A stretch of DNA of 63,621 bases, the filler included, from Barthelona sp. PAP020 (taxonomy: Eukaryota), in NCBI GenBank assembly GCA_040182905.1. It is 6 parts of 6 records of this genome, joined end to end, with 100 filler letters (N's around TTAATTAATTAA, not from the genome) between each part and the next. Parts side by side here need not be neighbours in the genome. Positions count along the whole stretch, not along the records: positions 31,986 to 42,508 come from JARQWU010000400.1; 5 more parts are not named here. One strand, written 5' to 3'. Position numbers and translations under genes: made by a program. Below are positions 1 to 63,621 of the stretch, piece after piece. The notes beneath the pieces are model-generated. The model had not been told where the DNA came from and ran no database searches. It worked only from the letters and a program-made list of their open reading frames with translations. Position 1 is the first letter of the stretch; every line of letters starts with the position of its first letter.

Positions 1-10578: not shown

Positions 10579-10678
10579 NNNNNNNNNNNNNNNNNNNNNN
10601 NNNNNNNNNNNNNNNNNNNNNNTTAATTAATTAANNNNNNNNNNNNNNNNNNNNNNNNNNNNNNNNNNNNNNNNNNNN
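10579..10678. other. Artificial contig-joining linker
   Basis: 44 N + TTAATTAATTAA (stops in all six frames) + 44 N. Confidence 0.97.
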
Positions 10679-11167
10679 TCGTTTCTCAACACCAACCCAT
10701 TCAAAGAAACTCTCACAAACCAGGAATACCCCAAAAGAAAGATCCACAGCTGTGATAATCGTTAATTCCAAAAATATATTGATTCCTTTCGAAATTTTCT
10801 TTACATTTTGCCAAATGTTATAAAAAAATCCTCGAATTGTTGCTGATAAAAAATGATGTTCTCTTCATTTATTTTTCCAATTGTTTTCATTTTGCATCCA
10901 TTTTTTCTTATTTTGATCTCAATCAACACTATTTTCAGTAAACCAAATATCTTGTTGTGACAAAAAGGATGGTTTGATTTGCCAACAAGCAGAAAAAGAA
11001 ATTTCAATAAAATCCTCCATCGTACATCCAAAGTTTATCAGGTATTTGGACTTTTGAACAGCAAATAAATAATGTCTGTCAAAATGTTGGTCTAAATTAA
11101 TCATTATAAGTAAAATTGATATTTTATAAACCGAAAGTGACCAATTTGTTCTTTCTTTCTGAAAATC

Positions 11168-11488
11168 ATGCAAACTTTTTCACAACGAGTAATCCCATTA
11201 ATTGGAGTGAATTTTGGTGAAAAAATAGTTCAGAAAATTGTGAATATGAATCAAATGCAACAAAACATATCCATCAAACACTTACGGATCAGATATCCCG
11301 GACCTTTTTTGACAAAAATGAATCATTGGGAAGCAAGACATATACTGAACATTCCTTTTTTGACTCCCAGTCAAAATGAGTTGGAAAAATTCTACAGACA
11401 AATGTTGAAATTAAACCATCCTGATTTGAATGGTAGTACTCTAATATCTTCGAAAATCAATGAAGCGTATCAACTGTTGAAGGGTTGA
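11168..11488 (+). CDS. PAM18: Mitochondrial import motor J-protein Pam18/Tim14 (DNAJC15/19-like)
   Basis: GPFLTKMNHWEARHILN...YRQMLKLNHPDLNGSTLISSKINEAYQLL matches the Pam18-type short J-domain with HPD and KINEA. Confidence 0.85.
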   Translation: MQTFSQRVIPLIGVNFGEKIVQKIVNMNQMQQNISIKHLRIRYPGPFLTKMNHWEARHILNIPFLTPSQNELEKFYRQMLKLNHPDLNGSTLISSKINEAYQLLKG

Positions 11489-11652
11489 ACGTTTCATTCC
11501 TTGGTGTTTTTTTTTTTTTCACAAACTCACACACTTGCCTTTTTGATCACTGCACAATGAATAATAAAATAATAAATTTGTAATGTATTTTATATTGTTT
11601 TTACACAAAAAATTCAATCAAAAATTAAATACACGATTTTCAACTCAACACA

Positions 11653-14600
11653 TCAATTTTCGAAATCATCTTCAAAGTCATTGTACATATTTGAAGCAGC
11701 TTCAAAAAGTTCATCATCTTGATTATCTTGAAAATCATCAAATTCATCTTCAAATTCATCAACTGATTTATTTGAAGACTTTGAGGAAGTTGAAGATGTA
11801 TCTGATGACTCAATTTCATTTTTTTGTGTAAGATTCACCAAACTTTGTTGTCTTGACATTGAAAGGTGATTTGTTGATTTTCCGGTGTCATTGAATTCAT
11901 CATCAAATTCATCATCAAAATCTGATTGGGTATTTGAATGGGAATCAAAATCTGAATGTGATTTTGACTTTTCATGTGTTGGAAGTGGCTTTATATTTTC
12001 ATCAAAGTTTTCATCGAATTCTCCTTCAAATTCTTCCTCAAAATGATCATCACCAATATCATTATCATTAACTTCCTTTTCAATTTTAGGAGACGTTTCA
12101 AAATCATCATCAAAAGATTCATCTTCAAATTCATCTTCAGTTTCATATTTCGTGTCTTTTTCATTATCAACAAAATCCTGTTCCTTTTCAAAAATGGAGT
12201 CTTCATTATCATTCCTCAAATCATCAAAAGAAGAATCACTTTTTGTGTGATTTATTCCATTGTCAAATTCTTCTTCAAATTCTTCTTCAAAATCATCATT
12301 TTCAAAATCTTCAAAACTTTCTTCTTCATTTTTTTTGTTTTTGTCTGTATTTTCAATTTCTCCGCTTTTATCTTTTGAATTATCGATATCAGAATCTGTG
12401 AATTTGTCGACAACATTGGTAATAACACTTTTAACAAAAGTTTCAGAAGCATTAATAGCAATGTCATCATTTATTGTTTCTTTTGCTTCTTTTGCTTCTT
12501 TTATTCTTCTCAATTTCTCAACTTCAGCCTGTCTTTCTGCTTCTAATCTGCATCTCTCCAATTCTTTTTCCTCCTCTTCTTTTTCTCTTTTTTGTTTCTC
12601 CATTTCAGCATGTTTTTCTGCTTCCAATCTGCGTTTCTCAAATTCTTCTTTTTCTGCTTTTTCTCTTCTCAATTTCTCAATTTTAGCTTGTCTTTCTGCT
12701 TCCAATATCTGCTGTCTCTCTAATTCTTCTTCTTTTTCCCTTTTTTGTTTTTCAATTTCTGCTTGTTTTTCTGCTTCTAATCTGCATCTCTCAAATTCTT
12801 CTTTTTCTGCTTTTTCCTTTCTCAATTTCTCAATTTCTGCTTGTTTTTCTGCTTCCAATTTGCGAAGTCTCTCTAATTCTTCTTGTTCTCGCTTAATCCT
12901 TTCTTGTCTTTCTATTTTCTCTTGTCTTTCTTTTTCTAACAGTATTTCTGTCTGTTTCTTTCTTTCAAGATTCTTTTCCATTTCAATTTGCAATTTTTTG
13001 GCTTCTTCTTCTCTTTTAACTCGAGCAGTTAACTCTTCACGTTGTTTTTGTTCAAGTATTTTTTGTTTTCGAATGTCTTCCCTTTTTTTCTTTTCTTGGA
13101 TCTCTTCTTGCTTGTTTTGTTCTTTTTTTTCTTTTTGTTGTTTATTTTCTTGAACTGAATCCATCCTGATATTATCAAAAAGTCTTTTTTCTTTATCCCA
13201 TCCTGCAGAAACATTAACATCAACAGTTTCTTTTTCTGATATCAAAGAAACACTCTTTTTTTGTTCTTTTTGTTCTTTGATGACTTTTCCACTACCTTTG
13301 TAAATTGATTTCCTTCGTATAGGAAAGTTTTGGCTGGAAGAATTCTTTGATCTACTTTCACCACTTCTTTTTTGTATTTTCCTGGCTTCTTTATTCACAT
13401 ATATTTTTGATCCATTGTTTAACAATTGAGCTTGAGAATCCTCATTTACACTTGTTGGCCGGATTCTAGGTTTTCGATTCTTTTCAACTGATGGCTTTGG
13501 GGATGAAATTTCTTCTTCTCTATTAACTCTGTTAACTTTAGCCAAACGATTAATATGATCGTAATTTACTCTCCGGGTATTGGAAATTTTGGCTTTATTA
13601 GTGCTATTATCTGTTTTTGATTTTGTTGTATCAGAAGAGTCATCAAATTTTACAGGTGTTGAATCAAATTGCTTGATTTTTCGTTGCTTTTTCAAAGATG
13701 TTTTCTTCAAACTGTCAGAAGGTGTATTCAAGGTATTTATCGTGGATGCAAATGTATCATCTTCAGAACGGTCCGATTGTTTTTCTAATTGTTGTGGCGT
13801 TTCTCTAATAGAAGTGATATTGCTTCTTTTAATGGATTTTTTCTGATTTGCATTTGACATTTCGGAAACTAAAACTCTTGGAAAAGGCATAGTTGGCAAA
13901 TAATTAAGATTAGCTATGTTTTTATATTCTTGTTTCATTCGTGCAACTGTTTCATTATCATTTCCTAATTTATATACTCCAGTATTTATAGCATCTGCCA
14001 AAAACATTATTGGAATGGACACATTTGTTGGATCAATCTCAAAACTAATACATGCACCATTATAATGGCTAATCATCAAACATTCGGAATAAAAATTTAT
14101 TGATTTTTGACTGCTAAACTTCAAAAAAGTTGCATTATCAACTAAACTATCAAAAATCTTTATGGCTGTTTTTATTGCAGAAATACCTGATTCAAAATCA
14201 GATGATTCATACAACGAATAGGCTAAATTAATATAAGAAACACCTGGTGTTTCTGGATTAGAAACTAATCTTTCTAAAGTGGCTGCTTTATTGCAAATCG
14301 CCACACATTTTTCAAGTTCACCAGTCAAATGATATAAATTTGCCAAAATATTGTAAACACACAATCTACTTTTTCTTCTGCCAAAAAATTTTGTTGCATT
14401 TTTATCAGTAAGAGTTTGTCCAATTAATAACAAATGCTCAGCTTGTTCAAAATCATCCTCATCAATGCATTCACACGCTAAACAACATAATGACATAATT
14501 AAATCAAATTGAAGTTTTTCTATAGATGTACGCTCTTCATTCATGGCAACTTTAACATCTAACAACTCACAAATAGTTCGACAATATTGAACATAATCAT

Positions 14601-14802
14601 GAGATCTTTTATATTGACAAGCTTTTTGCTCCAGTTCAACTGCCTTCACTAAAATGGTTTGATCAATAAGATTATTTAACAATAATTCATCATCATAAAA
14701 ACTTTCAAAAAGCTTACCATCCATCGTGGATTTAATATCTCTCTTTTGAAAAGATCTAAAACATTTTGTTTGCCATATTGGCTGGAGAATTTTCGCGTCC
14801 AT
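11653..14802 (-). CDS. TPR-like N-terminal domain, basic linker, E/K/R-rich helical repeats and acidic tail (1049 aa)
   Basis: TPR-like helices (VYNILANLYHLTGELEKCVAICNKA; SYINLAYSLYESSDFESGISAIKTA), a central charged repeat block and a D/E-F rich C-terminus. Confidence 0.8.
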   Translation of the reverse strand: MDAKILQPIWQTKCFRSFQKRDIKSTMDGKLFESFYDDELLLNNLIDQTILVKAVELEQKACQYKRSHDYVQYCRTICELLDVKVAMNEERTSIEKLQFDLIMSLCCLACECIDEDDFEQAEHLLLIGQTLTDKNATKFFGRRKSRLCVYNILANLYHLTGELEKCVAICNKAATLERLVSNPETPGVSYINLAYSLYESSDFESGISAIKTAIKIFDSLVDNATFLKFSSQKSINFYSECLMISHYNGACISFEIDPTNVSIPIMFLADAINTGVYKLGNDNETVARMKQEYKNIANLNYLPTMPFPRVLVSEMSNANQKKSIKRSNITSIRETPQQLEKQSDRSEDDTFASTINTLNTPSDSLKKTSLKKQRKIKQFDSTPVKFDDSSDTTKSKTDNSTNKAKISNTRRVNYDHINRLAKVNRVNREEEISSPKPSVEKNRKPRIRPTSVNEDSQAQLLNNGSKIYVNKEARKIQKRSGESRSKNSSSQNFPIRRKSIYKGSGKVIKEQKEQKKSVSLISEKETVDVNVSAGWDKEKRLFDNIRMDSVQENKQQKEKKEQNKQEEIQEKKKREDIRKQKILEQKQREELTARVKREEEAKKLQIEMEKNLERKKQTEILLEKERQEKIERQERIKREQEELERLRKLEAEKQAEIEKLRKEKAEKEEFERCRLEAEKQAEIEKQKREKEEELERQQILEAERQAKIEKLRREKAEKEEFEKRRLEAEKHAEMEKQKREKEEEEKELERCRLEAERQAEVEKLRRIKEAKEAKETINDDIAINASETFVKSVITNVVDKFTDSDIDNSKDKSGEIENTDKNKKNEEESFEDFENDDFEEEFEEEFDNGINHTKSDSSFDDLRNDNEDSIFEKEQDFVDNEKDTKYETEDEFEDESFDDDFETSPKIEKEVNDNDIGDDHFEEEFEGEFDENFDENIKPLPTHEKSKSHSDFDSHSNTQSDFDDEFDDEFNDTGKSTNHLSMSRQQSLVNLTQKNEIESSDTSSTSSKSSNKSVDEFEDEFDDFQDNQDDELFEAASNMYNDFEDDFEN
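12497..12890 (-). repeat. Coding tandem repeat, about 5 units of 24-28 codons (EKLRREKAEKEEFEKRRLEAEKQAEI-like)
   Basis: LEAE[KR][QH]A[EK][IMV]EK recurs five times in the translation, with DNA-level similarity such as recurring TCTCAATTTCTCAA and TTTCTGCTTC on the + strand. Confidence 0.8.
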
Positions 14803-14844
14803 CCAATAATAATTAAAAAAAAATCGATTATCTTTTTAAGCCGT

Positions 14845-16119
14845 TTATGAGAATGTTTGTCTTTTTTTGTTGTTTAATATTGAGGTAGAAATGTGCTTAT
14901 CTTTTTTTCTTTTGAATGAATTCAGTTGTCTCTTTTTTGCTTTAGAATCAAGTTTTATTCCAACATTTTGATTTAAATCCAGAGAAAATAACCGTTTTTG
15001 AGGTTGATTATGAATAGAAGTTGATTTAGTCTGATTGTTAAGAAGTTTCAATTTATTTGCAGGAAAAAAACCTGTGGTAATACTGCTAGAATTTTCCACA
15101 GAACCTTTATTTGAAGTCATTAGATCCATAAAATTCATTGTTTTTGATTTAATTGATTCTGATGGAATCTGTTCATTGGTTTTTGACTGCATCAAAGCAA
15201 AAAAATTTGTAGAATTTGTGGTGTGTGTTGAAATTTCTGCAGGTTCTTGATTTTTCTGTTTCATTGGAAGAGCTTTACTAACTTTTGTTGGAGGTATTTT
15301 TTCTTCATTTGAAACAGAAATTTCTTCTCTTTTGTTATAGTCATAATACTGATTATCATATTCTTTGTAATTTTCACACTCATCAAAGTTATTATCAACA
15401 AGATCAGGAAGATCTCCTGCAGTCTTCCCAAGAAATTGGGCTGCAAATCTTTCATGCCTATCATAAAGCTCTCTCTTTTTTTTTTGAACTTCAATTTCCT
15501 CTTTTAATTTTCTTTTCAATTCTTTCCTGGATCTATAAACGCCATATGGTAATTCTTGTTGAGTAAACATGGATAAACTAGCAACATGGAATGGAATAAA
15601 ATCTTCTTCAAACACTTTATAACCCAAACGATCATATTTAGGGACAAAAGAAACTCTATTACCTTGAATATCAAACACACGCAATTGAGGATATGGAACA
15701 TATCCTGGACCACGATCTATCATCATTTGTTTCCATGCTCTACGACGATGAAGCTCCTTATTCCATTTTTCTTTTCTAACATTCTTTTTTTCCTTTTCCT
15801 CATCAATTTTACTTTGTCTTTCAATAGAATACTTTGGTTTTTCTGTTGGTTGAACCACAATATGAGTACCATGCCATATTTTATTGTGAAAAGTAGTCAA
15901 TAACTTGGACAAATTCTTCTCATTGATTGATATATTCATAAAACAATAATCAAACGGATTTGTTTCACTATAAATATAATCGGGAACATTTTTCTTAACA
16001 AGTTCCATTTCTTTCACTTGACCAAATCGAGAAAAAGCTGACTTGATTGCATCAGGATCAATGTGTGATGCACATTTAATGAAAAGCCGTGTTGATGAAT
16101 CATTTGTTGTGGAAATCAT
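14845..16119 (-). CDS. NOL8: Nucleolar protein 8-like RRM protein
   Basis: N-terminal RRM RLFI...FSRFGQVKEMELV...YCFMNIS..EKNLSKLLTTFHNKIWHGTHIVVQ resembles the NOL8/Nop8 RRM; basic C-terminus. Confidence 0.65.
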   Translation of the reverse strand: MISTTNDSSTRLFIKCASHIDPDAIKSAFSRFGQVKEMELVKKNVPDYIYSETNPFDYCFMNISINEKNLSKLLTTFHNKIWHGTHIVVQPTEKPKYSIERQSKIDEEKEKKNVRKEKWNKELHRRRAWKQMMIDRGPGYVPYPQLRVFDIQGNRVSFVPKYDRLGYKVFEEDFIPFHVASLSMFTQQELPYGVYRSRKELKRKLKEEIEVQKKKRELYDRHERFAAQFLGKTAGDLPDLVDNNFDECENYKEYDNQYYDYNKREEISVSNEEKIPPTKVSKALPMKQKNQEPAEISTHTTNSTNFFALMQSKTNEQIPSESIKSKTMNFMDLMTSNKGSVENSSSITTGFFPANKLKLLNNQTKSTSIHNQPQKRLFSLDLNQNVGIKLDSKAKKRQLNSFKRKKDKHISTSILNNKKRQTFS

Positions 16120-16179
16120 AATGAAAAAAAGAACTTTATGAATATTTTTTACTCTTCATCATGTGACATATGAAAAACT

Positions 16180-17157
16180 ATGGACAACAAGCAACGATTT
16201 CTTGACACAATATTAAAAAATTCACCATTAATGAACATATCGAATGAATTTCCCAAAACAAAAAGGGGAAGTAATTCCATTCTTCATGGTTCAAAACCAC
16301 GGTTATCCGAACTAAACAAATATTTACATGAATTGCGCCAAGATTTTAAAAACATTCAAGAAGAGCATTTTGACATAAAACAAACAATTCAAATTCTTGA
16401 AAACAATGTTAAAGATATTTTTTCACGTGTTTCTACTCTTGAAAATAAAACTATTGTTGCAAATAAAAATGATTCAAATGATAAAAAGAATTTTTCATTT
16501 GATGACAAATTGAAAACATTTGATAAACGAATAAGCATTTTAGAATCAAGAATTGACATAGATATGGTCAAATTGTTGGACAAGTCCGCGGAACGCGTGA
16601 AAAAAGCAGTTGAAGTTGCTGAATATGCCGATGAAGTCAATGAAAAAATTAATGAATCAGTGGAAGTTTTGCAACAAAGAATTGTTACTTTGGAGCAAAT
16701 GCTTACCACATTGGCACACAATGATGAAATGACCTCAATGGAAATATTATCTGAATTGTCCGGTATTCGAAAAGGGTTTGCACTTTTGTCCAATAGGATA
16801 GTTCAATTAGAATCACATCAATCACCTTACGGTGAATCATTTGTAAAAACAGGTATTTCCGTTGAAAGAAATAATATTGTTGAAAATGACAGTAAAGTGT
16901 CATCCAATGGTCAAGAATTTGACTTAAATATGAATGTGTCTCTTTTGATGCATGATGCAACGGATAAAAGCCTTGTGCAGAGTATAACACCAAGAACAGC
17001 TGCTTTAACAAAGAGGGATTTTTTTGTTGAAAATAATCATCAAGATTTAGAAGTTTCTGACGAATTTAAAGCTACTTTAAGAAAATATAACACCCAAAAA
17101 ACAGATCGCTTTTCAAGAACGGTTAAACCTATTCCTTATCCAATTTCAAACAAATGA
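16180..17157 (+). CDS. Coiled-coil hypothetical protein
   Basis: 325-aa ATG ORF with heptad-like segments (RVSTLEN, RISILES, RIVTLEQ, RIVQLES). Confidence 0.75.
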   Translation: MDNKQRFLDTILKNSPLMNISNEFPKTKRGSNSILHGSKPRLSELNKYLHELRQDFKNIQEEHFDIKQTIQILENNVKDIFSRVSTLENKTIVANKNDSNDKKNFSFDDKLKTFDKRISILESRIDIDMVKLLDKSAERVKKAVEVAEYADEVNEKINESVEVLQQRIVTLEQMLTTLAHNDEMTSMEILSELSGIRKGFALLSNRIVQLESHQSPYGESFVKTGISVERNNIVENDSKVSSNGQEFDLNMNVSLLMHDATDKSLVQSITPRTAALTKRDFFVENNHQDLEVSDEFKATLRKYNTQKTDRFSRTVKPIPYPISNK

Positions 17158-17259
17158 TCAATAAAAGTTATTTCAAGTCTCGTAAATGTATAATTAATAA
17201 AACAATGAAAATAAATTATTTTTGATTTTGTTTTTTATTACCAGGTTATTCATGAAAAA

Positions 17260-18876
17260 ATGAGTGTTTCAAACAATTATCGAGGAGAGAGGAGAATTTC
17301 CGTTTCGAGTAATGTCTCTGATTATGATTTGTATCCACAAATATGTCCTCCTTGTCCAATATCATTCAAACCAGCCGAAGAACCGGCTTTACCCATAGAT
17401 TTTAATCCGTTGGAAACTGGAAAAAGAAAAATTGAAGATACCATTTATGAAGAGAATTTGGATCTTATTTCTCCAGAACTTGGACCGATGAAAAATTTTG
17501 ATAATTTTGATAAAATGATACCGTTATCAAATGAAAAGTTTGAAACATCTTCTAGAATGTTACCTTTACCTCCACAAACACCAATTTTGGATCTTGATGA
17601 TTGTGATGAATTTAATTTTTCATGGATTCAATTTTTTTTTGGACAAAACATTGATTATCCGGCTTTTGCATTCCGTTTGGATGTAAAACAACATATTGAG
17701 AGGACAAAAAATGTTTTAAGGAATTTTTTCCGAGTTCCTTTAAGATTTGAATTTTTTATACTTTTTTCAATATTAGTTTTGATTGAATTTCTTTTTTCAT
17801 TCATTTTAATCACTCCAATTAGATTTTTCAGTTCAATTTTTTCTCTTTTCTTCCCAAATAAAAAAAAGAAAAGCAAAACAAATGAAATTTTATTGATTGA
17901 TACTTTGAATATTATTTTAGTTATTTCAGGGTTGATTATTATAAATATGTTATCTTTTAGTGATTTATATCATTGGGTACGTATTCAATCCACAATAAAA
18001 TTAATCACTTTGTTAAATTTATTGATTGTCTTTGAAAAATTATGTACTGCATTGGGGCAAGATCTTACTGAAACACTTAACTTTGAATTCTATCAGAATG
18101 GTAGATTCAAATACTTTTATCTATTCATAACTATTGTATATACAATCATTCATTCCATTATCTTATTGTTGCGATTGATTGTTTTTAATGTTTCTGTTGA
18201 TTTAAAAGACGATTTCTTTTCAGGTATGGTCATAAGTTCTAATTTCTCCAATTTGAAATCAACTGTGTTTAAAAAATATCAAAAACAGAATTTGTTTCAA
18301 ATTTCTTGTCACGATGCTGTTGAAAGATTTATTTTTTTTATTTTTGTCGTTATTTTAATTATTAGAAAGGTAGCTTACACTAATTTTGATGTTATTCCTA
18401 TAGGTTTATTGCACCACATTGTTTTTTATCTTTTTCTTGAATTTTGTGTGGATTGGATTAAACATTTGTTTCTAGGAAAATTTAATCACCTTTCTGTTGA
18501 AATTTATTCAAAATTCTTAAAAATTTTGCAAAATGATGTGAAGATTAGTTTGTTAAAATCAAGTGCTGGCTTGAATTCTCCCAGGCCTACATCTGTTTCC
18601 AGACGTTTGGGATTTTTACCACATGCATACACAGTTTTATTGTTAGGTTTGATTCCATTTCAACGAATAAGAAATGTTTATCAAAACAAATTTCCCATCT
18701 TAATCAGTTTGGTTGTTTTAAACATCTTTCTTTTCAAAGGTTTACTTTCATTAATAATTTCAGGGTGGATTTCAATTGAACCAAAAAAGAAAAACAATAG
18801 CTCGTCAAATGATGAAGACCCTGTCTTGACAATAGTTGAAAGATTTAGTATTTATAAATCTCGAATTCCTGGATAA
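17260..18876 (+). CDS. TAPT1: TAPT1/Emp65/POD1 (DUF747) ER membrane protein
   Basis: LYHWVRIQSTIKL, EKLCTALGQD, SNFSNLKSTVFKK, LFQISCHDAVERF, VDWIKHLFLGKFN and SRRLGFLP. Confidence 0.9.
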   Translation: MSVSNNYRGERRISVSSNVSDYDLYPQICPPCPISFKPAEEPALPIDFNPLETGKRKIEDTIYEENLDLISPELGPMKNFDNFDKMIPLSNEKFETSSRMLPLPPQTPILDLDDCDEFNFSWIQFFFGQNIDYPAFAFRLDVKQHIERTKNVLRNFFRVPLRFEFFILFSILVLIEFLFSFILITPIRFFSSIFSLFFPNKKKKSKTNEILLIDTLNIILVISGLIIINMLSFSDLYHWVRIQSTIKLITLLNLLIVFEKLCTALGQDLTETLNFEFYQNGRFKYFYLFITIVYTIIHSIILLLRLIVFNVSVDLKDDFFSGMVISSNFSNLKSTVFKKYQKQNLFQISCHDAVERFIFFIFVVILIIRKVAYTNFDVIPIGLLHHIVFYLFLEFCVDWIKHLFLGKFNHLSVEIYSKFLKILQNDVKISLLKSSAGLNSPRPTSVSRRLGFLPHAYTVLLLGLIPFQRIRNVYQNKFPILISLVVLNIFLFKGLLSLIISGWISIEPKKKNNSSSNDEDPVLTIVERFSIYKSRIPG

Positions 18877-19032
18877 TTTATCAATCATTTTAACATATAA
18901 ATGAAATAGTTTTTTTGTTGAAAAGGAAACCTAAGTTTTGAATCAGTAGTTGTCAAAAATTGTTTATTTACACTTCAAAATACATGTGATATTTTTCTTG
19001 AAGGCATGCTTTTTTATTTCTTTTTTTTTTCT

Positions 19033-19917
19033 ATGAATCATACCAAATGGAGTTTAATTGAAAATTATTATGAAGATGAAGATGAAATTAGTTTAATTAA
19101 ACGTGATTGCATTTGTATAATGAGAGAACTGTTTTTCATGTCACAAAAATGCAATTTTATACAAAGAAGTCAGTTAAAAAAATACATAAGTAAACAAATG
19201 GGTGAAACAGAAAAAATATCAAAGAAAAAAAGATCCGAATACTTTGATATCATTATTCATCTTTTGTTGGATCCTTTAACTTCACCATTGATTGATTTGG
19301 GATATAAATTGGAAGACATGGGTTTTGAAATGGAATCATATAATACTTCCATCGATTTTGAAAATTTAATTCATCCTGGACCCTTTTTTTTAAAATTAAA
19401 CAATAAAACGGTGTATAATAAGTATAAATCTGGTATTAGTAGTACTGATCATCATTTTGTTTCATTGTGGGGTGCTCAATTTAATGATAGAATGGCATTT
19501 GTTGGTGAATATCTGTTATTTTGTTTATTTATTGCATATCCTGACAATGTCAAGCAAAGTAATTTGATACAACAGTTGATCAATCAAAGATTTTTTGGTG
19601 ATGAAGAAATTTCAAATCTCACAACTGAGCAAGAACTGGAGCTTGACAAAATTCTTAAAATGCTACAGAATAAACAATTAATTCAAAAAGATGAGATTAG
19701 AAACACCTTATCTTTGGGGCTTTTCTTTTGGATTGCTGTTGACCCTGTTATTTTTATTGGAGAATTGATTAAAATTATGGGTGATGGCGATAAAAGGGTG
19801 TTAGAAAGAAAATTTCAGATAATTCTTAATTATGAAACTGAGAAAGGGTTGAACTCTTTTTCAAATTGGAAACCCTTGGAGATTCTCAGTAAATTATATG
19901 ACGATTATTTGAGTTAA
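19033..19917 (+). CDS. Possible divergent NSE3/MAGE (SMC5/6 subunit) protein
   Basis: Pattern MRELFF..Q....IQRSQLKK...LGYKLE...LLFCLFI...LKMLQNKQLI...LG...IKIMG resembles the two winged-helix MAGE domain. The ATG chosen follows the poly-T tract; the ORF track starts at 19006. Confidence 0.45.
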   Translation: MNHTKWSLIENYYEDEDEISLIKRDCICIMRELFFMSQKCNFIQRSQLKKYISKQMGETEKISKKKRSEYFDIIIHLLLDPLTSPLIDLGYKLEDMGFEMESYNTSIDFENLIHPGPFFLKLNNKTVYNKYKSGISSTDHHFVSLWGAQFNDRMAFVGEYLLFCLFIAYPDNVKQSNLIQQLINQRFFGDEEISNLTTEQELELDKILKMLQNKQLIQKDEIRNTLSLGLFFWIAVDPVIFIGELIKIMGDGDKRVLERKFQIILNYETEKGLNSFSNWKPLEILSKLYDDYLS

Positions 19918-19999
19918 ATGTTTTGTAAATGTTTTATTCTTTTATTCTTTTTTTTTTTTTTTTGATTTGTATTTGTTTTTTTCAAAAAACAATAGAATT

Positions 20000-20527
20000 A
20001 TGGGGTTTCATTCGAGTTTTAGAAGAGATTCTTCCTTTGATAGAAAAACGCGGCGATTTTCTTCAAGAAAAAGTGTAAAACCAAAACCAAAACAAACTGA
20101 ATTGCAAAAGAAACCCAAAACAGTGGTATCAAAACCTGAATTTAACTATGATATGAGTGACCAGGCCAAATATTCATATTCAATTGAAGAATATGAAGAA
20201 AGGAAAAAGCTTCTCCAAATGAAGCATGAAGAAGCAATGAGAATTTTTAAAAAAGAGAGAACAAATATTGCCGAAAATATTGCAACAAAAAATGCTCAAA
20301 TATTAAATAACCTTTTGGTTGAATATGATGACGTTTATGCAAAATCATCAGCAAAAGAAGAAGATTTTAGTAATTTTGAAGATATTTCTGTTGTTGATCA
20401 GGACATTGATAATTTATTTTCAAAAGATACCATGTGTATTGAGATGAACCACAGAATAAACAGACCTTATCATGTTAAATTAGTCAGTGCCAAACCTTAT
20501 TCAAATTCAACAAAAAAATTAAGCTGA
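20000..20527 (+). CDS. Hypothetical basic/coiled-coil protein
   Basis: 175-aa ATG ORF downstream of a poly-T tract; no recognised motif. Confidence 0.65.
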   Translation: MGFHSSFRRDSSFDRKTRRFSSRKSVKPKPKQTELQKKPKTVVSKPEFNYDMSDQAKYSYSIEEYEERKKLLQMKHEEAMRIFKKERTNIAENIATKNAQILNNLLVEYDDVYAKSSAKEEDFSNFEDISVVDQDIDNLFSKDTMCIEMNHRINRPYHVKLVSAKPYSNSTKKLS

Positions 20528-20772
20528 TTAGGAAAAAAAAATATTATTTTGTTCAGTGTTGTTTGAATCATTTTTTTTTTTGGCATTTGTTTTTTCTGTC
20601 AAACAAAATAACGAATTTAAAAAAAAAGTTATTGATGTGTTTATTCCAGCCAATTGATTTTTTTGTGTAAATTTTGAATATCTTGAATTTTTTTTTTTTT
20701 TTGGTGAATATTCCCTCTTTTTCAATTCAAAAGGAATCATAGAAAGTTAAAAAGAAATTAACACTTTGTATG

Positions 20773-20949
20773 ATTTTTCCTGATTGAGAAGAATTGTGTG
20801 TGAGTGAATAAGAAAGAACAGTGTTAATTTGGTTGAAGCGTTTCAAGACTCAATAATTCCAACAAGACTTTAAATTTCTTCAAAGGGAATGTAAAAACTT
20901 TGAATTTTTGCTTTTGCTAAATATGCAAAATAAGGAGAAGAGTTCTCTC
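20773..20949 (-). repeat. Dispersed repeat family, copy A (reverse orientation, more diverged)
   Basis: The reverse complement contains CAAATTAACACTGTTCTTTCTTATTCACTCACACACAA and GCAAAAGCAAAAATTCAAAGTTT, matching 32090-32250. Confidence 0.75.
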
Positions 20950-21177
20950 GAATTTTTTACATTTATATTCTTTGCAAGTAAATATAATTATTTCACAACT
21001 GGACCAATTAATCATTTTAATCAAATTTTAGCATCTCATTTTTCCCTATTAGGTTTTGATTGATATTTAATAAAAGAGCTAATGACTTTTCCTTTCTCAA
21101 AAATGAATATTGTTTCATATTGGTCCAGTTGTGAAACAACTATATCTATTTACAAAGAAAGTAAACTCAGAAAACTC
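20950..21177. mobile_element. MITE-like element with ~59-bp imperfect inverted repeats
   Basis: Perfect 18-bp inverted repeat TTTCACAACTGGACCAAT (20991-21008) / ATTGGTCCAGTTGTGAAA (21119-21136), extending outward about 40 bp at about 70% identity; non-coding interior. Confidence 0.5.
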
Positions 21178-21249
21178 ATTCTAGCAAATTTCAGTCAAAA
21201 TCCCAGGAGGGGAATTGAGGGACTGAAATGTAATTTGAACGATCAAGTA

Positions 21250-21349
21250 NNNNNNNNNNNNNNNNNNNNNNNNNNNNNNNNNNNNNNNNNNNNTTAATTA
21301 ATTAANNNNNNNNNNNNNNNNNNNNNNNNNNNNNNNNNNNNNNNNNNNN
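21250..21349. other. Artificial contig-joining linker
   Basis: N44-TTAATTAATTAA-N44. Confidence 0.97.
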
Positions 21350-21351
21350 GT

Positions 21352-21534
21352 ACTACCTTGTTTTTACATAGTCTCAGTTTAAATTCTGATAATTTTGACC
21401 ATTTGTTGGAATTACTTTTTAATGTTGTACATTTTGACCCTGATGAAATCGATAATTGTTTGAAATTTGTGAAAAATGAGGTATTTACAGACCAATCTGT
21501 GTTGCATTCATTTAAGACTCTTTACAAGAGGTAA
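21352..21534 (+). CDS. 3' end of a gene truncated by the contig start
   Basis: Open frame from the contig edge: TTLFLHSLSLNSDNFDHLLELLFNVVHFDPDEIDNCLKFVKNEVFTDQSVLHSFKTLYKR-TAA; helical protein-like composition. Confidence 0.5.
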   Translation, partial: TTLFLHSLSLNSDNFDHLLELLFNVVHFDPDEIDNCLKFVKNEVFTDQSVLHSFKTLYKR

Positions 21535-22169
21535 AGGAGTAGAAGTAGAATAAATGTTGTTATTTTGAATATTTTTCTTTTTGGGTGTTACCTTTCTTAG
21601 ATTATAATATGATCTTTGTGTTCAATTGTAGAGCTGCAGATCAAGAAGTTATCTTCTTAAGACAGTTCACTATGTAGGTATTGTGTCACAAAGCCAAAGA
21701 TTGCTGTTAATTTTTACAAATGACTCAGACGGGCAAAAAGCAGATCTCCTGCAATTAAATAACTTTATCTTTTTTATTTACACATTTTTGCTTTATATGG
21801 TTTGGAATTTTTTTTAAAAATTAATTGGTTTAAAAAGTGTTTTTGGGTCAATAATATAGATTTCAATGATTTTACTGATAAAAGTTTAAAATAAGTTCCC
21901 AAAACACGTCAAAGACTTTATTTGAAGAAAATTTAGTCATAAATGATGAATTAAGTTTGTTGAAGCAGGTATTTTTTTTTTTCTGATTGAAAACAAAGAG
22001 AAATTCCTCTTTTTCTTTTCTTTTTAAAAAAAAAAATGGCTAAAGGTTCATAAATCTAATTATTGAAAAAGAAAATTCGTTTTAAAATAGCAACAGAAAG
22101 GAGTCTTGGATAGTTCATTTTTTTTTTACATATATAATTATTAATAGATTTTTATAATTTATTAATTAC

Positions 22170-25100
22170 ATGTCTCATTTTGATTTAAATAATTTTAAAA
22201 CTCATATATGTGGACTTTGCCAAAATCTTCCAGTTCAACCGAAAACACTTCCTTGTGGACATACTTTTTGTAGAGATTGTTTATCACGATATTTAGCTAT
22301 GAATAGTACTGCATGTCCGACATGTGGTAGGGAATATGGTTCTTCAATTCAATCTGTTGATTCTTTATCTTGTGATCCTGAAGTAGCCAAAGCTATTGCA
22401 CAATATTCTAATATTAATGTGATTAGTTTGGATGAAATTCAACCTCAACAAGAGATTGGTAGAGGTTCATTTGGTATTGTCTATAGGGCGTTGTATAATA
22501 ATGAAATATATGCTTATAAACAGATTTCTGATATAACTAGACAAACGCATAACACCTTTTTTGATGAAGTATTTGTTCAATATCATCTAAATCATAAAAA
22601 TGTTGTTAAGTGTTATGGTTTAGTTGAACAAAACATTCAAAATGATAGAAAATTTATTGGTATCATGTTTGAATGTGCTGCTATGGATTTAAGTCACTTT
22701 TTATTGTCATCTTTTCAATTGTTGAGTACAGCACAGAAATTACAATTGATACTTGACATCGCCAAAGGTATTGAATATGTTCACGGGTTTGATATTGCCC
22801 ATTCTGATATTTCGGATTCAAATGTCGTTGTTTTTCCTGAATTCGATCAAGCAGGTAATTTTATTGAAGTTCATGGGAAACTTACTGACTTTGGTTTGGC
22901 TCATGCACGTACATCTGAGATTTCTGGGCGTGGTTCTACTTTAAAAGCATTAACCCCATATTGTGCCCCAGAAAGGTATTTTTTGAACCATTACGACAGA
23001 AAGCATTGTGATGTGTTTTCTTTTGGTGTCTTAGCCAATCAAATTATGACTGGACAGATTCCGTTTGCTAACATGAATATCATTCAAATTCAAGAAGCAT
23101 TTAGAAGTTCTATACGTCCATTACAAGCGCCAGATGCACCAGATGGACTGAATTGGGTGATTTCAATGTGTTGGTCGCTGATGCCGTATGAAAGACCCAC
23201 AATGTCTTCTGTTGTCACACGTTTGGAACACATTGTGAAGGCATTTCGTGAAACGCATGTTTTACCATCATTTGAATTTGATTTTGGTGATTGGCATGGT
23301 GATTATGCTGAATTAGCTCAATTGGGTGGCGGTATGGGTGCCACCTCATCTAACATGTTTGATCATATCACTGGTGATGCAAGATATCGAACCATAGTTT
23401 CAAGTTCTATTTGTAAAGAATGTTCCTCCTTGATGCAAAATTCTGTCAGTTTAATATGCAAGCATTCGTTTTGTGAGAAATGTATTGCTAAGTTGTCTGT
23501 GTGTTCTTATTGTGGAGGACCAAAAATTGTGACCCCACAAACACCCAAATTGGTGAAAGATGCTCTTGAATTTGTAGGCAGGTTTGAAAGTATATCCATG
23601 GATGCAATTACAGATTTAGTGCCATTGAATCGTGGAGGATCTTTATTTGAACTTTTTGAATGCACTTATGCAGGAGAAAAGTATGTTTTCAAGCAATGTA
23701 GACCGGAAGTTAGATTTCCCTTGATGACTGAAGCCACACTATTGTTGCAATTAAAACATAGGAATCTTGCTACACCTGTTGGTTTGATATTTGATGATAA
23801 CAGTTCGGGTCTCTTATATCCCAGATATCAACATAATCTTATTGAGTTTTTGGCACAGGATTGGGTTAAAGATATGGATAAGTTTTATGTGTTTCGTGAG
23901 TTAGTGATAACCATCAATCATATGCATAGTTTGGGTGTAACTCATCGCTGGTTAAAGCCTGAAAATATATTTGTAAATATGGAAGAAGGTCGTTTGAGAG
24001 TGATTGTTGATGGAATGTTTTTATCCCATGCAAGAGAATGTGTTGAAGTTATTTCACCTTTTACTGATCCATCTATTCTCTTTAAACGTAAGAATAAGAC
24101 GATTGAAGTTGATTATAAACAAGCTGATATATATTCTCTTGCTGGTATTTTATACTATATGTTTGTTAATGAATATCCAGTGGAAATTGGCAAATTAACC
24201 AACACAGCCTATTTGAAATTGTTGCATTTTGGTAAGAGGCCGACAATACCAGCAGATGCTCATCCTTTATTACATTTATTGGTTGAAAAAATGTGGGCAA
24301 AGACTGACAGAATCAATTTGAATGATGCTTTAGCATTATTAGAACAAGAAACTGGATTGTTTATGAGGTTAATGATGGGATTATTGACTGATTTGGATGA
24401 TTTACCACAGCGTGATCAAAATGGAAGGTCATGGATTGATTATTTCATTACTTATGGTAATTTAGGCATGGTGAAATCACGGAAGAGTGCTAAAAAAGTT
24501 CAGCAATTAATAGATGGATGTGTTTCTGGAAAAACAAACATCTTACATTTGATTGCCAAATTTAACCGGTACGATTTTGTTGAGTTTTTTGTTTCTCGCA
24601 TTCAACAAGCGAATATTTCGGTTAATTTAACCGATGAAAATGGTAATCTACCTGTAGCTTTAGGTTTTATTCATAATAATGTTGAAACAGTTGATGTCAT
24701 GTTAGCTTATGATGCTAGCCCCATTTCTGTTGATGGATCTAAAAGTCCTTTGCAATATGCCATAGCCAATGATATTCTTTTTGATACCATTATTGATTTG
24801 AGTGAGATGTATGATTGGGAACAATTGTTGGTTGAAATTGCAGAAGGATGTCACTATGCTTATGATAATTTGTGGCTTGATAGATTGATTGAACGTGGTC
24901 TGGTTGATATGAATCATATTTTGGAAATATCTGTTCGGAAAGGATGTTTACAGGTATTGAATCAATGGTTAAAAGAAGAAGAAAGTAAGAAGATTGTCAT
25001 GAAGTTTCTTCAAGAGTTTGAGTTTGATTATGATAAATTCAGAATTTTAAGCTATACTCAAATGAATCAATTATTTGAAGTTTTGATTGATTTACGCTTG

Positions 25101-28100
25101 AAAGATTTGCTTCAATTGATATTATTAAGTGGAATCGAAGGATATGCTAGAGATTTGATGGATATATTATCGAGGTTGAATTCAAGTATTGTTGAAAAGT
25201 TATATTTTTCAATTGAAACTTGGAAATGTTTGTTTAAAGCTTCATTAGATTCGAACAACTATCTTGAAGGAATTTCGAAGTTAGTTTTGAATAAGGCATG
25301 TGTAAGAGCATATCTGGAAACAATATTGAAAAATTTTTGGGATTTGAAACAGTTGTATGAAGAAACGAAATTGAATTTGATTTTCAGTTACATTATTTGT
25401 GTTTCTTTTGAATTGGATTGTCACAATGTGTTCATTGAATTGATGTCAGAAGAAAAAGAACAAGAAAAGAACAAGAAGAAATTTTTTTCCAATTTCCTTT
25501 ACGGATTCAGTTTGTATGTTGATACATGTGTTTTCATTGATTCTTTGGACTCAATTTCATCTATAATTGTATGTTTATTTGAAAACTTTAATAATGCAGA
25601 ATTGAACTATATTTTTGGACTATATTGTTGTAAGATGAAATTGAACACTCAAAGGGCGGATTTTATTGTGTCTAGTCAGTTATTGTACCACTGCTTAAAC
25701 AATGAGTTATTGATGAATGAATTTGGAACGTTTAGTGAGCAAACTAAACGACATTTACTATTAAGACTGACACACTCTCTATTTGGAGATAGTCAAACTA
25801 AAAACACTTTAACTTTAGATTTTAAGCCAATTTTATTCAAATATTTGATCAATTTTCCTGAATTAATAACTTTCAAAGAAGAAAATCCAATTTTTATGTT
25901 GATTGCTGAATACAATGAAAATGAAAATCTTCCTGAAGAATTCATCAAACAATTATTTGAAAATATTGATTTTCCAATATTTCATACAGATAATAGCGGA
26001 CAAAATATATTGCATATTTGTGCCTTGTATAATAAAGGGAAAGTTTTGCAGTATTTGAAGAATTTTGAGACGAATCCAAAAGAATGGGAAAAGCTACTAT
26101 TTATTAGAGATAAAGGAGGTTTAAATGTTATAGATATTATAAGGGTGAAAGATCCGTTGAAAGAAGGAGATTGTGAATTTATGGAGTGTTTATGCTATTT
26201 CATTCCTGAAATTTTGAATATTTTAATTTCTGATGAGAAAGAGAATAGGTGGGAATTTTGGGGATTGAATTTTTTTTTCAATAACTTGTTTTTGCTGAAA
26301 GATAATTGTGAGGTTCTAGCAAAGATTCTTGAAAGTGATAGATTAACGGATTTATCGTTAGAAATTTACACTGACACCAATTCTAAAAGAAAGGTTGCAT
26401 TAGGTTTGAATGTTTGGGAAAATATAGTGGTTACTTTATTGAAACATTTGAAACTTTTAAACGTTACTTTAACAGATAATAAGATAAGATTATTGATTGA
26501 ATTGGATAGTTTGAATGGAAATGTTTTTAAATATCAACCTTTGGTTTATTTAGCAAAAAATGATTCTGTTGATGAAATAAAGATGTTGGTCAACAATACA
26601 TATTTTCAAGCTGATAATCCTTTAATTACTGATGATGAGAATGCTCAAATAATCTTGAGATCAGCGTTAGACAACTGTTCAATCAAAGCATTTTTATTTA
26701 TCTCTAGTCTATGTCCACACATAGCAAGACAATTCTTTTCTGAAGCTTTAAAATTAGCTGTGGATAATTCTCATTATACTCTCTTTTTACAAACAATGAT
26801 TCATGAAAAAGTTTTTCTTGTAGATGATATTGTTGATGATCAAGGGAATACTATGTTACATTTGGCAATCAAAAATAAGAATATTGATCAAGCTCATTTG
26901 TTAAGACAATTAGGAGCGAATCCAAACATTGCTAACAAAAATGGAGACACTTGTGTTGATTTGGCTGTTGAAAATAATTATGGGGAATTGATGAGCGTTA
27001 TGGCCAATTCATTCAGTACCACTATTGTTGTTGGTTTATTTATGATTCTTTTTGTTTTACCATATTACTTACATTTTCCCATGCCTTTAGTTATTCTTGG
27101 GCTACAATCATTGTTATTAACTGTGCTAGGTTTTATTTATGTTAAACTGTTGGGTTATAAACAAACGTTGGGGAATCAATTATTAATTTTGATTAAGACA
27201 GCAACCTTTATATTTTCTTTATCATTATATTGTTGGTATTCGATTGAACGAGATAATTTGTTAGATGTTAATACGTTGAAATGGTGTATTGGAACGAATC
27301 ATTTACTTGCTTTGGTATTTACGTTGACTGAAATTCCTTCAATCAAAGGATTTTTAACAAGAAAGCAATACGTTAATTTTTTTTCATGTTTAATTTTACC
27401 ATTTCTTCAAGTATCAAGTTCATTTTTTACTGGAGAGAAAAGATTTTTATTTAATACTGATTTAACTTCAGCAAATTCGATTTTAAATACTTTATTACCT
27501 AAATTTTGGTTAATTATTCCACCATTAACCTTAATTGGACAATATGGTGCTATATATCAAAATATTTCTTTCTTTATGTTAACTTCAGTTATAAAAGCAA
27601 CAAGAAATGAAAATTATGTATTTTTAAACAGTGAATCTGATGGACAAGTATTTTTACTTATCTTTTTAAGTATTTGGTTAATTTATAGTTTATTATCAGT
27701 ACCTAATCCATTTTGTTCAGCAAGATTTCCTTTACCTACTACATTTTTGACTACCATCGTTGGTATCATTATGTTTGCTAATTACGATTTGTATGGTGTT
27801 GGTTCTTTTGTTATAGCAATCAGTTTAACCAATTTTAAAACTCATGGAATATCTAATCTGTTGGATGAAATTATTTTTGTCATCATTCAAACTATTGTTG
27901 CATATATTTGTTTCAATCAAAATGCTGCGTTTGAAAGGATGTTGAATTTATTGGCTTTACAATCTATATTTATAAGTCCAAGAGATTGGCCAACGTGTTT
28001 ATTGATCACTTTATCAATAGCTATTCCTCAACATATTAAAGTGTATAATTCTTATATTATCATCTTTTTGGTAATGATGATTGTATTGACATATATCAAT

Positions 28101-31100
28101 GGACAATTTAAATTTTTGAAAAAGAATCCCAGTAGAAACTATTTGTTAGATCCAACAAGTTTTGATGAATGTTATCAATACAAATTTAATCTTTCATCGT
28201 TATCAGTTTTACTCAGTTCAATCATGGCATGTTTTGCTTTATTGTATCAATTATCAATTGAAAATGCTTTTTATTTTAATATCACAAATTTTTCACGTTT
28301 TTCTATTGATCTGTTAATTATCTTACCCTTGATAATTTTGGGAATTCATTTGGGAGGATATCTTGGTTTTATCATTGTGCCATTAACATACATTAGTTTG
28401 AAAATATTTGATGTGAGTATTTTTGGAATAGTTTTAAATGTTTTGATTTTTTATATTTTTTTGTGGAATCTCGAAGATTCAGAACAAATAAATGATAATG
28501 ATGTTGATGAAAAAAGTATAGGACAAGGTAAAACAAAAAATTTATTATTGTTCACACTCAGTTGTACTGCATTCAACTTATTTTTATTTTTTGAGATAAA
28601 AACACCTTCTAAAGATTATTTAATTACATCTTTTGGTTGTTTATTCTTGTATATATTGAATTTTTTTATAAATACTTACTTGAAAGTACCTTTAAAATAT
28701 TTACTTAATTGTACTTTCTTTGGAGTTTTAGAATTTATTTGTGTTATTGCTAGTGAAAATAATCCCTATCTCTTGTATTTAGTAGTGATAAATTCATGTT
28801 GTTTGTGGATTTTTAACAATTTTTATCTAATGGTTAATGATAGGACAAAAGATTATTTTTCTTTCATTCATAGTTTTATTGCTTTGATGATTTCTTGCTA
28901 TACTTACGTTTATTATGATTTCTACACATTCATTTGTACACTTACAGGTATAAGTCTTAGTTTAATTTTATTGCAATTAAAAAATAGATCTGAAAAGTTT
29001 AGTGGACTTTCAATTTTTGTTGGCTCTCAAATCTTTCAAATATTGTTTATTTTGGGAATTGGACCACCATTACATGGTGTTTTAATTCGACCTAACAATA
29101 TTATATTATTTTTAGGAATTTTTGTATTAATATTTTGTCATTTTGCTATACAGACTGATTGGAAAATTATAGTCAATATTTCATTATTTGTTCTTATTGC
29201 TTGCAGTTTTGTACTTCATCTATTTTTGGCATTTGTTTCAAATGATCTCGTGATTCGATTTTATGGGTTCGTCAATTATTTAATTCAACCTTTTTTCATC
29301 ATAATTCTATTCAATAGCGTGATTTTTGCTAGAGCTATCTTATTTTTACCGTTATTTTTTGTTAATGTTTGGAGATTGCAAGATTTTTCTTCAATAATTT
29401 TTCTCATCAGTTTCTTCATCATTAATGCTGTGATTATTCCTAACTTTTTAGTTTACAAAAAAATTTTAAGCATGTTTCAACCAACCATTACATATATTCT
29501 GTTGCTTTTGACCTTTTTCAGAATTACTATTACTCCTTTAGCTTTTACTGAATTACTTTATGACAGGTCCATTTTTGTGTTATCTTGCCCTTTAATTATC
29601 ATCAGTACAATTCAATTTTTCTTTGACATTAAGAAATTTGAGTTGAAAATGCTTTACATTATCATTGAAAGTTTAACCAAGATTTGTATCTTGACTTTTC
29701 TTTTATCTTTTTCTTCACCCTCATATATTGTTGGATTAGGTGTATTAGCAATGGTAACTGATTCCAAAAGTATCTTATATCATTGTTTATTCATTAGTTT
29801 CATCATAAAAACAACAATGAACAGTAGTTTAGTTGATGTTGATAATTCATGGTGGTGGATCTTCATAATTGTTACATTGATAGTTCTATTGGTTTGTAGA
29901 ACAAGTATCTTTCCTATTGTTTCTTCTATTGATCATGTAATGAAAGAAATTCTTGGTAATAAAGAAAAGAAAGAAGATATTAACTCAGTGAATTTTATTT
30001 TGCTTGGAATAGCTTCTCTAATTTTTATTCCCTTGATGATTTGTATTTTGACCAAATCAAACATGTATATTGCTTATAGTTATGCAAGTGTTCATGTCTT
30101 TATTGGTATATATGTTTTAAAACATCATTGTGCATTTAATTTTGTTGACAAAAGTAGTTATGTTATTTTTTTGAGCATTTATTTAGTAATAGGCTCAATA
30201 ACTTATCTATTGTTGATGTTGATTTCTTCCTCTGATGAAGATCGAATGATTTGCAGTGCGGGATTTATAATTGGTATGACTTTCATCAATGGGTTTAATT
30301 TGCTTGATAATTATTGGTTAACAATTTCTTTTTATAGCATAAATTTACTCTCTGCTATGATTACGCTAGCAAATGGAAATGTTATGAACTTTCAAACAAT
30401 ACCAATCTTAATTATTTGTTTAATATCTGTAATTAAGATAGAAAGATGTTTTTATGATAGGGAAGAAAAGAATGATATTAATAAAGAAACTTTGCATGAA
30501 TATTTTGAAGAATTGTTTAAAAAATCAAAAATTTTTTCTTTCACAGATATAACTGTTAAATTCAATCATTTTAACTTAAAATTTGAAGAATATTTTAATG
30601 ATTGGCTTCAATATGGTTTTATTCAAGGTTTTATTTGTTGTTTGAGTTCAATTTTACCTTTAACTTTGTTAAGTCTATCTCAAGTATCATCTTCATCTTC
30701 AAATCAATTATTTAAAGCTATTTGTTCCACAATAATTATTGGTTTTTATGGTTTGATTTATGGACCAATAACATTCATTTTTTCATTTGGCTTTTCAATA
30801 TTTACATTGTTTATTTCTTTTCATAACCATTATTTCTTGCTATTAAGCATTTTTTGTGTTAGTTTTTCTTTATTTACTCCATTTATTTTACCTAATCTGT
30901 TTACAGGTCTTATGACGATAATTTTATGCTTTGTTTTAGAAACGAATGAAAATTATTTGAGATATATTTATTTTTCAGTAGTATTTGTATATATGATTGT
31001 GTTAATCTTTGTTATTGTTGTAAATACAAAGAAATTAAGAAAAGATGATGCTTTAACTGTTTTACCTATATTATTTACAGTTATTTTTTGCATTTTTGAT

Positions 31101-31724
31101 TATTTCATTACTATAAGATGTTTAAATAATATAGAAGTTGAATATATTCATTGGATATTTGTATGTTTAGTAAAAGGACTTCTTTTTGCTACGATTCTTT
31201 ATATTTTCAACAAAAATAATGCTGTTTGGTTTCAATTCATCTATTTATTAATCGGGGTCATTCCTTTAGCAATATATTGTAACTTTACTTCACATCAATA
31301 TGCTTTTCCATTTCTATTTACTTCAACTTTCATTGTTTATGTAAGAAAAGATGAACTAAAACAAGATTCTAATCATAAATTTTGGAATTGGTTATATCAT
31401 TGGTTTCCTGTAGGTAGTATTTTATATCAATATCAAGCTATTGCTAAAATTATCATGTTTGCAATTTATGATGAAAAAGAATTACTTTCTTTTGAAAATA
31501 TTGGCCTTTTTTCTTTAATTTTTGATTTTGTTGTTTTGATCTTTGTTCGAATATCTTGCTTTTTTGGACAAAATAAAACTTCTTGTTTATTTGGTAATCT
31601 TTTATGTGTACTTTATTATTTTTATCAAATAACTTTCTATTATGAATTGTTTTTACCAAAATCAATTTTGATCATCCCTACAATTATTCTTTTGTTTTCT
31701 TTAAGGTTTTTTTTTAAAGAATAA
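22170..31724 (+). CDS. Giant RING-kinase-RING-pseudokinase-ankyrin-polytopic membrane protein (3184 aa)
   Basis: C3HC4 RINGs at aa14-52 and aa415-448. TKL-like kinase aa~90-355 (GRGSFG, YAYK, HSD..N, DFG, APE, DVFSFG). Second kinase fold aa~480-725 (HRWLKPEN, DGM). Ankyrin repeats such as GNTMLHLAIKNKNIDQAHLLRQLGANPNIANKNGDT. Hydrophobic region from about nt 27020 to the end. Confidence 0.9.
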   Translation: MSHFDLNNFKTHICGLCQNLPVQPKTLPCGHTFCRDCLSRYLAMNSTACPTCGREYGSSIQSVDSLSCDPEVAKAIAQYSNINVISLDEIQPQQEIGRGSFGIVYRALYNNEIYAYKQISDITRQTHNTFFDEVFVQYHLNHKNVVKCYGLVEQNIQNDRKFIGIMFECAAMDLSHFLLSSFQLLSTAQKLQLILDIAKGIEYVHGFDIAHSDISDSNVVVFPEFDQAGNFIEVHGKLTDFGLAHARTSEISGRGSTLKALTPYCAPERYFLNHYDRKHCDVFSFGVLANQIMTGQIPFANMNIIQIQEAFRSSIRPLQAPDAPDGLNWVISMCWSLMPYERPTMSSVVTRLEHIVKAFRETHVLPSFEFDFGDWHGDYAELAQLGGGMGATSSNMFDHITGDARYRTIVSSSICKECSSLMQNSVSLICKHSFCEKCIAKLSVCSYCGGPKIVTPQTPKLVKDALEFVGRFESISMDAITDLVPLNRGGSLFELFECTYAGEKYVFKQCRPEVRFPLMTEATLLLQLKHRNLATPVGLIFDDNSSGLLYPRYQHNLIEFLAQDWVKDMDKFYVFRELVITINHMHSLGVTHRWLKPENIFVNMEEGRLRVIVDGMFLSHARECVEVISPFTDPSILFKRKNKTIEVDYKQADIYSLAGILYYMFVNEYPVEIGKLTNTAYLKLLHFGKRPTIPADAHPLLHLLVEKMWAKTDRINLNDALALLEQETGLFMRLMMGLLTDLDDLPQRDQNGRSWIDYFITYGNLGMVKSRKSAKKVQQLIDGCVSGKTNILHLIAKFNRYDFVEFFVSRIQQANISVNLTDENGNLPVALGFIHNNVETVDVMLAYDASPISVDGSKSPLQYAIANDILFDTIIDLSEMYDWEQLLVEIAEGCHYAYDNLWLDRLIERGLVDMNHILEISVRKGCLQVLNQWLKEEESKKIVMKFLQEFEFDYDKFRILSYTQMNQLFEVLIDLRLKDLLQLILLSGIEGYARDLMDILSRLNSSIVEKLYFSIETWKCLFKASLDSNNYLEGISKLVLNKACVRAYLETILKNFWDLKQLYEETKLNLIFSYIICVSFELDCHNVFIELMSEEKEQEKNKKKFFSNFLYGFSLYVDTCVFIDSLDSISSIIVCLFENFNNAELNYIFGLYCCKMKLNTQRADFIVSSQLLYHCLNNELLMNEFGTFSEQTKRHLLLRLTHSLFGDSQTKNTLTLDFKPILFKYLINFPELITFKEENPIFMLIAEYNENENLPEEFIKQLFENIDFPIFHTDNSGQNILHICALYNKGKVLQYLKNFETNPKEWEKLLFIRDKGGLNVIDIIRVKDPLKEGDCEFMECLCYFIPEILNILISDEKENRWEFWGLNFFFNNLFLLKDNCEVLAKILESDRLTDLSLEIYTDTNSKRKVALGLNVWENIVVTLLKHLKLLNVTLTDNKIRLLIELDSLNGNVFKYQPLVYLAKNDSVDEIKMLVNNTYFQADNPLITDDENAQIILRSALDNCSIKAFLFISSLCPHIARQFFSEALKLAVDNSHYTLFLQTMIHEKVFLVDDIVDDQGNTMLHLAIKNKNIDQAHLLRQLGANPNIANKNGDTCVDLAVENNYGELMSVMANSFSTTIVVGLFMILFVLPYYLHFPMPLVILGLQSLLLTVLGFIYVKLLGYKQTLGNQLLILIKTATFIFSLSLYCWYSIERDNLLDVNTLKWCIGTNHLLALVFTLTEIPSIKGFLTRKQYVNFFSCLILPFLQVSSSFFTGEKRFLFNTDLTSANSILNTLLPKFWLIIPPLTLIGQYGAIYQNISFFMLTSVIKATRNENYVFLNSESDGQVFLLIFLSIWLIYSLLSVPNPFCSARFPLPTTFLTTIVGIIMFANYDLYGVGSFVIAISLTNFKTHGISNLLDEIIFVIIQTIVAYICFNQNAAFERMLNLLALQSIFISPRDWPTCLLITLSIAIPQHIKVYNSYIIIFLVMMIVLTYINGQFKFLKKNPSRNYLLDPTSFDECYQYKFNLSSLSVLLSSIMACFALLYQLSIENAFYFNITNFSRFSIDLLIILPLIILGIHLGGYLGFIIVPLTYISLKIFDVSIFGIVLNVLIFYIFLWNLEDSEQINDNDVDEKSIGQGKTKNLLLFTLSCTAFNLFLFFEIKTPSKDYLITSFGCLFLYILNFFINTYLKVPLKYLLNCTFFGVLEFICVIASENNPYLLYLVVINSCCLWIFNNFYLMVNDRTKDYFSFIHSFIALMISCYTYVYYDFYTFICTLTGISLSLILLQLKNRSEKFSGLSIFVGSQIFQILFILGIGPPLHGVLIRPNNIILFLGIFVLIFCHFAIQTDWKIIVNISLFVLIACSFVLHLFLAFVSNDLVIRFYGFVNYLIQPFFIIILFNSVIFARAILFLPLFFVNVWRLQDFSSIIFLISFFIINAVIIPNFLVYKKILSMFQPTITYILLLLTFFRITITPLAFTELLYDRSIFVLSCPLIIISTIQFFFDIKKFELKMLYIIIESLTKICILTFLLSFSSPSYIVGLGVLAMVTDSKSILYHCLFISFIIKTTMNSSLVDVDNSWWWIFIIVTLIVLLVCRTSIFPIVSSIDHVMKEILGNKEKKEDINSVNFILLGIASLIFIPLMICILTKSNMYIAYSYASVHVFIGIYVLKHHCAFNFVDKSSYVIFLSIYLVIGSITYLLLMLISSSDEDRMICSAGFIIGMTFINGFNLLDNYWLTISFYSINLLSAMITLANGNVMNFQTIPILIICLISVIKIERCFYDREEKNDINKETLHEYFEELFKKSKIFSFTDITVKFNHFNLKFEEYFNDWLQYGFIQGFICCLSSILPLTLLSLSQVSSSSSNQLFKAICSTIIIGFYGLIYGPITFIFSFGFSIFTLFISFHNHYFLLLSIFCVSFSLFTPFILPNLFTGLMTIILCFVLETNENYLRYIYFSVVFVYMIVLIFVIVVNTKKLRKDDALTVLPILFTVIFCIFDYFITIRCLNNIEVEYIHWIFVCLVKGLLFATILYIFNKNNAVWFQFIYLLIGVIPLAIYCNFTSHQYAFPFLFTSTFIVYVRKDELKQDSNHKFWNWLYHWFPVGSILYQYQAIAKIIMFAIYDEKELLSFENIGLFSLIFDFVVLIFVRISCFFGQNKTSCLFGNLLCVLYYFYQITFYYELFLPKSILIIPTIILLFSLRFFFKE

Positions 31725-31885
31725 TATTGTTCTTTAAAGAATACATTTTATTTGTAAATATTTCTATTTTTATTTTTGCCGGCAATTTTGTGTGTTGTGT
31801 TTTCTTTTTTCTTTTTTTTTTCATTCTATACATATGTTCATAAAAATTATTGTCTTTTGATTAAAATCTTTGATTCTTTGTTTTA

Positions 31886-31985
31886 NNNNNNNNNNNNNNN
31901 NNNNNNNNNNNNNNNNNNNNNNNNNNNNNTTAATTAATTAANNNNNNNNNNNNNNNNNNNNNNNNNNNNNNNNNNNNNNNNNNNN
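31886..31985. other. Artificial contig-joining linker
   Basis: N44-TTAATTAATTAA-N44. Confidence 0.97.
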
Positions 31986-32253
31986 AGTCATTTTAGTGAA
32001 TTTTGGAAAAACTCAGGGTGTGAGATTCAGACTGAAAGTACATTGTGTGACTCCAGGTTGTATCTTTGGAAAGAACTTCTGACCCTGCTTTTTTGTATTT
32101 TTGCAAAAAGCAAAATTTTAAAGTTTAAACCTTATCTTAAAAAATCTAAAGTTTTCAACAGATCAATCGGGCCTTGAAAACCCTTAATCAAATAAACACT
32201 GTTCTTTTTTATTCACTCATACACAAGTGCTTCTTGGCCTGGAAATAATTTTG
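31986..32253 (+). repeat. Dispersed repeat family, copy B (truncated by contig start)
   Basis: AGTCATTTTAGTGAATTT.GGAAAAA..CAGGGTGTGAGAT.CAGACTGAAAGTACATTGTGTGA.TCCAGGTTGT is shared nearly base for base with 42726-42810; the downstream TCAACAGATCAATCG and ATTCACTCATAC motifs are also shared. Confidence 0.9.
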
Positions 32254-32404
32254 ATTCTTCTGTAACTAAAATAGATAACTTAAAGATTAAGCCTGGAAAC
32301 CAAAGACACCATTCCTTCTTATTTATTCACATTGTTAGGACTTTTTGGGCGGGAAATAAAGTGAAAAAATAAAATAGGTACATTTACAGCAAACAAAACA
32401 AACT

Positions 32405-35400
32405 TTAACAACAACAACAACAGGAACAATTGCAACACAGAGAACTATTCAAAATGTGAACCACTTCTGCACAATTATTTTTAATGGCAATATCAGAAGG
32501 AGTCAACCCCATTTTATTCACAGCAAATTTATCCCAAATATCAAGAACCAATAAATGATTAATTATTTCAACTGACTGTTCAATGTGTGAACAAGCATTT
32601 AAACAAGCTAAATGAAAAGGATTGTTCCCAAAATTATCTATAAAAGTATGTTGAGAATCAACATCAAGTTGTGAAGAAGAAAACTCCAAAATAACCTTTA
32701 AATCACCTTTTAAACAAGCACTCATAAATGCATTGCGTCCATATTCGTCAACAAACGATATATTTCTTTTAGGTACAATAACACCTGTATGAGAACGATT
32801 AAAATGAGATTGTATCAATTTATATTCATCTCTTGTTACAACAAGTCCATCATTAATTAATTCCAAAACAAATTGACTATTAATTGGAAGAATTATTTGC
32901 AAAATTTTGTTTAAAATATTTCCTTGCTTTTCAATGGAAAGTTTTATGAGTTCACTTTTAAAATATTCAAAATTTTCAATAAATTTTTGATAAAATAATG
33001 AAATATCATGTGAAAAATCAATTATCGAAAAACCAAAAGGAGTTTTTCCGTTTCCAAGAATAACACCATGGTTTGGTTGTGTACAGACACTAAAAATATG
33101 ATGATTAGATGTTTCTTTTGTTTGAATCAATTCATTGTTAACTAAACTCCAAATTTTAATCACTCCATTGAAATCAACACTAATAACACGATCAGTATTA
33201 TCTAAAAACGATAGGGCATATACCCAATCAGAGTGTGTACCCAATATTGTGGATTCTTTGGTTATTTCATTATTTATAACATGTTCAGATTCATTAAATG
33301 TCCATAGTCTTACAGTTTTATCATCACCACAACTGATAACAATATTTTTGTCCATTATAACCCCTCTAACCGCACCTTCATGACCAGAAAATGTTTTTAC
33401 AATTCCTAAATCATTTGGATTTATGATATTGACAATGCCATCATCACCAGCACTGATTAAATACTTTCTATCATTGGAAAATCTCAAACAATTTACTTCT
33501 GTTCGATGTATAGATGCCATATTAATGGGACTATCATCAAGTTGATTATAATTTTCATTTAAACTATCAGTTTGATTAATTATTTCTATTTTCCAAGCAT
33601 AAATAATCCCTGATTGATCTGCAGCATAAAATCTTTTCAAATTTTCTCCAATTGCCACTCCATAAACAGGTCTTTCCAATGTATATCGTTTGATAACCGT
33701 CCAATCATTTTCAATATCATATAAAACAATAGAACAATCTGAAGAACAAGAAATAAACCTATTCTTCATGAATTTTAAATCGTATATTGTTGAAGAATGA
33801 TCATGAAGATGAATAATCAAACTTTTGGTTTTAATATCAAAAATACTGATAGAACCATCAAAAGAACCTATGGCAAACATCGTATTTGAACTTTCAATAA
33901 TTGAAATAGTGGTTGAATAATTATAAAAATTTATATCTGAATTCAATGTGCTATTAAATTTTAGAGGTGTTTCAAGTGTTAAAAGTTGAGCAAACATGTT
34001 GAAATTTTTGGTCAATAGACAATATTCGGTTAAACCATCAATATTCAAACCTTTATCTTTCAAAAATTGTAAAAATAAAAATTTTCCATAATCAATACAT
34101 AGTTTAGCTAATTCCTTTGATTTTAATAATATATTCTTTTCTTCAGAACTAGTTTTTGAGAATAAATCAATCAAATCGATTTCACTAATATCAAAAATAT
34201 TAAAATCTACAATAATTCTTTTGAATTCTATCTCGTTAAGTATTTTTACACTTTTTGCTAGTAATTCAAATGGATTATTTTTCTTCATATCCTGAATTTG
34301 TTTTACATTGCTTTGTATTGCACTTTTAATCAACAAATCTTTGTCAATACTTGATATATCAATATTATCAACGCCACTTTTTAATGGAAGTTCAGCAGAA
34401 AACACTTTTCGATGTTCAAATCCTACTTTTTGAATATTTGGCAAATTCATACTTCCAAAGTTAACAGTATCTGCTAGTTTTGCTAGATCAAAGGATTTCA
34501 ATTCGTCTATATTCCCAGATTTATTTAAATTTCGAAGAATTGTCGATTCAAATACTTCTTCGTCACTGTCGTTGTCATTGTCATCATCATCATTATCAAT
34601 ATTGTTATTTTCAGTTTCAGTTTCGTTTAGCAATTTCTCGTCTTCACTAAAATTAATATTTTCAACTGTTTTCTTTTGTTCTTCTGATAACAAAAGCTCA
34701 GATTTGACACTATTATCATCAAGTGGCTCTTCAAAAGCATCATTGAAAATGGTATCAATTTCTTTACTCTTTTCAACTTCATTTTCTAAAAAACACATGT
34801 TTAAATCATTGAAATTGTCGGAATTAAGCTCATAAGTGGTGTCTTCAGTTGAAATACTGTCCATAGCTGATGAATTTCGTTTTAAATTAGAATTATGACT
34901 CATTTTCGATTTTGATATGGTACAACTTAATGAAAGATCAATCATTCCTTCACCAGAATAAGAATATACAGAAGAAGCTCTTTTTGTCATTTCTTCATCT
35001 ATACTAACAGGTATCTTAGATTCAACATAATCTGATTCTTTCAGATTTGCAATCATTATTGTGTTCTTTTGAATATTTGTCAATAATCTTTCCAAAAAAA
35101 TTGATATTTCACCCATCAACGGTCTATTTTCAGGTATCATATCAAAACATTTTAACAATAATTCAGAACCAGGAATACATTCAATTTCTTTTATATCAAA
35201 AGGTGGTTGTCCTTTTGATAATTTTAGTATTATATGAACATCATCTAATCCAGGAAATGGTTCTAATCCAGTCATTACATGAAAATAGGTGGCTCCAAAC
35301 CCCCATGAATCAATTGCTGGACTAGGTGATTCTGGTATTTCTTGAACAAGTTCAGGTGCAGAATAAGAAACTGAACCAATCACTGAATTTCTTCCCAAAC

Positions 35401-36502
35401 GATCAGAAGCTCTTGATAAACCAAAATCAGCCAAAACTGCTGAACCTTCATTTGTTAAAAGAATATTACGTGGAGTAACATCGCGATGTATAACTCCATT
35501 AGTATGACAATAATCTAATGCAACAGCTACTTGCATCAAAATCTTCAAACGATTCACAACATTTAATTTTGTGATTTCATTTTCTAATGATGTTCTATAC
35601 AATTCCATAACAATACCCCAATCACCTGCATTATTCTGGGTCATCCCATATATTCGACATATAAATGGAGTTTGATATTGAATTGTAAAACACTCTTTTC
35701 TTACATCTTCCATGGATGATCGATAAAGAAATTTTATTGCAACATCTCGATCCCAATATCTTCCTTTAATAATGAATCCATATCCACCTCTTTGAAATGA
35801 CTGTCCCTCAACTTTAAGACTATCATATGGAATAATGTCAACATTAAAATTTCGTTGTTGACATTCTTTATGAAGAATTAATCGAACAAGGTTTTCATAC
35901 TCAGAATGTCTTTGTTGAGCTTGATCAATTAATAATCGTTGCATATCTACATTTTGTTGCCGTAAAATTCTCATCTGAAGATCAAGATGTGCTACATGTT
36001 CATCAATACGTTTGTTTATAATGTTTGGTAATCGTGTAATACTATATGAAGCTAACATCACCTGTAATGCATCAGAACAACGATCTATTTGTGCATGCAA
36101 TTTTTTTAAATCTCTTAGATTTCCTTCACTTAAAATAATTTGCATTATAAAATTTCTGTCATTGAATTGTTCAATTTTTTCATTGGAACGTTCACAAATT
36201 GAATAAAATGTATTTAAACACGAAACAAACTCTCTTTGATAAATGATATCTGAATTTGAACTTATTAATCTTTCAAAATTTTCAACCAACCAAATAATTC
36301 TTGCAAATAATAATGAACTTTCTTCTTTTGCAATATTTAACGATATTAAAGAGGTTGCCATTTTACAAACAACACTCACAACCGGAATATCCAATTTTGC
36401 AACATGTTCAAATATATCTTGGAATGGTAATGTTTTAACGGTTGTAATAAATTCACTGCTATTTTCTAATGCTAAATGAATCAAATCAGATTCAACATTC
36501 AT
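32405..36502 (-). CDS. MLKL-like four-helix bundle, protein kinase, WD40, ankyrin and poly-Cys tail protein (1365 aa)
   Basis: First ATG at 36502 (the ORF track starts at TTG 36508). Helical N-domain; kinase with VAIK, HRD..PRN, DFG and APE; WD40 repeats (GHEGAVRGV...SCGDDKTVRLW; HSDWVYAL); ankyrin repeats (YGRNAFMSAC, FGNNPFHLAC, MGLTPSDIA); ends CCNCSCCCCC. Confidence 0.88.
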   Translation of the reverse strand: MNVESDLIHLALENSSEFITTVKTLPFQDIFEHVAKLDIPVVSVVCKMATSLISLNIAKEESSLLFARIIWLVENFERLISSNSDIIYQREFVSCLNTFYSICERSNEKIEQFNDRNFIMQIILSEGNLRDLKKLHAQIDRCSDALQVMLASYSITRLPNIINKRIDEHVAHLDLQMRILRQQNVDMQRLLIDQAQQRHSEYENLVRLILHKECQQRNFNVDIIPYDSLKVEGQSFQRGGYGFIIKGRYWDRDVAIKFLYRSSMEDVRKECFTIQYQTPFICRIYGMTQNNAGDWGIVMELYRTSLENEITKLNVVNRLKILMQVAVALDYCHTNGVIHRDVTPRNILLTNEGSAVLADFGLSRASDRLGRNSVIGSVSYSAPELVQEIPESPSPAIDSWGFGATYFHVMTGLEPFPGLDDVHIILKLSKGQPPFDIKEIECIPGSELLLKCFDMIPENRPLMGEISIFLERLLTNIQKNTIMIANLKESDYVESKIPVSIDEEMTKRASSVYSYSGEGMIDLSLSCTISKSKMSHNSNLKRNSSAMDSISTEDTTYELNSDNFNDLNMCFLENEVEKSKEIDTIFNDAFEEPLDDNSVKSELLLSEEQKKTVENINFSEDEKLLNETETENNNIDNDDDDNDNDSDEEVFESTILRNLNKSGNIDELKSFDLAKLADTVNFGSMNLPNIQKVGFEHRKVFSAELPLKSGVDNIDISSIDKDLLIKSAIQSNVKQIQDMKKNNPFELLAKSVKILNEIEFKRIIVDFNIFDISEIDLIDLFSKTSSEEKNILLKSKELAKLCIDYGKFLFLQFLKDKGLNIDGLTEYCLLTKNFNMFAQLLTLETPLKFNSTLNSDINFYNYSTTISIIESSNTMFAIGSFDGSISIFDIKTKSLIIHLHDHSSTIYDLKFMKNRFISCSSDCSIVLYDIENDWTVIKRYTLERPVYGVAIGENLKRFYAADQSGIIYAWKIEIINQTDSLNENYNQLDDSPINMASIHRTEVNCLRFSNDRKYLISAGDDGIVNIINPNDLGIVKTFSGHEGAVRGVIMDKNIVISCGDDKTVRLWTFNESEHVINNEITKESTILGTHSDWVYALSFLDNTDRVISVDFNGVIKIWSLVNNELIQTKETSNHHIFSVCTQPNHGVILGNGKTPFGFSIIDFSHDISLFYQKFIENFEYFKSELIKLSIEKQGNILNKILQIILPINSQFVLELINDGLVVTRDEYKLIQSHFNRSHTGVIVPKRNISFVDEYGRNAFMSACLKGDLKVILEFSSSQLDVDSQHTFIDNFGNNPFHLACLNACSHIEQSVEIINHLLVLDIWDKFAVNKMGLTPSDIAIKNNCAEVVHILNSSLCCNCSCCCCC

Positions 36503-36657
36503 GTTCAATCGAAAAAATCAAAAATTATTTCAAACAAAAATAACCACAATTCATTTATTTATTTCCCCAAGAAAAGAAATCATTTGTATTTAAATATTTT
36601 ATGAAAGGACATTAATGGAACAAAAAAAAACTTCAAACAATACTAGCCCTGCTTCAA

Positions 36658-37590
36658 TCAATTGTCTCTTTTGATTCTTTGAATTGGTAAAGAAGGATGT
36701 TGTGAAGTTCCAGAATCTAATAGCCATCTTCCCGTCCAATTAACGGTTCCAATTTTACCAGTGTTGTTTTCAATGCATAAATCTTGATTATTCTTTTTAT
36801 TAGTGGAAGAAGGATGAATTCTACGTTTTTTTTGTGTAATTATTGTTCGTTGACTCACGTTTTTGACACTTTGAGAGCGGTTTATACCAATATTTCTTTT
36901 CTTTGGTGCATTTGTAAATTGTAAGGCAGGTATTGGTTCCATAGTTCCAATTCCTGCTCCTACTTGAGGTATATTTGATGAAATTCCAGAAAAGATTGAA
37001 AAAGGTGCCCAATGAGCAGGTAAATTTAGGTTCACAATTGTTGTGTTTGGAAGAGAAACAACTAAACCTGAGGAATCCAATTCAAGATTGAGCCAAATCT
37101 TTTTCAAATCATAATAGATGGTTCTGTAATCTTGACTGGTGACAGATAATCTGTAATCCAAGAGTGTCAACATTATCATCTCCAATTGATTCATTTCTGC
37201 TAATGTAATTGCAGAATCTGCAACGAGAGAAAAGGAATAAGAAGAACATGAAATATCATCACAAAATTTTGAGGCCAAAACAATACACATGAAAGTTAAA
37301 CGTTGCCAATTCCAAATTGTCACTTTTAATCCAACTCGTGTAATAATTTTATGCATGTAAAGCAGAGCTGCTAATAAACATTCTGGTTCTACTTGTGCCC
37401 GACGAAATATCCCATAAATGAATTTATAAATTGTCAAATATGAAGGACAATCTGACTGTATTTCTTTTCTGTCCAATCCTTGTAGTGGATCTGCTGTAGA
37501 CTTTAACCGTGAAGAAGAATTGGAATGTTGAATGAGACCATAAATAACTCCTGACATTCCCTTCACTGTATTATTAAACTGCATTGTCAT
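36658..37590 (-). CDS. Cyclin Y-like cyclin
   Basis: IYKFIYGIFRRAQVEPECLLAALLYM...NWQRL...LASKFCDD...EMNQLE..ML.LLDYRLSV....Y...YYDL matches the cyclin Y-type cyclin box. Confidence 0.85.
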   Translation of the reverse strand: MTMQFNNTVKGMSGVIYGLIQHSNSSSRLKSTADPLQGLDRKEIQSDCPSYLTIYKFIYGIFRRAQVEPECLLAALLYMHKIITRVGLKVTIWNWQRLTFMCIVLASKFCDDISCSSYSFSLVADSAITLAEMNQLEMIMLTLLDYRLSVTSQDYRTIYYDLKKIWLNLELDSSGLVVSLPNTTIVNLNLPAHWAPFSIFSGISSNIPQVGAGIGTMEPIPALQFTNAPKKRNIGINRSQSVKNVSQRTIITQKKRRIHPSSTNKKNNQDLCIENNTGKIGTVNWTGRWLLDSGTSQHPSLPIQRIKRDN

Positions 37591-37832
37591 ATAAAAGGTC
37601 TTTATCCTTTACGTTTGGAAATTACCATCTTTCCAAATGAAAAAGTAGTAATTATCTGAAAACAAAATTACTAACCATTTTTGATTTTTTTGATTTGTGA
37701 TGATATATTGATCAAACATGAATAAACAATTAATTATCAAAAACAAATCGAAACAGAAAATTTATAAATTTTGAAAACAAAAACTCATCATTCAAAAAAA
37801 TTGTTAGACTAAAATAATACACACTCAAATGA

Positions 37833-39521
37833 TTAATAAATAACATTAACTCCATATATTTTGTTATGATAGATCCGTAAGTAAAAACATATTCCTAAAA
37901 TGATGAAAATGATGAAAAGAATTATTTTTGTTTTTCCTCCCATTTTAACGATCTTTTTTGAAGTTTCTTCTGATTTAAATGTTTCATCTTTTTGAATAAT
38001 TTTTTCATTCACCATTTGATCAGCAACCTTTGTCAATTTTTTAAAAACATCACTATCTTCATAATTAGCAAAATCTGTTGACTCTTCTAAAAAGACAGCC
38101 AAAAACTTAAGATAATCAAATTGTATTTTGTCATCAAGAGAAATCTTCACTTTATTATTTTTGGCCCACATGTGAGTTTCATATACAAAATTCTTAGTAG
38201 AAATGTTATCTTCAAAAACTAACGTTTTCATCTGATCTTCAACCAATTTGTAGGAATCAGCACAAATACCAATTCTTTCAATGTGATGTGTGTTGTTTCG
38301 AGATACAGAGAAATACAATTCTCTTTCTTCTTCGAAATATTTGGCTTGAATTATTCTTCCTTTTACATTAAAGGTGTCAATGATATTTTCCGCAGATGTG
38401 TCCAATAAATATATAAGTCCACTGCGCTCACAGCAAAGCAAAAGTTCCTTATCAATAAAAAATAAACTTCTTAAAGGACTGTCAATGTTAATGGTTTTAG
38501 ATATTGAAAATTCTTTATCTTCACTTCTAATGTCATAACAAAAACACAAATGATCTTCATAAACTAATATTAACGTGTCATGTTTTTGATCATATGCAAT
38601 TACACGCATATCAGACTTTTTGGTTGATGAAATTGTCCCAATTAATTCACAATCTTCTTCAGAATATTCAATTATTGCACATACGCCTTTATTTGAATGT
38701 ACAGCTAAACGATTACTTCCAAGATTTTTAATGGTCCAAATATGATTTATTCCTTTAAAACGTTTGCGATAATTTACTGTTTTACCATTGATACCTTCAA
38801 TAGAACGACAATATAACATACCAACTGAATCAACAGTAAATAACAAATCTCCAACTATTATTCCATCTTGAACCCATTTAAGAATTTTTTTTCCATTTTT
38901 CATTAAAGTGTATGTGTATTCGTTGAAAAATTCGTAGTTTTTTAAATCTCTTGAGTATTTTAACAACGTACATTTTCCATTGTTACCACATATTCCACAA
39001 TACTCACCATCATCGGAAAAGAAAATTGAGTTAAAACCTAGTGTTCGTTTTGAATGAAATGCAATTTGTTCTATCTTCAGATCTTCCAGTGCTTTTTTAT
39101 TAACCTGTAAGATAAATTTGCCACTGTTATCTCCAATGCCCATAAATAAATTATCATCTTTCTTTATAACAGCCAAAGCATAAATAGCATCATCAAATAG
39201 TTCAGGTTCAAATTCAGAAGATTCAACAGGTTTATTTATTAACATTGATTCTTTGCTTGTGTTCCATGGTTGAATATAAAATAAACAGAGACTCAAAGCT
39301 TTAATATCTTTCATTGTCGTACAATAATAAAGGCAATGTGAATTAAAATAAGGGTCAAGGCTAAAATCAATTGAACGAAAATATTCATTAAGCTCCAGAT
39401 AATAACCTCTATCAACCAAAAATTCAAAAAACTCAATCTTATTTCCATCAGCCAACGAATATTCTTTGCACTTCAGTATTAAATCAAAAACAGACAGTTG
39501 TTTTTGCTGATCAGACGCCAT
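37833..39521 (-). CDS. WD40-like beta-propeller protein with a C-terminal membrane anchor
   Basis: Degenerate WD-like strands (IGDNSGKF, CGNNGKC, VDSVGML, CERSGLIYLLD) and a C-terminal TM IILFIIFIILGICFYL flanked by basic residues. Confidence 0.7.
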   Translation of the reverse strand: MASDQQKQLSVFDLILKCKEYSLADGNKIEFFEFLVDRGYYLELNEYFRSIDFSLDPYFNSHCLYYCTTMKDIKALSLCLFYIQPWNTSKESMLINKPVESSEFEPELFDDAIYALAVIKKDDNLFMGIGDNSGKFILQVNKKALEDLKIEQIAFHSKRTLGFNSIFFSDDGEYCGICGNNGKCTLLKYSRDLKNYEFFNEYTYTLMKNGKKILKWVQDGIIVGDLLFTVDSVGMLYCRSIEGINGKTVNYRKRFKGINHIWTIKNLGSNRLAVHSNKGVCAIIEYSEEDCELIGTISSTKKSDMRVIAYDQKHDTLILVYEDHLCFCYDIRSEDKEFSISKTINIDSPLRSLFFIDKELLLCCERSGLIYLLDTSAENIIDTFNVKGRIIQAKYFEEERELYFSVSRNNTHHIERIGICADSYKLVEDQMKTLVFEDNISTKNFVYETHMWAKNNKVKISLDDKIQFDYLKFLAVFLEESTDFANYEDSDVFKKLTKVADQMVNEKIIQKDETFKSEETSKKIVKMGGKTKIILFIIFIILGICFYLRIYHNKIYGVNVIY

Positions 39522-39818
39522 ATTTTTAACTCTATTTTAAAAAAAAATCTGTTGCGAATAGTAAAATAAATTGATAAAATTTTTAAATATGAAATTTTGG
39601 TGATTACATGTGATAAATAATGAATACTGCCAAATATCTTTTACATAAGTTTTAAATCTAGAACAAAAAAAAAAGAGGTTAAAGTGAATCAAATTGTTTT
39701 GCATTTTCAAATCATCTAACACTATTTTGTTTAAATAATAAATCAAAAATAAAAAAAAACGAGAAAAAGGATAAAACAAAAAGAAAAAGACAAATCATTC
39801 ATTTTTTTTAATTTTCAC

Positions 39819-40967
39819 ATGCCTTTATTGACATTTTCATTACCAATTTCATCAGAAAAAAGTGAAAATGTGTTTATTAGAGAGTTAACACAATTACTAT
39901 CTCCACACACCAAACTTATTATCAAGAAATATCCTAATTTTGCGTTTGGTAACCTGGATTCATTGTTAGCATTAGCTGATGACATGGCTAAAGCTTCATT
40001 GAACTTTCAAAACCTTTGTTATCGATTGGAAAAGACTATTTATGATTTAAAGAAAGAACAGATCTTACAATCAAACTTACCGATAAACGATGAAGCATTA
40101 CGTCATATTGAGGTTGAATTAGATAATGTTTCTATGAGTGTAGAAGATTATTTTTATGGATTAGATTGGTCAAAGAGTGATTATAATCCTGGTATTACAC
40201 CTCAAAGTATTTTTAGTAAGTTACAACAAGAATTTACTAGTATCGATGAAGAATTTAAAGTGTTTCCTCAGAGTATTAGTCAATTAAAGGCTCAATTGAC
40301 ACAAATGGAACGTCAATTAAGAGGTCCTTTGACGACAAGAGCTTTGGATGATCTAATTCCCCAAAATCTTTTCATAAATAAGGAATTCATTGTTTCTGTA
40401 TTCATTGTAGTTCCTTTGAGAGATCAAGAGAAGTTTTTGAACAATTATGCATTATTGGATGAAAATATTGTTCCTGAATCTGCTATTGAAATATTTAAAG
40501 ATAAAAACCATTATTTATACCGTGTTGTTCTGTTTAAACAAATATTACAATCTGTCAAAGATAAATGTCGTGATAATGGTTGGAGATTGAGAGAATATGT
40601 TCCACCTATAGAAAAGAATGTAAATTTTGAAGAAAAATTCAATGAATTGAAAAAGAAAGTAACTAAAAAGACCAATGATTTTCAATATTTTTCAATAGCT
40701 GCTTTTTCTGAAGCTCTAACTTTATTATATCATTTGAATCATTTAAGACTATTTATTGAATCAGTTTTAACATATGGTCCACCTCATCAAACTTCCCATA
40801 ACAGTTTTCTTTCTGCTATGTGTGAGATTAACACAAAGAATGAAAGTCGAATCAAAGAGTCACTTCATAATACTTTCAATTATCTTCAAACTGGCATCGA
40901 ATTAGATCCTACTGATATTTTGGAGGGTATTGTTAATATTGAATTTCTTTTGCATGCAAAATTATGA
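39819..40967 (+). CDS. VMA5: V-type ATPase V1 subunit C
   Basis: PNFAFGNLDSLLALADDM, GPLTTRALDDL, IVPESA, LYRVVLFK and LRLFIESVLTYG.PP. Confidence 0.92.
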   Translation: MPLLTFSLPISSEKSENVFIRELTQLLSPHTKLIIKKYPNFAFGNLDSLLALADDMAKASLNFQNLCYRLEKTIYDLKKEQILQSNLPINDEALRHIEVELDNVSMSVEDYFYGLDWSKSDYNPGITPQSIFSKLQQEFTSIDEEFKVFPQSISQLKAQLTQMERQLRGPLTTRALDDLIPQNLFINKEFIVSVFIVVPLRDQEKFLNNYALLDENIVPESAIEIFKDKNHYLYRVVLFKQILQSVKDKCRDNGWRLREYVPPIEKNVNFEEKFNELKKKVTKKTNDFQYFSIAAFSEALTLLYHLNHLRLFIESVLTYGPPHQTSHNSFLSAMCEINTKNESRIKESLHNTFNYLQTGIELDPTDILEGIVNIEFLLHAKL

Positions 40968-41033
40968 GTATCAAAGTAAAAGCAACAAAATTTTGTTTTC
41001 CTTTTTTTTTTTTGGATTTTTTTATCAGACATT

Positions 41034-41867
41034 ATGTCAGGAATTATGTTAACCAAAACACTGTGTATACGAAATTGTGGAATGCAAAAACGGTCGGGAG
41101 AGAATGAGGACAGTTTTTTGCAAAAAATTACAACTTTGATGTTAGATTCAAAGAAATTAAATGATATTCAAGCTGTATGTTTTTGTCCAAATACAGAAAT
41201 ATTGTATTTAAATGATAATATGATCGATAACATTGAAAGTTTAAGATATTTACATAGAATTACTCAATTACATTTAGAAAACAATAAAATAGAAAATATT
41301 TCAATAATGTCTACATTTTCAACAATTAAGCAAATATTTTTAGATTTCAACAATATTTCAAATTGTTCTTTTTTGCAAAGTTTCACTAATTTAGAGCTAC
41401 TAAACTTAAGTCATCAAAATTCAGAAATGTTAACAATATTTCCAGATTACATCACAACATTATCTTTAAAGCATTTGGATTTATCATATAATAAGCTTGA
41501 AAATGTAGATTTCCTATTAAATTGTACTTCTTTGGAAACTTTGATCGTAAATGATTGCCAAATAGAAGATTGGAGAGTCTTTTTGAGAAGTTTGTCAAAT
41601 ATGCCGAAACTAAAGAAAATCGATTATCGTAATAATCCTGGTTTAACCAAAGGAGATAGATTTTTTGATCAAAAAGTTTTGTATTTTACATCCTATCGAC
41701 TGAAAGAACAAAACGATAAGGATATCAGACAAGGTGAAATTGCAAGAGCAAGGAATTGGGCAGCTAGAGCTTCTATTGTAACCAAAGATAACAATAAATC
41801 AAGAGTTAAAGTTCAAAATAATACAGAACCAAATTTATTTGTAGTTGGGCATTCAACACAATTGTAA
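41034..41867 (+). CDS. PPP1R42: SDS22-like LRR protein, PP1 regulatory subunit 42 (LRRC67)-like
   Basis: N-terminus LT.....RN.....R..E.....LQKIT followed by LYLNDNMIDNIESL and LHLENNKIENI LRRs and an LRR cap (IDYRNNP). Confidence 0.75.
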   Translation: MSGIMLTKTLCIRNCGMQKRSGENEDSFLQKITTLMLDSKKLNDIQAVCFCPNTEILYLNDNMIDNIESLRYLHRITQLHLENNKIENISIMSTFSTIKQIFLDFNNISNCSFLQSFTNLELLNLSHQNSEMLTIFPDYITTLSLKHLDLSYNKLENVDFLLNCTSLETLIVNDCQIEDWRVFLRSLSNMPKLKKIDYRNNPGLTKGDRFFDQKVLYFTSYRLKEQNDKDIRQGEIARARNWAARASIVTKDNNKSRVKVQNNTEPNLFVVGHSTQL

Positions 41868-42508
41868 ACATTTAATTGGAACATTTATCAAAAGAAATTT
41901 TTTAGGCCAGGGTTTTTGTTACATTTGCTGCATGTTCATTGAAATTAACAACACTAGAATTTCTTTCTTTTTGACAAACTTTGGTTTACTGAAGGTTATC
42001 TTTTTAAATTATTTTTAAACTATAAGGTGTCAACTATCTTTCAAATTTTCTTGCATTGCCAAAATAATATAGTATGGAGATATATTGTTCCACCATTTTT
42101 GAAATGTCAAAATTTGTCAATTCAAAAATTCATCTCATCTGAGCAATTGTAAACAACTTTTTTTTTTTTTATCTCATTTGTTTCTTCTAAACTGTGATTT
42201 TAGTTTCAACTGTGAATTCAAATGTCAAATTGATTAAAAGACAAAAGAGTACAATTCTATTTCTTTCCAAATGTCTGCCCTGTACTTAAAGCGTACAAAG
42301 GAGGAAGTTTCTTTCAGGATGCGCCTCAAACAATGTGCCGAAGCTTCAAATCATCCTTGTCAAAAGTGAAAGGCCATTTGTGTTCATTCCCAAAGTGTTT
42401 CGCTTCAAATTAACAGTCTGAAACACCTCATTTTTGCCAATAAAACTTGATTGACTCATGCTGTTTGCTTGATTCTGTTGGCAAATGTATTTACCTTTTC
42501 CACTTCAC

Positions 42509-42608
42509 NNNNNNNNNNNNNNNNNNNNNNNNNNNNNNNNNNNNNNNNNNNNTTAATTAATTAANNNNNNNNNNNNNNNNNNNNNNNNNNNNNNNNNNNN
42601 NNNNNNNN
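42509..42608. other. Artificial contig-joining linker
   Basis: N44-TTAATTAATTAA-N44. Confidence 0.97.
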
Positions 42609-42725
42609 TTCTTGTTGTGTTGGACTCCAATAATTGATATGTTAACAATAAGAAAAGATAAAAGTGGTCTAATATTTTGCTCCAGTAGTGACATAAACTT
42701 ATTTTCAGTGAAAAGAAACCCAAAA

Positions 42726-42944
42726 AGTCATTTTAGTGAATTTGGGAAAAATACAGGGTGTGAGATCCAGACTGAAAGTACATTGTGTGAATCCAGGTTG
42801 TGTCTTTGGAAAAAATTCAAACTTTACCTTGGAAAATCCAAAGTCTTTCAACAGATCAATCGACCCTCGAAAGCCTTTACCCAAATAAACACTATTCTTT
42901 TTTATTCACTCATACGCACAGTGCTTCTTGGTTTGGAAATAAAT
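42726..42944 (+). repeat. Dispersed repeat family, copy C (about 48-nt internal deletion relative to copy B)
   Basis: Aligns to 31986-32253. It may extend to the contig start at 42609, where copy B gives no comparison. Confidence 0.9.
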
Positions 42945-43274
42945 TTCAAACCACTTTCTCTTTTCATTTTTGTTTAAATTATTTGAAAAAACATAACAAT
43001 TACTATTCTTTTAAATATGTTTTAGTTCTCCCATATTAAATAAAATATTAGCTAATTTCTTAACATAAATTTGATTTTCTAATTATTAATAGTGAAAGAA
43101 GATTGTATTTTTCTTTTTAAAAAAAGAAATGGACACAATAACGAAATGATTGATATAACTATGCTTTTTCGAATAAAACTTTTTTTTGGTTGAGTTGGAT
43201 TTTTTTGAAAATCTGAAATTGAAGACATCTCGGTTCAATTCTTGAAAAAACAATTTTTTTTTTTTGAAAAATTT

Positions 43275-44138
43275 TTATAAACTATTCCTGCGTCTTGAAC
43301 CAAATAACAATAAAGAAGCACCATATAAACTATTGCTAGCTTGTCTTAAAGCTAATCTCACATCTTCTTCTTGGAAATTTAAATTAGTAAACAATTCCAT
43401 AACTAATGGATTATCCGTCAAATCAACATCTGCATTCGAAAAAGGCTCATATAACACACTTTCACCATCATCTACAAGCAAAGCGGAAGGGGGAGCAAAC
43501 AGATCGATGGAAGGATTTTCATCATCTCTTGACACAGAGGATATTCTGTCTCCAATTTTTAAAAGAAAATCAGGCAATCTAACACCAAGATTTTTAGGTG
43601 CAAATAAATAAAATATGCCAATAAAAACCGCACATAACAAATAACAAAGACTATTAGGGCTATTAACAAAAATTAATAAACAAGTGAAGAACTTATCGGA
43701 AAGCAACTTGCTATTATGAAAGGTGATGGATGGAGGAACTATTTTTAGATAAAGTGGAACAAATACATAGGGGAAAAAACAAGGCCAATAATCATAAGAA
43801 GAAATATCAAAATATTTAATATGACTGAAACCAAAAAGATAAATGATAGGACCAATAAAAATCGAAATCACAGACAAAATGAAATACTTGGCTGATCCGA
43901 GAAATCTTTCAATGTTACGAAAACAGTGAATAAAAAAAATACTTCTTATTAACTCAAAATTATCAACATACAAAAATGGAGAAAAAATTAGTCGGTAATA
44001 TTTTTTTAAAACAATAACACTTGTGTAATTAATAACTGTATAATCATATAAATCCAACAAATTGATCATTAAAGAGATATATATAGTTAAATAAAACAAA
44101 ACTTTGGAAACAGGTGCATTGTCTATTATTATTAGCAT
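43275..44138 (-). CDS. UBAC2: Rhomboid-like pseudoprotease with C-terminal UBA domain (UBAC2/Dsc2 family)
   Basis: NAPVSK, YYRLI, FRNIERFLGSAKY, LSDKF and a C-terminal UBA-like LNFQEEDVRLALRQASNSLYGASLLL. Confidence 0.75.
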   Translation of the reverse strand: MLIIIDNAPVSKVLFYLTIYISLMINLLDLYDYTVINYTSVIVLKKYYRLIFSPFLYVDNFELIRSIFFIHCFRNIERFLGSAKYFILSVISIFIGPIIYLFGFSHIKYFDISSYDYWPCFFPYVFVPLYLKIVPPSITFHNSKLLSDKFFTCLLIFVNSPNSLCYLLCAVFIGIFYLFAPKNLGVRLPDFLLKIGDRISSVSRDDENPSIDLFAPPSALLVDDGESVLYEPFSNADVDLTDNPLVMELFTNLNFQEEDVRLALRQASNSLYGASLLLFGSRRRNSL

Positions 44139-44383
44139 AATATTTAATTATTTAATGTTACCAAAATTTGGTTTACCTGCAAATAAAACCATTATACAAA
44201 AAACAAAGCAAAAAAAAAATGACTTGGTATACATTGTTTCCTTTTCTTGAAATAATTTGTTTATGACAGGTTTTTATCATGAATTAGGTAATTATAATAA
44301 TTAATATAAAAAATTGAATAACAAAAATAGAGGATATCTTTTACATATTATCAATTCAACACTTCACGAATTTTTTTCATTCA

Positions 44384-46846
44384 TTATTTCTTAGGTTTAG
44401 GTTTTTTCTTTTTGTCTTTTGTGTCGTCTTCATCAAATTCAGGGTTGTACATTTTGTAAGGGAGAGAGCTTGTGAATTTGGTGAATTCATCGAAATCATC
44501 ACTTGTAAAAGGTATTTGTTTTGACATTGCTTCTGCAAATTCAGAAATACTGAATGATTGTGAGGTTAGATTGTCGATTCTTTCTTTTGTGAAGGTGTCT
44601 TGACAAATCCTCTTGATGTTGGCGCCTGTAACCAATCCAGTCTTTCTTGTGATGCTCAGCAAGCTGGTTATTTCTGTTCCTTTGGAAAAAATCTGATGTT
44701 TTGGTTTTTTGGCAAATTTGCTCACATATTTTTCCCACAGCATATACTGGGTTTGATAATTGGGAATGGGAAGATAAAATGTTCTGTCGAATGACGTTGA
44801 GATTGCCTCTGGATCAAGATTGGCGGGTTTTGCACTTATGGATACCAACATCAGTGGTAAATGTCCTTGTTTACTGAATAAATTGGTGATTTCTTTCTTC
44901 ATTTTCTTCATGATTTCACCTCCTTTAATGCCCTTCTTCGATTTTTTATTGAACCACACTTTTTCAGCCTCATCAATCAAAATTATTGTTGGGCCCATAT
45001 CTCTGGCTATCTGTGCGATATCACTAAACAGACCGACAATTGTTTTGCTTGTGTATTGTTCCACAATAATTTCGTTAGCAATGTTTATGACAATAGCACC
45101 CAATTCATTTGCAATTGTGTATAAAAGCGTGCGCTTTCCAACTCCATTGGGTCCATACAAAAACAGTTTACGGGGTATTTTGGGATTGCTGCGAATTAAA
45201 GCTGAGCCAATGGGGAAACTTAAGGCTTCAATGAACGAAGACACAACAAGATTTGTTGGAGGTGGCTGAACATTTCCAACTTTATATGCAGTTTCTGCAT
45301 TTTCATCAAATCCAGAGCAAAAATCTTCAATATGCAATTCAGGCAATGGCTTAATGTGTCCATAGTTTACCAGACGCGCAAAAACATTCACGGTTGGTTC
45401 TTCTACCTTTGTCTTCTTTGCTTTTTGTTTCTTTGCTTTTTTCTTGCCTTTCTTCTTTCCTTTTTTTTTCTTCTTTGACAGCTTTGCGTCTGCAAGCTTC
45501 AACTCCAGTTTCAATTCCGCCAGTTCACGTGTAAGCACTTCCATCATTTGTTCCTTCACTTGTGCCTCCCATGCTGGTAGCAACTCGGCTTTTATCATAT
45601 TTCTGTCATAATGTTCGTCGGTATTTTCATCTGCAATATCATGCTCAGCAAACTCAACTTGCCAGTTTTCAAAATATTCCTTTGTTCCGTGAACAATCGC
45701 ACTTTCGAAGGGAGACGGACCCGCAACATCTTCCTCTTCATTTTTGGATTTAGCTTTTGCAGGCTTTTTACCTCCTTTTGCATTACCTTTCTTCTTTTTG
45801 GAGTCCTCAGGCGCTTCTTCTTGTTTACCAGCATCAGGATCAATTGCTTTTTTGAATTCATCAATGCTTTCCGGCAGTTTGTTGGTTTTGGCCAAAGTCT
45901 CAGCAACAAACGAATGGAAACGGTCCTGATAGCTTTCTTTCAGTACCTCCTGTTCACGCCCAACCTCTAAATTCTTCTTTGTCTGTTCTTTCGCCAACTC
46001 AAACTCCTTTTGGACCTCATGTTGCTTTTGTTTGCGCAAAATGCGATCACGTCGTGCCTTCTCTGTGGCAACAATAACGGGATCCTCACTGGTGAATGCC
46101 TTTTCATCATACCTCATTCCTAAACTATACAATTCTTCAACCTTAGCAGCTTTAATTTCCATTTGCGCAAGATATCGATTCCATCCATGTTGAATGAGTA
46201 ACGCTGCACTATCAGGGGTCATTGAAGAGGAAAAGTCCTGAGCTTCCAAAACATCCCTCGCCCACAAGGATCTGTACCGACCTTGACGTCCACGCTCAGC
46301 AGTTTGAATCAGCAATATTGCTTCATCAGGAGTCAACGGAACAACAGCAGGAGCAACACTACAGTGCCTATCGAAGAAATCAATTTCTTTTGGAATGCCA
46401 AATTTTTCGCACAAGGTTCTTACATGTTCTTCTCTCACAGTCACTTCGTCTGCACGATCTCCCTTAACAAACAAAGGGATGTCCACGTCGGTATAATCAA
46501 AGGTCTTCTGATTGTCAAGACACAAATCATCGAAGAAAATGACTTCATACCCCTGAAATTTGACTAAATCTTTTCTCAACTCCAAAATTCTCCCCATTAT
46601 ACCCTGCAATAGCATGGCCAATGTTAATCTCTTTTGAGCGTGTAACGTCATATCATTCACCTCGTTTAATGCCTTATATGCAGACAATGTCTTTAAATAC
46701 ACCAATTTAAGTTGTTGAAACTTTTGCTCCGGAGACATTTTCTTCAATCCACCTGCAAATTCAGGAGGTGGCTGCTGAATATCAATGATTTCCAACAAAT
46801 CAAACATAGTTTTCTTCCATAGCTCATCATATGTTCGGGTTGACAT
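44384..46846 (-). CDS. IQCA1: IQ and AAA domain protein, dynein regulatory complex subunit 11
   Basis: LHAQKR...GIMGRILEL, AILLIQTAERGRQGR, IQ-like AALLIQHGW, a poly-Lys tract, Walker A GPNGVGK and Walker B ILIDE. Confidence 0.9.
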   Translation of the reverse strand: MSTRTYDELWKKTMFDLLEIIDIQQPPPEFAGGLKKMSPEQKFQQLKLVYLKTLSAYKALNEVNDMTLHAQKRLTLAMLLQGIMGRILELRKDLVKFQGYEVIFFDDLCLDNQKTFDYTDVDIPLFVKGDRADEVTVREEHVRTLCEKFGIPKEIDFFDRHCSVAPAVVPLTPDEAILLIQTAERGRQGRYRSLWARDVLEAQDFSSSMTPDSAALLIQHGWNRYLAQMEIKAAKVEELYSLGMRYDEKAFTSEDPVIVATEKARRDRILRKQKQHEVQKEFELAKEQTKKNLEVGREQEVLKESYQDRFHSFVAETLAKTNKLPESIDEFKKAIDPDAGKQEEAPEDSKKKKGNAKGGKKPAKAKSKNEEEDVAGPSPFESAIVHGTKEYFENWQVEFAEHDIADENTDEHYDRNMIKAELLPAWEAQVKEQMMEVLTRELAELKLELKLADAKLSKKKKKGKKKGKKKAKKQKAKKTKVEEPTVNVFARLVNYGHIKPLPELHIEDFCSGFDENAETAYKVGNVQPPPTNLVVSSFIEALSFPIGSALIRSNPKIPRKLFLYGPNGVGKRTLLYTIANELGAIVINIANEIIVEQYTSKTIVGLFSDIAQIARDMGPTIILIDEAEKVWFNKKSKKGIKGGEIMKKMKKEITNLFSKQGHLPLMLVSISAKPANLDPEAISTSFDRTFYLPIPNYQTQYMLWEKYVSKFAKKPKHQIFSKGTEITSLLSITRKTGLVTGANIKRICQDTFTKERIDNLTSQSFSISEFAEAMSKQIPFTSDDFDEFTKFTSSLPYKMYNPEFDEDDTKDKKKKPKPKK

Positions 46847-47007
46847 CTTAATGTCAAAAATTCAAAAATGAGAATTTTTCCATTTTGTTGTTTGTTGCAT
46901 TTTCTTCCTACAATTTGCCCATTAGTCATAAATTATGCAAAGTTGCTGTTTTAAAAGTTGCTTTTCCATTGACATTTATTTCCTTCTTTTTCTCCAAATT
47001 CCCCATT

Positions 47008-47935
47008 ATGGTCAAAGTTAATCGAAGATTGGCAGCTAAATTAAAAGAAAGAGAATCCAAAGTCGTCGAAAATCCAAAATCAGCTTTGATTATGCGTGGT
47101 CATAACACAAGCTCCATAGTCAACAGTGTTTTGAATGATTTGGTATTTTTATTTCATATTCACATCTTCACACTAACATTTATAGTACACACTGAGAAAG
47201 CCCTTGTCCAAATCCTTTTTTAAGAAGAATGCGATTTTACCCTTTGAAAACACCGAATCTTTGGAGTTTTTATCCGACAAAAATGATGCATCTTTGATTA
47301 TTTTGGGTCAATCAAACAAAAAACGCCCAAACAATCTCATATTTATCAGAATGTTCGATCATCATGTTTTTGACATGCACGAAGTTCAAGTTGTAGGCTA
47401 CGAAGCGTTGGAAAGCTTCAACACATCCTTCAATTTGAAAGATCAGCCCATGTTGAGCTTCGTCGGCTCACAGTGGGAGAACTTTGAATTTTATCGCACT
47501 TTTAAAAGCTTTTTGACTGATTTTTTCAGCAACTCAAGGGACAACAAAGTCAATTTGGCTGGTTTATCACGAGTTTTACAATTCGCAATTGACCCTGAAG
47601 GTGTTATTTCCGTGAAGCATTTCAAAGTTTCTTTGAAAAAGTCTGGTACAAGAATTCCTAAGGTGAAGTTGGACGAAATTGGTCCTTCCTTCAACTGGAT
47701 TCCAGGCAGAATGCAAGAAGCCGACTCTGTTGCAAAGAGAGAAGCATTCAGAAAACCAAAGGAATTGAAAGTCAATAAGAACAAAAATATCACAGAAACC
47801 GATAATTTGGTGTTGGGTAAAGTTCATGTCGCTAAACCTGATTTGAGCAAGATTTCTCTCAAAAAAACTAGAGCAATGCCCAGAAGAAATCAAGGTAAGG
47901 GCAGCAGCATCGAAAAAAGAGAACCTAGTCTTTAG
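47008..47935 (+). CDS. RPF2: Ribosome production factor 2 (Brix domain); exons 47008-47142 and 47186-47935 (294 aa)
   Basis: RESKVVENPKSAL, spliced DL|YTLRKP, KKNAILPFE...LEFLSDKNDASL, KKRPNNL..RMFD and PKVKLDEIGPS. Ends at TAG. Confidence 0.93.
47143..47185 (+). other. 43-nt GT-AG intron in RPF2
   Basis: GTATTT...CACTAACATTTATAG. Removal joins two Rpf2-like ORFs in frame. Confidence 0.9.
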
Positions 47936-48072
47936 AATTTAGAATTATAAATGTTATATTTGCGGTTTTATTATAATTTTTGTGTTTATTTGTGTTTTCT
48001 TTCATTTTGGAAGTGAAACAAAAGAACTGCTTTTTGTATTTTTTTCTTTTCAAAGAACAATTGAATTTATTA

Positions 48073-48588
48073 ATGATAGATGCACCATCAAACAATGACA
48101 GTAGTTCTTCGCCCGCTCCCGGTAGAAATTTAGTCAGACGTTTGTTAACTGATTTTAAAAGACTTCGAGATGATGCACCAGATGGAATAATTGCAGTACC
48201 ATCAAATGACAATATCCAAAAATGGGATGCTCTAATATTTGGTCCACAAGATACACCTTGGGAAGGAGCAGTTTTGAAGTTGACATTAGATTTTCCAAAT
48301 AATTATCCTGCTTCGCCACCTGATGTCAGATTCGTTTCAAAGATGTTTCATCCAAATGTATATAATGATGGACAGATATGTTTGGACATTTTGAAAGACA
48401 AATGGGCACCCATTTTTAATGTGGGGTCAATCTTATTATCCATTCAATCTTTACTCACTGATCCTAATCCTGCTTCTGCAGCTGATAATTTAGCGGCTCA
48501 TTTGTACACTCACCGTCCAGATGAATATATTAGACGAATTCGTCAAATTGCTCACGATAGTATTCAAGAACATTCATTACATGAATAA
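48073..48588 (+). CDS. RAD6: Ubiquitin-conjugating enzyme E2, Rad6/UBE2A-B class
   Basis: RRLLTDFKRL, IFGPQDTPWEG, MFHPNVYNDGQICLDIL and SIQSLLTDPNPAS. The first ATG is at 48073. Confidence 0.9.
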   Translation: MIDAPSNNDSSSSPAPGRNLVRRLLTDFKRLRDDAPDGIIAVPSNDNIQKWDALIFGPQDTPWEGAVLKLTLDFPNNYPASPPDVRFVSKMFHPNVYNDGQICLDILKDKWAPIFNVGSILLSIQSLLTDPNPASAADNLAAHLYTHRPDEYIRRIRQIAHDSIQEHSLHE

Positions 48589-48669
48589 TTACCTTTTTTT
48601 TATAAATATTTGTCTTTCAACATCTTATTCCTTTTTTCATTTTCAAGTTTTTTTGAAAATTTTTATAAT

Positions 48670-49192
48670 ATGAGCAAATTATTTTCAGATCAAAACAGTA
48701 TTTAATTTCGTTGTTTCATTATTGTTCTAATGTTTTGAATTAACTTTTATTTTTATTGGTTGTGGTTTTTTATTTATTCTTTTGGGAATATTAAATTTCA
48801 TTGATAGAGCTCTTATTTTATTGGGTAATTTGTTATTCATTGTTGGTATTTGTTGTCATTTTGGTGTGGATGGTTTGATGAAATATTTGAAACATCCAAG
48901 ACATATTAAAGGTACTTTTTTGTTTATTCTTGGATTATTCATTATTATTTCGAACTTCTTATATAAATTTACCACATTGATTGGTTTAGTTGTTGAAATT
49001 TATGGAATTCTCACCCTTTTTTCTGATTATGTTCCTGGTGTAATCAGTGTTTTGAGACATACTCCTTATGTTGGAAAGTTATTTAAAATTCCATCAGTTA
49101 ATAAGTTCCTGATGTTGTTTGTTGATAAAGGCAAAATTACCCCTTTTACAACATCCATTTCTAATGATCAATCAGAATTGGAAAGTGTTTGA
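48670..49192 (+). CDS. GOLT1: Got1/GOLT1 Golgi transport membrane protein; exons 48670-48697 and 48738-49192 (160 aa)
   Basis: The spliced product MSKLFSDQNKLTFIFIGCGFLFILLGILNFIDRALILLGNLLFIVG is colinear with the Got1 N-terminus; also KGT.LF..G, IGLVVEIYG...LF and LRHTPYVG. Confidence 0.82.
48698..48737 (+). other. Putative 40-nt non-canonical GT-TG intron in the Got1 gene
   Basis: GTATTT...TTCTAATGTTTTG. There is no AG between 48698 and 48805, and the unspliced frame stops at TAA 48703-48705. Confidence 0.6.
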
Positions 49193-49383
49193 TTTTTTTT
49201 ATTGGTCTTGTGTCTTTTCAGATTTTTTTTGGATTATTTTCGGCTATGTTTTTTAATATTTTTTTTGTTTTGTAAAAATATACATCTTTATTTAATGTTT
49301 TTGTTTTTTGTGATTGCTATTTTCAATTGAAAAAAAAACTGTTTTATTTTTGTATTTGCCTTTAGAAATAGTTTAAAATAATC

Positions 49384-51240
49384 ATGGATGATGAAATAGA
49401 AAAGATATTACCAAATTATAAGTTTTTAAAAGTTATAGGAACTGGTTCTTTTGGAAAATGTTCTCTTGTTCAAGATTTGGAAGGGGATGAATGGGTTTTG
49501 AAGACAATAAAGTTGAATGAATTAAATGAGACTGAAATTGAAGATGCACATAGAGAAGCATCTCATTTAAATAGATTAACGCATCCGTTCATTGTTGAAT
49601 ATCATGAAAGCTTTGTTTTCAAAAACTATTTGTGTATTATAATGGAATATTGTGAACAAGGTGATTTATCTACTTATTTGAAAAAAAGAAACAAAAAACC
49701 TCTATCCGAAAACCAGATTTTGGATTGGTTTTCGCAGTTGACCACAGCTTTGGCGCATTGTCATAAACATAAGGTTTTGCATCGCGATTTGAAAGCCCAA
49801 AATATATTTATTTCTCAACATAATCATCTCAAATTGGGAGATTTTGGAATTGCTAAAGTTTTATGTAGCACTAGAGATATGACGAGGAGTATTGTTGGAA
49901 CCCCATATTATATGTCTCCTGAACTTGTTAATGGGGAACCTTATGGATTTAAATCTGATGTATGGGCATTGGGATGCATCTTGTATGAATTGTGTAGTCG
50001 TAGACATGTTTTCAATGCTCAAACAATGAGTGCACTCATTGTGAAAATTTTGTCTGGCAAGATCAATTTTGATTTGCCATATAGCAATGAACTGTTGACA
50101 CTTTTGAAAAGAATGTTGGAAAAGAACATAAATAAACGACCTTCAGTTTATGAAGTGTTACGAACACCCTTAATATTTAATCGTATGAGGCATGTAATTG
50201 ATGATGGAAAAAAAGCAGGCAAAATTTCGTTCGATCTTGAAAATAATAACAACAAAATTGACTCTTCGAAACAACGAATGATGCAAATAAACAACCGTCG
50301 AATTCAACAAATACGGAGAAACGCTTCGAAGGTGGATCAGAAAATTGCAGATGCTGCAGAGCGCAGAAAAAAAATGCAACAACAGCAAAATAAACGTAGA
50401 GTAGATTCTTATATGGATTCAAGAAGGAAGCAGAATGAAGCAGAAAAGAGAAGAAATCGGAAGGATGATCTTGCTTCAAATACATCTTCACCAGTAGATG
50501 AGAAATACAATGAAGACGATTTTAGTAATGTGTTTGAACAAACACCTCCATTGATTGTAAACAAATTGGACATGTATGGTGTCAGCCCCAATATTTCTGA
50601 TGGAATGTTGGTTGTCAATCAAGGTGATTTGACTCTTGAACAGCTTCACATGGATGATATGAATGATGGTCATGTTGACATCAGTAGAGAAACAAATGAG
50701 AAATTACTTGCACAGAAATATGCAATTGAAAATGTGGTCAGTAGATTTAAGGAGCCTCCTAATCTTCAAGAGTTAAATTTACGTTTTCAAGAGCTTCTTC
50801 AGTTACCTTCCGATGTTTTTGAATATGACAATGATGCCAATAATCTGTTGAGAGAATCTATGATTCAAATTGAAAGTATTGAGTTAAATAATAAAGTTCT
50901 AGCTGAAGAAGAGCTTTACACAGCCTTTGAGGAACAATTGGACTCAATTGACATGGATATTCAACATGAAGAAGCAAATAAATCCAATCCCATTGTTGTT
51001 CATTCTGCTGAAAGTTCTCTTCTGAAGCGTTTGGAAAGATTGAGAAATTATATTGAAGAAAACGTGGGTGAAGTGATGTTTGAACAGATTTATGTTCATT
51101 TGAGAGATATTATTCAAGAGTTTGAAGAAAATTCATATCTTTTGGTGCGTGAATGTTTTAAAAAATATGAACTGAAAGATTCATCTTTAGAGCCATTATT
51201 CTGTGAATTATTGCAATTAGAAGATGCTTTATATGGTTAA
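49384..51240 (+). CDS. NIMA-related kinase (NEK1-like)
   Basis: GTGSFG, HPFIVEYHESF, LCIIMEYCEQGDL, ILDWFSQL, HRDLKAQNIF, GDFGIAKVL and GTPYYMSPE; coiled-coil middle; NEK1-like C-terminal RLERLRNYIE. Confidence 0.92.
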   Translation: MDDEIEKILPNYKFLKVIGTGSFGKCSLVQDLEGDEWVLKTIKLNELNETEIEDAHREASHLNRLTHPFIVEYHESFVFKNYLCIIMEYCEQGDLSTYLKKRNKKPLSENQILDWFSQLTTALAHCHKHKVLHRDLKAQNIFISQHNHLKLGDFGIAKVLCSTRDMTRSIVGTPYYMSPELVNGEPYGFKSDVWALGCILYELCSRRHVFNAQTMSALIVKILSGKINFDLPYSNELLTLLKRMLEKNINKRPSVYEVLRTPLIFNRMRHVIDDGKKAGKISFDLENNNNKIDSSKQRMMQINNRRIQQIRRNASKVDQKIADAAERRKKMQQQQNKRRVDSYMDSRRKQNEAEKRRNRKDDLASNTSSPVDEKYNEDDFSNVFEQTPPLIVNKLDMYGVSPNISDGMLVVNQGDLTLEQLHMDDMNDGHVDISRETNEKLLAQKYAIENVVSRFKEPPNLQELNLRFQELLQLPSDVFEYDNDANNLLRESMIQIESIELNNKVLAEEELYTAFEEQLDSIDMDIQHEEANKSNPIVVHSAESSLLKRLERLRNYIEENVGEVMFEQIYVHLRDIIQEFEENSYLLVRECFKKYELKDSSLEPLFCELLQLEDALYG

Positions 51241-51303
51241 TTATTAGTCAAATTGTAAATATCTTTGTATTTTTCAGGCATTTATTCAATATTTTTCGGT
51301 CAT

Positions 51304-51745
51304 NNNNNNNNNNNNNNNNNNNNNNNNNNNNNNNNNNNNNNNNNNNNNNNNNNNNNNNNNNNNNNNNNNNNNNNNNNNNNNNNNNNNNNNNNNNNNNNNN
51401 NNNNNNNNNNNNNNNNNNNNNNNNNNNNNNNNNNNNNNNNNNNNNNNNNNNNNNNNNNNNNNNNNNNNNNNNNNNNNNNNNNNNNNNNNNNNNNNNNNNN
51501 NNNNNNNNNNNNNNNNNNNNNNNNNNNNNNNNNNNNNNNNNNNNNNNNNNNNNNNNNNNNNNNNNNNNNNNNNNNNNNNNNNNNNNNNNNNNNNNNNNNN
51601 NNNNNNNNNNNNNNNNNNNNNNNNNNNNNNNNNNNNNNNNNNNNNNNNNNNNNNNNNNNNNNNNNNNNNNNNNNNNNNNNNNNNNNNNNNNNNNNNNNNN
51701 NNNNNNNNNNNNNNNNNNNNNNNNNNNNNNNNNNNNNNNNNNNNN
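51304..51745. other. Scaffold gap (442 N, no linker)
   Basis: A run of N lacking the TTAATTAATTAA spacer, so an intra-scaffold gap. Confidence 0.95.
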
Positions 51746-51778
51746 TTTTTAATTCTCATTACTAACTATATTTTTCAG
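51746..51778 (+). other. 3' end of an intron (TACTAAC branch point and TTTTTCAG acceptor)
   Basis: TACTAAC at 51760-51766 and CAG at 51776-51778. The downstream coding frame has TAA at 51763-51765, so it needs an upstream exon that lies in the gap. Confidence 0.65.
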
Positions 51779-53107
51779 AGATACTTCAAACATTATGTAT
51801 TGCTAATACTGATTATATTTATGTTAGCCCTGACGGTGATGATAATTTTAGTGGTGGATGTGGTGATTTTAACAATCCATGTAGAACAGTTCGTTATGCT
51901 ATTGAACAATGGAATGCCTACAATTCAACCCAACCTGAATCTGTTGTTAACGAATGGAAATTTGAAAAAATTATTAAATTTAAGCCAGGTGAATACAAGA
52001 TTGAATGTTCAGATTGTGCATATAACACGAACGAATTCCATATTAGTTTAGATTATGATGAAGATGATTTTTCTTTAATAAGTACTGAAGGATCATCAAA
52101 TACCATAATTAATTGTGATGGTCATAAAACTGCAATGTCTATAGCATTTGGTTTAAATGAAGAAAATTCCAATACAGTAAACTTAAGCGGATTTACTATT
52201 AAAAAATGTGTTCATTCTGCGATTTCTTTAACTCAAGTCAATGTTATTGCAGATGATTTGATCATTACTGACAATAATTTGGAAACTAGTTCTGCTTTTT
52301 CTGTTTTTGAGGGACAATTAATAATGACTAACACCAAATTTTTAAACAATGTTGTTGGAGGTAACATGCCTGGTGCTTTGGATTTGCAAGGATGTTCTAA
52401 TGTAACTATTGGCCCATTTGTTGAATTTAAAAATAATAGTGGATCAAAAACTGCGGGTGCAGTGATCATTTCTGGTGTTGCAAATTGCTTATTCATCAAT
52501 GTTACTGCCGAAGATAATTCCGCATTACGTGCTGGATTTGCCGAAATTCTTGAATCAGAAGTTGTTTTTAATGGAACCAACTTCATTAATAATAATGCTG
52601 ACAAGACTGGTGGTGTCATTGTTGCCTATCAATCTGTTCTTCGTTTCTTTGATTCTAATTTTGATGGTGCAACGACATCGTCCATGGGAGGTGCTATTTT
52701 TGCTAAAGATTGTTACACACTTACCTTTGTCAATGTTTATGTTAACAATATTCAATCACAGTTAGGTGGATTTTTGTATGGTCAAGATATTCAGCAAGCT
52801 GTTGTTTTTGACAATTGTTTTATCAACAATTCAAGGGCAGTAGGTGTTTCGGGACAAGGTGGTGCTATTTATTTGGCTCAATCTGCTGGATTGAAGTTTA
52901 TGAACTCCACCCTATCGAAGGTTCAATCTCAACGTAATGGAGGTATATATTTGGAAGGAACTCAAGGAATCATTGTTGATTCTTCATTTATTGGGGGAAA
53001 TTCTGGTGTTGGAAGTGGTATTTTTGCAATCAACACTGAATTGCAAGTCACTGGATCAACATTTAAGAATAATAATGCATCAACAGGAGGAGCTATTGGA
53101 GTTTCAC
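51779..53107 (+). CDS. Secreted/surface right-handed beta-helix (pectin-lyase-like / polymorphic membrane protein-like GGAI repeat) protein, partial at both ends
   Basis: The frame of ORF 52135 extends upstream through ILQTLCIANTDYIYVSPDGDDNFSGGCGDFNNPCRTVRYAI. Repeated FxNN and GGAI/GGVI motifs. Truncated by the linker. Confidence 0.8.
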
Positions 53108-53207
53108 NNNNNNNNNNNNNNNNNNNNNNNNNNNNNNNNNNNNNNNNNNNNTTAATTAATTAANNNNNNNNNNNNNNNNNNNNNNNNNNNNNNNNNNNNN
53201 NNNNNNN
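53108..53207. other. Artificial contig-joining linker
   Basis: N44-TTAATTAATTAA-N44. Confidence 0.97.
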
Positions 53208-53296
53208 CCTCGTCCAACAGTCTCACATTCTATCGCTGGCATCTTATAACGATAGTTAGGATCATCAGATCCATTAATATTTAACATACGCGACAT
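53208..53296 (-). CDS. EIF5: Translation initiation factor eIF5, N-terminal fragment truncated by the contig edge
   Basis: MSRMLNINGSDDPNYRYKMPAIECETVGR matches the eIF5 N-terminal D..YRYKMP motif. Confidence 0.82.
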
Positions 53297-53902
53297 TTGA
53301 ATGTGGAAAAAAAAAATGGTCTTGTGAATTTTTTGCATATTTTTTATTTCAGTCAAAGCCATTTTAAAATTTAAATTTATCACTATTGAGTAAAAACTGT
53401 TTCAAAAAATTAATTTTTAAATAAAAAACGGGAACAAAAAGCTGTTTCCAATTTATCATCAGCTTCATTAACTGAATGAACATATATTTAACATGTTGTT
53501 ATTTTATTGGTTGAAAGTGAATAAGCACAACTGGAAACAACTTCACAAATTCAAATACTCTTTTGGGCTTTGTCATTTTGTATATTTGCTATTTGTTTCA
53601 TTATAAAACTAATTGATTAGGAAAATTTTGAAGAAAAATATGAGGAATTATTGAAGAAACATTTTTTGTTCTTAGTTCTTCTAATTTTAAACTACTGGAA
53701 TTTTTAATAGTTTATATTGCTATTTTTTCATGCACAATTAGTTATTTTGAAAAATTTATTCAGCAGAAAGTCCATGTTCAGCTTGTTGAAAAGAGTTTTG
53801 ACTCTTTTTTTTTCCTGGTTTTATTTTCATTTGATGGTCTTGACAATATTATTTAATGAAAATGAAAAATGATTTTGTTTTCAATCTTTCTTTTTTGTTT
53901 TT

Positions 53903-54442
53903 ATGTTTCCCAACTTCAATAATTCGAATCATATTCCTGGTGAACCATTTAGAAATTCAAGAAATCAACCGAATCGAAATAATTTAGGTCCTCGAATTGG
54001 AAATTCTGATCTAAATCCAATTGTTAATCCCTTTTCTAATATTAATGGTATACATCCCACTAATTATCGTAACAACCAAAATATTAATGGTGGAAATCTT
54101 GTTGGACCCAACCATCCAATTTTTCACAGGGGAGATCATCCTTCCCAACAAATGTTCAATCAACCTTTAGCTCCTTCATATTTTCCATCTTCTGCTTTGA
54201 GGATTGATCCCATTGGTCCTAATATTGCACCTGATCCTGATTGTCTTTTTCCACCTGAACAGCCAAGAAACCAACCTGTTCCTGTTTTTCCAGCATCTTC
54301 TGAACAATTACCAAATTTGAGTAATACTATAACTGATGATTCTGTTACAAACGAAACCAATGATAAACCTCATGCTGTTGATTTACAAGAACCTATTGAT
54401 ACCCAATTAGATGATGGAGACTATGATGAAATATATATGTAA
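53903..54442 (+). CDS. PSMF1: Proteasome inhibitor PI31-like protein (proline-rich C-terminal domain only)
   Basis: IGNSDLNP, GGNLVGPNHPIF, RIDPIGP, PDPDCLFPP and a C-terminal HbYX-type IYM. Confidence 0.8.
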   Translation: MFPNFNNSNHIPGEPFRNSRNQPNRNNLGPRIGNSDLNPIVNPFSNINGIHPTNYRNNQNINGGNLVGPNHPIFHRGDHPSQQMFNQPLAPSYFPSSALRIDPIGPNIAPDPDCLFPPEQPRNQPVPVFPASSEQLPNLSNTITDDSVTNETNDKPHAVDLQEPIDTQLDDGDYDEIYM

Positions 54443-55237
54443 ACAAATATGTAACCAAACAAACCTTTTTCGCTTTTTTTTTAAGATGTTACAAATTTAT
54501 GAGACACAATTTTTTTTTGGTAAAAAATAGTTTTTTTGGCAAAAAATGCATAATATTTGCAGCATTGAATCAAAAAAAAAAAAAAAGGCTAACTTTACTG
54601 GAAAATAACTGGAAACTTTGGTTTTGGTGGAAAAAAGGAGTTCTGCACACATTTGTGCAAATATTCATTATAATGTGAGCCTATAAAAGTAAAAACAACA
54701 AAGTCAGCATTTTACAAATTAACACTTGCAAAAAAGTTCAACACAACTCTTTTTTTAATCAGTAAATCTCAACAAATAGAAGTTGAAGTATTGTGTTAAG
54801 GGGATAGACTGAGTTTTGAGAAAATAAAATAAAAAAATCAAAATCACATTTTTCCAAAATGAAGAGATGATTACTACAATTTGAAAGCTCTTTTGTTACA
54901 ACAAATTCTTTTTACTCCACCTGACATATTAACAACAACATGGTATACTGTTTTCATTCTTTGTTCGTGTTTATTGATTCTTCGTTTTGACTGCAAACTC
55001 CAATATTAAAATTTTCTATGTCAAATGATCTAATTCACAAACAATATTGAAAAAGAACAAGTATTCAAAATTGTTTTTTTTTTGAACAGCTTATTTCTTT
55101 GAATTTATCCCACAACTGTTTTGTTCTTCACTATAATTCATTTTAAACAAACGAATTAAATAAGTTTCTAAGTGAATAAGCAATAAAACTATTTTCTTTT
55201 TTTTATTTATGTTTATTCCATGTTTATCCAGTAAGAC

Positions 55238-56182
55238 ATGAAAAAATTTAATAGGTATCCATTTTCGGGAACTGTATTATTCAAAGCAGAGAATAATCAT
55301 TTATTGTTGATATTTTCCTACCTTATTCTTTCGATAATAATTTTTATAGGTTCATATTTTCTTGGGTTTGTTGCAATACTGTTCACTGCATTTTTTCCCA
55401 TTTCTTTAATATTTGTTTCATTGTTGGTTCAAACTTTTGATTCTTTTGATTCATTATCTGGGAAAATTATTGCACTCATATTGTATGTAATTGCTATTTG
55501 TGTTTGTTTGATATCATTTATTAAATATTTTTCATTAGGTGATTCCAATTCTGTGATATACTATGCATTTCTTCTTGGAATTTCTTATAATTTTCGAAGA
55601 ATTGTATTTTTATTTCTTAAACATGATGTTAAAAATTCCGATAAATTTATCAAATACGCGATTTTAAATAAAAATGATGAATTTTCAAATCATTCAAGAA
55701 CAAATGAGTTTTTCAAAAATAAGTATGGAAATTTAGAAGATTTGAAAAGTATATTCCCCATCAAAACGTATATTGAAGCATTATTTCTGATTTTTCAATT
55801 ATCTTGTTTCCTGTGGATCTATTTTCAATTTGATAATAATTTCAAAGGCTTGTATTTGATATTTGTTTGTATTTTATTCGAAATACTCAATTTAACTTCC
55901 ATTGAAGTGGGGAGTTATTTTCCTTATTTTTTTTGTCGTTCTTTGATTATTGTAATTGCTTTTTTTTATCATTTAAATTGGCTAAATGAATTGTTTATAG
56001 GTATTAGTTGGTTTATTTTTGGTATTTCCATTGTTTTGATGAGAAAAAAACATTCTTCTGGAATTAAAGGAGACCATAATAAGAGTGATAAAGTTTTTAA
56101 TGTACAAGTAGATGCCATCAATGTCTCTTTTTCCAGCAAAAACACAATTTATGATCCAGATGCATGGTTTTTAAAAGAGTAA
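55238..56182 (+). CDS. Multi-pass membrane protein of unknown function
   Basis: 314-aa ATG ORF with about 8 hydrophobic segments in two clusters. Confidence 0.75.
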   Translation: MKKFNRYPFSGTVLFKAENNHLLLIFSYLILSIIIFIGSYFLGFVAILFTAFFPISLIFVSLLVQTFDSFDSLSGKIIALILYVIAICVCLISFIKYFSLGDSNSVIYYAFLLGISYNFRRIVFLFLKHDVKNSDKFIKYAILNKNDEFSNHSRTNEFFKNKYGNLEDLKSIFPIKTYIEALFLIFQLSCFLWIYFQFDNNFKGLYLIFVCILFEILNLTSIEVGSYFPYFFCRSLIIVIAFFYHLNWLNELFIGISWFIFGISIVLMRKKHSSGIKGDHNKSDKVFNVQVDAINVSFSSKNTIYDPDAWFLKE

Positions 56183-56823
56183 TTGATATATGATACAAAA
56201 TACACAACAATTAACAAATAACACATTTATTTATTTCATAAACAAACAGGTAATTTTTAATTTTTTGTTTTTGCACTTTGGTTTTCATTTTTTTTTGTGC
56301 CTATTCTTTCTTATACAGAACTAATCCTTTGTTATAATCAAATCAACATTTTCCAATTCTATCTTTTTCCAAGGTAGAGAACTGTTCCATAAATTAACCC
56401 AAAAATTTTGAGCTACAGCAATTTAAATAAGAAACTTTGTGCAACTAAGACAAATTTTAGGGAAAATTGAAGCCTATTGCTCTTTTATGCAATTATCAAT
56501 GTAATATTTCACATCTGATATGGGATGTAGCCCTTCTATCACAATTTATGAAAGAGTAGGTCTCAAAAATGAGAGGTTCTTTTCAGAAATGCTGCATTCC
56601 AAGAAAAGAATAAGATATTAGTTTATTATTTATTAATTAACCCAGTTCTTCAGTGTCTAATCCTATAAAGCTTCGGAAAAGCTCCGTGCAGAAGCAAAAC
56701 AGAAAATAGAAAAAAAGAGAGAATTTCTTCAAACATTTGTGCTTACGAATTTTCAACAAAACAATATTTATAAATTTTTACAATTTAAAATTAATTTTTT
56801 GCCAAAACCATTAAATAGCACTC

Positions 56824-59694
56824 CTAAGCTTCAAAAGTTAAAACTGATTCACCACTACCACGAATCAAACATACAGGTGTGCGAACAACGGAGCTTAAAA
56901 GATCATTCCAAACCAAGAATAACTTATTTGGAACATTTGAACGAGGAATTGGCATGTTCATGTAAACAATTTTTGCATTGGCTGAGTATTCTCTCATCAC
57001 TGTGCATAATCTAAAAATATGTGCTGTTCTTTGATAATGTTCTTGAGGAATATCAACATTTCTCCATTTCTTAACAGCTTCAACAATATGAATATCAGCT
57101 TGCCTGGCAACATCTTGAAGATCAGAAAACGTCAGATCAAAATTATTGAGATCAGCAACAATTCTATCAACAGAATATTTGTTTATCTGTGTAGAATCAA
57201 CTATATCTGGTATGTCCAATTCAATTGAGTCAGGACCAATTTGTTGAGAGTCCAATAAATTATTTGGCAGTTCAGCACTATTTGCTGTGTCAATTTCTTC
57301 TTCATTTTCATCATCATCATCTTCTTCTTCATCTTTAAACATATCAAAAACATTGGCTTGTTTTGAGGTTTTATTCATAACAGAAGGCATAACTGTGTGA
57401 CCAATGGTAAACATATGACATAACTCAGTATCATTCATCGCAAAACTAACTCTCTCAGTGGGTACAACAATTATTTTAACTTCAAATCTCAATTTGGAAA
57501 CTAATTCGGTAATTTGTTGAGCTGTAGAATCATTGCTACCTACTACGAATAATCTTAAAACACAATTCTCATAATTTTGATGTTTTTGAATTAAATATGG
57601 CAACAACATTGTTAAACCACCATCATTAATCATCCAATACACATCAATTGATCCTTTAGCACCACTTTGAGCTACAACAGAATTATAAAGAAAATCAGTT
57701 CTTCGAGAAATCATCAAACTGTAACCATATCTTGCAGCATCTCGCAAAGAATTCACAAAATCATCACATAATCGTTGAGTTACCTCAGGAACCTCATGAA
57801 TGGTGTTATAATGCTCAGGAAATGGCATCATTAATATGTTTGGTCTAATAATAGATAAGCCAGATATATTCAATAATGATCTGATACCATCAGTCAACGA
57901 AGGTGAAACAACAACATCAACGACAGCTTTTAATTTATTATCTGCAATATAAGTCTGTAAATCACTAACTCTTTTTTGCCTGATCAATGCTTTATTGCCA
58001 AATTCTTCATTTTCTCTTAAAGGAATTACATTTCCCACAACACAAAGACCACCACCTTCTTGTACCATATCAGAAGCAAAGTTAATCATTGTTTTATTGT
58101 TTAAATCACCAATCACTAAAATATGGGGTCTGTATAATTTGACATGATGGAAATTTCTGTAGGCAGCCAATTTTCGAATATTCTTCACAGCTCCAGAAAT
58201 GACATTGGCTCTTGTGGCATCTCCCCAATCAATGTCTTTCACAATAGAACTGATATATAAATATAAAATAACAATTGTAAGAATGGAAATAATGGCAGTG
58301 ATGGGATCGATCAAAAGCATAAATGCAACACATTCTAAAGCTCCAAAAAGAGATACCCATTTCGAAAAATATTTGAAAGTTGGTCTAAACGAAGGCATGT
58401 TCGCAGATTCTGCAGCAAATGTCGAATAGTTAATCAAAGCATAAGAAGTCAAATAGAAATTGGAGATCAATGGAGCAATAGCATCAAGGTTACCAATTAA
58501 AACAAAGCCAAAGGCAATAACAAATGTTAAAACGGTAGCTCTAATTGGATTATCATCCGATTCTCTTCCTTTAGCAAAAGGATTGACAAATGGGAAAATT
58601 TTATCTCTAGCAAGAGCCTGAAGCACACGAGGGGCACCCATAAATGCTGCAATAGCTGAACTAATAGTTGCGGCAATGACACCAGCATAAACAATTTCTG
58701 ATACAAGTGAAGATCGAATCATGATGAGCATATCTTCAATCAAGGATTTGTTGGTAATAGAGCCTGCAAACAAAAAAACAAGTCCAAAATATACTAACGT
58801 GGTCGCCAATTTGGCCAAAAGGGTGCCTTTAGGAATAGAAGTGGATGCATCTTTAAGATCACCAGACATATTAGCCCCAGCCATAATTCCGGTAACTGCA
58901 GGGAAAAAAACACCTAACATAGCAAAGAAACTCGAATTGGCCTTTGCATAATTTGGACCAAGATTATTAACCAATAAAGAAAAACTAAAACCTTCAAAAG
59001 AACCAGTAATAGGGGGTTTTACAAAAACTCCAATGATAAACATCAAAATAGCTGCTATAACCAAAATCAATAGGAAATACTGAACTTTAACTATCCAACC
59101 AACACCAATAACAACCATCAAAAAAATGACAACAACAGTAATAGCACCATAAACTTGCATATCAGTTGTTGTTTTACCAGTTAAGGAAGGTATTAAATCA
59201 ACCAAAACTTCACAAAAACCAATCACGTAAATGGTAACTCCAATGGCAGAAGCAAGGAAAAATACCAAACCGATTGCACCACCAAATTCAGGACCAACAG
59301 ATCGCGCAATAAGATAATAACATCCTCCTCCTTTAACAGTACCATTTGTGGCCAGAGCGGACATTGATAAAGAAGTAATTAATGTGGCAGATACCGATAA
59401 CATAACAATGAGCAATGCTTGCCAAACACCAGCAACACCAACAACCTTTCCTAAACGTAAAAATAGAATAACACCAAAAATATTTAAAACAACAGGAGTA
59501 AAAACACCTGCAAATGTGCCCAAAATTCGTGGAGCACCTTCATTTGTAGTACTTTCTTCTTGTGTATGTGAAGGAATAGGAATCGAATGATCAATCATGT
59601 TTGACATCACATTTGATTTTTTCCCTTTAAATGAATGTTCTAATTGTTGCCCAATAAAAAATGTGTTGGAAGAATCACTTTCAACTGAAGACAT
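56824..59694 (-). CDS. SLC12 cation-chloride cotransporter
   Basis: LGTFAGVFTP..LNIFGVILFLRLG, GGCYYLIARSVGPEFGGAIG, FFPAVTGIMAGANMSGDLKD....IPKGT, FRPTFKY, IDVYW..DGG and C-terminal RG..ESVLTF. First ATG at 59694; ends at TAG. Confidence 0.95.
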   Translation of the reverse strand: MSSVESDSSNTFFIGQQLEHSFKGKKSNVMSNMIDHSIPIPSHTQEESTTNEGAPRILGTFAGVFTPVVLNIFGVILFLRLGKVVGVAGVWQALLIVMLSVSATLITSLSMSALATNGTVKGGGCYYLIARSVGPEFGGAIGLVFFLASAIGVTIYVIGFCEVLVDLIPSLTGKTTTDMQVYGAITVVVIFLMVVIGVGWIVKVQYFLLILVIAAILMFIIGVFVKPPITGSFEGFSFSLLVNNLGPNYAKANSSFFAMLGVFFPAVTGIMAGANMSGDLKDASTSIPKGTLLAKLATTLVYFGLVFLFAGSITNKSLIEDMLIMIRSSLVSEIVYAGVIAATISSAIAAFMGAPRVLQALARDKIFPFVNPFAKGRESDDNPIRATVLTFVIAFGFVLIGNLDAIAPLISNFYLTSYALINYSTFAAESANMPSFRPTFKYFSKWVSLFGALECVAFMLLIDPITAIISILTIVILYLYISSIVKDIDWGDATRANVISGAVKNIRKLAAYRNFHHVKLYRPHILVIGDLNNKTMINFASDMVQEGGGLCVVGNVIPLRENEEFGNKALIRQKRVSDLQTYIADNKLKAVVDVVVSPSLTDGIRSLLNISGLSIIRPNILMMPFPEHYNTIHEVPEVTQRLCDDFVNSLRDAARYGYSLMISRRTDFLYNSVVAQSGAKGSIDVYWMINDGGLTMLLPYLIQKHQNYENCVLRLFVVGSNDSTAQQITELVSKLRFEVKIIVVPTERVSFAMNDTELCHMFTIGHTVMPSVMNKTSKQANVFDMFKDEEEDDDDENEEEIDTANSAELPNNLLDSQQIGPDSIELDIPDIVDSTQINKYSVDRIVADLNNFDLTFSDLQDVARQADIHIVEAVKKWRNVDIPQEHYQRTAHIFRLCTVMREYSANAKIVYMNMPIPRSNVPNKLFLVWNDLLSSVVRTPVCLIRGSGESVLTFEA

Positions 59695-59968
59695 AATGTT
59701 ATAAGACAAAAAAAAAGACAGAAACAAGAAATAAAAAAAAGAGAGTGAATTTGGTTTCCCAACATTCCCCCCATGTATATGACATTTAAATGAAAAAACA
59801 ATGTTTAAAAATCTTTATTTATAACATATAAACCAAAATAGTTGATAAAGGAACTGAAAGAAGAAATGATAGTGCAACCTCTTCAGTTCTGAAAATTTGT
59901 TGATAGTGTTGTCAAATTTGAAATGATTTATTTCAAAAAACAAAGCACAAGACAAATATTTATAAAAT

Positions 59969-60997
59969 CTACAAAACCCAATTATAATTTTCATCTTTTT
60001 GAAAACAGACTTCTTCCAACAATTCAATTGGTTGTTTTTCTTTTAATATTTCCAAATTTTCCCGAAATTTTACAAAAAAGCTTCCTGCAAAGGGAATGGA
60101 GTTTATCCCAATATTTTCATAAAAACCAACTTTTCTTGGTACAATTAACAAAAATTCTTTAGTTAACAAAACGTTATACGATGGAATTTTTTGAACATCC
60201 CCTAATGAATAAATATCAATAAGGGGATTTTGAGGGTCTGCATAAATAACATCCAAAAAGGGTTTATAATAATCTAAAAATGGTAATTGTAATTGGTGAA
60301 GAGTTTCTAAATATAATTCAAAGACTTTATCAAAAGGCAAGGAGGAAATTGCAATACATTTATGTTTAAAGTTAAAAATTGATATATCAAATATTTTATC
60401 TTCCCGAAATGAAGCTCTAGCAATCAAATTTAACGGTAATTCAGGAAGCATATCACCAAAAGGTAAAGGAAGAATTTGCAAATGTCTATGTGGTTGTGAT
60501 GCTCCGGAATTTCTTCCAACATTAATAAAAGTGAAACATTTGTTGCTATTAGTCATGTCAAACATTAATTTAAGTTCATTAAAATCAAGTGGCAAAAATT
60601 GAGGGACAAATTCATGAGTTACCATCAATCCATGACCAAAAATTGCAGGATATTTGTTTAGTATCAAGTAATATTCATCATTTAACGAATACAAAAATAA
60701 ATCATCTTGATTGGAGGCAAAAGGATCAACAACTTTTTCATCTTTTCTTTTTGGTGACTTTTGCTTTGTAAATAAACCTTCAAATGCCACTCTTAATGAT
60801 ATTTCAACATCACTTTCGCAACTCCATTTCAAAGTAGAAATTTCACTTTCAAGTGGTTCAAGATGTGATCCTTTCAATGCTAGGGCTGCTTTTTCTTTCA
60901 AAGCATTAATTACATCATTTTCAAGTTGATTTTTTGTCATAAACCTGAAAAAAAAAAACTGATCAATTTTTTTGTCGTCGGTTGTTGCGGTATCCAT
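59969..60997 (-). CDS. ATP adenylyltransferase / Ap4A phosphorylase (Apa1/Apa2 family)
   Basis: DPF, LILNKYP....H.L.VT.EF..Q..PL, SGASQPHRHLQ (HxHxQ), SYNVLLTKEFLLIVPR and INSI.FAG. Alternative start ATG at 60940. Confidence 0.9.
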   Translation of the reverse strand: MDTATTDDKKIDQFFFFRFMTKNQLENDVINALKEKAALALKGSHLEPLESEISTLKWSCESDVEISLRVAFEGLFTKQKSPKRKDEKVVDPFASNQDDLFLYSLNDEYYLILNKYPAIFGHGLMVTHEFVPQFLPLDFNELKLMFDMTNSNKCFTFINVGRNSGASQPHRHLQILPLPFGDMLPELPLNLIARASFREDKIFDISIFNFKHKCIAISSLPFDKVFELYLETLHQLQLPFLDYYKPFLDVIYADPQNPLIDIYSLGDVQKIPSYNVLLTKEFLLIVPRKVGFYENIGINSIPFAGSFFVKFRENLEILKEKQPIELLEEVCFQKDENYNWVL

Positions 60998-61326
60998 ATT
61001 ATACAAAATGAATTTTTAACATAAATTTCTGGTCACTAGAAAAAAAATTTAAATAAGAATCACAGTTTGATCAAAACTTTAGAATTTCCAGAATGGCAAA
61101 TATTAAAATTAAAAGAATGGCTGAACTAACAGTTTCAAAAGACCTGAAGAATCAAAAATTGTCTGTGAGGGTTTAAATTTACAAAAAGTGAATCACATTT
61201 TTAAATGACAATTGGAATAAAATCAAAGAAATCTCTCAACAACAAAAAAAGAATAACTCAATGTGGAAAAGGCTCCATGCAAATAACTTTTTTTTTTTCG
61301 GTAGAACATCACAATAATGTAGAGAG

Positions 61327-61893
61327 ATGATGAAAATTAATTCAAATTCGCCTTTAAAAAACTATTATTCCATGTCTTCAATAGAAAATCCAAATATCAG
61401 AGTCCATCAAATTTCGAATTTTTCCATAAACACAAAACCTGTACAACCTCCAACAAAATTGAATTTATTCAAATTTAATGAAACTAAAAGAAATTATGTT
61501 TTTCTTTCAAAGAAAGAAGATTTGTGCATAGAAAAATTGAAACAACAATTGACAAATATGAAGAAAAAAAATAATCCACACAAAAGACCTATGTCTCAAA
61601 CCACTTTTATCACAGAAACAAATAAGACATTGTCAAAGAATCAAAAAAAAAATATAAGAAGCTTACGACCTGTGAGTGCCTCCGATGCATCCAATATACC
61701 TCCAATAAGGTTTTCTTTGTCCCCTGTTCCCTCATATTCTCATCGAAAAAAACGAACGATAACAAATCGTGAAGGCAGAATTAAAAATTTAAACAGTGAT
61801 ATTGAAATTCCAAAATCGATTGTTGTTCCGAAAAGATTAATGCCACATATTTTGCCTTCGGCTGATTTATTAAAAGATAGAGACATTTATTGA
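61327..61893 (+). CDS. Hypothetical basic, likely disordered protein
   Basis: 188-aa ATG ORF rich in K/R/S/N/P; no recognised motif. Confidence 0.6.
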   Translation: MMKINSNSPLKNYYSMSSIENPNIRVHQISNFSINTKPVQPPTKLNLFKFNETKRNYVFLSKKEDLCIEKLKQQLTNMKKKNNPHKRPMSQTTFITETNKTLSKNQKKNIRSLRPVSASDASNIPPIRFSLSPVPSYSHRKKRTITNREGRIKNLNSDIEIPKSIVVPKRLMPHILPSADLLKDRDIY

Positions 61894-62153
61894 ACTTTTT
61901 TTAGTCTTTAAGCATTTACCACTGTTTGATAAACAGATAAAATTTTTTTTTTTTTAAAAGAAAAACCAAACAAAAATTTAAGGATTCAATGATTGATCCT
62001 TTTTAAGGTCAATAAACATTATTTATGAAAGAAAAAAAGAAACTAAAAAAGAAAAAGAAGTGATGTGATGTGATTCAATTTGATTTTTGGATTTGAAGAA
62101 TTTGTGTTCTTTGTAAATGTTTCTTGTGAATTTCATTTATTATTTATTGTAGA

Positions 62154-62807
62154 ATGAATAATTTAAATTTATTTTGGTTCTTAGCTCCATTTGTATTTAA
62201 AATCATTTTTTGTGAAAAGAATATTGATGATACTATTATTCCAATTTCACAGAACATTTTAAACAAAGATATTTCTGGCACAAAATTCGTATACGAAGAA
62301 TATTCAACACATTTAAACTTTGCGAGCAAAGTGAACTTTACTGCTAGAAATCATGAAACCCAGTTCAAGTTTTTAGATACTGATCTGAGCAATGGAATTT
62401 TCAGTGAAGTAAAATCACAAGAAGATATTAAACCAATTTCTCCCAAAGTTCAAATGGCTTTTTCCCAAAACTTTCCAGTATCTCTTTTCATATGGTGGGA
62501 GTCAATAAGGCCACATGAATTATATAAAATAGATATTAGTGGTGCTGTGGAACAAATTATACTGAGTTCAAGCACTTTCATTGATGTGACTATTCCATCC
62601 AATATGAAAATGAAAGATATTAACATTAAAATATCACACAAAAATGGACCTTCTGTTGAAACGTGGTTGGAAAAATCATTTTCAGCAGTTGACATAAAAT
62701 TTTCGAAAGATGAATTCAACAGGCAAAACTATTTGAATTTTGATAGAAACAAAATCATTCTTCTAAATTGTTTGTTAGCTGTTATTGTGATCTATTTTTG
62801 TATTTGA
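62154..62807 (+). CDS. Secreted protein with a C-terminal hydrophobic anchor (TM or GPI signal)
   Basis: N-terminal hydrophobic LFWFLAPFVFKIIFC, a beta-rich middle and C-terminal IILLNCLLAVIVIYFCI. Confidence 0.7.
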   Translation: MNNLNLFWFLAPFVFKIIFCEKNIDDTIIPISQNILNKDISGTKFVYEEYSTHLNFASKVNFTARNHETQFKFLDTDLSNGIFSEVKSQEDIKPISPKVQMAFSQNFPVSLFIWWESIRPHELYKIDISGAVEQIILSSSTFIDVTIPSNMKMKDINIKISHKNGPSVETWLEKSFSAVDIKFSKDEFNRQNYLNFDRNKIILLNCLLAVIVIYFCI

Positions 62808-63621
62808 TTCAAACAAAACAATAAATTGAAATATTTAATTGAATGCTTTATTTTTTCAAATTTTCACAAAGAATGGTCAAATAAAAATGATAAAATTTTG
62901 CAAAAAAAGAAACAAAGAAGAAACAAACTCAAAAAAAGAAAATAATTCTGTATTCATTGACTTTTTTGTTTGAGGCTTGACTTTCCAAAAAAAGATTTTC
63001 CTTTTTTTGTGAATTTATAAAGATTTCATGTCAAAGAACCCCATTGAAAGGTTTCGGACAAAAAAAAACATATTTACGCAAAAAGAAAAACAATATAAAA
63101 GTGGCTAAGGTTTCTTCTTGTAATAATACTAATGATATCAAAATTGAAAGTGAAATGACAGCAAAGAATTAAGGGATTCATGATAAGAAGGATATAAGTG
63201 TTCATAGTAGGTTGGGAAGGAATTACAAGATTTCATCAAGGAAACTTGCAAAAGAACAATCAAAATTTTATTAGTAAGAAGGAAAAAGATTAATAAACTT
63301 TTATTTAGACAATAGCCCCATCCACACCTAAAGTATTTCTTTTTCTTTTTTAAGAGTGTTCTGAACCATCCACGCAAAACGACTCAGTTGCAAGTACCCC
63401 CAAACTCTAACCGAAAACAATAAAGATCTTTATAAACATTTATTATTATTGTCGTGTGAATCGGTTGACCAAAACAGCAAAGATACCATGGAGTAATTTC
63501 CCCAACCCCAGTTAGTAAATATAATTGTGAAGCGTAGCGGGCATTTTCACAAGGAGGGAAAAAGAAAAGCGTGAAGAAATGCGCCAGAATTTGAATCAAG
63601 CAAAATTTCTCGTATTTCAAA

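What the first reader, a model, noticed from the sequence alone, without database searches (positions are those of the whole stretch)
32405..36502. Single-chain MLKL-like executioner domain, active kinase and WD40/ankyrin repeats: candidate protist cell-death/immunity switch
Seen: aa~40-153 (ORF-track numbering; nt ~36391-36050) is an amphipathic helical domain, IPVVSVVCKMATSLI..AKEESSLLFARIIWLVENFERL..LNTFYSICERSNEKIEQFNDRNFIMQII......DLKKLHAQIDRCSDALQV. A coiled-coil/brace-like helix (aa~160-215) follows, then a TKL-like kinase (nt ~35818-35084) with intact VAIK, HRD and DFG, an acidic linker, a WD40 propeller (~33925-33015) and ankyrin repeats (~32750-32450). Established: the order four-helix bundle, brace, kinase fold is that of MLKL, whose bundle permeabilises membranes in necroptosis; animal and plant MLKLs carry pseudokinases; WD40 and ankyrin arrays are common sensor domains of fungal NLRs. 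From memory, ERSNEKIEQFNDRN resembles human MLKL EEANGEIEKFSNRS. Inference: sensor, kinase and pore-forming effector are fused in one protein in a unicellular flagellate, NLR-like logic with a kinase in place of the NTPase. I know of no characterised protein with this architecture.
Basis: partly seen in the sequence, partly recalled or inferred. Interest (0 to 1): 0.88.

Follow-up and report, generated by a model that had tools for sequence, protein, structure and literature searches.

The report
Protist MLKL-like kinase with swappable repeats
A single-celled eukaryote, probably an anaerobic flagellate, has one gene that joins a helical bundle related to the animal cell-killing protein MLKL, a kinase with intact catalytic motifs, WD40 and ankyrin repeats and a cysteine-rich tail; the protein is predicted to form tetramers and likely works as a self-activating, membrane-damaging defence switch, but no activity has been tested.

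Summary
Observation confirmed. The 1,365-aa ORF is intact: N-terminal bundle, brace, kinase (VAIK, HRD, DFG), WD40, ankyrins. Three homologues, all from Barthelona sp. PAP020, keep bundle, brace and kinase; the two complete ones end in WD40 only or ankyrin only. A profile of the four N-domains matches human MLKL (E 6e-6, 106 gapless positions). The fold search alone was inconclusive but gave the same register. Four copies of aa 1-200 are predicted to bind (0.74, best control 0.00; possibly from memory), with contacts in the register of the published human MLKL tetramer model. New here: a conserved 34-residue extension before helix 1 and a Cys-rich tail (a homologue ends in a CaaX-like motif). 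Against pore formation: K16/R17, K26, R30 and D107 have no like residue, and the extension may block helix 1. Bundle plus intact kinase is already known (wheat Pm13), as are fungal MLKL-family proteins with Sel1 repeats. The scan noted similar bundle-kinase-repeat proteins in other protist genomes before. Verdict: new variant of a known kind; killing is untested.

The parts
32405..36502 (-). Whole ORF, 1365 aa (P0001), no introns needed
36389..36502 (-). N-terminal extension aa 1-38 (34 residues ahead of the position of MLKL Met1), acidic, predicted short helices, present in all four family members
   Evidence: offset +34; alignment; charge; helices (pLDDT about 50-60)
36047..36388 (-). MLKL-type four-helix bundle, aa 39-152
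   Evidence: profile to human MLKL E 6e-6; Pfam MLKL_N E 1.4e-4 in 1 of 4 members; VIA match to 6ux8 Z 7.8, rmsd 4.1, 113 aligned, same register
35849..36046 (-). Brace helix, aa 153-218, predicted four-chain coiled coil
   Evidence: helix 160-199; interface 158-198 in the predicted tetramer
35078..35818 (-). Protein kinase, about aa 229-475, catalytic motifs present
34403..35062 (-). Acidic, Ser/Asn-rich linker aa 481-700, likely disordered
   Evidence: charge count; no Pfam family at E<=0.01; disorder inferred
33929..34402 (-). Segment aa 701-858 of unknown family, likely helical
   Evidence: no Pfam family, no PDB sequence better than E 0.16; helical nature judged by eye
33014..33928 (-). 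WD40 beta-propeller, about aa 859-1163, repeats diverged from each other
32447..32764 (-). About three ankyrin repeats, aa 1247-1352
32408..32437 (-). Cys-rich C-terminus (8 Cys in the last 10 residues), candidate lipidation signal
   Evidence: 1 of 29 window ORF ends is like this, Cys frequency 1.7%; homologue P0122 ends CCILM

Best explanation
This gene encodes an MLKL-type four-helix bundle, a brace, a kinase with intact catalytic motifs, WD40 and ankyrin repeats and a Cys-rich tail in one chain, and it likely works as a self-activating defence switch: the repeats would bind a trigger, the kinase would phosphorylate a neighbouring copy, the brace is predicted to zip four copies together, and the freed bundles would damage the membrane to which a lipid on the tail likely tethers the protein. 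Shown: domain order, MLKL homology of the bundle, a family with constant head and variable tails. Predicted: the tetramer. Inferred from MLKL and NLR biology: resting autoinhibition by the extension and first brace turns, ligand sensing, trans-autophosphorylation in place of RIPK3, lipidation, membrane damage. The 220-residue acidic linker would give the slack for an N-terminal bundle to reach a membrane held by the C-terminus.
For: Family profile matches human MLKL bundle over 106 gapless positions, E 6e-6; best non-MLKL hit E 0.054. Sequence and structure alignments (6ux8: model 56-173 on chain 22-139; 6zvo: 58 on 24) give the same +34 register. R68 (MLKL R34, whose R34E change blocks killing, passages) is invariant in 4 of 4. 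Predicted tetramer of aa 1-200: score 0.74, best of 3 controls 0.00, runs agree in at least 83% of contacts, pLDDT at least 73; the mark was reached by 21 of 30 proteins solved as pairs of one chain and 0 of 23 single chains (eukaryotes 17 of 29 and 0 of 30; only 1 of 7 with no older solved relative); counts hold only roughly for four copies. Its best contacts put 148 and 152 on the neighbour's 72, 75, 79, which map to L114, V118 on L38, P41, L45 of the human tetramer model. Tails differ among relatives: WD40+ankyrin here, WD40 (P0122), ankyrin (P0124), with 44-45% kinase identity but only 21% over part of the WD40 region. WD40, ankyrin and TPR are the sensor repeats of fungal NLRs. Two of three complete members end in Cys motifs.
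Against: No activity data. MLKL K16/R17 map to T50/S51, K26 to an invariant Glu, R30 to Leu, D107 to Arg (an invariant Asp lies one position off), E111 to Ala. A 34-residue extension precedes helix 1, as in fungal Goodbye/BaMLKL domains whose killing is called unproven. Plant MLKL immunity can be separated from cell death and the role of the Pm13 bundle is open. The monomer model is modest (pLDDT 65.6, pTM 0.47, helices 1 and 2 fused); Foldseek found nothing at E<=0.001 and MLKL ranked 8th, tied with unrelated bundles. The tetramer pass may come from memory of solved plant MLKL tetramers or of generic coiled coils, and the human tetramer it resembles is itself a prediction backed by negative-stain EM and mutants. 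The WD40 repeats show no internal conservation above shuffles (10 of 33 against shuffle mean 9.1), unlike fast-evolving het-type sensors. P0124 has no Cys tail. Catalytic-loop Lys is Thr.
Confidence: 0.45

Rival explanations
1. Non-lytic signalling kinase: the bundle and brace serve as an oligomerisation and membrane-docking module that switches the kinase on, and the output is phosphorylation of other proteins (as proposed for kinase fusion proteins such as Pm13, or cell-death-independent plant MLKL immunity).
For: Kinase motifs intact and the most conserved part of the family (44-45% against 26-30% for the N-domain). Basic and acidic killing residues of MLKL mostly not kept. N-terminal extension (for the precedent). 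AtMLKL immunity separable from death. The predicted tetramer fits this reading equally well.
Against: The bundle keeps R34 and the predicted helix 4 on helix 2 packing of the active human model. A plain coiled coil would do for oligomerisation; keeping an MLKL-type bundle suggests a further job (inference).
Confidence: 0.33
2. Two-step family: paralogues with repeats act as sensor kinases whose own bundle is masked, and they phosphorylate or co-assemble with a shorter paralogue that does the killing (RIPK3-MLKL-like division of labour inside one family).
For: At least three paralogues exist in Barthelona sp. PAP020; they keep a basic residue at the K16/R17 positions (3 of 3) where this protein has none. 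Earlier scan notes describe kinase/pseudokinase pairs in fungi (unchecked).
Against: No pseudokinase or tail-less member was found; P0123 is cut off in the kinase. No second bundle gene in the window. The genome is not held, so paralogues could not be counted.
Confidence: 0.12
3. The N-domain is an unrelated helical bundle or a decayed relic, and the MLKL likeness reflects amphipathic helices only.
For: Single-sequence E-value is only 0.068; 3 of 4 members have no MLKL_N hit; fold searches do not single out MLKL; mouse MLKL scores only E 0.063.
Against: Profile E 6e-6 without gaps, four orders of magnitude ahead of any other protein; independent Pfam MLKL_N hit; same register by structure, with the highest identity among the 50 rows (19% and 21%); followed by brace and kinase in MLKL order; 26 invariant columns across four proteins.
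Confidence: 0.06

Closest known systems
Vertebrate MLKL (PDB 6ZVO, 6UX8, 2MSV, 4BTF)
   Same: Homologous four-helix bundle, brace, kinase fold in the same order; R34 kept; predicted tetramer in the register of the human model
   Different: Catalytic motifs intact; 34-residue extension; about 890 residues of linker, WD40, ankyrins and Cys tail; K16/R17, K26, R30, D107 not matched; no RIPK3 known
Wheat Pm13 and the MLKL_NTD-kinase proteins of grasses (PMC10951266, passages read)
   Same: MLKL_NTD + brace + kinase with all key catalytic residues; an immunity gene
   Different: Pm13 has no repeat tail and its kinase is RLK/Pelle; kinship of the kinases was not tested here
Arabidopsis MLKL1-3 (10.1101/681015, passages read; PDB 6KA4)
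   Same: Bundle + brace + kinase fold, tetramer through the brace
   Different: Pseudokinase, Ser-rich tail; solved tetramer is the repressed state; no match of the family profile to it at E<=10
Fungal HELL/MLKL-kinase fusions and Glomeromycotina MLKL-family proteins with Sel1 repeats (PMC12881547, PMC8778642, passages read)
   Same: Bundle with kinase or pseudokinase; in Glomeromycotina a repeat domain as well
   Different: Uncharacterised; Sel1 rather than WD40/ankyrin; catalytic state not given in the passages read
Fungal all-in-one NLRs with HeLo-like, Goodbye or BaMLKL heads (PMC9815663 section 12, PMC4986451 passages)
   Same: Effector head, central switch, interchangeable WD40/ankyrin tails; extra helices before helix 1 as in Goodbye/BaMLKL
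   Different: No NACHT/NB-ARC domain; a kinase sits in its place; repeats lack high internal conservation

Membership tests
MLKL/HeLo/RPW8 four-helix-bundle superfamily (domain) | Sequence-profile homology to the MLKL N-terminal domain | tested here: met
   Family profile E 6e-6 to human MLKL, 106 gapless positions; Pfam MLKL_N E 1.4e-4 in 1 of 4 members, P0122 by elimination; this protein alone E 0.068 and no Pfam hit
MLKL/HeLo/RPW8 four-helix-bundle superfamily (domain) | Four-helix-bundle fold | tested here: inconclusive
   Model pLDDT 65.6 with helices 1-2 fused; MLKL Z 7.8, rmsd 4.1, 113 aligned, tied with unrelated bundles; Foldseek blank
MLKL (necroptosis executioner) | Order bundle - brace - kinase fold | tested here: met
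MLKL (necroptosis executioner) | Pseudokinase lacking catalytic residues | tested here: not met
   VAIK, alphaC Glu, HRD, DFG, APE present
MLKL (necroptosis executioner) | Brace-mediated oligomer | tested here: inconclusive
   Predicted tetramer 0.74 against best control 0.00 (21 of 30 true pairs, 0 of 23 single chains reach the mark); a prediction, possibly from memory
MLKL (necroptosis executioner) | Residues needed for killing (K16/R17, R34, D107/E111) | tested here: inconclusive
   R34 kept in 4 of 4; K16/R17 absent here, one basic residue in 3 of 3 homologues; D107 is Arg with invariant Asp one position off; E111 is Ala here, Asp in 2 of 3 homologues
MLKL (necroptosis executioner) | Membrane permeabilisation and cell death; activation by RIPK3 | not testable with these tools
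   needs bench work; genome not held
MLKL_NTD-kinase fusion proteins (Pm13 type) | MLKL_NTD + brace + kinase with all key catalytic residues | tested here: met
   definition
MLKL_NTD-kinase fusion proteins (Pm13 type) | Kinase of the RLK/Pelle LRR_8B group | not tested
   no tree built; best PDB kinases are STK3/4, RSK, B-Raf
NLR (STAND) receptors | Central NACHT or NB-ARC NTPase | tested here: not met
   kinase in the central position; none among the 25 of 41 Pfam families shown, none in aa 481-861 or 1162-1365
NLR (STAND) receptors | Interchangeable C-terminal WD40/ankyrin/TPR repeats | tested here: met
   WD40+ankyrin, WD40, ankyrin in the three complete members

The most novel reading that the evidence does not exclude
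A free-living anaerobic metamonad carries a family of one-protein necroptosis switches: a lipid-anchored receptor that senses an intruder with swappable repeats, phosphorylates itself in place of RIPK3, tetramerises and perforates its own membrane, so MLKL-type lytic defence runs in single cells on a branch far from animals, plants and fungi.
Probability: 0.3. Interest if true: 0.87.

Novelty: new variant of a known kind. Interest (0 to 1): 0.62.

Why it matters
If the bundle kills, this is a minimal test case for two open questions: whether unicellular eukaryotes use MLKL-type lytic death or membrane attack in defence, and whether the RIPK3-MLKL pair is a split form of a self-activating kinase. 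A natural lipid-anchored, one-chain version can be expressed alone in yeast and dissected with kinase-dead, tail-less and extension-less variants. If it does not kill, it still extends the MLKL_NTD-kinase architecture to metamonads and shows repeat swapping on a kinase scaffold.

Tried and rejected
No whole genome is held, so paralogues in this organism were not counted; no second bundle or WD40 paralogue in the window. Word-indexed searches: aa 20-480 gave 251 hits of 5,894 candidates, the 120 listed being generic kinases, none with the N-domain by profile (best E 0.62); aa 25-200 against shorter proteins gave 0 of 129; the N-domain profile against longer proteins returned only P0124 among 7,992 candidates. 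The fourth hit (P0125) is a bacterial choline-binding repeat protein and was dropped as spurious. Metagenome and viral scans with the N-domain profile: 0 of 31 and 0 of 82 pattern matches; with the kinase included, 9 of 119, all kinase-only at 24-30% and without the N-domain. No sequencing run was listed. The ESM Atlas gave no answer. Single-sequence AlphaFold of aa 1-480 was unusable (pLDDT 35.9). Foldseek on the aa 1-200 model found nothing at E<=0.001. Homology between aa 781-1240 and the neighbouring WD40 gene is unproven (1 of 500 shuffles for a short piece picked by eye, 25 of 300 for the whole). The pre-propeller segment is not a detectable copy of the ankyrin region (158 of 500 shuffles). 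The giant RING-kinase gene at 22170-31724 was set aside as a partner because it lies on another assembly piece. Daskalov 2016 (PMC4790977) was not held. Literature searches for a prior description in metamonads or other protists showed none in the listed results; (MLKL + EukProt) gave 0 papers. The library lacks most subscription papers, only the top rows of large result sets were seen, and no supplements were read (the Pm13 and fungal NLR supplements may list further architectures).
Full report
The observation. The window holds one uninterrupted ORF at 32405-36502 on the minus strand, 1365 aa. The window is a chain of assembly pieces about 10.6 kb long joined by N44-12nt-N44 spacers; the gene lies whole on piece 31986-42508. 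Pfam gives a protein kinase (aa 235-467), a WD40 propeller (about aa 858-1162) and ankyrin repeats (aa 1259-1351), and nothing for aa 1-220. The kinase has VAIK K257, alphaC E270, HRD 339-341, N346, DFG 359-361 and APE. Two deviations: Gln replaces the first Gly-loop glycine, and Thr replaces the catalytic-loop Lys, as in one homologue. From general kinase knowledge (recalled) neither rules out activity. The kinase group is unresolved: best solved relatives are STK3/STK4, RSK and B-Raf at E 1e-21 to 1e-19.

The family. A full HMMER scan of 1.84 billion representatives with aa 21-225 gave 4 hits at E<=0.001. Three are real and all come from the Barthelona sp. PAP020 proteome in EukProt: P0122 (N-domain, kinase, WD40, ending CCILM), P0123 (N-domain, kinase, cut off) and P0124 (N-domain, kinase, ankyrins). 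The fourth is a bacterial repeat protein and was dropped. Kinase identity to the three is 44-45%, against 28-33% for the next nine kinases by E-value among the 124 proteins held; N-domain identity is 26-30%; the WD40 regions of P0001 and P0122 align at only 21% over 155 residues. So head and kinase are constant and the tails vary. Barthelonids are anaerobic metamonad flagellates (search listing and abstract starts). That this window comes from such a lineage is an inference from these homologues alone.

Is the N-domain an MLKL bundle? The single sequence finds human MLKL as 6 of 7 PDB hits at E<=10, best E 0.068. A profile of the four N-domains raises this to E 6e-6 over 106 positions without a gap; the best non-MLKL hit is at E 0.054 and mouse MLKL at 0.063. 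Pfam MLKL_N hits 1 of 4 members at E 1.4e-4 (P0122 by elimination). AlphaFold with the four-sequence alignment gave pLDDT 65.6, pTM 0.47, with helices 1 and 2 fused and helix 1 uncertain. Foldseek found nothing significant. VIA-align placed MLKL 6ux8 eighth of 50 rows (Z 7.8, rmsd 4.1, 113 aligned, 19% identity, the highest in the list), tied with unrelated bundles and with the ZAR1 and G10 resistosome heads; 6zvo scored Z 6.1. The fold test is therefore inconclusive by score, but both structure alignments give the same +34 residue offset as the sequence alignment. I take the homology as established and the closed four-helix fold as likely.

Oligomer. Four copies of aa 1-200 were predicted to bind: score 0.74, best of 3 controls 0.00, runs agreeing in at least 83% of contacts, pLDDT at least 73 (the alignment was not used). 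In calibration the mark was reached by 21 of 30 proteins solved as pairs of one chain and 0 of 23 single chains; on eukaryotes 17 of 29 and 0 of 30, but only 1 of 7 without an older solved relative; the counts hold roughly, since they are for two copies. The interface is a brace coiled coil (158-198) plus helix 4 residues 148 and 152 packed on the neighbour's 72, 75 and 79. With the +34 offset these are L114 and V118 on L38, P41 and L45, the contacts named for the active human MLKL tetramer model (PMC10603135, passages). That human tetramer is a ColabFold model backed by negative-stain EM and mutants, and plant MLKL tetramers are solved (10.1101/681015, passages), so the pass may show likeness, not binding.

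Killing residues. R34, whose change to Glu blocks killing, is R68 and invariant. K16/R17 (PMC6013482, passages) map to T50/S51; the three homologues each keep one basic residue there. K26 is an invariant Glu, R30 a hydrophobic residue, D100 mostly Lys, D107 Arg here with an invariant Asp one position earlier, E111 Ala here and Asp in two homologues. A charge swap between helices 2 and 4 is possible but speculative. A review notes that the basic residues are poorly conserved even among MLKLs (PMC12463104, passages). All four proteins have about 34-39 extra acidic residues before helix 1, as fungal Goodbye and basidiomycete MLKL-like domains do, for which the authors hold killing to be unproven (PMC9815663, section 12).

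The tail. The protein ends in 8 Cys among 10 residues; none of the other 28 window ORF ends looks like this and Cys makes up 1.7% of residues. Five TGT codons in a row could be slippage, but TGT is the usual Cys codon here (231 against 43) and P0122 ends in a different Cys motif of CaaX form (pattern recalled), which points to selection for a lipid anchor; P0124 has none. The WD40 repeats are no more alike than shuffles; only 10-22% of fungal NLR repeats show high internal conservation (PMC4986451, passages), so this counts little. Residues 701-858 match nothing.

Mechanism. Most likely (0.45): a membrane-tethered, autoinhibited monomer; a ligand on the repeats clusters copies; the kinase phosphorylates a neighbour's activation loop, doing the job of RIPK3; the brace straightens into a four-chain coil; the bundles assemble and damage the membrane. 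Only the architecture, the homology and the family pattern are shown; the tetramer is predicted; the rest is inferred from MLKL and NLR biology. Rivals: a non-lytic signalling kinase that uses the bundle and brace to oligomerise (0.33); sensor kinases acting on a separate executioner paralogue (0.12); a non-MLKL or relic domain (0.06).

What is known. Bundle, brace and intact kinase are described for wheat Pm13, with 714 MLKL_NTD-kinase proteins listed for grasses and Arabidopsis (PMC10951266, passages). HELL domains fused to kinases or pseudokinases are noted for fungi (PMC12881547, passages), and MLKL-family proteins with Sel1 repeats for Glomeromycotina (PMC8778642, passages). A preprint on an Anaeramoeba symbiont names MLKL only in a figure legend on bacterial effector candidates (section 16 part 1 of 2). 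Nine searches showed no description of such a protein in a metamonad, nor of a natural Cys-tailed form; the library is partial and no supplements were read. Earlier notes of this scan describe bundle-kinase proteins with ankyrin, MORN, LRR or propeller tails in other protists (AI notes, not checked), while sequence look-ups found no look-alike of this family. The protein is not MLKL proper (no pseudokinase) and not an NLR (no NTPase); it fits the MLKL_NTD-kinase architecture and adds swappable repeats and a likely lipid anchor.

Verdict. Real and correctly described; new variant of a known kind; interest 0.62. The bold reading, a one-protein necroptosis switch in a free-living metamonad, has probability about 0.3 and would deserve 0.87.

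Noticed in passing
window 22170-31724 (+): 3184-aa ORF with two RING fingers, two kinase domains, ankyrin repeats and a very long hydrophobic, apparently multi-pass C-terminal half without a Pfam family. Unusual receptor-like architecture; on a different assembly piece from the finding.
   Followed up: no
window 10579, 21250, 31886, 42509, 53108: N44-TTAATTAATTAA-N44 spacers about 10.6 kb apart (one read, positions): the window is a chain of separate assembly pieces, so gene order across them means nothing. A further run of 442 N lies at 51304-51745.
   Followed up: yes
window 37833-39521 (-): 562-aa WD40-like protein with a hydrophobic C-terminal segment, two genes from the finding; weak colinear likeness to aa 790-975 of the finding's protein, not significant overall.
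   Followed up: partly
window 36658-37590 (-): Cyclin (Pfam PF08613) directly upstream of the finding on the same strand, 155 bases away.
   Followed up: no
window 4468-5685 (-): DHHC palmitoyltransferase: the assembly encodes an enzyme class that could acylate the Cys tail.
   Followed up: no
window 5811-9635 (-) and 14845-16119 (-): ORFs of 1274 and 424 aa with no Pfam family.
   Followed up: no
window 2911-3627 (-) and 1946-2767 (+): DUF4464 protein (recalled as a ciliary protein) and a tubulin-family fragment, in line with a flagellate.
   Followed up: no
P0124 residues 558-815: The Barthelona paralogue has regular ankyrin repeats (best 22 of 33 identical, mean 45%), far more alike than the repeats of the finding's protein.
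   Followed up: partly
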